A stretch of 55,319 nt of DNA, counting the filler, from Jimgerdemannia flammicorona (taxonomy: Eukaryota): the NCBI GenBank assembly GCA_003990765.1. It is 2 parts of 2 records of this genome, joined end to end, with 100 filler letters (N's around TTAATTAATTAA, not from the genome) between each part and the next. Parts side by side here need not be neighbours in the genome. Positions count along the whole stretch, not along the records: positions 27,729 to 55,319 come from RBNJ01000619.1; 1 more part is not named here. One strand, written 5' to 3'. This document shows positions 1 to 55,319 of this stretch, in pieces. Under the pieces are notes generated by a model. That model worked only from the letters and a program-made list of their open reading frames with translations, did not search any database and was not told the DNA's origin. Both the position numbers and the translations under genes were made by a program. Every line of letters starts with the position of its first letter. Positions within the stretch are counted from its first letter, which is position 1.

Positions 1-123
1 AAAAAAAAAAAAAAAAAAGGGGGGGGCATGTTAAACCGATTTGTACCACAAGAATCTCTCTTCAACCCCATCCTCTCCTACATGACGCCTATATCATAAC
101 GTTCCCCATTCAATAATACACAC

Positions 124-1813
124 CTCGATGGATTTCCCGTTCATAGCCTTGATGACATCGCCCGGCTTTGTCGCTAGTCCCGAGGGTAAGTTCTCCGTAA
201 GTGGCGCGACGGCGATGACGTTGATGGGCAGACCGAGCTTGGCGATGCCGTACATAGCGCCGGCGACCGTCGCGGCGCCGCCCATGTCACCCTTCATCGC
301 GGCCATGTTAAGCGAGGGCTTGAGGGAGATACCGCCGCTGGGTAAGGGGTGAGCGAGGAGAAAGTACAAAGCCAATTGAAGTAGGATGGAGAGTTTTACA
401 TGGGATGATGATGTCAGGTTGAAATGTGCGAAGCGAAAGGGCCTTTTTTTAAAAAATAATAAAATAAAATAAATAAATAAAAAATGGGGGTGCTTACGCG
501 TCAAAGGTCACTCCTAGATGATTCCGGAATAAGACGTTCGTAATACAAACATAACAAATGCATTTTGGCGTCAAACCTCAAAATGAACTAAAAACACGCC
601 CAGTACCACCGCTCACGCAAACACAACAAACCTCCTCATTGCCCTACTCACCCTTCCCGACAAATCCCAATGGCTTCTGCCCCTTCTTTCCCCCCTTATA
701 ATGAATCTCCAAGAACCTCAACGGCTCCTGACTGCCCCTAGCAACGGACAGGAACGCGTTCATGCCCTGTTGTTGCACCCACTCCTGGTCCCTTACGATG
801 ACGTCAACGTTGTCAAGTCCTGCGAGGACGTATGCGACCTCCTCGGCGAAGATCTTTGGGGTCATGAGGTTGGCGGGTGTCTCCATGAGCGACCGTGCCA
901 GGTTCTGCGACGAGGCGTACGCCAGGCCCGTGTCCCACGCTAGCGTCGATGAAGAAGGAAGAGTCGTGCGGGCGGGCGGCTCGGAGAAGGCGCCAATCGT
1001 CACGTCCTGCTTGCGGGATGAAGGAGTCTTGAGCTTGTCGAAGGAGTAGAGACCTAGACGAGCGCCTTCGGCGGCACCTGGGAATAAAAAGGGTTGGGAG
1101 TAGGAGAGATCAGACCCAATCATTCATAGGAACTCAATGGACTTCGTTAAATGATTGTGCACCCTTACCGTGTGGACTAATTGAAACGTCGATACCAATG
1201 TTCTTCGCCTTTTGATCACGAAGAGTCTTTGCACCGATAGCCGCCTAGCAAAATCACGCGAGACGGTACAAATAAGGTATACATTGAATTAGAGAAAACT
1301 CCATTTGGCGAGGTAAATGTCTTGTGCTTTGTAGAAAAGCGCATCATCCAATGCACATGCACAATCCAATCCCTTCCATTCTCACCAACTTACCGCTATC
1401 CGCGCCCTCTCCATGACCCTCCCCTCCAATTCCTCCTCGGTCAATTGCTTCCTCGCCTTCCCCCCCTCCAGCTCCTCCCTCTTTCCGATCCCGACCACTG
1501 CGACCTGCTTCATGCCGCCGATGTTATACAACACGCGCACCTCCCCCAGCTTTGCCTTGGCGCCAGACGCGGAGAGCCTGTCTAGGATATCGGCGCGCGT
1601 CTGGGGAGTCAGGTCGGCGGTGGCGGAGAGTTCGATCGTGGCGTTGGCGGCTGAGGCGGCAGCACCCCTCTGGTCGGCGTAGGCATTGAGGACGATAGCG
1701 TCGTAGGTGGGGGTGTTGATGAAGTGGCGGCGCGCGAGGGCGGAGCGCACACGGGTTTGGGGGAAGGGGTAGAGGAGGCGCCTTGTCTGTGGGACGCGTA
1801 GCAGGTAGGACAT
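124..1813 (-). CDS. Cytosol/leucyl aminopeptidase, peptidase family M17 (5 exons visible; 3' end beyond window start)
   Basis: GT-AG exons 1813-1394, 1244-1169, 1077-652, 513-498 and 337-124 splice in frame. They give M17 motifs [43 protein letters not shown] and TENLPSG..KPGDVI. The Arg-rich N-terminus resembles a mitochondrial targeting peptide. Confidence 0.93.
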
Positions 1814-2131
1814 GGTGTATGGTGTATGGGTGACTGGGAGATGGCGCGCATTAATTAAATCGCAAATGGGATCGAGGCGGCGACGTCACGATAGGCGGTG
1901 TGCACAGGGTCCACGGGTTTGGGGGTTTAATGTGCCAGGTCCAGGTCCACCGGGTTTGGGGTGCGACTGCTCTTGGCCCGTGACTCGCCGTTGGTGGCTT
2001 GCCGTTCCTGCCCCCAAATTTCCTGAGGCTATAAATCTATCCATCCGGATCAGCTTATCTCTTTCTTCACGTAATTAGAACCCGACTCCCACCACCCCGA
2101 CCCCCACTTACCACCACCCCCCCGCTAGAAA

Positions 2132-3789
2132 ATGGATCTCATCACAAATCTTCAAACCGACAAGGCCCTCCTCACCGCAACCGCCATTCTTGGTCTTGTC
2201 GGCCTCATGTTTGTCGCGACCAAGGCCGTCGGCTTCCTGGGCGTCCTATTCGACGTCTTCGTCAAGCCCGGTGTTAGCGTAAGTTTGATTGATCCATATA
2301 TTTCTACAGAGAGGAGCTGTGTTGAGCGTTATAAAGAATCTAATGTACTTTACATAGAGCGGGGCTGTGTTGAGCGTTATAAAGAGTCTAATATACTTTA
2401 CATATATAGCTGACCACGTTCGGCGCAGGCAAGGGCGCTTGGGCCGGTAAGATTCACAATGTTTGGCCAACCTGTGTTTTAGAAATACTTTTGCCGGATG
2501 CTCATGCTCTACCATTTGTTCTATGCGTAAAGTAATTACCGGCGCCTCCGACGGCATCGGCAAGGAGTTCGCACATCAGCTCGCCCAGAAGAGGTTCAAC
2601 ATCTTGCTGGTATCCAGGACGGCGTCCAAACTCGACAAACTCGCCCAAGAGCTCCGTGCGTTACCTTTCCCTATTGTTGATTGTTGCAATTAGTTTGGGG
2701 TTGCATTTTGGAGATGGCTTGATCGCAATGCTAATGTCGCTATTTGCCCTTCTCTCAGAGCAAAAATACTCTATCAAGACCAAGACCTACGCCATGGACT
2801 TCACCAAGGGTGACGCTGCGGACTACAAGCGCCTCGCTGCCACCATCGACACAATCAAGGTTGGCGTCCTCGGTACGCAGTTGAGCCCACTTCCATCTCC
2901 CGTTTATATATTTTTCGATCCTTTCGTACCGTATCATCGAATGCATGTCATACACTAATCCCATTCACGTCATCATCATCTTCCAAACAGTCAACAACGT
3001 CGCCACCAACCACGAGATTCCCACGCCGTTCGCCGAGGAAGAGGAACGCGTTCTCGACGGCATCGTCGAGGTCAACATCCACGCCACACTTAAGGTCACC
3101 CGCCTGGTCCTGCCCCAGATGACTACCAAGTGAGTATTATACTATCGTACCACACATCTCATCTCATCAACCGTACACAATAATCCCCACCCCCAAACAC
3201 ACACACATACACATACACACACACAAACACACCTCTAACCCCACACTCCATCATCGACAGCCGCACGGGCCTGATCCTCAACCTTGGCTCCTTCGCTGGT
3301 ACCGTCGCGACACCCTACCTCTCGGCCTACTCCGCGAGCAAGGCTTTCCTGGCAACGTGGTCGCAAGCCGTTGGTGCAGAACTGGCGCCGTCGGGGGTGG
3401 TGGTGGAGCACATCAATACGTACTTCGTCGTGACGGCCATGAGCAAGATCCGCAAGCCGAGCTTCCTGATCCCGCTACCCAAGCCATACGTTGCATCTGT
3501 GCTCTCCAAGATCGGCGTCCAGGGCGGCGCATCCATTCCCTACGGGTCCACGCCCTACTTCTCGCACGCCGTTGCGAACTGGGCACTCGAGAACGTGTTC
3601 ACCACTAGATTCTGGGTTAATTACAATCTGAGTGAGTTCATTTCCTTTTTTGGAGGGCACGTGATGTAAATGATCTACAACACCGCTTCTAATACCGGCA
3701 CCGTCCTTCCAGGCCTGCAAACCGACATTCGCAAACGCGCCCTGCGCAAGCGCGAGCGCGAGGCCGCCGCCAAGGCCAAGACCCAGTAA
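2132..3789 (+). CDS. IFA38: Very-long-chain 3-oxoacyl-CoA reductase (SDR, Ifa38/HSD17B12 family), multi-exon
   Basis: N-terminal hydrophobic anchor; [16 protein letters not shown]ossmann motif; [16 protein letters not shown] and ILNLGSFAG; catalytic [18 protein letters not shown]-terminal [15 protein letters not shown] at 3787-3789. Confidence 0.92.
2308..2403 (+). repeat. 48-bp tandem duplication in intron 1 of the reductase gene
   Basis: AGAGAGGAGCTGTGTTGAGCGTTATAAAGAATCTAATGTACTTTACAT (2308-2355) is followed by a near-identical copy (2356-2403). Confidence 0.9.
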
Positions 3790-4619
3790 ATTTTATCCTG
3801 TTGCGATTGCATTAAGCGATGGAAGAGAAGAGAAAGGGGGATGATCTGCCAGTAAATCCGTAGAGATGCAATGTTATTTTGTTCAAGCGAAAAAGTGATT
3901 GCGTACGTCGTAATAAATAAATAAATTATGCAGTTATCTTCGCCACTTTGGAAACAACTCCCTCCTCGGGATAAACACCACACTCGTTTTTACCTGTCTA
4001 CACGGTCACTCAACCAGCGACCTTACGCTGCGACTTATGAACAAGGGTATATTCCTAAGTGTAATGGAAAGGTGTTGATCTCGAAACAGCAATGATAAGA
4101 AAACTAGGGAGTGGTTTCACCCCAATGCCTGCCTCTGAACCCGTCCGTGATACTAAACGTGAACGGCAAAATGATCGATTGGACGACAATCGGATTCACA
4201 CATGTCACACATCGGATTGTCCCCAGCTCCTGGGAACTCAAACTGACACACATCTCCTCCCTTCTATGCTCTCCACGGTTAGTGGATATGCCAAAAAAAA
4301 AAAAAAAACAAAAAACAAAAAACAAAAAAAATAGCCTTAGCACCAGCCTACGGAAATTACCTCGCAATGATAACGATTAATGAACGTCAAATATCATGCA
4401 GGATGAGCGCGCACGCAGTATAGTATTTCCCCAAATAAATCGATCTCTGGCGGGAAGACGACACTGAGAACGCAGCTACCATTTCGAACAAGCATATTCA
4501 CCGACCTACCTACTATAGAATCTTTCGGCTCAGAAGCGACTGGCTGTCACATGGTATGTTATCTCTGTATGAAGTGAGTGGTATTCTCGACGATAATGCA
4601 TCAGCTAAATAAAAGTGTC

Positions 4620-4853
4620 GAATGGACCGAATAAACTAAATAGACTTATTGACTAATTTAGCTGAATGAACTAAATAAGCCAAATAGAATGAATGAGCTA
4701 AAGAATTAAATGAACTGGATGGATTGGATGAACTGGAATGGATTGAATGAAACTAAATAGACTGGATAGATTGGATAGACTGAATAGATTAAATTAACCA
4801 AATAAATTAGATAAATTAGATAGACTAAATAATCTAAATAAATTAAATAAACT
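4620..4853. repeat. Degenerate 9-bp minisatellite at the left edge of the repeat island
   Basis: Units GAATGGACC, GAATGAACT, GGATGGATT, GGATAGACT, AGATAAATT and AAATAAATT recur with period ~9. Confidence 0.75.
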
Positions 4854-5399
4854 TTATTTATTCATAACCATATTTTATAAGTATTTAATTTGATTATAAG
4901 TTTGATAAAAATAATATTTACTAAATAAATAAATAAAATATTATTTTCTTAAAGAGCTATTTATTTTATAGTGAATATTATAATAATTTATTTATTTTAA
5001 ATAAAATAAAATTAATAATATATTTAAATTTAAAAATATAATATAATTAGTATTTATTTATAATTAACTTATTATTTATTTATTTTTAATAATAAGTTTA
5101 TTTATTTTTTGATTTTAGTATTTTGATTTTATAAAATTCTTTAAAATCAAAAATAGTAATCTAGTTTTTATTATTAATTTTTAATTAAATTCTTTATTTA
5201 AATAAATTAATTTATATAATTTATTATATATCTATATAATTCATATAATTATAAGTTTCATATTTATATTTTTTATATAATTATATAAATTATATAACTA
5301 TAACTACTAAACTATATAATATTATACTATATTGAGAATCAGATTCAGATACTATAATTAAATATCTATTCTCTGATTATACTTCCTAATTTAGATTAA

Positions 5400-6593
5400 T
5401 TTTTTTTTTTTTTTTTTTTTTTAATAGACTCAATATCCTATAGAATTTTATTAGAAGAGAATCTAGACTATATAGGCCAAAACCCTCCCCCACTATCCAC
5501 CAAGCACTGCCCCTCCATTAATTTAGGCTAGCTATTATCTAGCAGCTTGACTATGTTAGGTACAGCAGGACCTATGGTGGTCTATACCTCATTCTACATA
5601 CTATACTCTCCCTACTACCAGAGAAAACCCAACTATATACCAATGACTGAAAGCATATGTCTGAGAACCTAACATATATATAAGGCCATGCTCAAGTCAA
5701 ATAGAATAGCCCTTGCCACCCCAAAGAGAATGACAGGTAAAGAAAAACCCTCATCAAAGTACAACATGGTGGGTAGAGCCTGGTTCTCTCAGTTGAGATG
5801 AGTAAAAGACTTATATGTGAGGTGGAAGGAGACTTCCAATATCCCACTACTCAAGTCTACAGGCCTCAATCACATTGCCATATCAGCTCTCGGTTTCAGT
5901 TAAGTATAGCCAAGACACCTGAAATGAATAGCCTCAGGCCCCCTGACCCCCTCTAATAACCAGGGCCTAACCCGCCAACCCACCAAAAGAAGCTGAAAGT
6001 GATACCTATCATCTAACCATACTGTATCAATCAAAAGGCCCTACTGAAGCAGCACCTGCCCTAGCCCTAATGACCACCCCCAGCCTGGCACTCTACTGGT
6101 CTACTGTTATTACCCTTCCTTCTATCTGTAATGGTCATCTTCTCTTCCATTCTGATAATACACAAAAAGCAGTTACCTATACTAGAACTGCACTCACTGG
6201 AAAGCTTGCTAAAGCCAGAGGGCCCCACCACAGGTACCGAAGACCTGTAGATAACCTATACTGAGCACTTGATACCCAAGGTCAGCCAACTTCCTATATA
6301 GCTCAAGACATACCAAGACAATATCTTGTTGGTGACAGCAAAAGGAAGAAGGTACCATACCAAAATGAATATACTCCAGATACAGCCAAAGGTACCAGAA
6401 ACTATGAAAAAGTGGAGAAGACACTGATCCGATACTGATAAAGGGGCAACTCATCACTATTGTCTCCCTCTCACTGCCCTGCAATAGGTATAGCAAACCA
6501 ACTTGAGGTAGAGAGAGTAATAATTATGAAAAGTAGACTTGGAAGGTTGTCTATCAAACTATTATGACCAGTAAGGTAGTAGAGAAAGATCTG
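5400..6593 (-). mobile_element. Short (~1.2 kb) non-autonomous non-LTR retroelement with poly(A) tail and 12-bp target-site duplication
   Basis: Poly-T at 5400-5422 (minus-strand poly(A)); identical TTTAGATTAATT at 5390-5401 and 6594-6605. Segment ~5655-5850 matches 27729-27920 and ~6470-6593 resembles 28457-28584. Confidence 0.75.
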
Positions 6594-9500
6594 TTTAGAT
6601 TAATTATTATAACTTTCTTCTAAATAAATAATTTTATCTCTAAATTATCTTATTTAAACTTCCAAGCTTCTACTAGTTATATATTTTTATATTATGTAAT
6701 CTACTCAATTATATTCTCTTAATAGTATCTCTTTATCTATTAAAAATCTCCTAGAACTACTTCTCAGAAATGAGCTAGAGCTTGTTTATCATTCTTGAAT
6801 AGTTTATAAACTCATTTGATAATAGTAATCTGAGTGTAAAATATCTAATACTCTGTAATCTATATATTTTTCTTTAGTTATATTCTTTTTCTCATTTAGT
6901 AATTATCCTAACTTAAAGTATTCTTAAAACTCAGCATAGTTTTGATAGACTCCAAAGTATAAAATATATAATAAGTAAATTTATATAATACTTTAAGAAT
7001 TTCTCTATAGATAATAGTTCAGTAGAATACTATTATATATCTCTTTATAACTTTCTAGATAGTAATAGTGATCTTGAGAGCTGTAGTAGTATTTTATTGA
7101 CTAGCTATAATATTTCTTAAGTCAGTTTTGGTAAATAGTAGTAGAAATAATTATATCTAATAATTTTTATAACTAAAAGATAGTTCTTTTTATATTTTGT
7201 ATAAAGTAAGATCTTTTTTTACTTAGGCTTCAGTTTTAATAACCATGAAGCTTTTACTGTATTCTAATATATTAGAACTTTGTTTTTTATCTTAATAGTC
7301 TTCAAGAGCTTATAGATCTTCTTTATATTATTCTATTATAATATTTATATTTTAATTATGTAATCTTTAGTCTTTTTTCTTATTTGGTATAATCTCTATA
7401 TCTTAGTATATATCTACTCATTTCTATACTATATCTCTATTGAATGATAAGATATTCCTTCAGAACTTTCTTCTCTGAACAGTAATTCCTGAGAAGTAAA
7501 GTAGATATTTTGTAATTATATATATATCTCAAAGAGTAGATACATAATACTATTAGCAGATATATAGTGATCTCAATTTTTATAGTTATTACAAATCTTA
7601 GTAATAATATTCTTAAAAGTCTTATTGGTGCTTTCTGTTTGTCTATTTTCTTAAAAATAATAAACTATAATTTAAATGTACTAAATCTTATACTTCTTAT
7701 AGAGAACCCCAAAGAGCTGATTCATAAATTCTATTTCTCTATCTGTTGTTACTTACTTTAGTATCTTGAATCAATAGATGATTTCTCTATAGAAAAAATT
7801 ACTATAATGATAATGATATATTAGTTATCAGCTAATGTCAGAGATAGGGGGCTAATTACATCTATTATAATATAGACAAATAGTACTAGTTCTATATCTG
7901 CTAATTCTGATATCTGATTTTATTAATCTTACTTCTATTTTATAGATCTTGATAAATTATCTAATATCTTTCTTTATTTCTGACCACTATATTATTCTTC
8001 TTACTTTGTCATATATATTTATTCCTCTTAGATAACTGAGTTCATATACTAACTTCATTGCTTATTTCTTCTTATACTCTAATATGACTAATAGTTTTTT
8101 TTTTTTTAGTATTTTTCCATCAGTTTTAAATTATTTTCAAATTTTGTTAATAATTATTACTCTCTATTTTTTTTTAAATATTGGAGTATCTTTCACTATC
8201 TTAGATATATAATGATTTCATAGTAGAGTTTTTTATTTATTTTTTATTTTACTAGTTATAGATCCTTTAGAGTATTTATAAGAGAGTATCTATATTAGTA
8301 TTGATTCTTTCTGAGTAGTATATAATAGTTATATCATAAACTTGCAACTTTATAATTTATCTGATAAATATTTCTTTGAGTTTACTTGTAGTCAATAACT
8401 AGATAAGGGTCAAATGATCTATCAAGATAGTGAAGTGTTTTTCTATAAGATAGTAGTAAAACATTTCTATTATCTAGATAACTACAAGGTACTTTAACTT
8501 ATATAATTCATATACTCAACTTTATTCTTCTTTTATATAAGAATAGCTTCTAGTTTAATTGAGCTTATATTTATCTATAGAATGAACTCTTAAGATAAGT
8601 ACTTAGATTAATTAAATATTGAGATATTCAAAAGCTTATTACTGTCTACCAGTTTATTGAAACTTAGTATTCTTCTTAAATAGTTTATAGATAGAATCTA
8701 TAATATTAGAAAATCCTTTGATAAATCTTCTATAATAAGTAATAAGTCTCATGAAGACTTGAGCTTTAATAACTATTATAGATCTTAAGTAGACTACTAC
8801 TGCTTAAATCTTAATAGAGTCTATATATATCTGTGAGTGAATCTGATGATTCTCTTATTAGAATAGTTCTTAGATATAGTGGCAATTTTATATATCAGTC
8901 TTATATAACATAATGATCTTTATACAATAATATCTTACTTATCTTATCAGAGCTAGAAATGATAAAAATTATATTTGAATATAACAATCAGATATATATT
9001 TAGAAATTATATTCAGATATAGTATATCTATAAGTTCTAAGTCATACTTATATAATATGATATCTGAGTACTATATTTATTTAGTATTTCAAAATTAAAA
9101 ATTTAACTATATTTTAAGATTTGAAATTAGCTATTATTATTAGAATACTAGAATAATTACTATACCTTTAAATATATATATTCATGAATTGTTTTAGGAT
9201 CTAAAATATCTTTTTTAACTACTATAAGATCTTTATTACTTGAAAAAACTCTCTTAATTAGAGTACTTGTTACTGGAATAGCTAAGTAGTTATGTACTAT
9301 TTTTGCTAAATTTGAGAAACCTCTACTATGGTTCTAATATTCCTAAATAATTAAATCAATTAGAGAAACTCAAATAATATTTTGAATTAACTTAATTTAA
9401 AATATAAATTCCCAACTCACTTACTACTAAGATAATATATCAACTTTTACTTGAAATTTAACAGTTTTACTTTTCAAATAAGCATCTATCTCCTGCCTAA

Positions 9501-9778
9501 AATCTGTTATCAGTTTTTATCTTTTGTTGAATATATATTCATATAGTATAATATTTTCTAATTCTTTATAATCTTTAGAACTTTATTTGATTAATTGATC
9601 CAGATAGAGAAGCATAGTTTTTATTATAAACTATATAAGTTTATCTTTGATCTCTTCAATCCAAATATCTTCTCAATTATGTGATAAATAATATTCTAGC
9701 TTAAGCCTGAGATCAAATACTAGTTTTTATCAAAAAATAAAATAAAATAAAATTTAAAATAAATTAATAGTAGCTAAC

Positions 9779-9873
9779 AAGTGAATTTCAAAATAGATTT
9801 ATATTATTTCTAATACTAAGTGGATTTTGAAATAGATTTATACTATCTCTAATATTAAGTAAATTTCAAAATA
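9779..9873. repeat. 39-bp tandem repeat, ~2.4 copies
   Basis: AAGTGAATTTCAAAATAGATTTATATTATTTCTAATACT-like units start at 9779, 9818 and 9857. Confidence 0.8.
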
Positions 9874-10716
9874 TTTGCTTATTAGTATTAATATAATAAA
9901 TTAAAGTATTTGTTATTAAATAATATATCTTCAACTTAATAATAGCTATAGTTAGTACTAAATAAATAATATTCAGCTCTTCTATATGTTTTCAAATTTC
10001 TTGATCATTATCCTCTAATATATCTATTAGAAAGTTATAAATAGGAATAGAAGAATAAATCATTAGATATTTATAATGAGCTGCAAGATCTATTACTTAT
10101 TTAAAGTACTTTAGCATACTAATAATATCTTTTAGTATTTGCTAAGTATAGTCTTCTATAGTATATTTTCACAAATCTTGATTAGTTATAATATTGAGGT
10201 TAAAGACTATTAATAAATTAATTTATTAGATTATTTGAAAAAAAAAAACTGAAAAATAAAAAAACTAAATATAATATAATCAGCTTATCTCTAATAATTC
10301 TAAGATCTGTTCAACTATTAAATATATTGAATTCTATTGAGTTTTAATGTCCAAAGTAAGTTCTTTTTGAATTATAGACTCTAAAAGCTTTATATTATAT
10401 AATAAATCTCTCTCAATATTATAATAATAACTAGATCTTGATAATAATTAATTAGAGCTTTGAAATTATTTCTTCAAAACTATCTTTACTCACATTAGTA
10501 TCAGCTTTTAAATAGACTAAAAAGGTTTGAACAGCTAAATTAATAATATAAGTCAGGTAGAATATATGTTATATATATTAACTAATAGTTAAGACTAGTA
10601 TAATCAAACTCTATTCTAATTGTTTGAAAAAACATAGTATTATTGGATGTATTATCTGTTGTTATAGTTAATATCTAGAGTAAAAAATTAATAATTTAAA
10701 TATAAGATAACTTTTC

Positions 10717-10885
10717 TTTTTCAAAAATCCAACCTTTTTTTTTGAAAACTCAACCATTTTTGAAAATCCAACCTTTTTGAAAACCTGATCTTTTTGAAAA
10801 CTGACCTTTTTTGAAAACCCAACCTTTTTTGAAAACTTAACCTTTTTCAAAAACTCAACCTTTTTAAAATATAATCTTTTTGAAA
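10717..10885. repeat. ~17-bp tandem repeat (TTTTTGAAAACYCAACC-like), ~10 copies
   Basis: Repeated TTTTTGAAAATCCAACC / TTTTTGAAAACTCAACC / TTTTTGAAAACCCAACC variants. Confidence 0.85.
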
Positions 10886-11275
10886 GGCTTATTTTCTACA
10901 TATCTTCATCTATATGCCAAAATCTCAAATATAGTTCACAAAGACACCAGTAAGATTTTCATCCAAATGAGATTCTGATAGCTTCACAAAATCAATCAAT
11001 ATATAGTTAAGTTATCAATTTTAACAAATTCAGTATATATTAATTCTAAGAAATATATATATATTAGATAATATCTATGTATTATAATGGTTGATCTGAA
11101 TTAGTAATATGAATTAGAAGAATAGACATTTGATCATAGTACCTAAATCTGATTCTCAAATATAATAGTCTTACAAATAGCAGTTATATTTTATAAATAT
11201 AGAAACTTTAATAGATGTTAAAGTATTTACAAATATTAAAATATATAAAGATATTAAGAATTAATACTTATGTAA

Positions 11276-14200
11276 TAGATCTCTTCCTGATATATCTCAT
11301 GTTATATAAATATATCACCTACTTTTATACTATTCTTTGGAGAAAAGTCTTAAAAATATATTTTTGAATCAGAGTTCTACAGAGTATACTAGATAGGGTA
11401 GCCTCAGTATATTCAGCTGACAGTATGTAGAGAGGGGTCAGAGAGCAGAGTTGGGAATACTAAGCACTTTATTAGGAGGAAGGAGGGTCAGTGATAGTAG
11501 AGAAGGAGGTATAGTATAGTTAGAGAGAAAGCAGATGAGCTTTACTAATAAGGTCAAGCAGAGGGGTCTAGTGACTAGACTGGATAGATGACTATAGGGT
11601 AGCAAGTAGAAAACTACTATTGGGAGACTGGAAGGGGCTCTCTTGAGAGTGTTGAGAAGAAGGGCTAGTAGAGTAGTAGCTGGGAGTATGACTGCTGATA
11701 GAGCAGTAACTGGCAATCTGTAAAAAAAATCCAGATATAACTACTGATGGTGGGGCTGAGAAGATGAGGCCTGGGTGGATAGGGGATCTAGCAGATAATA
11801 TAATAGGCCTAGTAGTGGCCCCATTACTCAAGAAGTCAATCTCAAAGTTTGCAGTTACTTTGTATTTCTAAGGCTTGACAGTAATAGTAAAAATGATCTT
11901 AGGGCTAATTGCTAAGCAGATGGAGGATATGGTATCCATGAAGTTTCTGAGGAGTTTGGAAGAGGTGGAGGTAGGCTTTGAGGAAGTTAGGCCATTAGAG
12001 GACATGCTGAAGGCTGGGCTGACTATTGGGGAGGTATATATCCTGATGGTATACTACTTGAGATAGGACCCCAGGGTGGTGTAACTACTGGTGAAAGGAG
12101 TACCTACAGTGACTACTGTAGAGATGAAGAGGAGAGTTGAAGAAGTAATAGCCAAGTATGGAGAAGTGGTCAATGTGGGGTTTTGGGTCTGGAAAGAGAC
12201 CTTATTCAGGACAGGAGATGTTGATATCTGGATTTGGCTGGCTAGGAGGAAGACTACAGAGAAGACTCATAATTGGCCATTGGTAATAGTGTGGGGGGCC
12301 TTTATGTACAAGGTGATGAGAGTAAAGGAGAGTGAGGAGGAGGAGAGATATTAGAGGAGCTAAGTGGTGTGATAGAGAAGAGGACAAAGACTTGGAAGAT
12401 ATATATAGAGTTGATATATTTGAAGATAGTAGATAGGAAGTAGGTCTATATTGATAAGAGGCTGTGGAAGAGGTCTCAAGAATGTAAGAGACAGAGAGAG
12501 TTGCTGGCAAATCTGGAGGAAAAGGCAAAGAGAGATTCTGGTAGAATTGGGGATACTGGGAGAGCCAAAGCAAGTGTCTGGGCTATTAAAGGTGGGAGGA
12601 ATATAGAGGAGAGTCCAGAAGTGGTCAAGATGGTACCTAGCAAAGACCTATATACAGATGGTATGTTTGAGGTCTGAGAGGATACCCCTCCTCTTATCAG
12701 ATGGGGTCTAGCCTCAAGGGGCCAGATTATAGAAGATATACCTATATAAGATATCCAGCAAGTATACTTTGGAGTTCCTGAGGTGGTGAAAGGAGGACAG
12801 GTGGTAGTGGCTGGTGAGGATGAACTGGCAGATGTCTCTGAGAAGAAGTAAGATGAGATAGCAAGTGCAGGGGCTGATACATCAATACTGGGAGAAGGGA
12901 GATCAGTGACTCTAGGTAGAAAGGAGATGAGTAACCTCCAATATATATATCAGATGATGAATAACTTGGCAGCTAAGGAGTTGAAAGAAGTGGACCTGAG
13001 GGTACTTAGTGATAATCAATAGGCATGAATCTTATATAGAGAAGGAGTAGTAGAGGCCCTAAAGGTAGAGATGCTTGTAGTTTCTTAGAAGAGAAAAGAT
13101 ATAAGATCAATAAGACAAGGAAGGTAGAGCTGGCAGTTGCTGTTGGTGAGCAGACTGCTCTCTGATAGGTGGAGAGATACAGTTTGTAGCTCTGGTAAGA
13201 GGTCTACTTGGAGTATCATGAGGACTTTAAGGAAAAGAAGGATGGAGAACTTACTGAACTACTAGTTGGATTGAAGGCTAAGAGGATTGAAGAGGAGGAG
13301 GTAGCTGTTGAATATGATTTGAACTTGGTACAGAAGGAGATAATGTGGAGCTATAGAGGATGTACTTGATATTTAACATTATTTCTTATGAATAGTACAA
13401 CTAATATTTTTTCTTTAAATATGAATGGGTTATGGGGTTCAGTTCAATGTTGAAACATTTTTACTTAGCTAAAGAGATTGGAGACTGATCTTTTTCTTTT
13501 GCAAGATGTTAGATGTAAAGAAGACTTGGATAGACTAGATTGGATGAAGGAATAGAGAGGTGAAGCAGTTTAGAAAAGCAAGGTTGGGGTTTTGATCAAG
13601 AGTAGTAAAGGAGAGATCTGAAATATAAGGAGCTGAGGTAACTGGTTAGTTTAGAGAGAGTGGGTTTGACCAGATTGGGAGTCTATAATAGTTAGTTCTT
13701 ACTACTACTCTATGGTACAGAGTGAGTGAGTGAAGTGGGTAAGGGGACTCTAGAAGAGTAGGGCCCTTGCTGAGGCTGGAGTGGACATTCTTGATAGGGA
13801 CTTTAATATGGTCTGAGATATGCTAGTAGATAGAACTGATAGAGAGCAGAGAGCTGGGGGCAGGAGTGAGGATCTAGAGATATGAAAGGATGTGAAAAGA
13901 CTAAGCTCTCTAGTAGATACTAATAAGGGGGTCTGAGGAGATAAGAGGGTCTATACACACTGGACAAATGGTTTGGGGACTAGGATTGACTGGGTGCTGA
14001 TGGCAGACTACTGGGGTTTGGATATTGGAAGTCACTGAAGGCTGTATAGTATCTGTAGTCTGATTATTAGAGATTGTTGAGATAGGGTTATTTTGGGGAG
14101 AGTGGAGATAGACTAGGATATTAGTACTTCAACATCTCTCTGCTAGCAGAGGGGGAGCTGTGGAATAAGTGAACTGTGGATATTCAGTAAAAGATTAATA

Positions 14201-16746
14201 GTTGGATCAGTGAGGGCCTTCCTATAGATATTCATTAGAGATAATTGAAGGAGAAGGTGAGAATTTACTGGGAGGAGGCTGATCAGGCTATAGGAAGTCA
14301 GAAAAGAGAGAGAGTATATTGGGCCTCTAGTAGACTCACTCAGTTGCAAGATACTTGAGCCAAGTTGCTGAGTTTGGAGGAGGTTGATGATTGGAGGTTA
14401 GTATATGCCAAATTAGAGATAGTAGAGCTATAAATTATTTTGAGAGAGGAGAAGAAGATGTGTATGAAGGAGATGGTTGCTTGATTGCAGTAGTAGGAGA
14501 TGGAGGAGGGGAGAGGTTCTCTAGATATCTCTCTAGACTGCTCCAGATCTAGCAGACAAAGTAGAGGTGAGATAGTATAGTGGATTTAGAAGATATACTT
14601 GTTTATAGTATACAGTAGATCCTTGGCTCTCTCAAAGAATAATAGGGTAATTTATGGAGTAAGAAGGATAGAGATGCCAATGCTGCAGACATTGAGCTTG
14701 CTCTGGAGGACTGAAACCTGCCTCTGGTAGATAATATTGAGCAGCTATCTTGGCCAGTTCAGAAGGGAGATATTTAGCAAGTTACATATCTCTACTATAA
14801 AGTCAGATACAGCCTCTAGTAAGGATGGGCTCTCTTGGGATTTCTGGAAATAAATAGTAGGGGTCTCTGGTATACTTGGTGAAATAGTAGTATTATGTAA
14901 TCATATTCTCTTAACTAGGAGGTAGGTTGGCAAGCAGGATCTTGGCTTAATGATCTTACTCTATAAAAACAAGAGTAATAGAGAGGATTGGAAAAATTGA
15001 TAGCTGATCATGCTCCTGAATATAGATAGAAAGTTGGTTACCAAGATGATTGTAGCATGTCTACAGTATGTGGCTCAACAGATACTAAATGAAGAGCAGC
15101 ATGACTTTGTTGAAGGCTGACTCATTTGAGATAGTACTACATAGGTGTATGGTATCATTGAGGGGGTAAGGATAAGTAGACTGGATGGGAGACTAGTCTT
15201 TCTAAATCAGAAAAAGCCTATGATTAGATGTAGTATATCTGGCTGGGTAGAGTATTGGACAGAATTGGAGTTCTGTGATAATTTCAGATTTCAATAGTTA
15301 GCCTACTAGAAGGTAACAAAATAGCAATATTATATAACAGATATAGGGGAGTGATCTTCATCCTAGAAAGAGGAGTTTCTCAAGAGAATCTACTTTTACC
15401 TATTCTTTATACTCTCTCTTTAGAACTTCATATTGATAGAATATGGCAGAGAGTGATAGAATTATCAGTGTTCAGAGTCACTTAGAAGGTGGGAGCCTTT
15501 GCAGATAATATGAGATAGGACTTAGCTCTATGGCAGATGTAGAGATATTGAAAAAGATGATGGAATAGTATGAGATATGTTCTGGGGCAAGGTTGAATTG
15601 ATATAAGTATGAGACAATAGTGCTTGGGAATGAGGTGGTGAGAGAGAATATTATTGGAATAATTATTCCAGCAGGTGAGGCTGTGCAGTACCTTGGAGTA
15701 TATCTGTCTATATATAGATTTGTTCTGATTAGAGCCTGGTGAGAGAGTAAGATCTTGAGTTGGAGTGAGACACTTTGGGGCTAGAGAGGGTACCGCATCT
15801 CTCTGGCTGGCAGAGTATCTATTTTGAATATCTATTGGCTGCTAAAGATATGATACTTGATATACTATCTGGACTTTTCTCCTTAAGTAGTGAGATGGTT
15901 ATTAAGGATGACTAAGGATTGGATCTGGGTAGAGTGCTGAAGTCAGATTGGCTAGAGTACTCTGATACTTCCAGTAAATAGAAAGAGTCTTAGTCTAGTG
16001 AATTTCCCAAAGAAACTTCATTATTTGAGAGCTTGATAGTTGAGGAGGACTGTGGAACTACAAGGAGGTGGCTGAGTCTCTTTGATGTAAAAGGTGTAGG
16101 AGATGAGAGTTTCTCTGAGAGGTTTTACAGGGGATCTTCTATTATTAGTAGGCCTGCAGAGCAGTGGGAGACTGTGATTTTGGTAGAAGATTGCTGTGAA
16201 GATATATTGCATTGGACTGTAATAGTAGAGTGATAAGAGAGAGGTATTTTGGAGGCCAGTGATATAGTATTGGGATAGACTCCTGCTTGGGGACTCTTTT
16301 TTTATTAAATTTGACATTAGGAATAGGGTTGAGTATTAGTGGGAGATGAGACTAGATGTGTGGCTAGTGGGTTGGTAGGGCATTAGTATAGGTGAGGAGT
16401 AGAACTGGGCTGGAGTTTGGTCCTAGAGTACTGCAGTTAAGCAGTGGCTTCCTCTCAAGTTCTGGGTGGTATAGTGGTATATACTAAGAAGAAATGTCAT
16501 ACTGAACTTCCACTCTGGACACTTGGTTGAGGGTGGGGAGTTTGAGTGTGAGGTTTGCCTTAATGTGGGATAGGAAGGGGGTTTTGTACAGATACCTGAA
16601 CATTGGCTAGGGGAGTCTAAGATGCTTGGAGACTTTTGGATTACTATAGAGAAGTATCTGGGGGTTCAGAGGAGGAGATATATGGTGGGGGGCTGTTGGG
16701 AGGACTTGAAGGAGTGGTTTGTAGAAAGAGTAGAGAATGAGTAACT
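11276..16746 (+). mobile_element. L1/Tx1-type LINE, copy A (near full length, most decayed)
   Basis: 5' end and ORF1 relic collinear with copies C/D. ORF2 relic starts at ~13388 (MNSTTNIFSLNMNGL, APE endonuclease), with RT relics (KNK..REDWKN, FLNQKK, VGAFADN, YLGVYL) and a Cys/His knuckle relic (ECEVCL..TPEHW) at ~16545-16610. Many C>T/G>A stops. Confidence 0.88.
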
Positions 16747-19700
16747 AGGGTTGATGGTTGGAGAGGTGTGTGTTCTGATAGTATACTGCTTGAGATAGGA
16801 CCCCAGGGTGGTGTATTTGCTGGTGAAGGGGGTATCTATGGTGACTACTAAGAAGACAAGGAGGAGAGTTAAGGAAGTTATAGCCAAGTATAGTGAGGTA
16901 GTCCATATTGAGTTCTGGGTCTGGGAGGGGACCTCTTTTAGGACTAGGAATATAGATGTTCAAATTTGATTGACAGAGAAGAAAGCAATCAGGAAGGCTA
17001 GGGACTGGCCTTCAGTAATAGTCTGGGGGGCTTTCTTATATAAGGTGATAAGGGTGAAGAGGAGTAAGGAGGAGGAAGAGGATCTGCTGGAGATACTGGA
17101 AGAGCTGAGCAGTGCTGTAGAGTAGAGAGCTAAGGCTTGGAAGGTGTATATCAAGTCAACATATTTGAAAGTGGTAGATGGAAAGAGAATTCAAATAGAT
17201 AAGGGGTGGTGGGAAAGATCCCAAGGATATAAGAGACAGAGAGAGCTGTTGGTGAAACTGGAAAGTAAGATGAAGAAGAATACTGATGGCATTGAGATCA
17301 TAGAGAGAGCCAAGGAGAGCATCTGGGCCAACAAGGGTAGAGAGAATACAGAGAAGGAGCCAGGAGGGGGAGAGGAGGCAAAGAGAAACAACTCTTATGC
17401 AGATAGTACTTTTGAGGTCTGAGAGCCATTACTGACCCCAATACTACTTATCAGATAAGGTTTGACTTTAAGAAGCAGGGTGGCAGAGGATATGTCTATG
17501 TGGGGAGCCCAGAGAGTATACTTTGGAGTTTCTGAGACAGCAAAGGGGGGACAGGTAGTGGCTGTGAGTAAGGATGAACTAGTGGATATTTAGGAGGAGG
17601 AGTGAGATGAGGCTGTGAGTGTAGAGACTAATATCTTGATGCTGGAAGGAGGGTGGCCAGTGACTCCTAGGGGGGAGAAGGTGAGAAATCTGCTATAAAT
17701 TTGTAAGATGATAAACAACTTTGCAGCAGAGAAGTTGGGGGAGGTGGACTTATGAGTAATGAGTGATGAGTATTGGGTATATATCCTATGGAGTGAGGGA
17801 GTGGTGGAGGCACTGAAGGCAGAGATTCTTGTAGTTTTCCTAGAGGAGAAAGGGTATGAGGTTGATAAGAAGTGAGAGGTTGGGCTGGCAGTTACTGCTG
17901 GTGAGAGGGCTGCTTTCTATTGGGTGGAGCAGTATGGGTTGAAGCTCTGGCAGAAGGTCTGTCTGGAATATTATGAAGAATTTGAGAAGGAGAATGAGGA
18001 GATTATGGAACTGCTGACTGGACTGGAGGCTAAGAGGACTGAAGAGGAGGAGAAAGCTACAGAACATGATCTGGACCTGACTCAGAATGAGATATATATA
18101 GAGTAGTAGAGGATATACTTACTATTATACATTATTCCTTATAAACAGTATAACCAACATTTTCTCTTTAAATGTGAATGGGCTCTAGGGTTCATTTTAT
18201 TATAGAAACATTTTTGCTTAGCTAAAGGGATTGGAGGCTGATTTCTTTCTTTTGCAGGATATCAGATGCAAGGATAATTTGGATAAACTGTAATGAACAA
18301 AGGAATGGAGAGGAGAGGCAGTTTGAAAGGGCAAGATTGGAATTCTGGTCAGAAAGGGCAGAGAGGAGATATGAGATGTGCAGTATTAGGGAGACAGGCT
18401 GGTCTGAAGTGAGTGAATTTGCACTGGTTGGGAACTGGTTATGGTTGGATCTTGCTACTATCCTATAGCATGAGGTAAGTATATAGAGTGGGTGAAGGGT
18501 CTCCAGAAGAAAGGAACTCTGGCAGGGGCTGGAGTGGATATGCTTGGCAGGAACTTTAATATGGTCAGAGATACACTGTTGAATAGAACTGATAAAGGGT
18601 AGGGGGTGGAGGGAAAGAGTGAAGGTTTGGAGGTATGGGAGGAAGTAGAGAGGCTGAGTGCTTTGGTGGATGCTGGCAGGGAGCTGTAGGGTAACAGAAG
18701 GGTATACACACATTGGGTGAGTGGTCTGGAGATGAAGATTGACTGGATTTTGACAGCAGACTGCTGGAGTCTAGATGTTTGAGAGTCTCTGGAGGTGGAA
18801 TGGTGTCTGTGGTCTAACCATTGGGGACTACTGGGACAGGGTCATTTTGGGGGGAGTGGGGATGGACTGAGACATTGGTGCCTCAACTCCTCTCTGATAG
18901 ATAATAAGATACTGTAGGATAAGTGGGCTAAGGATATTTGGTAGAGGGTGGAGGAGTGGATACAGGAGGATACCTCAGTTGACATTAAGTAAATGAGACT
19001 GAAGGAGACTGCTAGGGTCTATTGGAGGGAGGCAGGCACAGCAGCTGGGAGACAGAGGAGAAAGAAGAAGTTGTGGGCCTCTGCTAGATTGATGAGACTG
19101 TTGGAAGATTGGACAGGTTTGGTGGCCCTGAAAAGAGTAGAGGATTAGAGATTACTATAGATGAAAAAAGAGGTTGTGGAGTTGCAACAGGTATTATGGG
19201 AGGAGGAGAAAGTACAGATACAGAATATGACAGTGTGTCTATATTAGCAAGAGCAGGAGAAAGGAGAGAGGCCCTCTAAGTTTCTCACAAGAGATCTTTG
19301 AGCAAGGAGGGTTCAGTAGAGGTAGGAGGGAGTTCTCAACTCTGAGAGGACATTAGTGCATGATGTATAAGATATTCTTAGGTCACTGAAAGAGCAGTGG
19401 AGTGAATTGTAGAGTGAGGAGAAGGGTGGGGCAGATGATGCCATCATTGGTCTTACCTTGGAGAATTGGTATCTACTATAGGCAGAAGGGCTGAGCAATC
19501 TGATGATGCTGGTATAAGAGGAGGAGATTTACCAGATTCTTGTCACAACTATACAGAATATAGCATCAGAGAAGGATGACCTGCTCTGGGCCTTCTGGAA
19601 GAAGATGGTAGATATCCCCAGTATGCTGAGAGAGTTGAGAGTACTTTGTGACTTAGTACTGCAGTCTGAGAGATGGGTATGGGAGCAGGATCTGGGGCTG

Positions 19701-20313
19701 GTGGCACTGCTATATAAGAACAAGAGTAGGAGGGAGGACTGGAAGAACTGGAGGCTGATCATGCTATTGGATATAGACAGAAAGTTGATTACTAAGGTGG
19801 TAGTAGTGAGGCTGCAAAAGGTAGCCCAGCAGGTCTTGAGGGTAGAGCAGTGGGGATTTGTCAGAGGCCAACTTATTCAGGATAGCATAGCTTGGATATA
19901 TGGTATTATTAAAGAGACATAGACCTGTAGATTAGATGGGCACCTGGTCTTATTGGATCAGGAGAAGGCATATGACTGTGTTCAGAGGGTCTGGTTGGCT
20001 AAGATACTAGATAGAATTGAAGTCTCTCATTAGTTCTAAGCAGCAATGGTCAGTCTACTAAAAAGGAGCAGGGCTGCACTCATATATACATAATGAGCAT
20101 CAAGAGATAGCTTTCCCTCTGGGTAGGAGTGTTTTCCAGGGGGACCTGCTGTCTCTCATTTTGTATGCACTCTCCTTAGAGCTCTTAATGGATAGAATTT
20201 GGCAGAAGATAGAAGAGCTTTCAGTTTATAGCATTGAGTGGAAAGTTGATACTTTTGCAGATGATATGGTAGTAGGCCTGGGTTTGATTACTGATGTTGA
20301 GGAACTCAAGGAG
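16747..20313 (+). mobile_element. L1/Tx1-type LINE, copy B (5'-truncated inside ORF1, interrupted just after the RT FADD motif)
   Basis: Starts mid-ORF1; APE relic from ~18140; RT motifs LLYKNKSRREDWKNWRLIMLLDIDRKL, EQWGFVRGQLIQD, LDQEKAYD, GVFQGDLLS and DTFADDMVVG. Confidence 0.9.
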
Positions 20314-20325
20314 ACTACCTGTGAG

Positions 20326-23300
20326 CAGACATCTCTCTGTGGTATCTCTCAGGTTATACAACTTTTGGAAAGCAACTACAATATTATTTTTGGAGAAAAG
20401 AGACTAGCAATATAGCATCTGACAGACAATCTGAGGTACGTACTGGGTAGGACAGCCTGAGCATGTTTAACTGGCAGCATATGGAGAGAGGCCCTGGCCT
20501 GAGGGGAGGTATGAGGGGGCTGCTGGCAGGTGGACATGGAAAGGAAGGAGGCAGTAGTAGAGGACAGAGATCTGGGAGAGTGAGCTTTGCTGAGATGGTA
20601 AAGAGGAGAAGGCAGACATCAGAGCTAGAGGGTTGGTTGAGGAAAGGCAAGGAAATAGAGAAGGTGACAGTACAGAGGGGGGTAGCCTCTGGCAGAGGAG
20701 GCAGTGGAGCTGGAGGTGTAGTGGCTGGGAGGAGTGTGATGGCTGATGGAGATGGGACTGCTAATCTGGAAAAAATCCAGATGTGACTGTGGATGATATA
20801 GCTGAGTGACTGAGGCTTGGGAGACAAGGAGATCTGGCAGATAGTGTGACAGGTCTGGCAGTGGCACCATTACTCAAGAAATTGATCTTGGCATTTGCAG
20901 TGACACTGTACTTCTAGGGCCTAGTAGTAATGGTGAAAATGGTACTGGGGCTGATTGCTAAGTAGGTGGCTGGAGCAGTGTCCATAAAGTTTTTGAAGGG
21001 ACTGGAGGGAGTGGAGGTGGGCTTTGAAGAGGCTGAGCCTTTGAAGGAAGCATTGAAGGTTGGATTAATAGTTGGGGAGGTGTGTGTTCCAATGGCATAA
21101 TGCCTGAAATAGAATCCCAGAGTGGTCCAACTGCTGGTAAAAGGAGTGCCTACAGTGATGGCAATGAAGATAAGAAGGAGAGTTGAGAAGGTCATGGCAG
21201 AGTATGGAGAGGTGGTGGATATTGGATTCAGAGTCTGGGAGAGGACCTCACTCAGGACTGAGAATGTGGATGTGAGGATTTGGCTGGCAGAGAAGGAGGC
21301 CACTGGGAAGGCAAGGGACTGGCCTTCTGGTATGGTCTGGGGGGTGATCATGTGTAAGGTAATGAGGGTGAAGGGGAGTGAGGAGGAGGAAGAGGACTTA
21401 TTGGAAGTACTAGAAGAGTTGAGTAGTGCAGTGGAGCAGTGGGCAAAGGCTTGGAGGGCCTTTGAGGAGGCAATGCACTTGGAGGTGGTGGATGGGAAGT
21501 GGATTCAAGTGAGCAAGGAGCAGTGGGAACAAGATCAGAGATAAAAGAGACAGAGGGAACTGCTGGTGAAGATGAAGAGTGGGTCTCAGAAGGATATGAG
21601 CAGGATGGTAGATATAGGGGGGGCCAAAGTGAGTGTCTGGGTAGATAAGGGAAGTGGGAGTGCTGGGAAGGGGACCAGTGAGAACAGGGAGGTGACTGGC
21701 AAGGACTTGTATGCAGATGGTACTCTGGAGATTTGGGATGAGACATGAGAGGACTCCCCTACCCCTACTCCCCTTATCAGGCAGGGCCCAGCTTCCTGAA
21801 GCAGGGTGGTGGAGGATGTGCCAATGCAGGGGGCCCAGTGAGTGTAATTTGGAGTTCTGGAGGTAGCAAAAGAGGGACAAGTAGTGGCAGTCAGGGAGGA
21901 GGAACTGGTAGATGTCCCAGAGAAGTGGAATGAGGCTGTGAGTGCTGGGGCTGATACCATGATGCTGGATGGTGGGAGGCCAGTGACCCCTGGAGGAAAG
22001 GAGATGGGGAATCTACTTTGGATGTGCAGGATGATGAACAACCTAGTGGCTGAGTGAGCTGGGAGAGGTGGATTTGAGGATAATGAGCGATGAGCATTGG
22101 GTGAGGATCCTACAGGGGGAGGGGGTGGTGATGGCATTGAAGGCAGAAATTCTTATAGTGTATCTGGAGGAGGAAGGCTATGAGGTAGATAAGGAGCAGG
22201 AGGCAGAGATGGTGGGAGTCATGGGAGAGAGGGCTGAATACTGCTGGACCAAGTGTCATAGATTGCAGCTCTGGCAGGAAGCCTGTCTGGAGTACTAAGA
22301 GGAATTCGAGGAGAAGGCAGATGGGGAGATGAATGAGCTGTTGGCTAGACTGGAGGCTCAGAGGGTTGAAGAGGAGGTGGTGACCACAGAACATAATCTG
22401 GACTTGGCATAGGAGGAGATGAATATAGAGTAGTAGGGAAAGCTTGATAATATACCATTCTTCACTATGAATAGTATAACTAATATTTTTTCTTTAAACA
22501 TAAATGGGTTATGGGGCACTTATTAATATAAGAACATTTTTACTTAGCTGAAGAATTGGAGGCTGATCTCTTCCTCTTGCAGGATGTCAGATGTGAGGAT
22601 GATTTGGATAGACTGGAATGGACGAAGGAGTGGGGAGGTGAGGTAGTCTGGAAGGGCAAGGTTGGGATTCTGGTGTGGAAAGACAGAGAGGAGATAAGAG
22701 ATATGTGGAGCTGGGGAGATAGATTGGTCTGAAGAGAGTGGATACACACAGGTTGGGAGCCAGTTATGGTGGGCTCCTGTTATTGCCCTACAGTATGGAG
22801 TGAGTATGTGAATTGGATGAAGGGCCTACAGGAGAGTGGAATTCTTGTAGAGGTTGGGGTAGATATGCTAGGTGAGAACTTCAATATGGTCTGAGACATA
22901 TTGAGGGATAGAACTGATAGAGGATGAGAAGCTGAGGGTTGGAGTGGAGGACTGGCAGCATGAGAGGAAGTGAAAAGACTGAGTGCTCTGGTGAATGCAG
23001 ATAGAAAATATTGGGGAGATAGAAGAGTATACACACACTGGGCTGGGGGCCTGGAGACAAGGATTGATTGGATTCTGACAGCCAGCTGCTGGGGCTTGGA
23101 TGTTTGGAAGTTGCTGGAGGTGGAATGGTGTCCTTGGTCAGATTATTGGGGGCTTTTAGGGCAGGGGCATCTTGGGGGGAGTGGGGATGGGCCTGGACAT
23201 TGGTGTCTCAATTCCTCCCTACTAGATGATAAGATCCAGTGGGATGAGTAGGCTGAAGACATTCAACTATGAGTGGAGTGCTGGAGGTAGGAAGGTGCCA

Positions 23301-25238
23301 CAGTTGGTATTTGGTGGATGAGGATGAAGGAGATGGCCAGGACCTTCTGGAGTGAGACTGGGAAGGAGACAGGGAAACAGAGGAGATGGTGGGTGAAGTG
23401 GGCTTCTAGTAGACTGTCTAGACTCTTAGAGGACTGGGCAAGACTGGTGACATTGGAGGGGGAGGAGGACTGGAGATTGATAAGGGTAAGAATGGAGGTG
23501 GTTGAGCTATAACAGGTGCTGCAAAATGAGGAAGAGGCAAGGGTCCAGGGTCTGGCAGTGCAGCTTCATTGACAGGGATTGGAGGAAGGGGAGCAGCCCT
23601 CAAAGTTTCTCACAAGAGTCCTTTAGGTGAGAAGAGTGCAACAAAGATGAGAGGGGGTGCTGAATGCTGATGGTACATTGGTGTATAGTGTGCAAGACAT
23701 TCTTGGATCATTAAAGGAGCATTGGAGTGGATTGTGGAGTGAAGAGGAGAGTGGGGCAGATACTGAGGACATTGACTGAGTATTGGAGGATTGGCACCCT
23801 ACATGAGCAGATGAGCTGAGTAACTTAGTAATACTGGTACAAGAGGAGGAGATCCACCAGATTCTTGCCATAACAACCTTGGGTATAGTACCTAGAGAGG
23901 ATAGTCTGCTCTGGGACTTCTGGAAAATGATGGTGGAAGTTCTAGGAGTACTGGGAGAGATGACAGCACTGTGTGATTGAATTCTACAGACAGGGAGATA
24001 GGTGGGGGAACAGGATCTGGGGCTGGTGATGTTGCTTTATAAGAACAAAGGAAGGTGAGAGAACTGGAAGAACTGGAGACCAATTATGTTACTGGATATG
24101 GACAGAAAGTTGGTTACCAAGGTGGTGGTCACAAGGTTGCAAAAGGTGGCCCAGCAAGTCTTGGGTAATGAGCAGAGGGGCTTTGTGAGAGGCCAGCTCA
24201 TCAGGGATGGCATAGCATGGGTTCATGGAGTTATTGAAGGGGTGCGAGCCAGTGGACTGGATGGGCATCTGGTCTTTCTGGACCAGGAGAAGACTTATGA
24301 CTGAGTGCAACAGGTCTGGCTGGTGAAAGTATTGGATAGAATTGGGGTCCTGCACTAGTTCAGGACAGTCATGGTCAGCCTTCTGGAAGAAAGTAGGACT
24401 GCACTCATATGTAATAGACACAGAGGGGTAGCATTTCCCCTGGGTAGGGGGGTGCTCCAGGGGGACCCACTGTCCCCCATCTTGTATGCTCTTTCTCTGG
24501 AGCCCTTTATGGACAGAATCAGGCAGAAGATAGTGAGGCTCTCTATCTTTGGCATTAGGTGGAAAGTAGGGGCATTTGCAGATGACATGGTGGTCAGCCT
24601 GGGATTAATTGCAGATGTTAGAAAGCTCAAGGAAATAGTGGAGTGGTATGAGATGAACTCTGGGACTAGGCTTAATTGGTATAAGTATAAAACAATGGTG
24701 TTAGACAATAGTCTGGTGAGAGGGGAGATTATTGGTACCATTGTCCCTGCTGGTGAGGCAGTAAGTACTTGGGTATTTATCTGTCAGTATATGGGTCAGT
24801 TCTGTTCAGACTTTAGTGGGAGCAGAGGGTTGGTATCTGAGAGGAGGCCCTGTGGAGTTGGGGGGGCTGCCAATTGTCTCTGGCAGGATGTGTTTTGATT
24901 CTGAACATCTATTGGCTACCAAAGTTATAGTATCTGGCTTATCATCTGGACTTCCTAGCTTGGGTGATGAAGTGATTGATGAAGCTGACCAAGAGATAGA
25001 TCTGGACTGGAAGGAGGAGTCAGATCAGCTGAGAGGTTTTGTCCTTACTGGTGGTGAGTGAGAGACTTGGGCTGGTTGACTTTCCTAAGAGGCTACACTG
25101 CTTAAGAGCATGGTGGCTGAAGAGAGCAGTGGAGTTGAGAGGGGGTGGTTGGGTCCCTCTACTGCAGAAAGTCTGGGAGATGAGATCTTCTCTGAGGGGT
25201 TCAACTGGTGATCTCCTAGCACTTGTTGGCCTTCAGAA
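20326..25238 (+). mobile_element. L1/Tx1-type LINE, copy C (5' end present, interrupted downstream of RT)
   Basis: 5'UTR and ORF1 (RVSFAEMVK); APE motifs (YTHWAGGLETRIDWIL, PWSDY, GPGHWCLNSSLL); RT motifs (FLDQEKTYD, GRGVLQGDPLSPILY, VGAFADDMVV); LGLVDFPKRL. Confidence 0.92.
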
Positions 25239-25251
25239 TACAGAACAATTG

Positions 25252-27628
25252 CAACATCTCTTTCCAGTACCATTCAGGTTATACAACCTTTGGAAGGCAC
25301 TTTTGACATCGTTTTCAGCAAGAAGAGACTAACAACATGACAACCAACAGGCAACCTGAGGTGCATACTGGGCAGGGCAGCCCAAGCACTTTCGACTGGC
25401 AGCAGGTGGGGAGGGGTCCAGGCCTGGGGGGAGGTATGAGGGGCCTGCTGGCAGGTGGACATGGAAGGGGTGGAGGAGGTGGTGGAGGATCAGGATCTGG
25501 GAGGGTAAGCTTTGTGGAGATGGTGAAGGGGAGACAGCAGGCGTCGGGGCTGGAGGGCTGGCTGAGGAAGAGCAAGGAGACTGAGAAGGCACCAGTGCTG
25601 GGGGGGGTGGCCCTTGGAAGGGGGGGTGGTAGAGCTACAGGAGTAGTAGCTGGGGGGGGTGTGACTGCTGATAGTGTTGGGACTGTCGATCTGGAAAAAA
25701 ATCCAGATGTGATGGCTGATGGCGAGGCTGAGTAGCTGAGGCTTAGAAGACAAGGGGACTTGGTGGATGGTGTAATGGGTCTGGCGGTGGCTCCGTTACT
25801 CAAGAAATCGATTTCGGCATTCGTGGTCACACTGTGCTTCCAGGGCCTGGCGGTGACGGCAAAAATGGTGCTGGGGCTCATCACTAAGCAGGTGGCAGGT
25901 GCAGCATCTGTGAAGTTTTTGAAGGGACTAGAAGGGGTGGAGGTGGGTTTTGAGGAGGCGGCACCGCTGGAGGAGGTGCTGAAGGTTGGATTGGTGGTTG
26001 GGGAGGTGTGTGTTCCAATGGCGCAGTGCCTGAAGTGGGACCCCAGGGTGGTCCAACTGCTGGTGAAAGAAGTGCCGATGGTGACAGCGATAGAGACAAG
26101 GAAGAGGGTTGAGGATTTCATGGCAGAATATGGCAAGGTGGTGGATATCAGGTTCAGGGTCTGGGAAGGGACCTCGCTCAGGACTAGTGATATGGATGTG
26201 AGGATTTGGCTGGCTGGGAAAGAAGCCACTGGGAAGGCAAGGGATTGGCCTTTGGTGATGGTCTGGGGAGCAATTCTGTGTAAGGTGACAAGGGTGAAGG
26301 AGAGTGAGGAGGAGGAGGAGGATTTACTGGAAGTACTCGAAGAGCTGGGGGGTACTGTGGAGAGGCGAGCAAAGGCTTGGGAGGCTTTTGAAGAGGCAAC
26401 ATACTTGGAGGTGGTGGATGGAAAGTGGATTCGAGTGACCAAGGAGCAGTGGAAAAGGGCTCAGGGGCATAAGAGGCAGAAGGAGTTGCTGGCCAAGCTG
26501 GATAGCAGACCACTGGGGGAGGTGAGCAAGGTGAAGGACACAGGGGGAGCTGGAGCGAGTGTCTGGGCCGGCGAGGGGGAGGGGAAGGACAAGAAGGAGG
26601 CGGGGGAGGACAAGAAGAAGGCTGGGAAGGACCCGTATGCAGATGGTACACTGGAGGTGTGGGAGGAGGACTGGGTGGGCTCCCCTACCCCTACCCCTCT
26701 CATCAGGCATGGCCCGGCTTCCCGGAATAGGGTGGTGGAAGATGTGTCAATGTGTGGGGCCCAGAGGGTACAATTTGGAGTTCCTGAGGTAGTATATGGG
26801 GGACAGATGGTGGCGGCTGGTGAGGAGGAGCTGGTGGATGTCCCAGAAGTATGGGATGAGTCTGCAAGTGCTGGAGCTGACACCACAATGTTGGATGGAG
26901 GGAGGCCAATGACTCTGGGGGGGAAAGAGGTGGGAAACTTGCTTTGGATGTGCCAGATGATGAATAACCTGGTGGTAGAAGAGTTGGGGGAAGTGGACTT
27001 GCGAGTGATGAGTGATGAGTATTGGGCAGGAATACTGCAGGGGGATGGCGTAATGAAGGCATTGAAGACAGAAATTCTTGCAGTGTACCTGGAGGAAGAA
27101 GGGTATGAGGTGGATAAGGAGAGGGAGGAGGAGATGGCAGTTGTTGCTGGAGAAAGGGCTGAATACTGCTGGAATAAGCAGTATGGACTATAGCTCTGGC
27201 AGGAAGCATATATTGAATACTGAGAGGAGTTTGAGGAGAAGGCCAATGGAGAGATGAATGAGCTTCTGGCTAGATTAGAGGCTCAGAGGGCAGAAGAGGA
27301 GGAGGTGGCTGCGGAACATAATTTGGACAAGGCACAGGAGGAGATGAGCATGGAGCAGTAGAGGCAGACTGATGACATCACATATATCATCAATATGAAC
27401 AGTACAACCAACATTTTCTCTTTGAACATGAATGGGTTACAGGGCACTTCTCAATGTAGGAACATTTTTACTTAGATGAAGGGATTGGAGGCCGATATCT
27501 TCCTCTTGCAGGATGTCCGGTGCAAAGATGACTCTAATAGATTAGAATGGACGAAGGAATGGAGAGGTGCAGTGATTTGGAAGGGCAAGGTTGGGATTTT
27601 GGTTAGGAAAGGCAGAGGGGAGAAAAAA
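25252..27628 (+). mobile_element. L1/Tx1-type LINE, copy D (least decayed; 5'UTR, ORF1 25337-27361, start of ORF2 from 27395; runs into gap)
   Basis: ORF1 stays in one frame for 675 codons with only three internal stops (TAG 25733, TAG 27191, TGA 27221). It retains CpGs. ORF2 begins MNSTTNIFSLNMNGL..EADIFLLQDVRC (APE N-terminus). Confidence 0.92.
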
Positions 27629-27728
27629 NNNNNNNNNNNNNNNNNNNNNNNNNNNNNNNNNNNNNNNNNNNNTTAATTAATTAANNNNNNNNNNNNNNNN
27701 NNNNNNNNNNNNNNNNNNNNNNNNNNNN
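27629..27728. other. Artificial scaffold/contig linker: 44 N + TTAATTAATTAA + 44 N
   Basis: Exactly 100 nt with a palindromic six-frame stop cassette at the centre. True gap length and adjacency across it are unknown. Confidence 0.97.
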
Positions 27729-28584
27729 GCATGCCTGAGAACCCAATGTATGTACAAGGCCACGCCCGAGCCGAATAGAATAGCCCCTGCCACCCCAAAG
27801 AGAATGACAGGCAAAGAAAAAACCCTCATCAAAGCACAACACGGTGGGTAGGGCCTGGTTCTCCCAGTTGAGGTGAGTAAAGGACTTATACGTGAGGCGG
27901 GAGGAAACCCCCAATACCCACTTAGTGCTATATCCATATTCAGCATAGTCCAGATAGCCCCTCACTAGTATAAATACCACCTCCCCCAGACCTCAGAATC
28001 TCAGACTGAAATACACATGAACATTCCTGAATACTTCTCCACAGTATTTCTTTACACAACTACTCCTAGTATAGCAATATCATGAATAGCAAATAAACCT
28101 ATTTAATAATCCACAAACTACTCTTAAGTAAATCTGCTCCCTATTAGGTCCCACTCCTAACCCTGTCATGAAATTTCCTAATTGGGTATTGTCTGCAGCA
28201 ATACACCAATTCAACTAAGCTGGTCTTAGTTTCTTGAACTTTCTGAAATATAGAAAATCCTGAACATCCAGAACTAGTCTGAAAAAGGACTTTGGTTGAG
28301 ACATCAACCCGATCTTGAAATCAATAAGTGTAGAGGAAGTACTCTATACAAAATTAATCTTGAGCATAAGAAAATAGTCTTCCAAAATATCCAGAACTTC
28401 CAGAAAACCCTTCCAGAACTATGTAATGGTTACCCTAAAAAGCAACCCTCTTACATACTGTCCTGTAATAGATATAGCAAACCACACTAAAGTAGAGGGG
28501 GTAAAGTTAGAGAAAAAGGGACCCAGATAGTTGCCCACTAATACCTTATGCTGGTATGATAGCACAAATGTGACTAGATGTCTG
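27729..28584 (-). mobile_element. Fragments of the second non-LTR family (related to 5400-6593): young 3' segment plus older 5' end
   Basis: 27729-27920 aligns with ~5655-5850 but retains CpG. 28457-28584 resembles ~6470-6593 and begins CAGACATCT on the minus strand. Confidence 0.65.
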
Positions 28585-30633
28585 TCACTATAGAGATACA
28601 GAATTGTCTTTGCTGTACCCTTTTAGTAATTAATTATGATATCACTATCTTTTTTTTTTTTTACCTCCTTCCAACTCTCTCTCACTTTATATCCAAACTA
28701 CCATCATGCCAAAATATTTCCAACAATCCTACAACAACTCTACACGTAAGTCCATTTCTTTTCTTTCAAATTAGTGGGCGTGATGTTGGAAAGATAGAAA
28801 CACAATATGCTTATAGTCCATATTCCCTTTGTCACTCAACTAACAAGAGTCATTTGATTCATACTCTGCTCACCGTAATATTAATAGCTACATTGCATTC
28901 CTTTTAAAGGTCGGTCCGCCACTCCTTATGGTGAAAAGAAGAGTACATTGGCGCCAAAACGTTTTGCAAAACATCTTGCAAGCATGGTGGAGAAGAGAGA
29001 TAACAATTTGGTACACGGTATACGTGGGAACAACTCACGTATGATGGATTGCCTACCTTGTCATACGCAAACAATGTATCTGTGTTAGCATGAGTATGGC
29101 ACATCTCCGGCTTTTCGCAACTGCTGGAGAGCGTACTGGTTGTGAAAAGTATGAACGATTGTTATGCAATCGAAGTGGTACTCGTGCACTCCACCATACG
29201 ATGTTTTAGCAAGTTTGGCGCGTCCTGAAAACATGGCCAGAGCAATCACAAGTAGGTTTGTTTCTTAATGATTTTTATACCAAAGACTATAACTAACTGA
29301 CCCCGCAACCGGCCACGTTGCCGGTCTTGGTTGCTTTAAAGCCAACTGATGAGCCCCTTAAGCAAGGGCAAAACAGTTTATATATTCAAAAGTGAAGTGG
29401 ACGCTAGTTTCTGGGGAGCGATCCAGTAAGTACAAATAAATTGTTTTTGGCGTTTGCATCGCTACGCAATATGATGAGTATGCCATTCGTTTCCTTATTT
29501 CGACATCGCTTAGGGCAAACAAAACCGGTGCCTTGACAAAACTGAACATCGAACAAGTATCGCTTATTCAAAAACTCGACAAAATGACTGACGATTACCA
29601 AGACCAGATACAAGACATCCTTCGGTCTGGTTCCTGGATGTGATGGAGGATATTGTCAAGCACGGGGGGGGGGGAGTTGTTTTTTCGATTTTTATTATAT
29701 AAATGATTTTCGGGATGGATGGAATGGAACACACTCGTGTCCCCCATGCTTACAAATGGACCCCTACTTATAAACAAACCCTACTTATACAATAGAGTTG
29801 ACGATATATATATATATTACAAAGAGTGGTTTCTAGACACGTTTTGGTTTGTCTCTTTTTACACTTCCAGTATTCTCCACCGACGTAGACGCCAGGCGTG
29901 TTTGATTATCAGCAAGACCACGGTGCGCAAACTCGCCCTTTTTCACCCGAGAAGCACTGCAACCTGGGCACCATGCAAGGATGGCTGAAGGTGCGTCTTT
30001 GTGGCTTCAGTCGAACTCGCGTGTATGTTTATAACTGATTCGTTACATTTTACCATAATATCAGAACCGTCTATGGATTCAAGCTCACATATATGCGTCT
30101 CAACATGGCATCCAGTCGTACGAATTCTATCAACATCCTGAATTCCATTAATAAACATTACTTAAAAATGCAACCCTATTTGATATAAGTTATAATTTAT
30201 TATCACAAAATTATAATTACTATCTGGTTAATTCAACCGTTTAGAGTTTAGATTCATTTGAAAGGAGGAAGGGGGGAAGCGAATGTATGTAGACAAGCGA
30301 GCCCGACTGGTTGGAGCGAATGGGTTAAGACCGATCCCCTTGCTAGATAACAAGAGCACAGTTCCTTGTTCCCATATCCCTCATCATCCGTCGCTCGGCT
30401 TCTGCGTTTCTGCGTACTCTTCCTGTCCTTCCCACATGATCAACCGGATCTCCGTCTCCGGCAGTAGCACGTCGCTCATGGCTGAGCCCAGAGAAATAAT
30501 GATTATCATCTAGCGCCGCCAATGACGGCGTTCCAAGCTTTTTGTGGTATTCAATTGCGTGGCGACACAAAATTAGTTGTTTATTTCTTTTTTTTTTTAA
30601 AAAAAAAAAAAAGTCCTCGCTTTTTTTCGACAT

Positions 30634-33600
30634 TTACTCCTCATCTCGTTTCGTGTCATCTACGTTCATCTCATCTTCCCCGGGCACAGCCTTTATCTCA
30701 CCCTCCGTTTCTCCGTCAACGTCCATCTGCGCGGGTCCTATCACCGCCTTTGCCTGCTGCGACTTCACATACTGAAGTTGCTCTTGCATCATCTGGTACG
30801 CGTATGCCCCCATGTGCGCGACGTCGCTGATCTCGAAAGGGTCGCCGTGGTCGTCAGCCTACAGCACGACATGACATGGGTATAGGGAATAAGCAAGTAA
30901 TTTTGATACCAAAGATAGAGCAATTGCGAAGTTCGACTGAACCAAGATACCAACCTCACGTGTTGCAGGCCACATTTCGCCAATCTTGAGCTGCAATTTA
31001 TCCGGCCTTGCTACCAACTTGTTGAACGTCGGCATCAACTCGTAGCAATTCTCGAACAGGGCCCGTCGACAGAAAACGTACAGTCCAAGTCGTGCACGAG
31101 ACATCGCCACAATTAGACGCCGGACATCACGGATGTGGCCGACGGATTTTGTGCGGACAAGAGAGAGAAGTATGTCTGATGATTGCAGACAAAAGAATTG
31201 AAGTTTAGATCGCTATGGTATTTGTGGAGCGGAATGATATATGTATAATTGTACTTACAATCATTCTGTTGACCCTGATACTTGTCGACTGTGGTCACTT
31301 TAGCCGGTCGTCCAAAGAATGGATTCCAAGCACAACGCCGATTCAATACATCCCTTATCAAAGCTTTCTGACCGTTATATGTGGTCAAAATCGTGATCTT
31401 CTCAGCAGGGTACCTTTTGGTACAAATCCCAAAATTAAGTCAGCAATTAATTTTCAGGATGTGAACATAGGTAGTCAACAGGTTACGGGCAAATTTAAAT
31501 GCAACTTACCCGATCAGTCGCATGTATTGATATACCGCAACAATGTATTCCGCCTCACCCAGATTCTGATAGAAATACGGCACGGGCTCGCTTTCCCCAA
31601 CGCCATTATAATCTCCCACATTAACGAGCTGATAATCGTAGATGAACCCTGCGTTCGCCTTTTGATACTCGTCCAATTGTGAGATGATGGCAAGATCGCC
31701 GAGTTTCTTGTACCGCCAAGTGTATAGTTTGGCGATTGATGACCTTGCACGCCCCTACAAGCCACGAAAAATTAATCGTACAATGAATGAACAGCCTATC
31801 GTTTTGGAAAACCTGATAATCTTAAAACATACTTGAGCATCCAAATCCACCGTCGGTACACCCAATCTTACGAATCGTGTGAACAAACTCTGTTCCATGT
31901 TCCCGTATTGTTGGAATGCCATGTTTTTTACGACGGGCGGCAGCTGGTTGTGATCTCCAATCATGATTACTCTCTTTAGTCGACTCCGGCCATCTTCTGT
32001 TTCTTGTAGTAACAGTGGAATAAACGTTTCGACCTCCAATATTTGGGCCGCTTCTTCCATAACAATGTTGTCGTACTTGAAGTTCAGACCAACCAGTTCC
32101 CGCCGCTATGGAGGAGGGGAAGACCAGCGGTGGTAGACGTTTAGAGGAGTTAAGGATATATAAAGGAATTTCTTTCGTAGCAAACACGGCCAAAATATTA
32201 CCTACCTTGAGAGCAGCATGTGTACATGTCATGGCAATAATCTTCGCCTCTTTCGTCAACAGATAATTCGCACGGTCGTAGCCTGTACGCAACAGTTCAA
32301 ATGCTCGTATCTCCTCTAATTCTGTAAATGTCTTCTTTAAATGCCGGAAGCAGCCCTCAACGACGTCCAATGCTTCCTCGAAGGTCATCTCTGGCGTGAA
32401 CAACGGTTGCGGTGCGTTCGAGAAGAATTCGGTAAACGGGAATCCATCTCGAAGTAAATCGACCGATTGTGCTTGTCGGACTTTGTCGATATAAGGTTCC
32501 CACCGCGACAGGACGTGATACAAATAGAAATATCCGGCAGTTTCACATGTGTATCCATGATCCCCTGGGATTTCCAACGATTTACCGAGTCGGCCGACTT
32601 CATCCAAGAGCGCCAGGCGCCTCTCCTAATAAACGATTTTATATGGTATCAGAAAACGCACACCGAAATCCGAGAGCTTGATAAAAAACGGAACGTTATC
32701 GAGGAGAAGAATGCTCACCAGGAAAGAGTTCACACGCCCATACTTGCTGAAACTCATCTCCGTGTTCAGCTCCTCTTCTCCGTGACCAAGACGCAACAAA
32801 TGGCGCTGATCGATATCCAGTGCCATGATTTTTTCAAACAGCTGGTTCAGCGCCTGATTACTATGCGTCACAAGTAAAGTGTGTTGATCCGGAAAGTTAT
32901 GATACAGGTTCGCAATGATTTGCACGGCAACGTCTGTCTTGCCCGTGCCCGGAGGACCTACTACTAGAGTAAGTCCAGGGTTGACACCGGAATGGATGGC
33001 CTCAGCTAATGGATAGAAGCATCGCAGACCGAGGCGTGAGTGTTGGTTGGTATTCAATGAATGAAAGATAGTGAGATATAAATGCCACCAAAGGCATTGA
33101 GAGTTACCTTGAACAGGCGTAAACTTGACCGAATTTTTTCGCGGCACATCCTCTGGATACGGGCCCATATTCGGAACAGTGTACGTCTTGACCACCAGTT
33201 GATCATCATTGTCTTTTTTGGATCCATTTTCAGCCACCTTGCCACCGACTTTTCGTTTCTTTGGCCGTTCCGGTTGCTTTTCGGTGGACGAAGATTCCGG
33301 AAATTCGACCACGTACGGCGGATCTAAGATCTTGTCGGACTTTGCTGTAGGGACAACTTTCTATCTCATACAAGAAGAGATATAATTATCATTAGGGCCA
33401 ACAAGAACAATGTCCTTCGCTCATATGAAGTTTATATAGATACCTTTTCTGGGAAAGATTCTCGCAAATGATCCCAATCCAAAAAAGTGTCTCTGAAATT
33501 GATCTCTTTCACGCGGTTAGAAAGCTTTGAATAATGGGCGCTTCCAGGATCTCCGTAGCCGAGAAACACTTTTTGTAGCCAGTCCGGAACAACGAGGTCG

Positions 33601-36600
33601 CTTTGCATCAAGTCGCGAATGGTCTCGAGAACAGCCTTGAAATTGTTTTCCTATAAAATATCAGATAATATCAAATGTGTGGATGTTAAAACTAAAGTGT
33701 TCGACGGGGATGTAAGAATGCGGATACAGAAAAAGAATACGTGGATAGAGGGCTTACCTTCGGTTTTCTTCGAACAAGGACGTTGAACGTTTCATGTACA
33801 TCCTCTCCCTCCTTGCGGTTATATCGGTCCATGTCCATCTACATGCCGACGGAATACAATATGCGATGAGTGAAGTTAGTTGTTTATTGGAGACCTAAGG
33901 CCGCAATACATAGATTATAACACTGACCTTGTACTGGTTCGGATCCAACCAGACCCTCAACGTTCTATTCGATCCGCCCAATTTGGGATTCTTGTCGTCA
34001 ATCCGGGGTTTCCCGACTTCATCAATCGGCTTACCTAGTTCAAGATGTAAGCGAGCGTATCACATGAGCATATCGCCTTTCATAGCGCGGAGTCATAATG
34101 GAATCAGGAATATCTCTCACCATCCGATCCAATGAGGTCCGCGATCTCGCAACCTCTGACGTATTTCAATCCAAAATGCTGTCGGAACTCAGTGTCATCC
34201 TTGTATCGATCGCCGCTCGCGTCATGCGCTTGGATCGTCAGCAGAAACATAATGTCGTGTTGCCTTAGAGAATCCCATTCACCTTTGATCGAGTCTGTGA
34301 AGCGACCCAAGTTAAATGTGATCTGTGGGTGTGAACAACGGAATGTTAACGGGTCGGACAGTCGGAGAAGGTTGGAATGGAACGACATCATTTCTCAAAC
34401 CCCTGCAGAGCGACTTAACCATAGTAACGGTAAATACAAAAGAATCTTACATCGGCTTTTACATGTGCAGGCTTGTTTTCTCCCAAATTCGGTTTTGCGA
34501 CATCGACGATGCTACATCACCGAGGTATGAAAGGTACTATTAAGACCGCCTGTGATGGATTTCTGTTTCTATCGCATCTCCCCCAAAGGCCCTTACCTAA
34601 AATTTTGGATTGACACCGCCATCCTCGCCCACCCAGAGAACTCGGTCTTACGATCTGGATAGGTTAATCTGGGCGCAAGGCGCTTCACCACATCCTCGAT
34701 GTCCTGTCGGATCTGGTATGTGCTTTCCAATCGAAAAAGATTAAAATTCCGCAGCAGGTAGTCGTGAATGGTTAGGAACTGCAGGTTCAATTTCGGCAGC
34801 GCTAGCGGCGTATCTCCGGAATAGAACTGCGTCTTGACAAGTGTGTCGTTGAAGAGGGTGAACTAAGTCGAATAAGAGAGATCTAGTTAGTAAACAGCGG
34901 CTACGATAAAATGCACAACGGTATTGCAAGCACGAAGCACACCTCGTCGGGATACAGCGGCATTGCGTTGATGGCCTCAATCTGACTGGTCCGTTTCTCA
35001 AACTTCTGCACCAATCCTTCCACCAGCAATTCACGTTTATCGACTCCCTGCACATCAACCAACAAGTCACTGCGTATCCCCAGATGATCGCAAAGTTTTA
35101 CAAGATCACCGTCATCCAATTGCTTGAATTGCTTCAATAATTCCGGGCGACGCTCGATGGAAGCGAGATTCGACAGAGCGATATCCGACAAAGAATTTTT
35201 GAAGTGCTTGAACGCGATGAGCTGTGGAAAGCGATAAGACGTGGTATTGATAAAAGCGCTCAAGATATTTCACAAACGGAAAATGTGCGGCGGTATTTGT
35301 TCGCCTACCTGCAATTCCATCAACCTCCCACAATGCAACTCCGTCATCTGCGAATCCGTCAGGGCCAGTCCAGTATGGTCGTTAATTTCGAATCCAGCGT
35401 AGAACCTCAGAATCTCCAACAACTGATTAAATAGATTGCTGTATAAGCCAAAGAAAAAAGAGCGGTTCAAATATTAAACAAAATGATCGAAATAATACTT
35501 GTCAGGAGGTTTGGGTATCAATGATAAAGTCGTGAAAAACACACCAACCTGCCCTGCTTGCGCTTCACAATTGGCGCCATCTTGCAAAGTATCAACACTT
35601 GATGATCATCTAAAAGCATATTGAAATGTCGCCGTGTCGGCAGCTGTGCCTCTAGGTCGATGAGGAATTCCAGAAAACGTTCGCAGTAACGGATCGAGTC
35701 TGTGGGGGCTGGTCCTGTTGATGACAGCGAGCAGATGCGTGAGAATCCGAATATCTCCTAAAACAACGCTACCAACATAAAAAAAAATTGAATACACTAT
35801 TTACCATCTTCAGATTCAGGGATGGTGTATAGAATTTTGATGAACTCTTTCAACATCACGCTGAGCCACGATCGTTCGAATTCCATTTTCTTTCGCGTAG
35901 CTTGGTCTAGATTTGCGTAGAAGTAAATGCCAGATCATATCGGCCAGGTAGTCATTAAAACATTGACGTACAAAGAGGATAGTTATGGTAGAACACAAAA
36001 TCAGACGTACCACTACCCTCGAATTTCTTTTCTATTGCGTTCCACATCTTCTTCAAAGGTGAGTAGTGTTTAAACTGTTGCTCTCTCCTCGATGGATTTG
36101 CAAGGCAATGCCATATGGAAAGCGATACGAGTCTGTGGGAGTACGGGCAGGATAGATAGTGTCAATGGAGCGCCAGGGATACGGTTACTCAGACGCATGT
36201 ATGTATGTCTACAATGTCTAAAAACCACTTACCTCATGCATTCCGATCGTACGATGGGGTTCTCCAAACTCTGGAACGCATTGATCATAAACACCAACAA
36301 AAATCGGCGTACGTGCAAAGTTAACTCGTCCGAAGTCAGATCGTCCACAAGCGGCGAAACCATAATGTGTAGGACGCGCGTGAAAAACCCATAAAATTTG
36401 GTGGGATTGGACATAAACGCATCTGTTGATGTTAAGAAGTGAAACCGAATTTGTGAGAAACACGAATATGATTGACCGAGTTCTATAACAACGGAGGCAA
36501 ACGACAAATGACATACCCCATGGCGATACTCGCTGTCGAAACTTCTCATTGATCATGAGGACGATGGAAAGCACGTAAACAGAAGAGGCATCCGTCTCAT

Positions 36601-37009
36601 TGAAATTGGGCCATAAGTACTATACGGTAGATTGGCAGGAGGGGTTTATAAGTATTTTCGTCACCTGTTTCGTAATTCGTAATGGTCAAATATAATACTA
36701 AAGTTGGGCCAAACCCTGCGCTACAAGAATAAGTCGTGTACAGAAATGACAGCGTACCTTTTCCAAGTACTGACTAAACTCGAGGAGCATAATCTTCCTA
36801 ATGTTGAAGTTGGTCTTGACCAACTCGTCCCTATAAATGCTCTTCACGATGCCAAAGTCCCAACTGACGTGGCCTTCTTTGTTGGACCATAACTTTTCGG
36901 CCACGATAGAGACAGAATCAGCCTGAATCTCGGCGAGAGTTGGATACTGAACGCCACGGCTGGACTCGGTGGAGTTAGCATGGAGGGGGAGGGTTGATTT
37001 CCTATCCAT
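30634..37009 (-). CDS. AQR: Intron-binding spliceosomal RNA helicase Aquarius (Cwf11/IBP160), many exons
   Basis: [54 protein letters not shown]-loop [89 protein letters not shown]; acidic last exon ending KRDEE* at 30634. Confidence 0.96.
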
Positions 37010-37662
37010 CGCAATGAGGAGAGACGCGTGTTTGTGAATGTTTACAAGACAAAACTATGTGGCGTCCGTGACATCACAGTCTACGGTCACATGACATAAT
37101 GGAACTGACAGTCACCGACGAATTCTTCCCATAACTTGTATAACAGGCTCTTCGTAATTTGTAGAATTAATATTGACAAGAGCGTTTTTTGTTGACATGA
37201 TAAAGTAGAGTTAAAATAGCACGTTTTGTAGAAATACTAGGCATAGCCTAACGATCTCCTGGAAAAGGGATGTTTGGCTTCACATAAGAATCCAAAAAAA
37301 TAAAATCATTCGCACCGTTAATATGGCTGCATTCCCATGACATCCGGTGGATAGCTCGCCCTTGCAGACCTTTGACAACATCGACGACATAGGCAGGACT
37401 CAGATCGCGTACAAATGCTGCTACCAGAACATCTACGTAACTATGTCTTATGGATCAACTCCGACTCAGATGGCTATCCAACCCCAACATCTATATTCTT
37501 GACACCGATAACCCTGCGGCGATCACTTGCAAGGTGAATCAGTGACTCCAGGCAGCGAAGAACGGTAGCTTTTGGTGTACAATGATGCCGACGACAACCT
37601 AGGCCAGGCCCAAATCTATAACCTGCTTCTTTCATCAGAAAATACAGAAAGAAGAAACCCTC

Positions 37663-37663
<1 letters not shown>

Positions 37664-37731
<68 letters not shown>
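37664..37731. repeat. 68-nt poly(A) homopolymer followed by GAAAAA-like units
   Basis: Read directly from the sequence. Confidence 0.9.
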
Positions 37732-37733
<2 letters not shown>

Positions 37734-39257
37734 AAAAGAAAAAGAAAGGAAAAGAACTGGATGGCCGTTCCCAATCTGCAAGTCATTGTGGTCGATCCAA
37801 CCAGTGGTGTTGACCCAGTAAACGTTACCACGCTTGTAGTAATTGAATTTCTTTGACGTAGATGTGGTTTGGTTGCGTCGTCCTGGTAGAAGCCGTCTGC
37901 AATTATGTGAAGGGAGACGGAAGAATCCATGTTAACATTAAATGGATGAGAATAAGCTGCAAAAATAAAAATAAAAAAAAGTCACCCCAAGGTGTGCATA
38001 GGCTGTGGCTTACAGCTCTTGAAGTTCCAGGGAGCTAAAACTTGTTGACACCAGTTGCCGTTCTCGGTCTGGCGGAAGAGATAGGACAGGGAGGAAGCCT
38101 TCAGTAAGCCGGCATGAATACGCAACGAAATAGGAATGAAATGTATAACGTACCAGTACTGGAATGATTGCCCCCCCCAGCACAATTGATCCGTCTATCG
38201 GAATACAAAAAAGGTAAACTCCATGAGCATCACTTACAACCTTTACAAGCCTCCAAAGGTATATGTGATAATGAAAAAATTTACCAAACAGATTCCTGGG
38301 TACGCGATCTGATTATCTGTATGATTTCGTCAATAGAGAAACTATTAAAAATCAATGCCCATAGTTACAAATACCAAGCGTTGAAAGGTAGGAAAAAAAA
38401 AAAAGAAAAAAAAAAAGAGATCTCACGTTCAACACCGAAGTACTCGCAGGTCAACCAGGCGTAGGAAGAGAGACCTCTTCTGCGGCATATTGACCCTAAG
38501 ATCGGAACAAATAGAATAAGGAGTAGATAAATGAGTATGGTCGACGGGATGGAAATAAAATAAATGGACATTATAAAGAAAGTACGTACAGAGAGAGAGA
38601 GTCGCCGATGATTGGTACTCAGCAAAATAAAATAATGAATAAACGAGTGACGAATATAACAGCCACAATCCCACCCTGGCATTCCAACTGACCACCGAAA
38701 AATTAATATAATGCTTCTTCCCATCCAGACCGCTCGCCAACAACACTTCAGTCCCTGACGTGACATTCAGGTATTGTCAGTTATTCGAATCGATCTTGAA
38801 CCCGACCATAGTGGGGCTAATTGTTTGCGAGCCAAAGGCTAAACCAAACTTTGATAGAAAAAGTAAGCGTTACGATTTGGCAATAGTAAATCGGTTAGGA
38901 AAGAAACGAAGGGTGAGTGCGGAGAATACGTAAGTGATTGGTGGGAAGAAATAATCACCTGGCTACTTTCAAAGTATATACGTCTTGAAGCCGGGAACAG
39001 CTGCAAATGTCAACGAAGAGGACGGTCTCGAACTAAACATTAAACATCCAAACAATAATTAACTGACAAAGAACTCGCTACTCACACCACTATGACGTAT
39101 GATTGCTATCCCGCCGTCCTGTCCAATAAATCTCCTCACTATTCGGCGAGACAGTCTTCTTCGCCAGGAGGGTTGTGATGAGGGTTGAGGTGAGCATTGT
39201 TGGTGTTTGTAGGCTCACCTGACAAAAATGTGAGCTGTGAGGTATGTGAAAGGTGCA

Positions 39258-40856
39258 GATCTCGGAGTATGTCAGAACTATGTGAAGCAATGGGGTGCGA
39301 CTGCGCAATGGAATCAAGCTCACGATGTGTGCGTGTTCGCTGATTCCCCTCCTGTTCATTTCATTTCTCAGGGAATAGCATCGGCGACGAGGGGGCATGC
39401 GCCCTAGCCGAGTGTTTGAAGCAGAACACGGCCTCGACCTCGCTGGATCTCGGAGGTATGTCAAAACAAGCAATGGATTGCAGCTGCGCAATGGAATCAA
39501 GCTCACGATGTGTGCGTGTTCGCTGATTCCCCTCCTGCTCATTTCATTCTCTCAGGGAACAGCATCGGCGACGAGGGGGCACGCGCCCTAGCCGAGGGGT
39601 TGAAGCAGAAAATGACCTTGACCTCGCTGGATCTCGGAGGTATGTCAGAACTGTGTGAAGCAATGGATTGCGGCTGCGCAATGGAATCAAGCTCACGATG
39701 TGTGCGTGTTCGCTGATTCCCCTCCTGTTCATTTCATTTCTCAGGGAACAGCATCGGCCACGGGGGAGCACGCGCCCTAGCCGAGTGTTTGAAGCAGAAC
39801 ACGACCTTGACCTCACTGGATCTCGGAAGTATGTCAGAACTGTGTGAAGCAATGGGGAGCGGCTGTGCAATGGAATCAAGCTCACGATGTGTGCGTGTTC
39901 GCTGATTCCCTTCCTGCTCATTTCATTTTCTCAGGGAACGGCATCGGCCACGAGGGGGCACACGCCCTAGCCGAGTGTTTGAAGCAGAACACGACCTTGA
40001 CCTCGCTGGATCTCCAATGTATGTCAAAACTGTGTGAAGCAAAATGGGGTGCAGCTGCGCAATGGAATCAAGCTCACGATGTATGCGTGTTCGCTGATTC
40101 CCCTCCTGCTCATTTTATTTTCTCAGGTAACAGCATCGGCCACGAGGGGGCACGCGCCCTAGCCGAGTGTTTGAAGCAGAACACGACCTTGACCTCGCTG
40201 GATCTCCAATGTATGTCAGAACTGTGTGAAGCAATGGGATGCGGCTGCGCAATGGAATCAAGCTCACGATGTGTGCGTGTTCGCTGATTCCCCTCCTGCT
40301 CATTTCATTTTCTCAGGGAACAGCATCGGCCACGAGGGGGCACGCGCCCTAGCCGAGTGTTTGAAGCAGAACACGACCTTGACCTCGCTGGATCTCGGAA
40401 GTATGTCAGAACTGTGTGAAGCAATGGGGTGCGGCTGCGCAATGGAATCAAGCTCACGATGTGTGCGTGTTCGCTGATTCCCTTGCTGCTCATTTCATTT
40501 CTTAGACAACAGCATCGGCGACGAGGGGGCATGCGCCCTAGCCGAGGGTTTGAAGCAGAACATGACCTTGACCTCGCTGGATCTCGGAAGTATGTCAGAA
40601 CTATGTGAAGCAATGGGGTGCGGCTGCGCAATGGAATCAAGCTCACGATGTGTGCGTGTTCGCTGATTCCACTCCTGCTCATTTCGTTTCTCAGACAACA
40701 GCATCGGCGGCGAGGGGGCACGCGCCCTAGCCGAGTGTTTGAAGCAGAACACGACCTTGACCTCGCTGGATCTCGGAAGTATGTATGTCAGAACTATGTG
40801 AAGCAATGGGGTGCGGCTGCGCAATGGAATCAAGCTCACGATGTGTGCGTGATCGC
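39258..40856 (+). repeat. Tandem array of ~190-bp exon+intron units (8 complete exons; 8 complete introns plus a truncated ninth)
   Basis: Near-identical introns of 100-108 nt (GTATGT...GCTGAT...YAG) alternate with 84-nt exons. Confidence 0.97.
39372..40778 (+). pseudogene. RI-like (NLRC3-type) leucine-rich-repeat gene fragment: eight 84-nt exons, no visible 5' end
   Basis: Exons 39372-39455, 39556-39639, 39745-39828, 39935-40018, 40127-40210, 40317-40400, 40506-40589 and 40695-40778 are each open. They encode xNSIG[D/H/G]EGA[R/C/H]ALAE[C/G]LKQNTTLTSLDL[G/Q], and all introns are phase 1. Functional status is uncertain. Confidence 0.85.
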
Positions 40857-41130
40857 AAGCAGGTGCATAGATTTGTACATTAAGGGTTTTGTGAGAAAAG
40901 CGACGCCCAGATATAGGCGAGCAAAGGCACTAATCATCTCCATTGAAGCTTTAAGATCACTTAATTACATAAATAGAAACAGTCAGGACGAAAACGGTTA
41001 CAACATCTGATAGAATTCCAGAACTTTCATTGCACATTTTTAATATAATGCCCTCTAAAGTATATACACCGCAAGTTTGCAAACATGGATGAAAAATCCG
41101 AATAAATGGATATGTATACAATTGATTGAG

Positions 41131-41398
41131 TTATATCCCGACAACCACATTCTTTAACTCGGCTAGGGCGTGTGCCCCCTCGTGGCCGATGCTGTTGTCT
41201 GAGAAATGAAATGAGCAGGAGGGATCGTGAGCTCGATTCCATTGCGCAGCCGCACCCCATTGCTCCACACAATTCTGACATACCTCGGAGATCCAGCGAG
41301 GTCAAGGTCGTGTTCTGCTTCAAACACTCGGCTGGGGCGCGTGCCCCCTCGTGGCCGATGCTGTTGTCTGAAAAATGAAATGAGCAGGAGGGGAATCA
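41131..41398 (-). pseudogene. Inverted 3' end of the LRR gene: exon 9 (41367-41284, 84 nt) and terminal exon (41198-41131, ends TAA)
   Basis: The minus strand reads NSIGHEGARAPAECLKQNTTLTSLDLR, then NSIGHEGAHALAELKNVVVGI*. The intervening intron lacks ~20 nt, including the GCTGAT branch motif. Confidence 0.82.
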
Positions 41399-42485
41399 GC
41401 TTGGTAGTCATTGTTCTACTCCAAGTACCCTCCCAATACAATCTTGTGCACGTTTCGCTCCCGCAACCGAGTAAGCTCCCAAGATTCTGTGCATTGTGCT
41501 GTGTGGTGTTTGAATTATCCAACAAAATACCCGTGGGATTGTCACGTTATCACGATGACGAAGTAACCCGATATTATTTCTTTGAGGTTATGAAGTTTAG
41601 TGCTCAAACGGAGTAAAAAACTATAATTCGATTTATCTGAATCAAGAGCTTAATCCTCAAAATCGGATCCAATCGAACCGAATCACGCCGCAACACCCAC
41701 GCAAACTCCGCTGGACGACTTTTTCTCGCAGCGATATTAGCACAAGGAGACATCGTAAAGGTGCGGGCCGAATGCGAGCAGCCGTTGACGCAGTACGAAC
41801 TTCTGACCTATGGTGTTCTGTTTCCCCTAATGCAGGTCATATGCTTTCCCTGGAAATGTAATCACTAATTAAAGCAAGCATGAACGAAGAGTTTTCTGAG
41901 AATTTTTGATACGATACAAATCGTTCTCATCCTATCGGCATGAAATGACTTTGTCTAAACTCCGCATCAGTTTGCCCGATATTCTTATGGTTACCTCTGA
42001 CTTCGTCGATAACGGCGGGATTCCAAAACTCGGACATCGGGCATACGCAAATTCGTTTGGAAAGATTTTCTCAGTGACCGAAACTAATCTATATTAAAGC
42101 GAGCGATATTTAACCTGCCAATCGACTGATTTCCGCAGCAAATTATGTCGGCATGACAGTTTGTAGTGTATAAACTCGTGGAGTGTTTTCCAGCAGGTTA
42201 GATCGTTTGGCAATCAATGACACCAAAGTCGATTCACCGGATGATGAAACCTTCGACACGCACCAACAAACGCATTTGATGATACCACCGCCATATGCCT
42301 TATTACACCGACAAAAATAAATAAAACGGAATACTTTGTTACGCTATAAAGCTAAAGACCGGGATTTAAAATATCTTAATATTATTTTCCGCCTTGGCCA
42401 ACGGTCGATGGTATTATTCTAGATTCATGGAAATCTTACAATATGGCGAAGTACAGAATTCAAATTCCGTAGGACCAGGGCCAGC

Positions 42486-45400
42486 TTAGACACGACGGAC
42501 AGCCTTGTTGTAATTAGGACTCTCTACATCATTCACTTTAATACCGCCACAGTAGGCACCCAAAATCTCGATGTTGAAGTTTGCTAACTCACTGCTATTG
42601 GCGTTGAAAGAAATTACGCCAATGGCCACGGTGTTTTGCCCGTTGTGCTTAATAATGCCTTCAGGGACAGGGAAGACGGTCTGAGGGCCGAGCGCATTAG
42701 CTGTGAGACAGGAAAATGATGAGTCAGTTTTTTTTTCTTTCGGGACAACTCGTATATATATATATCAATATATTATTAGAGAATAACTTACCGTATTTGC
42801 CAAATTGCCATCCGTTAACATAAAAGATAGCGCGATATTCCTTTGACTTGTCGTCGGTGAAGCGGAAAGCAAGTGGGACGTCGTGACCCGAGGGAATGTT
42901 GAGGTTGAATGTGGTACGGAACCAAGCGACACCAGGTTGCTTGAAGTTGTACGGCAAAGAGACTGATTGCCATTTGGAGTCGCTGAATCCAGGAAGATGC
43001 CATCCAGCACGTTCGCCGTAAAGGCCACCCTCGTTATACGGGCCTCTCACTTTATCGACGATATCTTCGCCACCGAGGTTGCCCTGAACCTTCCATTTAA
43101 TAGCTGTATTGTTACCGCCAACCAAGAGAGCCTTGCCAAATCCACGAGCGGACTTGAATTGATCATCCACGTTCCAGTCTTCATCGTGGCCTGAGGTGAG
43201 CAACAAGAGGGAAATCGAGTTTTCTCCCGATTTAACTTGGCCCTTGGAGAAAGTATACGTGGCATTCGCAGAAGAGGAGGTTGCCGGGATTGGAGTGCCA
43301 CCAAGGTATTCTCCGTTCAACCAAGCAAGGTACCCAGATCCATTACCACCTTGACCTAGCAATTCGAGACCGGTGATTGCGGAAGGCCCGTTGAATTTTC
43401 CGCGGAACCAGATACTTCCGGTATGGTAGCCATAATCATCAGCGTAGAGAACAGGCAAAGTTTCGGGTTGCGTGATGCTGTTTGTAGTCGAATGGTTGGC
43501 AACGATCCAATTACTGTCGTCAAAATTGGGGTCGGTTTCAGGGGAGGCCCAGTTGAACTTCCACTTCGCCTTCAACAAATTCGGCACAGTAATCTTGGCA
43601 GGGCCAGCGAGTTTTCCGACCAGTGTACCGTACAGAGTCGTTTGAACGGAGATCTTTTCGCCATTCCATGTAACGGTTTTCACAGTCTCAGGTGCCACAA
43701 TCTCGATAGTCGTAGTAGCATTGGTGTCACCACGCAAAGCCAAAGTAGTTCCCTTCAATGAGGCACCACGCACCAGATAAGGACCATAAACGAGCACGGT
43801 CTGCTTGTCGTCCACCTTGGGCGCCCAGAACTTGATGGCGTCATCATACCCAGTAAGGTAGAGCAAAAGATCAGGTTCCGCAGCACCGGTGATAACCACT
43901 GGCGTGATGCCCTGATGTTTATAGTTGAGTCTCAAGGTTGTGCCATTGACGCATGTAGTCACGGGGTTGTTGCCAAAGGATTTGACGGCGGGTTTGGCGC
44001 TCCTATTGACTTTGAGCGCGGTCTCGCCATCTTCGCCTTCAAAAGCGTAGAGCAAAGCGACATTGCGTTTACCGATTTGGGCGTGGGTGAAAATTTCGTT
44101 GGTAGAGTACACCAAGTGGTGGGAACCGAAATCGTAACCAGTAACAATAATCTTTGAGTCGCGTCCATCCAAAGTAATAGCTGTGCTAGCTTGTTGAGGA
44201 ATGGTGAAGGTGCCATCGGTGCTGTTGACGTTGAGGTGGAAGGTATCATGCACCAACGATGAGCTGTTTTGGTGACGGACAATGTAGAACTGTGTTCCAG
44301 TGTAGACGTCTTGCAGGGTGTCAACACGGATGTCGCTATTGTCAGCCGTTGAGCCGTTAAACCAAAAGGTGGTAGAAAACGGTTTGACAGTTTGAGTAAA
44401 GTGTCCTTGAAGCTTGAGCTCGCCGTACTTGTACGGCAATTGACGTGACTCGGAAATACCGCCAGCGTAATCGTAGGAAGTGTAGACACCAGGGTAACCG
44501 ATGTTACCCCAGTTCGTACCGCCATAAGTCATGTAAAGATTCAGCATGGTCACCCCTTGGGCGTAGTTGTTCTTATAGAAGACTCTTTCAAATTGATAAT
44601 TGATCAAAGTTGCGCATTTTTCATAGCCTACGCCACCCCAGGGATCGAAGGCACCGCCTTGGAATTCGGGAATGTAAAGGGGCTCGGTAGGATTGAAGGA
44701 TTCGTGGTATCCTCTCCAATAGGTTTGAGCTGAGCCCGGCCAGATGTTGGGGTTCGTGCAGTCGAAGCCTTGAGGGTATGAGTCGAATCTGCAAGACAAA
44801 TATGAAAATATAATGAATAACAAGGGAATAGTATTATAATTGAACCCTGTAGGTTGGTAATGTTGGCCTACCCATAAATATCGACAGCACCTACACCGTG
44901 TCCAAAAGAGCTGTTAGTCCAAGCATCGTTGAAAGTAAGGGGGCTGGTATTAAAAAAATAAAACAAAAAACAAAAAAATAAAAATCAATATTGATCACAT
45001 CGATTCAGCTATTGCAGTCCTTGTAATGAACTTGAAATACATACACGATCACCCCATCTGCGCGGAACTTGTCTTCTAGGGCTTGCATATAACTTGGCTA
45101 CGAGAAACAAACCCAATACGTATAAGGAACCGAAACAACATTACATCGGAATTTTCAATTTGCTCATTGGCCGCTACTGACATCTTGATGGAGGTCGTAT
45201 TCGTTTTCTGTGAAGTAATCATCCATTAGACTCGTGAACACAATGCCCCCGTGGGGACGCACATATACACACCCACACATACACACATATTGAAGATAAA
45301 CTTACCGACTTGATTCAAAATGACTGGCCCTTTATTGGTGATCTGGTTCTTGGCGATGTAAGGGTCGATGGCGGACAGCCATTCAGTCCAAGCAGCAGTA

Positions 45401-46192
45401 TATTCGGGGCTGTAGACACGAGTCAAGTCTTTTGTGGTTGTAAGCCATCCTGGGAAGCCGCCGGAGTCCTAAAAATTGAATGGCGGCAACTTAGAATTAT
45501 TGTGAATTTGCGAGTCATGAAGGATGTAATTATGTAACTTACGACTTCGGCGTTGATATAAGGACCTGTATAGAAAATTAATCTTCTGTACATAAAATAA
45601 AATAATCAAGGGAAACACAAAAGAAATCAAACATACCAGCTCGAGAAATAATGTAAATGCCCACTTCGTTGGCGATGTCGAACAATTTTTGAACATCGCG
45701 AATTCCGGTGAAATCATATTCTCCCGATTTCGGCGAGTGATATCCCCAGCTCTTACCGTCCACAATAAGCAAAAATTAATCACACGCTTTGCGCTACTGG
45801 AGAAAAAAAAAATAAAAGGGCAATAAGCCCACTATCATCATCTTTTCAAGTAACTTACGAAGTATACACTAGCAGCATTGAAACCAGCGGCCTTCATTTT
45901 TTCCAAGACATCCTTCCATAGGTCGGGGGACGGTAAGCGGTAGTACTAAATAGATCAAACCATCGAAATCAGTTCAATTTTTCTTAGGCTTTCTGCAGCA
46001 GAACCCATATAAACATTTACAACTTACATGAAATTCTCCTGAAAAAACGAACACGCGTTCATTGTGGATACTCAGAGAATATTTATCCCAAGTCACGGCG
46101 GTCTGGAGAGCGCGGGTACGAAGAGCAGTTTGGGCGCCCACAAGGAGGGACAATGCATAGGTAATGAAATAGCACCAGTTTTTTGCGACCAT
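42486..46192 (-). CDS. Secreted beta-galactosidase, glycoside hydrolase family 35 (fungal LacA-type, multi-exon)
   Basis: Signal-peptide-like N-terminus; [29 protein letters not shown]; acid/base motif ILNQVENEY; nucleophile motif [50 protein letters not shown]; last exon [16 protein letters not shown] at 42486. Confidence 0.95.
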
Positions 46193-46709
46193 GATTGGAA
46201 TATGTTTAAATATCCAAGAGTGGTTTTGGTTTTCTAGCGTTGGCTTTTATATTGAAATAGATCAATTGAGCGCGAACCATCATCTTGTGATTTATTAAAT
46301 GTTACATGGGACCCAAACAGATTGGCTACAATGTCCGCCAACCACGACTGACATTCTCAAAAAAAATGCCTCAACTGGCCAAAAATTTCCCAACTGGTCA
46401 TTGAAGTTGAGCATCGGATGCATCGTGTTGTGAAGCACACTCGCTCATACGCAGCGATGGTTCCTTAGCAGACAATACAGGCAATACTTATACATTTGGA
46501 AAATCGTGGTACGACCTGGAAGGACGAGAAAATTCCTATTTGGCCAGTATACTATAGAAATATGGACCGGCAATAGAAAATAGCCGCGATTGCCGAAGAT
46601 GGCCTAGCCAAGGTACGTCATATCCTACCACACTAGGCTCTCTCTTGTGCGATGCCGAAGCCAAGTGTACTACAGGTATGGGTCGAACTATCCGGATTTT
46701 CGAGGTCCT

Positions 46710-46744
<35 letters not shown>

Positions 46745-47530
46745 ACAATTGGTCTCGATGCTGAAATGCACACTGTCAACTGTCAATGTCAAGACACGCT
46801 AAATAATGGACAAAGAGTTATCGACGTGTTTGTTTGGACATATACCATGAAAGGATGCCCACACTATTTAACTTTGGATTAACACTTAGTTTCGTGGCTG
46901 TACACCCGTTTTAATAATCCGATAAACGCTCATAAAGTTAGCCTAACTGCCAGTTTGTCTCGTCACTTTGCCTTATATAATTATATAGATGGCATTACCA
47001 TTGATTCAAAATTATGGCGCTTACTTTCGATTACGACATGTGACTGAACCGTAAGCATTCTAGAGTCGTGAACGAGTGACAAGATTACAAACCGCCGGCT
47101 TGAGTTTCCGAACTCACCTCCCGGACAATGGCATGAGGAAATGAAATAGATTATGCTATTTAGGTTACGTAGATGAGCGTGTACATATAATTATACGCTA
47201 TCGTTTTCTGAACGAAAAGCAGCTACATCCAGAAAATCGACGCCTTCTTTAAATATCTATACATCCAAACGGGAACCCGCCGCAGGTAATAGAGATAGAA
47301 AGGGAAACTAAAAAAGGTCAGGAAGCATATGTTATGAAACTGCCGATGAGGTTCGGGGAATCATATTTCCTAGGTGTCATCCGCCAACTAATTAAACAAC
47401 CCCTTTGTGCAGTTCTAATTTTCTGAGGATGACCTCACCAACTTAATTATGTCAAGCCGCGAAGCAGTCATTTCTGTTCTTGTCGATGAAATAAAATCAT
47501 TTCTCTCAAGTCTCGTTTGCAATTATGCAG

Positions 47531-49251
47531 ATGTTGCCCATATATGGCATGTGCCCCACTACAGATATTACGAAGACCTCCTGCGGCTATATCCAGGACA
47601 GCAGCACATTCAAGACTACATCTTTCCGCTTGACAAGCTAGTAAGATGGATGTTTCTGATTATTCATTCAATCGTTCCGCAATCTGATCGCTTACAATCG
47701 CCAGCTCTGATCAAACTGACTTTCGATTATCTCTCACCTTAAGAAAATGGCATTGCCCGTGGGGTCCAAGTTGATCCTCGATCAGTGCAGGTGTGGTTGG
47801 AGCATACAGACAACACCGAACCATACATCTTGAGAAGAGAAAATTGTTCAAATGTCGCCAAATGTAGTACCGACACAGTCTCCGGGCGCCGGTTTCTAGA
47901 CGATATCGCCAAGTATAAATCCTCAATCAATTTATCGCGTACGTTCCGAACTTTGCAATTATGAATCCGTCTATCGCCTATTTTTCCTTCAACCCACTTA
48001 ACCTTCCTTTGCTCTTCGCCCAAATGGTTGCGTCGAACACGGGCTACTACGATGCGACAGCCGCGGCGCGTGAGCACGCGGGGCTCTTCATTAAAAAAAA
48101 CTGGGATAAACTGAACAACGGATCAAATTGGAAGAATTGTCGGTGGAAGAAGATCGGAGCAATTTTGGGCCAGGTGGTGGCCGCGCTGAAAAACGAGCAG
48201 GCATACAAACTTCAGTGTCAGGAACATGCGCAGATCATACATGGGACTCGTCATGCCATTTTCTATCGATCTCACGGCTACCGCAATCCGCCAACGCGAA
48301 TTCACGAAGAAGATGGTGGTCGGAATGAGTTTCGGTAAGCCTGAGATACTTTCAAACTGCGTTAAGCGATATTTCATGTTCTTGATGCTCATGAAGAAAT
48401 TTAGGAACATCCAGGATACAGAGGGTCTGTGCCGACACTCGCTATTGATTAGTATAATGTATAAAATGCTCTGGATGAATACAATTTCGTTTTGTTGTGG
48501 ATTTCGTCCTTTTATTGACATTCAACAATATTCAACCATTCCGTAGATCTGGCTTGGCATACACACCAGCTAAGCGCGTCCAAATATCGCGCGTATACCA
48601 CCCAAGCATTTGGTAGGGTCACTAGTCATGACAATATCAGAAAAGGAAAGCCAGAGAGTAGTTTCGTTCAAACGGCCTGGCGATGGCACAATACCTACAA
48701 AGGTATAAATTGTGCCAATGTAATTTCCTTTTTCTAAGAGAATTTCTTTTGACAAACTGTCATCCATCTTGCAAATGTCCTCCAACTAGAACCGTACACG
48801 TGCGAGAGAGAGCCTTGTCTCCAAATACTTGAGCGTTGGTAGGGTCGGTGTGAGTATCATCTTCCCACCCTACGGCATTTATGTCATCGTCAAGGCTATC
48901 AGGCGAAGAAAGATGGACGTGCGGACGGACGAACGGGCGAGCGGACGGGCGAGCGGACGGGCAAGTGGGATCGTAAGTGTGCTATTTTTTACTTTTACTT
49001 TTAAATATAGCCCGGTAGTCATTTTTAGTGCACACTTTTTACTCTCGCACGAATTCTCGTCATTTCAATTCAACCAACACCCCGTTCACACAGCATGTGG
49101 CGTGGTCTACCCAGTATACTTCGCTGGCGCCTGTGGCGGCGGGATGTGCGCAGCCGGCACGTGCGGCGTTGACACCAGCGGGAGCGGTGGGGTGGTGGAT
49201 GCAGTGGTGGCGGAGCTGGATGCGGCGGATGCGGCGGTGCGGGTTTCGTGA
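47531..49251 (+). pseudogene. Glycine-rich domain-containing protein (GRDP/DUF1399) pseudogene
   Basis: Motifs DVAHIWH..RYYEDLLR, PFSIDLTATAIRQREFTKKM, RYFMFLMLM, VPTLAI/DLAWHTHQL and a Gly/Cys tail (AGACGGGMCAAGTCG) lie in different frames. The expected donor at 48448 reads ATTAGT. The 5' boundary is uncertain. Confidence 0.75.
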
Positions 49252-49661
49252 ATCTTCAGGATTATTGAAACGGAAGGATATGCGCAGTAACTATCAATAG
49301 TAGTGTTATGATATCAATATAAATATGTATCAATGCCACTTAAATATGATATGCCCTGTTGCAGCGATTGTAACCAATATAAAATATACACCTCAATGTG
49401 AGAAAATAGTCCCAAAGGAAAAGAATGCAAACAGAACAAGTAAATCTACCACTTTCAGTTTCAATATCGCCTCTTATATTTTTATAGTTCTGAACTGTTG
49501 TGTATCCAAGAAAATGATGGAACATGTCATTATACAGTCTGGATAATTGATCACAATACTGAATAGGAAACAGAAAACTTTGGTGAATATGGATAATCGG
49601 TGCCAGATCCAAACGGCATTGCTCGTTCTTCGGCAATTATATGCTCTTATAACATCAATAA

Positions 49662-49677
49662 CCCCCCCCCCCCCCCC

Positions 49678-49715
<38 letters not shown>
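49662..49715. repeat. Compound homopolymer C24-T30
   Basis: Read directly from the sequence. Confidence 0.9.
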
Positions 49716-49718
<3 letters not shown>

Positions 49719-50726
49719 AACCAGCATTGCGCAACGTCCGGGTTCAACGTCGATTTCCGCACCGAAAGTTCAAAGCACGACCCAGAAAGATCCGCATATT
49801 GCTGAGGCTGCGCTGGCAATGGCTCCAATTCTGTGCCGTCTAGGAGAAACATTAACCGACATCTGCAGGATCGTCGTTGTATTGTTTATCCTGTCCGTAG
49901 CGGAATTTGAATAACCCCAAAACAAGCAGTCGTGCCAGCGCTTGTTTGTAAGATCGCCGAATCTCGAGGCATCGTAGACGGGCCCTGTTCTTATCGATCG
50001 TGAGGGTGGCGAAATTGACGTCAATCAAGATCCCACTCCCCATCGCGTGCCCCCAGCATTTCGGGCATTTGCTGCGTATCTTGTCCAAAGGGAAAACTCC
50101 AGTTCGAAGAAAATAGACAGACAATAATTCTCAAGGTAGTGAGCTCGTTGATGTCAGACAACGCATCATCGGATTCTTTTAAAAAAAATATTATTTAAGT
50201 AATAAAAAAATAAAAATAAGCATGTCATTTCTACCCCACAAAATAAACCATGTGACCACGAATGCAATCTTGTGTAATCCTACGCATTTCGCTTATTTCC
50301 GCGTAGCCCGATTTGTCTCACTAATACATGAGTCGAGTCCACGTAGTTGACGGAAGGATTGTGATTGTATACTGATCTTTGATTTATATTGGAATTGACT
50401 GGTTTTAGAACCATGTAATATACAGCACTTTTTACAGAAATAATTCTGTTATCTTGAATGATCGATCTAAATTAGCAAAATCTCAAGTCCCTGGCTACCG
50501 CGCCGACAATTTTCCTGGTTCGCGTGGAGAAATTGTTTAGTGATTGGACAGGAGAGACAGTCAGGTGGTGTCGTCCCTCCGCGGAACATTTTCGAAAAAG
50601 TGACGTCGAACGTGGGCCCATAACATCAACAAACCGGATGTGCCGTGTGGAACTGAGTCATTTCCCACCCGTAGAACGATATCCACTGAACTCCCTGAAA
50701 CAACATTCGTCCTCAATTGCAACGAA

Positions 50727-51624
50727 ATGGTCAAGTTCTATCAACACACACATACCTATCAGTAAGTATTTCATTATACCTCTTTTCTCGGCAATTCTCT
50801 CCATGAAACTCCAACGCAATTACGTTTTCTCGCGAAGTGCCATCACCTCAATATTCCCAACTCAAGTATCTGTTTTCCAAGGCATCCCTGGCAGAACGTC
50901 ACTTATGCCTTTTGGCTACGGTACCCGAATCCATTCGCCTCCCACGTCATTGGAGCCGACGTTCTTGAGCGTTCTGTCGACCCCGTCACGGGTGTGCTGA
51001 GGACCACGAGACTCTTATTGAAGAGCGGCGTGCTGCCAAAGTGGGCGCCAAAGGGGGTACGTATGTGGCCTCTTGCTGATTGCTTGGAATTGCACGAAAT
51101 TGATGGTATAGGCAATAGCGGCTTTGCCAAGCATTAGAGTTGGGAGTTGAATTATGATTCCAATGCGACTGGCACTCATATGGAATTGTATCATAAATCC
51201 TCTAACCACCACCAACAGATCGTCAAGAGCCCTGAAACCTTCGTAATTGAGGAGTCGGAGGTGGACCCCAAGACGCACACAATGATCACGCGCACTAAGA
51301 ACCTGTCGCATGCGCGCGTTATGCAGGTCGAGGAGACCCAAATTGTCAAGCTATCGCCTGAGAACCCGGAGTGGACTACCGTCCGCACCGAGGCCCGTGT
51401 CATCTCCCGCTTCGGATGGGGTCTCACGCAACGGATCGAGAGGTTTGGAGCAAAGCGGTTCGCGGATAACACGGCGAGGGTACGTATATGTGACTGCTCA
51501 TTTCTCATGTTTTCCGCATGGCCTAATCTGCGATACTTTCCTTTTGGCCACCCAGGCACGCCAAGGCATGTCGTACGTCCTTGAGATGATCCGCGAGAAG
51601 CGATTATTAAGACCATCCATATGA
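50727..51624 (+). CDS. UPS1: PRELI/MSF1-domain mitochondrial intermembrane lipid-transfer protein (Ups1-like), 4 exons
   Basis: MVKFYQHTHTY / HPWQNVTYAFWLRYPNPFASHVIGADVLERSVDP..LRTTRLLLKSGVLPKW / FVIEESEVDP..TRTKNLSH..VEE / ARQGMSYVLE; canonical GT-AG introns. Confidence 0.9.
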
Positions 51625-52380
51625 AGGTTCCTTTACCGATTTCTCCTGACCTTGAGAGAATTGGACAGCCGAAAAAACGACAGTCTCCCGGTGAGACGTA
51701 CCCCATCAGCAGGCGGCGGTTTCGACACGTGTAGATAGTGTAATTTGAAAAAAAAATCTGCTTCTTGGAACTTACACACCATTGTTATATTTGTGGTTAA
51801 CCACTGTACAAAACAAAACAAAAACATTACCATTCACTGTGTACTTTCATCAAGCAGAGGGTTGTATGCAATATGCTACGTGTGGATAAAAAATTCCAAT
51901 GAAAGGATAGAGACGGTATATGGGGGATTCGCAATTAATTTTTTTTTAATCGTCTTCACATGGCCAACAATTCATGTGGAGTCTGTTCCCAATAAACCGC
52001 TACATTAGGAGAAAAAAAACGACAAGTCCCACACGAGCAATCTCTACACTAGCCGCGGGTAGTCTCTTACGTCATCGTCCCTACGAGCGTGTCGTTACTA
52101 AGCCATAATATGTGACGTCACCATCTCTATCAAGTTCTACTATCTGTGCGCGGTTGCGATTTGCTCCATTTTTATTTATTATCTTTATCCATGTAGATGA
52201 AAAATGTTTTTTTTTTTTTTTGTTCAATGACAGACGAAACAAATCATCACAAAGCCTGTCTGCATGAACATACAATATGCGATCACATGTAAGACCGATT
52301 TCGGCTCTCGTCACGACACGAGCAAAAAGACAATACCAAAGAAAATTTTGTACGACTCCAAGGGATAGAGAATCTCGTAT

Positions 52381-53769
<1,389 letters not shown>

Positions 53770-54794
53770 TCAGGCCACCGTCATATGAGAAACACATGCA
53801 CCAATGTTCCTTGCCATTATCACCGCCATCTCTGCCCTTCCACGCCCTTCCATCATTAGTCCCTGCACATTGCCCGTGTTCTCCCGAAAATAAATAACTC
53901 ACAGAGGAACCTGGCCGTTGATGCCATCCTTTCGCCCTCTCCCGGCCGGGCGTTCTCGCCGACAACGCCCACCCGTCTCACATGGACCGATGGAACGGAA
54001 ATGTACATATTTCGCCCCTACATGCGACCCGCGGACGCCGTCGAGACGGACGCGAACTTGTCCCAGAAATCCGTTGTCCGAACCGACGGAACTCTTCGTC
54101 CCATCGCGTGACCACCCTCCCCCACACACCCCACCTCCAGCTAGACAATTGCCAAAGCGTCTCCCACAAACGACGCGAACGTCCTCGAACCCGATCTGCG
54201 TCTGACTTATCGCCCGCGATATCTGGGATCTTTTTTTATTTTTCTTTTTTTCGCTACGGTCATGACAGGTCGTGAATCACATCCTTATCATATGCGTAGC
54301 TATGCTATATCGTCTTGATCTATAATTGGGCGCGGTCCGCGTGGTTTGTTTTTATTGTTACGCGCGCTGTTTTTCGTGCCGCCTCTCATTCTCTTCCACA
54401 TTTTGTAACAGCCCTAAATAGAGCCGCTACTATCCACATTCATCATACCACCATTGCGACCAGAACAAGCCCATCCATCATTACATGATCCCCTCTGCGC
54501 CACGCAGCCACCTCACCATTCTTCTCTCCTGATCCCAGATTGCTCGTCACAAAAACGCGGTCCATCCGATCTGTGTAACTACAGATTACAACTTCCGTGA
54601 CATCACACACACTCTCGAACCAGTCGTAAGCGAGCATCAAGATCTACATTCACTAACGACCCGACAAATACATTGCCTCTTGAACCCTACTACCTTGCGT
54701 CTATCTAATCGCACAGCCCTCTTAAATCCTCCCACATCGTGTCTATCTAATCGCACATCTCTACGTCATCAACCCCCAACCCCAACGAACATGT

Positions 54795-55058
54795 TCATTC
54801 GACCCCCTCCCCCAGCACCCCGATCTCCTTCTCCATTTCAGTGAAGATATCAACCCCTGCCTCGAGCGAGTTGACCAGTACTGCCAGTCGGGAATCGTCA
54901 AATCCCTCCTCCCGTCGGATTTTGTCTAAATCGCCGCCGAACGCCTGCGTCATCCGCGACATGTACAGGTCGCGGAAGCGTTGTGCCGCAGCTGGAGTTG
55001 AGAGGAGGGAGCTGGGGAGCGTGGATGGAATGGAGAAAGGATAGGCAGTCGCGGAGTT
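54795..55058 (-). CDS. RSA3: Ribosome-assembly protein 3 (Rsa3) domain, last exon; upstream exons not resolved
   Basis: A minus-strand frame absent from the ORF track reads QRFRDLYMSRMTQAFGGDLDKIRREEGFDDSRLAVLVNSLEAGVDIFTEMEKE..*. This matches the Rsa3 pattern F..Y...T..F.DDLD..R....F....L..L...L..G..F. A TAG acceptor lies at 55061-55059. Confidence 0.72.
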   Translation of the reverse strand, partial: NSATAYPFSIPSTLPSSLLSTPAAAQRFRDLYMSRMTQAFGGDLDKIRREEGFDDSRLAVLVNSLEAGVDIFTEMEKEIGVLGEGVE

Positions 55059-55197
55059 CTAGATCAATTGTGGGAGATGTATAATCATTGGAGTGAGATA
55101 ATGCTCGGGAAAGGGGTTTACCATCGATGAAAATAAAATTCTTAAAACTTGCTTTAGTTTTCTGCTCCTCCATTTTGCTCTTGCGTGCCAGCCCTTC

Positions 55198-55319
55198 ATT
55201 CTCCTCCTCCTCCTCCTCCTCCTCCTCCTCATTCTCCTCCTCCATTTCCATTCACTTTCCCTCCCTCCTCCCTCCTCTTCCTCTCCTCTCCTTCCTTTGC
55301 CTCCTCCTCCTCCCCTTCC
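55198..55319. repeat. (CCT)n / CT-rich low-complexity tract
   Basis: Read directly; could encode an acidic Glu run on the minus strand. Confidence 0.75.

Follow-up and report, generated by a model that had tools for sequence, protein, structure and literature searches.

An array of LRR exons and near-identical introns in Jimgerdemannia flammicorona (Endogonales, Mucoromycota) is probably the unprocessed relic of one member of a multi-copy RI-type LRR family, and most likely a pseudogene fragment. It lies at 39258–40856 of the 55,319-nt stretch that was analysed (the window), in a 5.4-kb gap between an Aquarius gene and a GH35 gene. The array has neither a coding start nor a coding end and carries disabling rearrangements. 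Its units have look-alikes elsewhere, and a family of such LRR units does exist outside this locus in sequencing runs of the same organism.

Layout of the array and its repeat unit

Tandem Repeats Finder reports a single array, with a 189-nt period, 8.4 copies and 92% matches. The earlier note on this DNA had described eight 84-nt exons flanked by phase-1 introns of 100–108 nt, and the computed exon/intron borders (Table 1) agree. Each of the eight complete LRR exons is exactly 84 nt and encodes one 28-residue repeat, and intron phase is 1 throughout, so that every repeat has its own symmetric exon (phase 1-1). All eight complete introns begin with GTATGT and carry GCTGATTCC; they end in YAG (CAG in 7/8, TAG in 1/8), and each has a CTGAT signal, the presumptive branch site. 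Since the exons are 84 nt long and phase 1-1, gain or loss of a unit preserves the reading frame. The introns had been called almost identical, and their mean pairwise identity is indeed 93.2%; the repeats are ~91% identical to each other. The proposal that whole exon-plus-intron units have been amplified is likewise supported.

Table 1. Features of the array and of the inverted piece downstream (positions in the window)
Feature	Position	Strand	Remarks
Stub of preceding LRR exon, 9 nt (GATCTCGGA)	39258..39266	+	compared with other exon ends
Intron 1, 105 nt	39267..39371	+	GTATGT...GCTGATTCC...CAG
LRR exon 1, 84 nt	39372..39455	+	phase 1-1
Intron 2, 100 nt	39456..39555	+	6-nt deletion
LRR exon 2, 84 nt	39556..39639	+	
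Intron 3, 105 nt	39640..39744	+	
LRR exon 3, 84 nt	39745..39828	+	
Intron 4, 106 nt	39829..39934	+	
LRR exon 4, 84 nt	39935..40018	+	Pfam LRR_6 on ORF 39811-40287
Intron 5, 108 nt	40019..40126	+	no stop in exon frame
LRR exon 5, 84 nt	40127..40210	+	
Intron 6, 106 nt	40211..40316	+	no notable fold
LRR exon 6, 84 nt	40317..40400	+	27 in-frame codons equal array consensus
Intron 7, 105 nt	40401..40505	+	TAG end
LRR exon 7, 84 nt	40506..40589	+	
Intron 8, 105 nt	40590..40694	+	
LRR exon 8, 84 nt	40695..40778	+	
Ninth intron, 5' part, 78 nt	40779..40856	+	4-nt GTAT duplication at start
Unique spacer, 300 nt	40857..41156	.	assigned by inference to inverted segment 40857-41400
LRR exon 10, first 42 nt	41157..41198	-	then unrelated sequence
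Inverted intron, 85 nt	41199..41283	-	~20 nt short, lacks CTGAT stretch
LRR exon 9, 84 nt	41284..41367	-	Pro (ARAPAE) where 8/8 array exons have Leu
Intron, 3' part	41368..41400	-	begins GCTGATTCC

The repeat takes the form L-x-x-L-D-L-x-x-N-x-I-G-x-E-G-A-x-A-L-A-E-x-L-K-x-N, and this 28-residue RI-type pattern, with its conserved L/N/I/G/A/L core, is present in 8/8 array exons. Pfam confirms the earlier reading of one RI-like LRR per exon: LRR_6 scores 33.5 bits (E 3.2e-8; cut-off 23.4) on ORF 39811-40287, 26.4 bits on ORF 39420-39716 and, just under the cut-off, 22.1 bits on ORF 40193-40477. The first of these is a 158-aa read-through ORF that exists because intron 5 is stop-free in the exon frame. 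Across the array and its flanks, LRR_6 alone among Pfam families exceeded its curated cut-off, in scans of 29 stop-to-stop ORFs of at least 100 aa (37474 to 41616) and of 24 ORFs of at least 55 aa (37248 to 42343). The antisense ORFs across the array matched no Pfam family. Three weak sub-threshold matches all fall on a poly(A)-derived ORF (37569-37856).

No NACHT or NB-ARC domain was found in the ORFs scanned across the window, a search that a lost head would escape; no start and no N-terminal domain were found for the array, where short upstream exons that match no Pfam family would escape. Nor were other domains found in the Aquarius-GH35 gap. In a tblastn comparison of the window with 13 LRR proteins, among them three of NACHT-LRR type and the MYND-LRR protein of J. 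flammicorona, none of the 423 matches fell outside 39200-41450. Between 38500 and 42000 Rfam gave no match, with E allowed up to 1, and folding of the conserved introns is unremarkable (z -0.27 and -0.94; exon fold z +0.35). Capture of the array by a transposable element was considered and rejected, since no terminal repeats flank it between 36000 and 48000.

Ends of the array and pattern of substitution

Both a first and a last exon are missing from the array. It opens with the 9-nt stub, which is one base short of the usual exon end and therefore out of frame with exon 1, and it halts within the ninth intron, broken at intron position 74 directly before CTGAT. The breaks at 40856 (+) and 41400 (-) are complementary, with a 2-nt overlap (GC). 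An inverted piece of 1.5 units at 41157-41400 holds the intron remainder, exon 9, a short intron and half of exon 10; it has private changes (Leu-to-Pro, a 20-nt deletion and four substitutions), and the Pro in exon 9 sits at a core Leu position of the repeat. The earlier note says nothing of the missing end exons or of this piece.

Are the exons under selection? Varying columns number 20/84 in the exon and 18/99 in the ungapped intron (Fisher p 0.37), and exon variants are spread 7/7/6 over the three codon positions. Among the 17 distinct exon variants, 3 are synonymous and 14 non-synonymous, with 20/81 sites being synonymous (binomial p 0.78). The pN/pS of the array exons, 1.66, is not distinguishable from 1, and it fits weak diversifying selection too; all the neutrality tests are compatible with neutral substitution and, at 17 variants, have little power. 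The differences had been said to cluster at a few residues, which is not the case: 13/27 codons are changed, against 12.8 expected from random placement in a simulation (P(<=13) 0.69). Two further claims stand as descriptions but carry no more weight than chance. The exons are all open, in that joining them by computation leaves one frame of 224 codons without a stop, but 3.7% of single changes give a stop and the probability that 17 variants give none is 0.53; all length changes of the array are indeed confined to introns, at a probability of 0.05-0.17 for 3-5 events. All four combinations of variants occur among array units in 30/66 informative site pairs. Such mosaic sharing fits exchange among units, and several of the sites are CpG transitions, which can recur.

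The suggestion of an LRR-based diversifying recognition system finds no support at this locus: there is no start and no N-terminal, NACHT or NB-ARC domain, and inversion and damage mark its 3' end. The note itself had set evenly spread substitutions, as in neutral decay, against that suggestion; the array proves compatible with such a spread, and this counts against the recognition claim. The phrase is better kept as an unproven conjecture about the wider family.

How might such a relic have arisen? In the family, a 28-residue repeat would be encoded by a symmetric 84-nt exon followed by a spliceosomal intron of ~105 nt. To judge from the anatomy, adjacent units, whose introns resemble one another as closely as their exons do, may recombine out of register or slip, and whole modules would then be gained or lost with the frame always kept. 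This copy would have lost its head, a frame-shifted 9-nt exon stub alone preceding the array, and its tail, a 544-bp inversion having presumably broken the ninth intron. The inverted piece carries the core Leu-to-Pro change, the intron that lacks the presumptive branch site and the half exon, and the eight intact units would be young copies under neutral drift. Other members exist in the same organism, some as intron-less joins compatible with spliced RNA. With eight exons in a row undamaged and every splice signal in place, the array itself could still be open to transcription and splicing.

Related units and known LRR systems

Over 40506-43500, the region compared, contigs with at least 90% likeness number 863 in run X1, 573 in X2 and 15 in X3; these contigs cannot tell the array copy from its paralogues. 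Letters private to this locus include A at 40671 and A at 40796. Contigs of X1 and X2 contain direct exon-end to exon-start joints (40778 to 40695, going back 84), and in-frame junction inserts such as TCTGGG join the end of one exon to the start of another. The joins fall on the predicted borders; they come from look-alike members, and the RNA status of X1 and X2 is a guess. X2 is taken as RNA because a 160-nt contig appears to skip the 91-nt GH35 intron: 97 of its letters lie on 42792-42888, and the other 63 are placed at 42638-42700 by bin depths. Intron-less DNA copies are an alternative source of the joins. Summed contig depths (~148,000 in the exon-8 bin, 665-4,600 in intron bins, ~3 in GH35) measure neither copy number nor expression. 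Outside the inverted piece, contigs leave most of 40906-42505 uncovered, which proves nothing.

Three ORFs of the soil catalogue, P0208, P0209 and P0204, result from translation straight through the same exon-plus-intron unit, and P0207 is identical to P0208 at 55/76 residues spanning intron, exon and intron. One metagenome match to the intron core (L001) was dismissed as chance; its contig is AT-rich and coding, and contains neither a repeat nor an LRR. The exon motif had 0 matches in a prokaryote genome collection. A literature search found no description of this LRR family, and the genome paper (Chang et al. 2019, New Phytol 222:511) or its supplements may already mention an LRR expansion.

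The nearest solved chains to the repeat are RI-like, axonemal LRR (LRRC34, DRC5) and NOD2-type LRR proteins. With RI-type proteins (Pfam LRR_6) the array shares the 28-residue repeat and a score above cut-off; it differs in that it lacks capping repeats and has no domain attached, and the repeats of RI itself are much less alike than those of the array. For P0016 of J. flammicorona (MYND zinc finger plus LRR), the best single-repeat matches to array exons are 58-67% identical, and P0006, P0007, P0067 and P0107 (Lobosporangium, Dissophora, Mortierella) have the same RNI-like repeat type; none of the annotated Mucoromycota/Mortierellomycota LRR proteins is close enough to be the parent of the array. 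Reading taxonomy from repeat identity was rejected: the top repeats come alike from a eukaryote, from Mortierellomycota and from an amoeba symbiont, and fungal LRR proteins show no higher repeat identity to the array than protist or amoeba-symbiont proteins do.

In animals, NOD1 and NLRC3 have 84-nt phase-1 LRR exons. The array is like the animal NOD/NLRC genes in having one LRR per symmetric exon, and unlike them in its fungal host, in the lack of a NACHT in the window and in introns of ~105 nt that are as conserved as the exons. The layout that had been cited for vertebrate NLRs is described for zebrafish, whose NLR-B30.2 genes have one LRR per exon according to PMC4852459, where lamprey VLRs are also mentioned; splice variants of LRR length are reported for NOD2 and NLRC5 (PMC5536018). 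Fungal NLRs, as PMC4986451 describes them, have WD40, ANK and TPR repeats that are highly conserved internally, for which repeat-number change and concerted evolution are proposed, and the same paper gives 0 LRR motifs among 5,616 fungal NLR candidates. A survey of 122 proteomes with LRR profiles included reports fungal N-NACHT proteins with HEAT repeats only (PMC12258605). The array resembles fungal NLRs in its tandem repeats of very high internal identity; theirs, however, are not LRRs and are attached to a NOD domain, whereas those of the array are LRRs and unattached. The top NACHT-LRR matches (P0002-P0004) were rejected as fungal NLRs: among the ten of 30 matches listed for their NACHT part (the best three, followed by the top match from every other family set), all are clusters whose commonest phyla are animal.

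Alternative readings and significance

Is the array instead a live gene or part of one? It could encode an LRR-only protein starting at an internal Met, or supply the C-terminal exons of a gene with unrecognised 5' exons. Its 8/8 open exons and 8/8 complete introns with full splice signals speak for this, as do two in-frame Met codons (exons 2 and 7) and a stop 9 codons beyond exon 8 when that exon is read on into the broken intron. The stub ahead of exon 1 is nonetheless out of frame, the continuation of the array is inverted and damaged, and the upstream sequence has neither a domain nor homology to the head of an LRR protein. Intron-less family joins in same-organism runs, and LRR-only and MYND-LRR proteins annotated in the species and relatives (P0016, others), also favour a live gene; the exons, on the other side, give no sign of purifying selection, and we hold this reading to be unlikely. 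Very doubtful, in our judgement, is an assembly artefact, by which the abrupt ends and inverted piece would be errors in a very repeat-rich genome and the true array longer or elsewhere. Hundreds of look-alike contigs of the unit do invite chimeric joins, and 40856/40857 is bridged by no contig among those listed. The two breakpoints are, however, complementary at one intron position with their 2-nt overlap, and the private changes of the inverted piece are those expected of a real, aged inversion. Moreover, both flanks are unique sequence, continuous with ordinary genes, and N runs, which the window has only at 27629-27728, are absent near the array.

In the lamprey VLR germline, LRR cassettes that lack a head lie beside genes in either orientation. 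The likeness to the array is one of anatomy only; no incomplete acceptor gene, deaminase link or somatic assembly is seen here. A comparable role, in which the headless cassettes are a silent donor, templating gene conversion or unequal exchange into expressed members and so giving a diversifying repertoire, strikes us as most improbable. It would suit the headless, tailless and inverted cassette pieces in an intergenic gap and the many distinct family variants among the X1 and X2 contigs, but a decaying fragment is the simpler account of the same anatomy, and neither an expressed acceptor gene, nor a recombination signal, nor somatic or between-nuclei variation has been observed. The mosaic variants would suit it as well, yet at several of their sites the change is a CpG transition, a mutation that happens repeatedly; the non-synonymous excess, which points the same way, is not significant, and the variants are not clustered on particular residues. 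A broader conjecture, which we rate a long shot, is that J. flammicorona, whose kingdom is said to lack LRR-type immune receptors, has a large repertoire of RI-type LRR proteins, transcribed and built from cassettes, with the near-identical introns as recombination handles by which single repeats are shuffled, gained and dropped in frame, and the headless arrays as donor stock. If true, this would be LRR-based variable recognition in a fungus; its construction would recall the LRR domains of animal NLRC proteins, and its use that of VLR cassettes.

The relic reading leaves this locus as probably a dead copy. Even so, an early-diverging, plant-symbiotic fungus holds a modular exon layout known from animal NLR genes, with introns conserved as the exons are, and similar units abound both in runs from this organism and in soil data. 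The surveys of fungal NLRs list WD40, ANK, TPR or HEAT repeats without any LRRs (PMC4986451, PMC12258605). For J. flammicorona there are two public assemblies, which PMC12574304 calls Jimfl_AD_1 and Jimfl_GMNB39_1; with these and RNA data one can ask what N-termini the intact family members have, and whether unit number and order vary among isolates. What the locus offers is a lead to that LRR family, and a clear illustration of the way in which identical introns allow an LRR domain to gain and lose repeats with the frame intact.

Structure and setting of the array

Tandem Repeats Finder reports the array at 39258-40856 as a single one, of period 189 with 8.4 copies and 92% matches, and a script cutting at GT/AG signals recovers eight complete exons of 84 nt each. 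The introns measure, in order, 105, 100, 105, 106, 108, 106, 105 and 105 nt. All of them split a codon after its first base, all eight have the GTATGT start and GCTGATTCC, their CTGAT branch-site-like motif, and seven end in CAG and one in TAG. The computed join of the exons is one open frame of 224 codons, that is, eight 28-residue repeats with the consensus N-S-I-G-[DHG]-E-G-A-[RCH]-A-L-A-E-[CG]-L-K-Q-N-T-T-L-T-S-L-D-L-[GQ]-x. The ORF at 39811-40287 reads from exon 4 through intron 5 (108 nt, stop-free) into exon 5 and matches Pfam LRR_6 (E 3.2e-8; 33.5 bits, cut-off 23.4); the solved chains nearest to the repeats are RI-like and axonemal LRR proteins and NOD2. By sequence, the array belongs to the RI-type LRR family. 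The array to which the earlier note drew attention is real, and the note's description of the structure (84-nt exons, each one RI-like LRR, with phase-1 introns) was correct.

At its 5' end the array has just 9 nt of an earlier exon, GATCTCGGA, one base shorter than the usual exon end, so that it does not share the frame of exon 1. Behind exon 8 the array enters a ninth intron, which breaks off at 78 nt (canonical position 74), directly before CTGAT. Inspection revealed a 244-nt opposite-strand piece, 300 bases beyond the array end, which in its own reading direction opens with GCTGATTCC, exactly the missing rest of the ninth intron with a 2-nt overlap. Its exon 9 has Pro at a core position that is Leu in all eight array exons. 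Neither the ends nor the inverted piece figured in the earlier account.

Features of the inverted piece and the genes on either side of the array
Feature	Position	Strand	Remarks
Exon 9	within 41157-41400	-	84 nt
Intron after exon 9	within 41157-41400	-	85 nt; about 20 nt short, without the CTGAT-bearing stretch
Exon 10, first 42 nt	within 41157-41400	-	followed by unrelated sequence
Aquarius (intron-binding helicase) gene	~30.8-37.05 kb	-	5' end facing the gap; ORF/Pfam scan
GH35 beta-galactosidase gene	stop ~42486	-	3' end facing the gap; ORF/Pfam scan

The array sits in a 5.4-kb gap between the Aquarius and GH35 genes, and GRDP-like, PRELI and GAPDH genes lie farther along past GH35. In Pfam scans around the array (29 stop-to-stop ORFs of at least 100 aa; 24 ORFs of at least 55 aa) LRR_6 was the sole family over its curated cut-off. 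Its matches were to three read-through ORFs, with one score slightly under that cut-off, and three weak matches fell on an ORF formed by an 84-nt poly(A) run. A tblastn search of the window with 13 LRR proteins, including three NACHT-LRR proteins and the MYND-LRR protein of J. flammicorona, gave 423 matches, none beyond 39200-41450, and no direct or inverted repeats flanking the array were found within 36000-48000 apart from the units themselves. On these Pfam, tblastn and flanking-repeat searches, the array copy is without recognisable head, tail or carrier element. The A run itself (37664-37747; 84 A, 92% pure, then GAAAAA repeats) lies about 600 nt upstream of the region where Aquarius starts and could mark the tail of a retroposed copy. 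Jimgerdemannia flammicorona belongs to the Endogonales (Mucoromycota), and the NCBI protein 'beta galactosidase [Jimgerdemannia flammicorona]' (P0223) matches the 729-residue GH35 ORF with 100% identity across 91% of the ORF, which bears out the fungal part of the earlier reading.

Two other blocks of the window are of unusual composition. The 16-kb stretch at 12000-28000 is extremely asymmetric between strands and depleted of CpG (G 33%, C 13%, A 29%, T 25%; GC skew +0.38 to +0.53; CpG observed/expected 0.07, compared with 1.05 elsewhere in the window). It contains + strand reverse-transcriptase (RVT_1) fragments at 19518-19922 and 24359-24898 and two runs of N at 27629-27728. Simple C-to-T deamination is inadequate as a cause because T content is not raised. 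An AT-rich block at 4000-12000 (GC 0.21-0.32), with many AT-rich tandem repeats of period 9-69 nt, lies between the skewed stretch and an M17 aminopeptidase / short-chain dehydrogenase region.

Variation among the units

Is the variation among units neutral or selected? Variable columns number 20 of 84 in the exons and 18 of 99 ungapped in the introns (Fisher p 0.37), and mean pairwise identity among units is 91.4% for exons and 93.2% for introns; the exons are no better conserved than the introns. The 20 variable exon columns are spread over codon positions 1, 2 and 3 as 7, 7 and 6. Measured against the array consensus, the distinct exon variants are 3 synonymous and 14 non-synonymous (binomial p 0.78, taking 20.0 of 81 sites as synonymous), and pN/pS summed over 28 exon pairs is 1.66. 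Exon differences had been said to cluster at a few residues, but the 17 variants occupy 13 of 27 codons, where 12.8 would be expected at random. Indels are confined to introns, as claimed, but not beyond chance (P 0.05-0.17 for 3-5 events). The earlier note's statistical sub-claims are not beyond chance, and all variation tests on the array fit neutrality, each with little power. The array copy lends no support to the fungal LRR-based diversifying recognition system then proposed: its variation fits an even spread of the neutral-decay kind, the pattern that the proposal itself had named as refuting.

The array intron is conserved as much as the exon, comparison with soil ORFs included. No RNA family was found in this intron and its folding is nothing unusual. 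Its conservation could mean that the copies are young, or that selection favours either homology-driven exchange or accurate splicing where exons are identical.

We lean towards reading the array as what is left of one member of a cassette-built RI-type LRR family, a relic that is headless, partly inverted and drifting neutrally; the family has other members in J. flammicorona. The simplest account of its ends would be that 40857-41400 was inverted, one of the breakpoints lying inside the ninth intron, and that decay followed; that the ends are an assembly artefact seems to us quite improbable. A still-live gene is somewhat easier to entertain, though unlikely. The exons are all open, as the earlier note had it; the absence of stops is not beyond chance (P 0.53). 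Among 12 parsimony-informative sites all four combinations occur in 30 of 66 site pairs, and an H-type block (units 3-6) has D-type units on both sides. Both observations are consistent with unequal exchange or conversion among units, evidence that is only moderate because several informative sites are CpG transitions able to recur. That the array acts as a reservoir of donor cassettes is the least probable reading, if by a little.

The LRR family beyond the locus

In a 5.8-billion-protein index only three short soil-catalogue ORFs (P0208, P0209 and P0204) share the whole unit. All are exon+intron read-through translations, and P0207 and P0208 are identical at 55 of 76 residues, spanning intron-, exon-, then intron-coded stretches. 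Other short environmental ORFs (P0210, P0213 and P0220) have the same exon-intron-exon pattern with different introns. These data and X3, a soil metagenome run, some with the array's intron core and others unlike it, show that the layout of one LRR exon plus repeated intron is wider than J. flammicorona.

Three public runs (X1, X2 and X3) have parts of 36500-43500. Their contigs, aligned to 40506-43500 at 90% likeness (863, 573 and 15, respectively), fall nearly all on LRR units and do not separate the array copy from paralogues. The GH35 coding part has few contigs and zero differences, indicating that X1 and X2 come from the same organism as the window. Summed contig depth (~148,000 in the exon-8 bin, ~3 in GH35) measures neither copy number nor expression. 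At intron positions 40671 and 40796 the window's letter is absent from the contigs, which may simply have dropped it. Several contigs join exon end to exon start, with six-letter in-frame inserts such as TCTGGG, and one goes back 84, from 40778 to 40695; these joints are head-to-tail exons without intron, cut precisely at the predicted borders. Other contigs keep the intron, some with differing 3' tails (loose ends at 40664). None of the runs is listed as RNA, the run type 'RNA?' being only a guess. A 160-nt X2 contig has 97 letters on 42792-42888 and, from arithmetic on bin depths, the other 63 on 42638-42700, skipping the 91-nt GH35 intron (42701-42791, - strand), from which we infer that X2 includes RNA. 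By the same arithmetic, this intron is partly retained in one X1 contig. If X2 is RNA, the joins that lack the intron represent spliced transcripts of the family; otherwise they are intron-less genomic copies.

Could the family be one of NOD-like receptors? The array layout resembles that of the LRR region in animal NOD/NLRC genes. In NOD1 and NLRC3 the LRR exons are 84 nt in phase 1, a size not found stated in the literature passages. Zebrafish NLR-B30.2 genes have LRRs on single exons each, from 0-6 up to >20 (extract of PMC4852459), and LRR-length splice variants are reported for NOD2 and NLRC5 (extract of PMC5536018). In their high internal identity the repeats of fungal NLRs (WD, ANK and TPR; PMC4986451, in extract) are like the array, but they are not LRRs. 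In the 'longer' search, three NACHT + LRR_6 proteins (P0002-P0004) had the top bit scores; the clusters nearest to their NACHT part have Arthropoda, Cnidaria, Chordata and Mollusca as commonest phyla, and generic RI-type repeats are at least as near to the array as the repeats of these proteins. An exhaustive search (7,264 proteins, E up to 0.001) found the most identical repeats in an unnamed eukaryote, in Mortierellomycota and in an amoeba symbiont alike, so repeat identity carries no family signal. Excerpts of two surveys report 0 LRR motifs among 5,616 fungal NLR candidates (PMC4986451) and, in 122 proteomes searched with LRR profiles among others, NAIP-like NACHT of fungi paired only with HEAT repeats (PMC12258605), in agreement with these results. 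Nothing found ties the array to an NLR, and its membership in any receptor family would be conjecture.

The named fungal matches were, from Mortierellomycota, proteins that are LRR-only or have an unknown head and, from J. flammicorona, P0016, a MYND zinc finger + LRR protein. Four Mortierellomycota LRR_6 proteins (P0006, P0007, P0067 and P0107) have in common a conserved N-terminal region of ~450-650 residues, with IPRLF(I/V)VLP, then CECGEHT and later a KWVC stretch. A Pfam scan of P0006, P0007 and related proteins (P0067 and P0107 left out) found LRR families only, and the region is a putative, undescribed head domain joined to RI-type repeats in fungi. The value of the locus lies in the LRR family behind it.

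Follow-up and report, generated by a model that had tools for sequence, protein, structure and literature searches.

A tandem array of LRR exons with a hypervariable, intron-split codon and the fungal gene family to which it belongs

Organization of the LRR exon array

The window (the whole stretch of DNA analysed, 55,319 nucleotides of the Jimgerdemannia flammicorona assembly) consists of two N-joined contigs, the second of which carries a tandem array with a period of ~189 bases at positions 39258–40856. Positions 39372–40778 parse into eight exons of exactly 84 nt each, all bounded by AG and GT, with introns of 100–108 nt between them. The encoded repeat matches Pfam LRR_6 (PF13516, E 3e-8), and is RI-like in its length of 28–29 residues, its LxxLxLxxN motif and its helix. 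The array is made up as follows:

39258–39266, plus strand: tail left over from a truncated LRR exon, which stops one base earlier than normal; upstream limit of the similarity to the family
39267–39371, plus strand: first intron of the array, 105 nt
39372–39455, plus strand: LRR exon 1, 84 nt, GG...G
39556–39639, plus strand: LRR exon 2, GG...G; junction 1-2 encodes G
39745–39828, plus strand: LRR exon 3, GG...A; junction 2-3 encodes G
39935–40018, plus strand: LRR exon 4, GG...T; junction 3-4 encodes R
40127–40210, plus strand: LRR exon 5, GT...T; junction 4-5 encodes C
40317–40400, plus strand: LRR exon 6, GG...A; junction 5-6 encodes W
40506–40589, plus strand: LRR exon 7, AC...A; junction 6-7 encodes N
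40695–40778, plus strand: LRR exon 8, AC...A; junction 7-8 encodes N
39456–40694, plus strand: seven internal phase-1 GT-AG introns (100, 105, 106, 108, 106, 105 and 105 nt), splitting the x5 codon
40779–40856, plus strand: last intron, cut before the normal acceptor

All eight exons are symmetric and hold one repeat each, with a single intron phase and a fixed border, and the same exon-modular layout is seen in paralogs (203 and 500 exons in the two sets described below). Each intron is in phase 1 and separates base 1 from bases 2 and 3 of the codon that encodes the second x in LxLxxN. This residue is named x5 here, following Lx1x2Lx3Lx4x5N, with x5 at codon 28 and its unsplit neighbor x4 at codon 27. 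From exon 1 to exon 8 the exons end in G, G, A, T, T, A, A and A, and start with GG, GG, GG, GG, GT, GG, AC and AC. Sequential splicing would therefore give GGG, GGG, AGG, TGT, TGG, AAC and AAC (G, G, R, C, W, N and N), forward skips would yield GAC (D), AGT (S) and TAC (Y), and none of the nine combinations of end and start is a stop codon.

The exon parse thus bears out the initial annotation as to the split codon, the junction residues and the products of skipping. Its description of the introns as identical did not hold, as they share 87–96% identity and not one of the 21 pairs is identical. That the adjacent residue varies between G, Q and R is true in part: the forward exons all encode G or Q there, and R is confined to an inverted copy at 41284–41367. 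A third variable site, H/D, lies at repeat position 5 (window position 39386, equivalent to exon base 15), and an N/D site in the strand (repeat position 25, exon base 75) differs between units away from the junction.

A probably truncated and rearranged copy

Downstream of the array lies an inverted 3′ piece of the family, at about 40963–41400 overall, and a short direct repeat is present at either side of the array:

39251–39257, plus strand: first copy of a 7-bp direct repeat, immediately ahead of the array; the other copy occupies 40861–40867
40963–41130, minus strand: family-type 3′ flank or UTR, inverted, limits approximate; 39 other genomic matches among the 40 candidates scored
41131–41198, minus strand: terminal exon of the family's type, carrying the stop codon and running opposite to the array; similar exons in paralogs C1104 and C5542
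41199–41283, minus strand: inverted intron shortened to 85 nt; read on the reverse strand, its junction is G|AC, encoding D
41284–41367, minus strand: inverted LRR exon, 84 nt, AC...G

Single-copy sequence of the genome flanks the locus, for 358 bases on its upstream side and 360 bases on its downstream side. Searching the window by tblastn gave no match to a kinase or NB-ARC domain at E 1. The locus therefore lacks the joined kinase exons of an intact kinase-LRR gene, its terminal exon does not share the orientation of the array, and neither NB-ARC nor NACHT precedes the repeats as it would in an NLR. The possibility that this copy has a start or kinase of its own further upstream was also considered and rejected, since all three frames before the first donor are closed within ~30 codons and there is no kinase match. 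Because there is no upstream kinase or NB-ARC exon and the 3′ end is inverted, this copy is probably a pseudogene fragment; as it looks non-functional, any mechanism would apply to the intact paralogs. The exons differ from those of the nearest sampled paralogs at only 1–5 of 84 bases, and we read the array as a recent, rearranged and orphaned fragment, with an assembly error as a possible alternative.

The 7-bp direct repeat is possibly a target-site duplication resulting from capture of the array piece; with both outer flanks single-copy, no empty site can be found for it. GATC occurs at the breakpoints, but two of those sites derive from family sequence, and a library artefact is for this reason not favored.

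The gene family and its partner domains

An exact exon-end motif with the four junction bases left free identified at least 1,566 family exon ends in the genome, and one in the control. In several paralogs (for example C3091, C10945, C1104, C5542 and C8957) the array follows a protein kinase, in L066, L067 and L104 a more distant kinase lies downstream of the array and not upstream, and in L049, L068, L071 and L080 an NB-ARC–Sel1–ankyrin module precedes the array. Judged from their predicted domains, the NB-ARC–ankyrin–LRR paralogs would represent an NBS-LRR-like build, which reviews say fungi lack. The best named match to the kinase ORF of C3091 is hypothetical protein P0065 of Endogone sp. 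FLAS-F59071 (769 aa, kinase plus LRR_6), which is 51% identical over 95% of that ORF, and this places the family in Endogonales-like fungi.

At L049 (4371–6581, minus strand), NB-ARC (E 1e-10), Sel1 and ankyrin are joined directly to an LRR exon array. C1104 and C17466 carry near-identical arrays with the same unit order and few base differences, one of them a junction base, and are probably alleles or a recent duplicate.

Hypervariability at the split codon

Two sets of paralogs were compared. Set 1 comprised the 36 loci most similar to the unit, together with the contig of the window, giving 254 exon-like matches of which 203 exons and 161 junctions were kept and 51 exons dropped when canonical AG/GT borders and ≥85% core identity were required. 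Set 2 comprised 40 further loci from motif lists, 32 of which contained exons (500 exons, 425 junctions).

Between the exons of the window, the three bases of the split codon differ in 0.71/0.43/0.61 of pairs, against 0.059 for exon bases 3–80. Within the arrays of set 1 (961 pairs, which are non-independent, some contigs such as C1104 and C17466 being possibly allelic), the corresponding values are 0.62/0.58/0.36 for the split codon and 0.59/0.49/0.46 for codon 27. The baselines are 0.097 for other exon sites, 0.10 for four-fold sites and 0.099 for introns, the last being the fair comparison, as both sets were filtered on exon-core similarity, which lowers core diversity and leaves introns unaffected. 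In set 2 the junction reaches 0.64/0.56/0.57, against 0.218 for the equally filtered exon core and 0.205 for introns, and repeat positions 2 and 5 are nearly as variable as the junction (0.77 and 0.72 against 0.80 and 0.86). The variation is sharply confined to exon bases 81–84 and 1–2. By uncorrected simple counts, pN is 0.55 at codon 27 and 0.60 at codon 28, against a pS of 0.135 at codons 1–26, and together with the intron baseline these counts indicate diversifying selection on concave-face residues.

The excess of junction variability over chance is real: the units are homogenised in their introns and scaffold codons, whilst x4 and x5 are near saturation. Tabulating the junction codons across paralogs was one of the checks proposed in the initial annotation, and one half of its refuting condition was that the junction bases would vary no more than other exon positions. 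That half fails, since variation at the junction far exceeds that of the remaining exon bases and of introns in both sets (in set 1, 0.36–0.62 against ~0.10).

The same annotation placed the split residue at the edge of the concave face, and a single-sequence model of the Endogone homolog P0065 agrees (mean pLDDT 45.9, with a usable LRR part in which 10-residue blocks score 53–77). The modeled repeats alternate strand and helix, x5 lies inside the strand in two of eight repeats and just past its C-terminal end in the other six, at the C-terminal edge of the concave strand, and the fold matches NOD2, NLRP3 and ribonuclease inhibitor. In ribonuclease inhibitor, Tyr434 and Asp435 are described as hot spots (PMC9939524). 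For NOD1 and NOD2, the residues implicated in ligand recognition, among them W907 and G908, are reported to be clustered along the concave-face edges, chiefly at x2, x3 and x4 and less so at x5 (PMC3791470). From an alignment with rabbit NOD2, we infer that W907 and G908 correspond to x4 and x5. One chain of NOD2, a 'SER mutant' (SER presumably meaning surface-entropy reduction), differs from the other chain at x4–x5 of one repeat. The two ribonuclease inhibitor residues we take to be x4–x5. The x4/x5 edge of the fungal LRR is a putative ligand-contact edge.

Stop codons, exon skipping and splicing

Adjacent exons never join to form a stop codon, either in set 1 (0 of 161 joins, 2.4 expected, P 0.04) or in set 2 (0 of 425, 11.7 expected, with none of 5000 shuffles as low). 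Skips, on the other hand, produce 20 stops in 793 non-adjacent joins of set 1, in 4 of 23 arrays, and 133 in 4699 (2.8%) in set 2, which is the random rate and affects 17 of 30 arrays. As for the lack of stops among the nine combinations in the window, an array of eight ends and eight starts drawn from the paralogs is stop-free by chance 64% of the time, and three random dinucleotides are stop-free 51% of the time. The stop-prone start GA is no rarer than GC or GT (27, 26 and 22). Arrays rich in T ends do have fewer stop-prone starts (rho −0.55, P 0.01, 21 arrays), but once the adjacent joins that follow T are taken out, the correlation falls to rho −0.26 (P 0.26). On these grounds we reject the idea that freedom from stops is a design, and the non-adjacent joins show no significant avoidance of stops of the kind that selection for keeping them open would give. 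The random rate of stops argues against selection for skipping; as a loss of ~3% per skip is small, it is compatible with some skipping taking place.

The residues that skipping was supposed to create anew are, for the most part, already present. GAC (D) is found at 15/154 junctions in set 1 and 17/425 in set 2 (32/579 in total) and TAC (Y) at 13/154 and 15/425 (28/579), all of them sequential, and the inverted piece in the window itself carries G|AC. AGT (S) was seen at 0/154 and 4/425 junctions.

In contigs from two presumed-RNA runs, the tail of one exon runs straight into the head of another at the sites predicted for splicing, and in spliced contig ends from relatives, tails lie directly before 40317/40318 and a head directly after 40399. 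These runs hold only 12–14% of the words of the stretch, pointing to a relative or to paralogs as their source, and they support the splice sites for the family rather than expression of the window locus. Short paralog contigs in the two runs each fit several exons, leaving their joints ambiguous as to skipping, and the unique flanks of the array had no cover in either run, which is uninformative on expression.

It is conceivable that the diversity arises in RNA, with intact arrays being alternatively spliced; routine skipping would then produce novel x5 residues and solenoids with fewer repeats, and many receptors from one gene. The exons are symmetric and preserve the frame, 97% of skips stay open, and for 103 of the 793 skips of set 1 the resulting residue would be one that no sequential join of that array encodes; LRR exon skipping has, moreover, been reported for NLRP3 (PMC6642158) and for brown-algal ROCO genes (PMC11378527). 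Set against this are the random rate of stops at non-adjacent joins, the commonness of GA, the loss of the T-end correlation and the missing 5′ part of the window locus, and we consider routine skipping unlikely. Splice-made diversity, if true, would matter much more, and splicing inside the strand has reportedly been proposed, in reviews of NLRPs, to create new binding strands. A wider version, in which the fungus builds a receptor repertoire within its lifetime, through skipping or mitotic conversion among nuclei, from >1,500 LRR units, with the intron in a ligand-contact codon serving as a combinatorial joint for residues that are encoded by none of the units alone, seems improbable to a similar degree. 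Most likely, transcripts are spliced mainly in order and selection acts on the adjacent joins.

Probable re-pairing of codon halves

Evidence for exchange at the DNA level comes from 32 junctions, spread over 12 contigs, of a young subfamily whose introns measure 103 nt; here intron diversity is 0.014 (98.6% alike) and junction diversity is 0.51–0.72. Eleven of the 12 combinations of three ends with four common starts are present, and 13 residues in all, though these units lie mostly on 1–4 kb repeat-filled contigs where mis-assembly could mimic re-pairing. Among sixteen units whose intron is the same to the base, 14 junction hexamers are present, with one tail allele found next to four heads and another tail allele also next to four. 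Sharing of a tail and the next head across the intron shows no linkage (11 of 55 pairs, 12.6 expected), whilst adjacent bases are strongly linked (55 of 70 pairs, 24.3 expected). These 11 combinations across near-identical introns make it likely that codon halves have been remixed at the DNA level, as judged from the assembled sequence, without a preference for the intron.

In set 1 a pair-sharing test detects weak linkage, in 44 of 89 pairs across the intron against an expectation of 33.2 (P 0.015), and in 47 of 89 across the exon against one of 36.5 (P 0.017). A mutual-information test, the less sensitive of the two, did not detect linkage across the intron (P 0.29). In set 2 the pair-sharing test finds neither linkage significant (P 0.07 and 0.13). 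The residual linkage in set 1 means that re-pairing is only partial. The suggestion that recombination within the introns could generate residues not encoded by any single unit is therefore upheld insofar as the halves are largely uncoupled in the genome; exchange specific to the intron was rejected, as linkage across exon and intron is equal.

Taken together, these observations are probably best explained by a large family of fungal (Endogonales-like) intracellular receptor-like genes with an RI-type LRR sensor built of tandem 84-nt exons and introns. Diversifying selection on the ligand-contact edge would maintain several long-standing variants of the 4-nt exon tail and of the 2-nt exon head, and unequal crossing-over and gene conversion among units would re-pair tails with heads, anywhere in the unit, over evolutionary time. 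With an intron of ~100 nt inside the x5 codon, re-pairing alone could alter x5 without point mutation.

That the split by itself makes the site diverse, as the initial annotation implied it might, is not supported. The unsplit codon 27 encodes 16 residues against 17 for the split codon in set 1 and 19 against 19 in set 2, with entropies of 3.43 against 3.56 bits and 3.30 against 3.69 bits. The same two positions are also foremost in other organisms: x4 and x5 are the most variable positions in Mortierellaceae proteins (50 repeats; 0.93 and 0.84), rank with the most variable ones in NLRC3-like proteins of animals (26 repeats; 0.65 and 0.93), and reach 0.79 and 0.86 in eight unnamed metagenome NACHT-LRR proteins (74 repeats), which are assumed to be contiguous ORFs and thus free of introns; LRR proteins labeled as Bacteria yielded only 7 repeats, too few for comparison. 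All this would be expected if the split were incidental, with point mutation under diversifying selection acting alone and the apparent re-pairing due to recurrent mutation or mis-assembly. Multi-base tail alleles, however, recur unchanged with several heads across one identical intron, the introns of the re-paired subfamily differ by only 1.4%, and mis-pairing by the assembler should leave some stops where there are none in 586 joins (a comparison with little power for the young subfamily alone), so that an incidental split appears quite unlikely. Under the preferred reading of re-paired alleles, the contribution of the split to x5 diversity is real but modest, given that the unsplit x4 codon reaches the same diversity.

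A mutator or repair process targeted to exon ends could, independently of selection on the protein, also make the six junction bases hypervariable. It would account for the tight limits of the variable zone, and synonymous variants are modestly raised, ~2.5-fold over background, at codons 27 and 28 (14/170 against 59/1826, P 0.004), an excess that leaves room for local hypermutation and that old alleles would also give. The four-fold site at base 80, next to the variable zone, is not raised in set 1 (0.046), nor are the donor bases on its other side, which argues against a local mutator, and a mutator fits poorly with the codon usage at codon 27 (GAA 42 and GAG 3; CAA 34 and CAG 0), the near absence of stops at junctions, and the variability of the same protein positions in other organisms. 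Such a process is therefore highly improbable. Equally remote is a role for the orphan array as a maintained donor cassette, from which gene conversion would supply expressed paralogs with alleles of exon tails and heads: its eight exons are all open with intact splice sites despite the lack of a 5′ part, and scattered or intronic LRRs have been proposed as donors in Ectocarpus (PMC3341825), but its recent origin explains this intactness and its cut ends and inverted 3′ piece fit an ordinary rearrangement relic.

Comparison with known systems

In NOD/NLRC genes each exon encodes one 28-aa LRR, with the border fixed within the beta-sheet (Hoss et al., 2019, PMC6642158; restated in PMC11352923). 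The fungal family resembles the human genes in having a frame-preserving, 28-aa RI-type LRR per exon with a fixed border position. It differs in its linkage to kinase or NB-ARC domains, in introns that are homologous copies, in arrays of up to ~30 units, and in border residues that are hypervariable between units, the borders being compared here by description.

Brown-algal LRR-ROCO and LRR-kinase genes, which are proposed immune receptors (Zambounis et al., 2012, PMC3341825; Teng et al., 2024, PMC11378527), are similar in having one LRR per exon, exon shuffling and positive selection on the concave face. They differ in their 72-bp phase-2 exons, ROC-COR partner and reported alternative splicing, and their selected sites lie inside the exon (14, 16, 18 and 19 of 23); the word 'junction' is absent from the main texts of these two papers (PMC3341825, PMC11378527). 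In Tetrahymena, tandem exon-intron units of clonal origin share one intron phase, a named 'junction' amino acid is encoded by two exons, and unequal crossing-over and some kinase fusions are described, all of which is akin to the fungal family (Xiong et al., 2019, PMC6564038). The Tetrahymena exons, in contrast, are of 90 bp and phase 2 and under mostly purifying selection, and in the passages of that paper concerned with it the junction residue is not described as hypervariable (PMC6564038).

Endogone P0065 has the same order of kinase then LRR and the same 28-aa repeats, yet, compared as protein, these have drifted apart much further from one another than those of the present family. Fungal NLRs with WD, ANK or TPR repeats resemble the family in that highly similar repeats are remixed by recombination, diversifying the sensor (PMC10197012, PMC5658179), whereas the repeats here are LRRs on separate exons, and fungal NLRs are said in these reviews to be without LRRs (PMC10197012, PMC5658179). 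An exon-per-LRR design is thus already known from NOD/NLRC genes, brown algae and Tetrahymena. No published account of the fungal family, or of a hypervariable split LRR codon, was found in the main texts of the open-access literature.

This genome holds a very large, fast-diversifying family of LRRs on kinases or NB-ARC proteins, though the sections of one review on fungal NLRs call LRRs missing (PMC5658179). Its junctions let one measure how an intron raises recombination within one codon under selection, the re-pairing of a few tail and head alleles covering 13 residues in the subfamily with introns 98.6% alike. The family would also make the evolution of receptors at the level of their repeats testable in an early-diverging, plant-associated fungal lineage.

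Other features of the window

Four tandem, strongly G-skewed copies of a 4.3–4.9 kb element, 60–78% alike, occupy positions 11700–27600 and contain reverse-transcriptase-like fragments (ORF 24359–24898); we take them to be decayed non-LTR retrotransposons. On the minus strand, positions 42724–44913 hold a 729-aa ORF for a beta-galactosidase of glycosyl hydrolase family 35. Three ordinary intron-containing genes are also present on the minus strand, at 31822–36619, 52381–53769 and 94–1885, and from their translations these presumably encode an Aquarius-type splicing helicase, a GAPDH and a leucyl aminopeptidase, respectively.

Follow-up and report, generated by a model that had tools for sequence, protein, structure and literature searches.

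A 542-bp inversion in a 5'-truncated kinase-LRR fragment of Jimgerdemannia flammicorona, probably left by a one-off accident of break repair

The window analysed here is a 55,319-nt stretch of Jimgerdemannia flammicorona DNA composed of two contigs, C618 and C619, joined by an N gap at 27629-27728 (the TTAATTAATTAA spacer); the adjacency of the two contigs across this gap is probably meaningless, and the feature described below lies in C619. Three genes in the wider neighbourhood were given presumptive assignments: we take 30700-37010 (minus strand) to be an Aquarius-type helicase-like gene, 50720-51620 (plus strand) a PRELI-like protein gene and 52390-53630 (minus strand) a GAPDH-like gene. 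A very strong G-over-C skew (0.27-0.54) extends over some 17 kb at 11000-28000, adjoining a 7-kb AT-rich stretch at 4000-11000 (GC 19-35%) that contains short tandem repeats. The gene immediately to the left of the feature lies on the minus strand at 37750-39197 and is single-copy and intron-rich, ending at a long poly-A/T tract. Its probable start codon (39195-39197, minus strand) and the first base of the LRR fragment are 61 bp apart, and a TGA at 38779-38777 probably lies in the frame of this gene. An assumed likeness of this gene to SGNH/CE2 esterases found no support in Pfam, CE2_N or homologue searches. On the other side, the last exon of a beta-galactosidase gene (42486-42764, minus strand, BetaGal_ABD2) is transcribed towards the inversion from about 1.1 kb away. 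The 3' end of this gene and downstream non-coding DNA (41900-44066) form an old duplicate with C869:8241-9876 at 68-86% identity, the downstream part of which also occurs on C10911, C7455 and C28744.

Between these neighbours, positions 39258-40856 of the plus strand hold 8.4 copies of a 189-bp exon-intron unit with 92% matches. The array contains eight exons of 84 nt, starting at 39372, 39556, 39745, 39935, 40127, 40317, 40506 and 40695, each of which encodes one 28-residue RI-type LRR (Pfam LRR_6, above cut-off), and its introns are phase-1 GT-AG introns. It begins in the middle of an exon at 39258, the point of 5' truncation, where 9 nt left over from the end of an LRR exon (39258-39266, plus strand) stand one base short before the donor. 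It stops in the middle of an intron at 40856, ending in ...GTGATCGC, so that only the 5' part of this intron (40779-40856, plus strand) is in place.

The continuation of the broken intron, TGATTCCCC, was found to start at 41398 on the minus strand, without loss. The piece from 40857 to 41398 is flipped, and both its coordinates and its content had been correctly given in a preliminary description of this DNA, which reported a 542-bp inversion carrying exon 9, a terminal exon and a 3' tail. Placed in register, the broken intron measures 109 nt, against 100-108 nt in the seven intact internal introns. Its 3' part, from the branch motif to the acceptor (41368-41398, minus strand), is followed by the 84-nt LRR exon 9 (41367-41284), an 85-nt last intron (41283-41199), and a terminal exon (41198-41131) that reads LAELKNVVVGI and closes with a TAA stop, as in the paralogues. 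A family-conserved, UTR-like 3' tail occupies 40951-41130, also on the minus strand. The forward and inverted units form complementary arms of up to 177 nt with 92% complementarity, which is far above chance. Taken together, the ten exons make up one open LRR frame free of stops and with intact GT-AG sites. At the level of the assembled sequence, the inversion is real and as described.

The copy to which this piece belongs is best understood from its relatives. An own-genome search with the inverted piece returned 256 matches (150 of them listed, from 40 scored candidates), and the relatives for which upstream sequence exists have a common region of about 2 kb ahead of the array. On C3091 this region encodes a protein kinase, and in the relatives kinase and transitional exons lie upstream of the LRR array. 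The C3091 kinase exon matched the genome 130 times at E <= 1e-20, more than 40 of these matches being near full length with at least 64% identity. The nearest named relative of the paralogue kinase exon, at 58% identity, is an Endogone kinase-LRR protein, which makes an Endogonales fungus the probable host. This hypothetical protein, P0002 of Endogone sp. (769 aa), combines a kinase with LRR_6 as the paralogue in this genome does; P0002 has the kinase, whereas the window copy is the LRR tail alone.

While the RI-type LRR_6 repeats, the family terminal exon and the tail are all present in the window copy, tblastn and blastn searches of the window found neither a kinase domain nor the 5' exons. 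The copy is a 5'-truncated fragment and not a full member of the kinase-LRR gene family, and since it starts mid-exon and has no kinase part, re-inversion would restore nothing. Where the preliminary description spoke of an LRR gene, the flipped LRR exons and stop therefore stand but the gene does not. Such headless copies are common in the family: seven of ten other contigs showed no kinase over the 205-7216 bp of upstream sequence examined, the remaining three having too little upstream sequence to judge. In a tree of the terminal exon and tail, the window copy grouped with C32052, C17296, C3091, C5678 and C15155 with modest support (84/94) and an end branch of 0.031; three of these five nearest copies (C15155, C32052 and C17296) are on contigs with no kinase upstream.

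The exons of the fragment have decayed only slightly. Three rare radical changes at conserved LRR positions were noted, found in 2, 2 and 1 of 471 paralogue exons; exon 9 carries a conserved-position Leu>Pro that is present in one of these 471. The inverted units also have private letters, including a 19-mer that occurs once in the genome. Nevertheless, a mutation load at core positions above that of the paralogues was looked for and not seen, the nine window exons having 3 changes against 256 in 471 kinase-linked paralogue exons. The slight decay points either to recent lesions or to a fragment that has been kept. The last intron has lost 20 nt including its CTGAT motif, a loss present in 0 of 211 paralogue contexts. 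We considered whether this intron was dead and rejected the idea: CTCAC now occupies the branch position at the same distance from the acceptor as CTGAT had, and splicing may still be possible.

The orientation of the family was surveyed in stretches of 79 other contigs, a sample picked by LRR, tail or kinase hits. DNA matches to the unit were obtained in 75 of these (77 when protein queries were added), amounting to about 806 exon matches, and mixed strand orientation was seen in 0 of the 79 contigs. In the 33 contigs where exon and tail are both present the two are always co-oriented (33/33), which fixes the ancestral orientation. The inversion is unique among the sampled relatives.

The two ends of the inverted piece differ. 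At the intron end the break is flush, falling inside the CTGAT motif 33 nt ahead of the acceptor, so the cut through a branch motif reported earlier was borne out, as were the GC dinucleotides flanking both breakpoints (40855-40856 and 41399-41400). Because of these, the limits of the inversion can slide by 2 nt. Four nucleotides from the break lies a T>A change that none of 211 intron contexts in paralogues shares. The claim that the inversion is precise holds for this end alone; the other end is less clean, in that family homology runs from 41398 down to about 40951 and stops there, and the remaining 94 bp (40857-40950) are unique in the assembly and have no homology to the paralogue tails. 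These bases may be native flank or captured filler, and their end overlaps a palindrome, AAGCTT (40946-40951), at the edge of the family homology.

Several short matches were noticed at the junctions. AAGC, the first four nucleotides past the left break (40857-40860), is the reverse complement of GCTT, the first four past the right break (41399-41402), forming an inverted duplication exactly at both breakpoints; a 4-nt inverted match of this type arose in 0.6% of random pairs of positions (1185 of 200000). Immediately ahead of the fragment, the host sequence ends in AGGTGCA (39251-39257), which recurs at 40861-40867, across the forward array; a 7-nt match was found in 0.12% of 5045 control 20-mers per target, six targets having been tested. 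The start of the right flank (41399-41411, plus strand) is identical at 12 of 13 positions to a motif situated about 45 nt further down the paralogue tails, a likeness that may be due to chance as 33 of 1500 control 20-mers scored equally high. All of these micro-matches were spotted in hindsight, and none of the models needs every one of them. Neither an uninverted nor an empty site was recovered: own-genome DNA searches returned each unique flank once only, a metagenome scan for the uninverted allele gave just two chance 21-nt matches in GC-rich DNA, and the old duplicate of the beta-galactosidase region on C869 stops short of the junction.

We consider it likely that the inversion is a one-off repair accident in a non-functional relic of the kinase-LRR family. 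One break would have been flush, inside the intron, and another would have lain 3' of the gene, staggered by 4 nt and subsequently filled in; the piece would have been rejoined backwards via end joining, leaving AAGC and GCTT as an inverted duplication. The missing kinase part, the commonness of headless copies, the lack of mixed orientation in the 79 contigs and the three rare radical changes speak for this reading, as do the breakpoint duplication, given its rarity by chance, and the T>A change so close to the break. A comparable route has been described in Drosophila, where end joining of staggered breaks is proposed to produce inversions (Ranz et al. 2007, PMC1885836, in the part of the article available). 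The parallel there includes the lack of long inverted repeats at the ends, an inverted breakpoint duplication, and one staggered and one flush break. However, the duplications in that portion of the article measure between 46 bp and 1.9 kb, in inversions of chromosomal scale, whereas here 4 nt, 542 bp and possible filler are involved, and a duplication so far below the 46-bp minimum speaks against the staggered-break model. The relic reading in turn has to accommodate the facts that all ten exons are open, that GT-AG sites are kept and that core changes are no commoner than in kinase-linked paralogues.

This accident could have taken one of two forms. In the simpler, two breaks produced the inversion and the 94 unique bases are old native flank, an account to which we would give something close to an even chance. 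The other is a local shattering with multiple breaks, in which the kinase half and the neighbour's promoter were lost and the 94 bases were captured as filler; the AGGTGCA repeat across the forward array, the AAGCTT at the edge of homology and the likeness of the right flank to the paralogue tail speak for it, and we regard it as only somewhat less probable than the simple form. In either version nothing is switched, and the most that could be produced is a shortened transcript lacking a stop. The event had previously been proposed as one-off and inactivating: the former agrees with our analysis, and the latter is doubtful because the copy is also without its whole 5' part. Two further candidates were tried. 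Twin-primed retrocopies are marked by intron loss, a poly(A) end and pieces that point away from each other, and this origin was rejected since the introns are kept, the junctions have no poly(A) and the pieces point towards each other. A GATCT target duplication was weakened by one paralogue whose tail homology extends over GATCT.

An artefact of assembly or library preparation, through chimeric reads or a misjoin, has to be weighed in a repeat-rich short-read assembly that consists of 35,354 contigs for 231 Mb and in which many arrays end at contig ends. We nonetheless think this improbable. At each breakpoint, well within a 27.6-kb contig, repeat is joined to unique sequence, and the two breakpoints are reciprocal to the base with 2-4 nt in common; joints of this kind suggest that repeat collapse could not have flipped the piece; moreover, the inverted units carry their own letters, namely the genome-single 19-mer and the 20-nt loss seen in none of the 211 contexts. 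Less probable still is an inversion that can be switched on and off or vary in length, as the preliminary description had suggested. Site-specific invertible switches are bounded on both sides by inverted recombination sites of at least about 12 bp, yield a working gene in one orientation, show both orientations in one cell population and depend on a dedicated recombinase. The intron broken without loss would suit such a switch; but no recombination-site-like repeats were found at the ends of the inversion, where GC alone flanks both and is all that is shared in a way suitable for re-inversion at the breakpoints. There is also no kinase or start for a switch to turn on, the family shows no recurrence (0/79), and each unique flank is single-copy in the assembly. 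A site-specific switch is thus unlikely. In principle, homologous exchange between a forward and an inverted unit could flip the terminal exon back into the forward direction, placing it behind 1 to 8 repeats; the forward exons share 75-79 of 84 nt with the inverted exon 9, including uninterrupted identical stretches of 22-47 nt. This likeness would be a weak recombination substrate, and given a headless copy the rare re-turning of the terminal exon would be expected to change nothing. With ends that share 2-4 nt, no intact gene and no recurrence in 79 contigs, the proposal of a switch is not upheld.

The same description raised the prospect of fold-back dsRNA directed against the LRR family, in which a transcript through both arms would fold back, be diced and dampen the kinase-LRR family in trans. 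The potential to fold is considerable: 40450-41420 gave -574 kcal/mol (z -37.7 vs 20 shuffles), and of the 522 21-mers in the inverted piece, 77 pair perfectly with the forward array; 58 of these are exact matches to paralogue exons, distributed over 35 of 40 kinase-linked loci. The host genome has a Dicer_dimer gene and Piwi domains on nine contigs by domain matches, and the beta-galactosidase gene 1.1 kb away points at the locus. Hairpin transgenes silence genes in Mucor, according to the accessible part of PMC3720535. Against this, a stem is the automatic outcome of inverting part of any tandem array, and the fragment has no promoter or 5' exon of its own. Folding potential and RNAi genes are accordingly present, as had been claimed, but transcription across both arms is not supported. 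An endogenous hairpin locus acting in this manner is, in our view, hardly probable, and we are equally doubtful that the inversion made the headless fragment a natural hairpin gene, a newborn family-wide silencer in an early-diverging fungus whose small RNAs would tune a large family of candidate sensors in trans.

Two probable RNA runs bear on this question. Exons of the neighbour genes were matched with 0-1 differences in 10 of 11 such pieces listed, and the runs are therefore probably from this species. Family LRR exons are heavily covered in them and spliced exon to exon, contig depth being a poor measure of this cover. The tail contigs listed carry the letters of paralogues (15 changes and 7 gaps in one, 8 and 7 in the other) and not those of the window copy, and among the pieces and joints listed none crosses 40856/40857 or 41398/41399. 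No piece listed covers 40857-40950, and cover is absent in bins 37068-39203 and 41607-41873. None of these gaps bears on expression, and the individuals sequenced may lack the inversion allele. A joint from 39366 to 41161 on "opposite strands" in X2 was rejected as evidence of fold-back because a normally spliced paralogue gives the same. At 41334 in X2, 243 of 247.5 depth is without the family letter, but one of the 471 paralogue exons has the same Leu>Pro.

On our preferred reading, that of a relic struck once by a repair accident, this locus would be a small, well-preserved record of a fast-turning kinase-LRR family that breaks and scatters fragments: an ordinary kind of event, well preserved. 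Precise microinversions between human and chimpanzee are likewise ascribed to break repair with very short homologies, though in the portion of PMC8755829 available they span 17-33 nt and have flanking inverted repeats of 3-75 nt, compared with a flanking match of 2 nt here. The ROCO/LRR genes of Ectocarpus (Zambounis et al., PMC3341825, available part) also have one same-phase repeat per exon and splice-intact LRR exons on the non-coding strand. In that part of the paper, reverse-strand exons recur, at 19 ROCO loci and at 13 of 46 other loci, inside LRR-domain introns; here one locus has them and none of 79 others does, and this one is a headless fragment whose stop and 3' tail were carried off. 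Among the 79 contigs at least, our census thus shows no reverse-strand exon shuffling of the Ectocarpus type in the kinase-LRR family. Another non-coding inverted repeat able to yield trans-acting small RNAs is the Teosinte Pollen Drive hairpin, whose expression, siRNAs and target are demonstrated in the available part of PMC11390486, whereas only folding potential is seen here. If transcribed, the hairpin, whose 21-mers match 35 of the 40 loci with a kinase, would offer a testable example of a silencing locus derived from a gene-family pseudogene in Mucoromycota. A search at the level of titles and listings turned up no article dealing with inversions in the kinase-LRR genes of Endogonales, and the word "leucine" is absent from the accessible text of PMC12574304. 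The LRR arrays of Tetrahymena resemble the present one in their clonal tandem exon-intron units with one repeat per exon and uniform phase, their exons being of 90 nt and phase 2 as opposed to 84 nt and phase 1 (PMC6564038, in the text available, from which the word "inverted" is absent).

Other copies of the family in this genome also have unusual arrangements. C15155 and C32052 share an identical 205-bp start of unrelated DNA, followed by nothing of the LRR gene except its terminal exon and tail, and C32052 contains a second fragment that begins mid-intron. The headless arrays of C3206 and C7101 have a common upstream sequence, and by eye their introns appear shifted from C to T and from G to A relative to the family. 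On C6120, two tandem kinase domains lie upstream of one LRR array.
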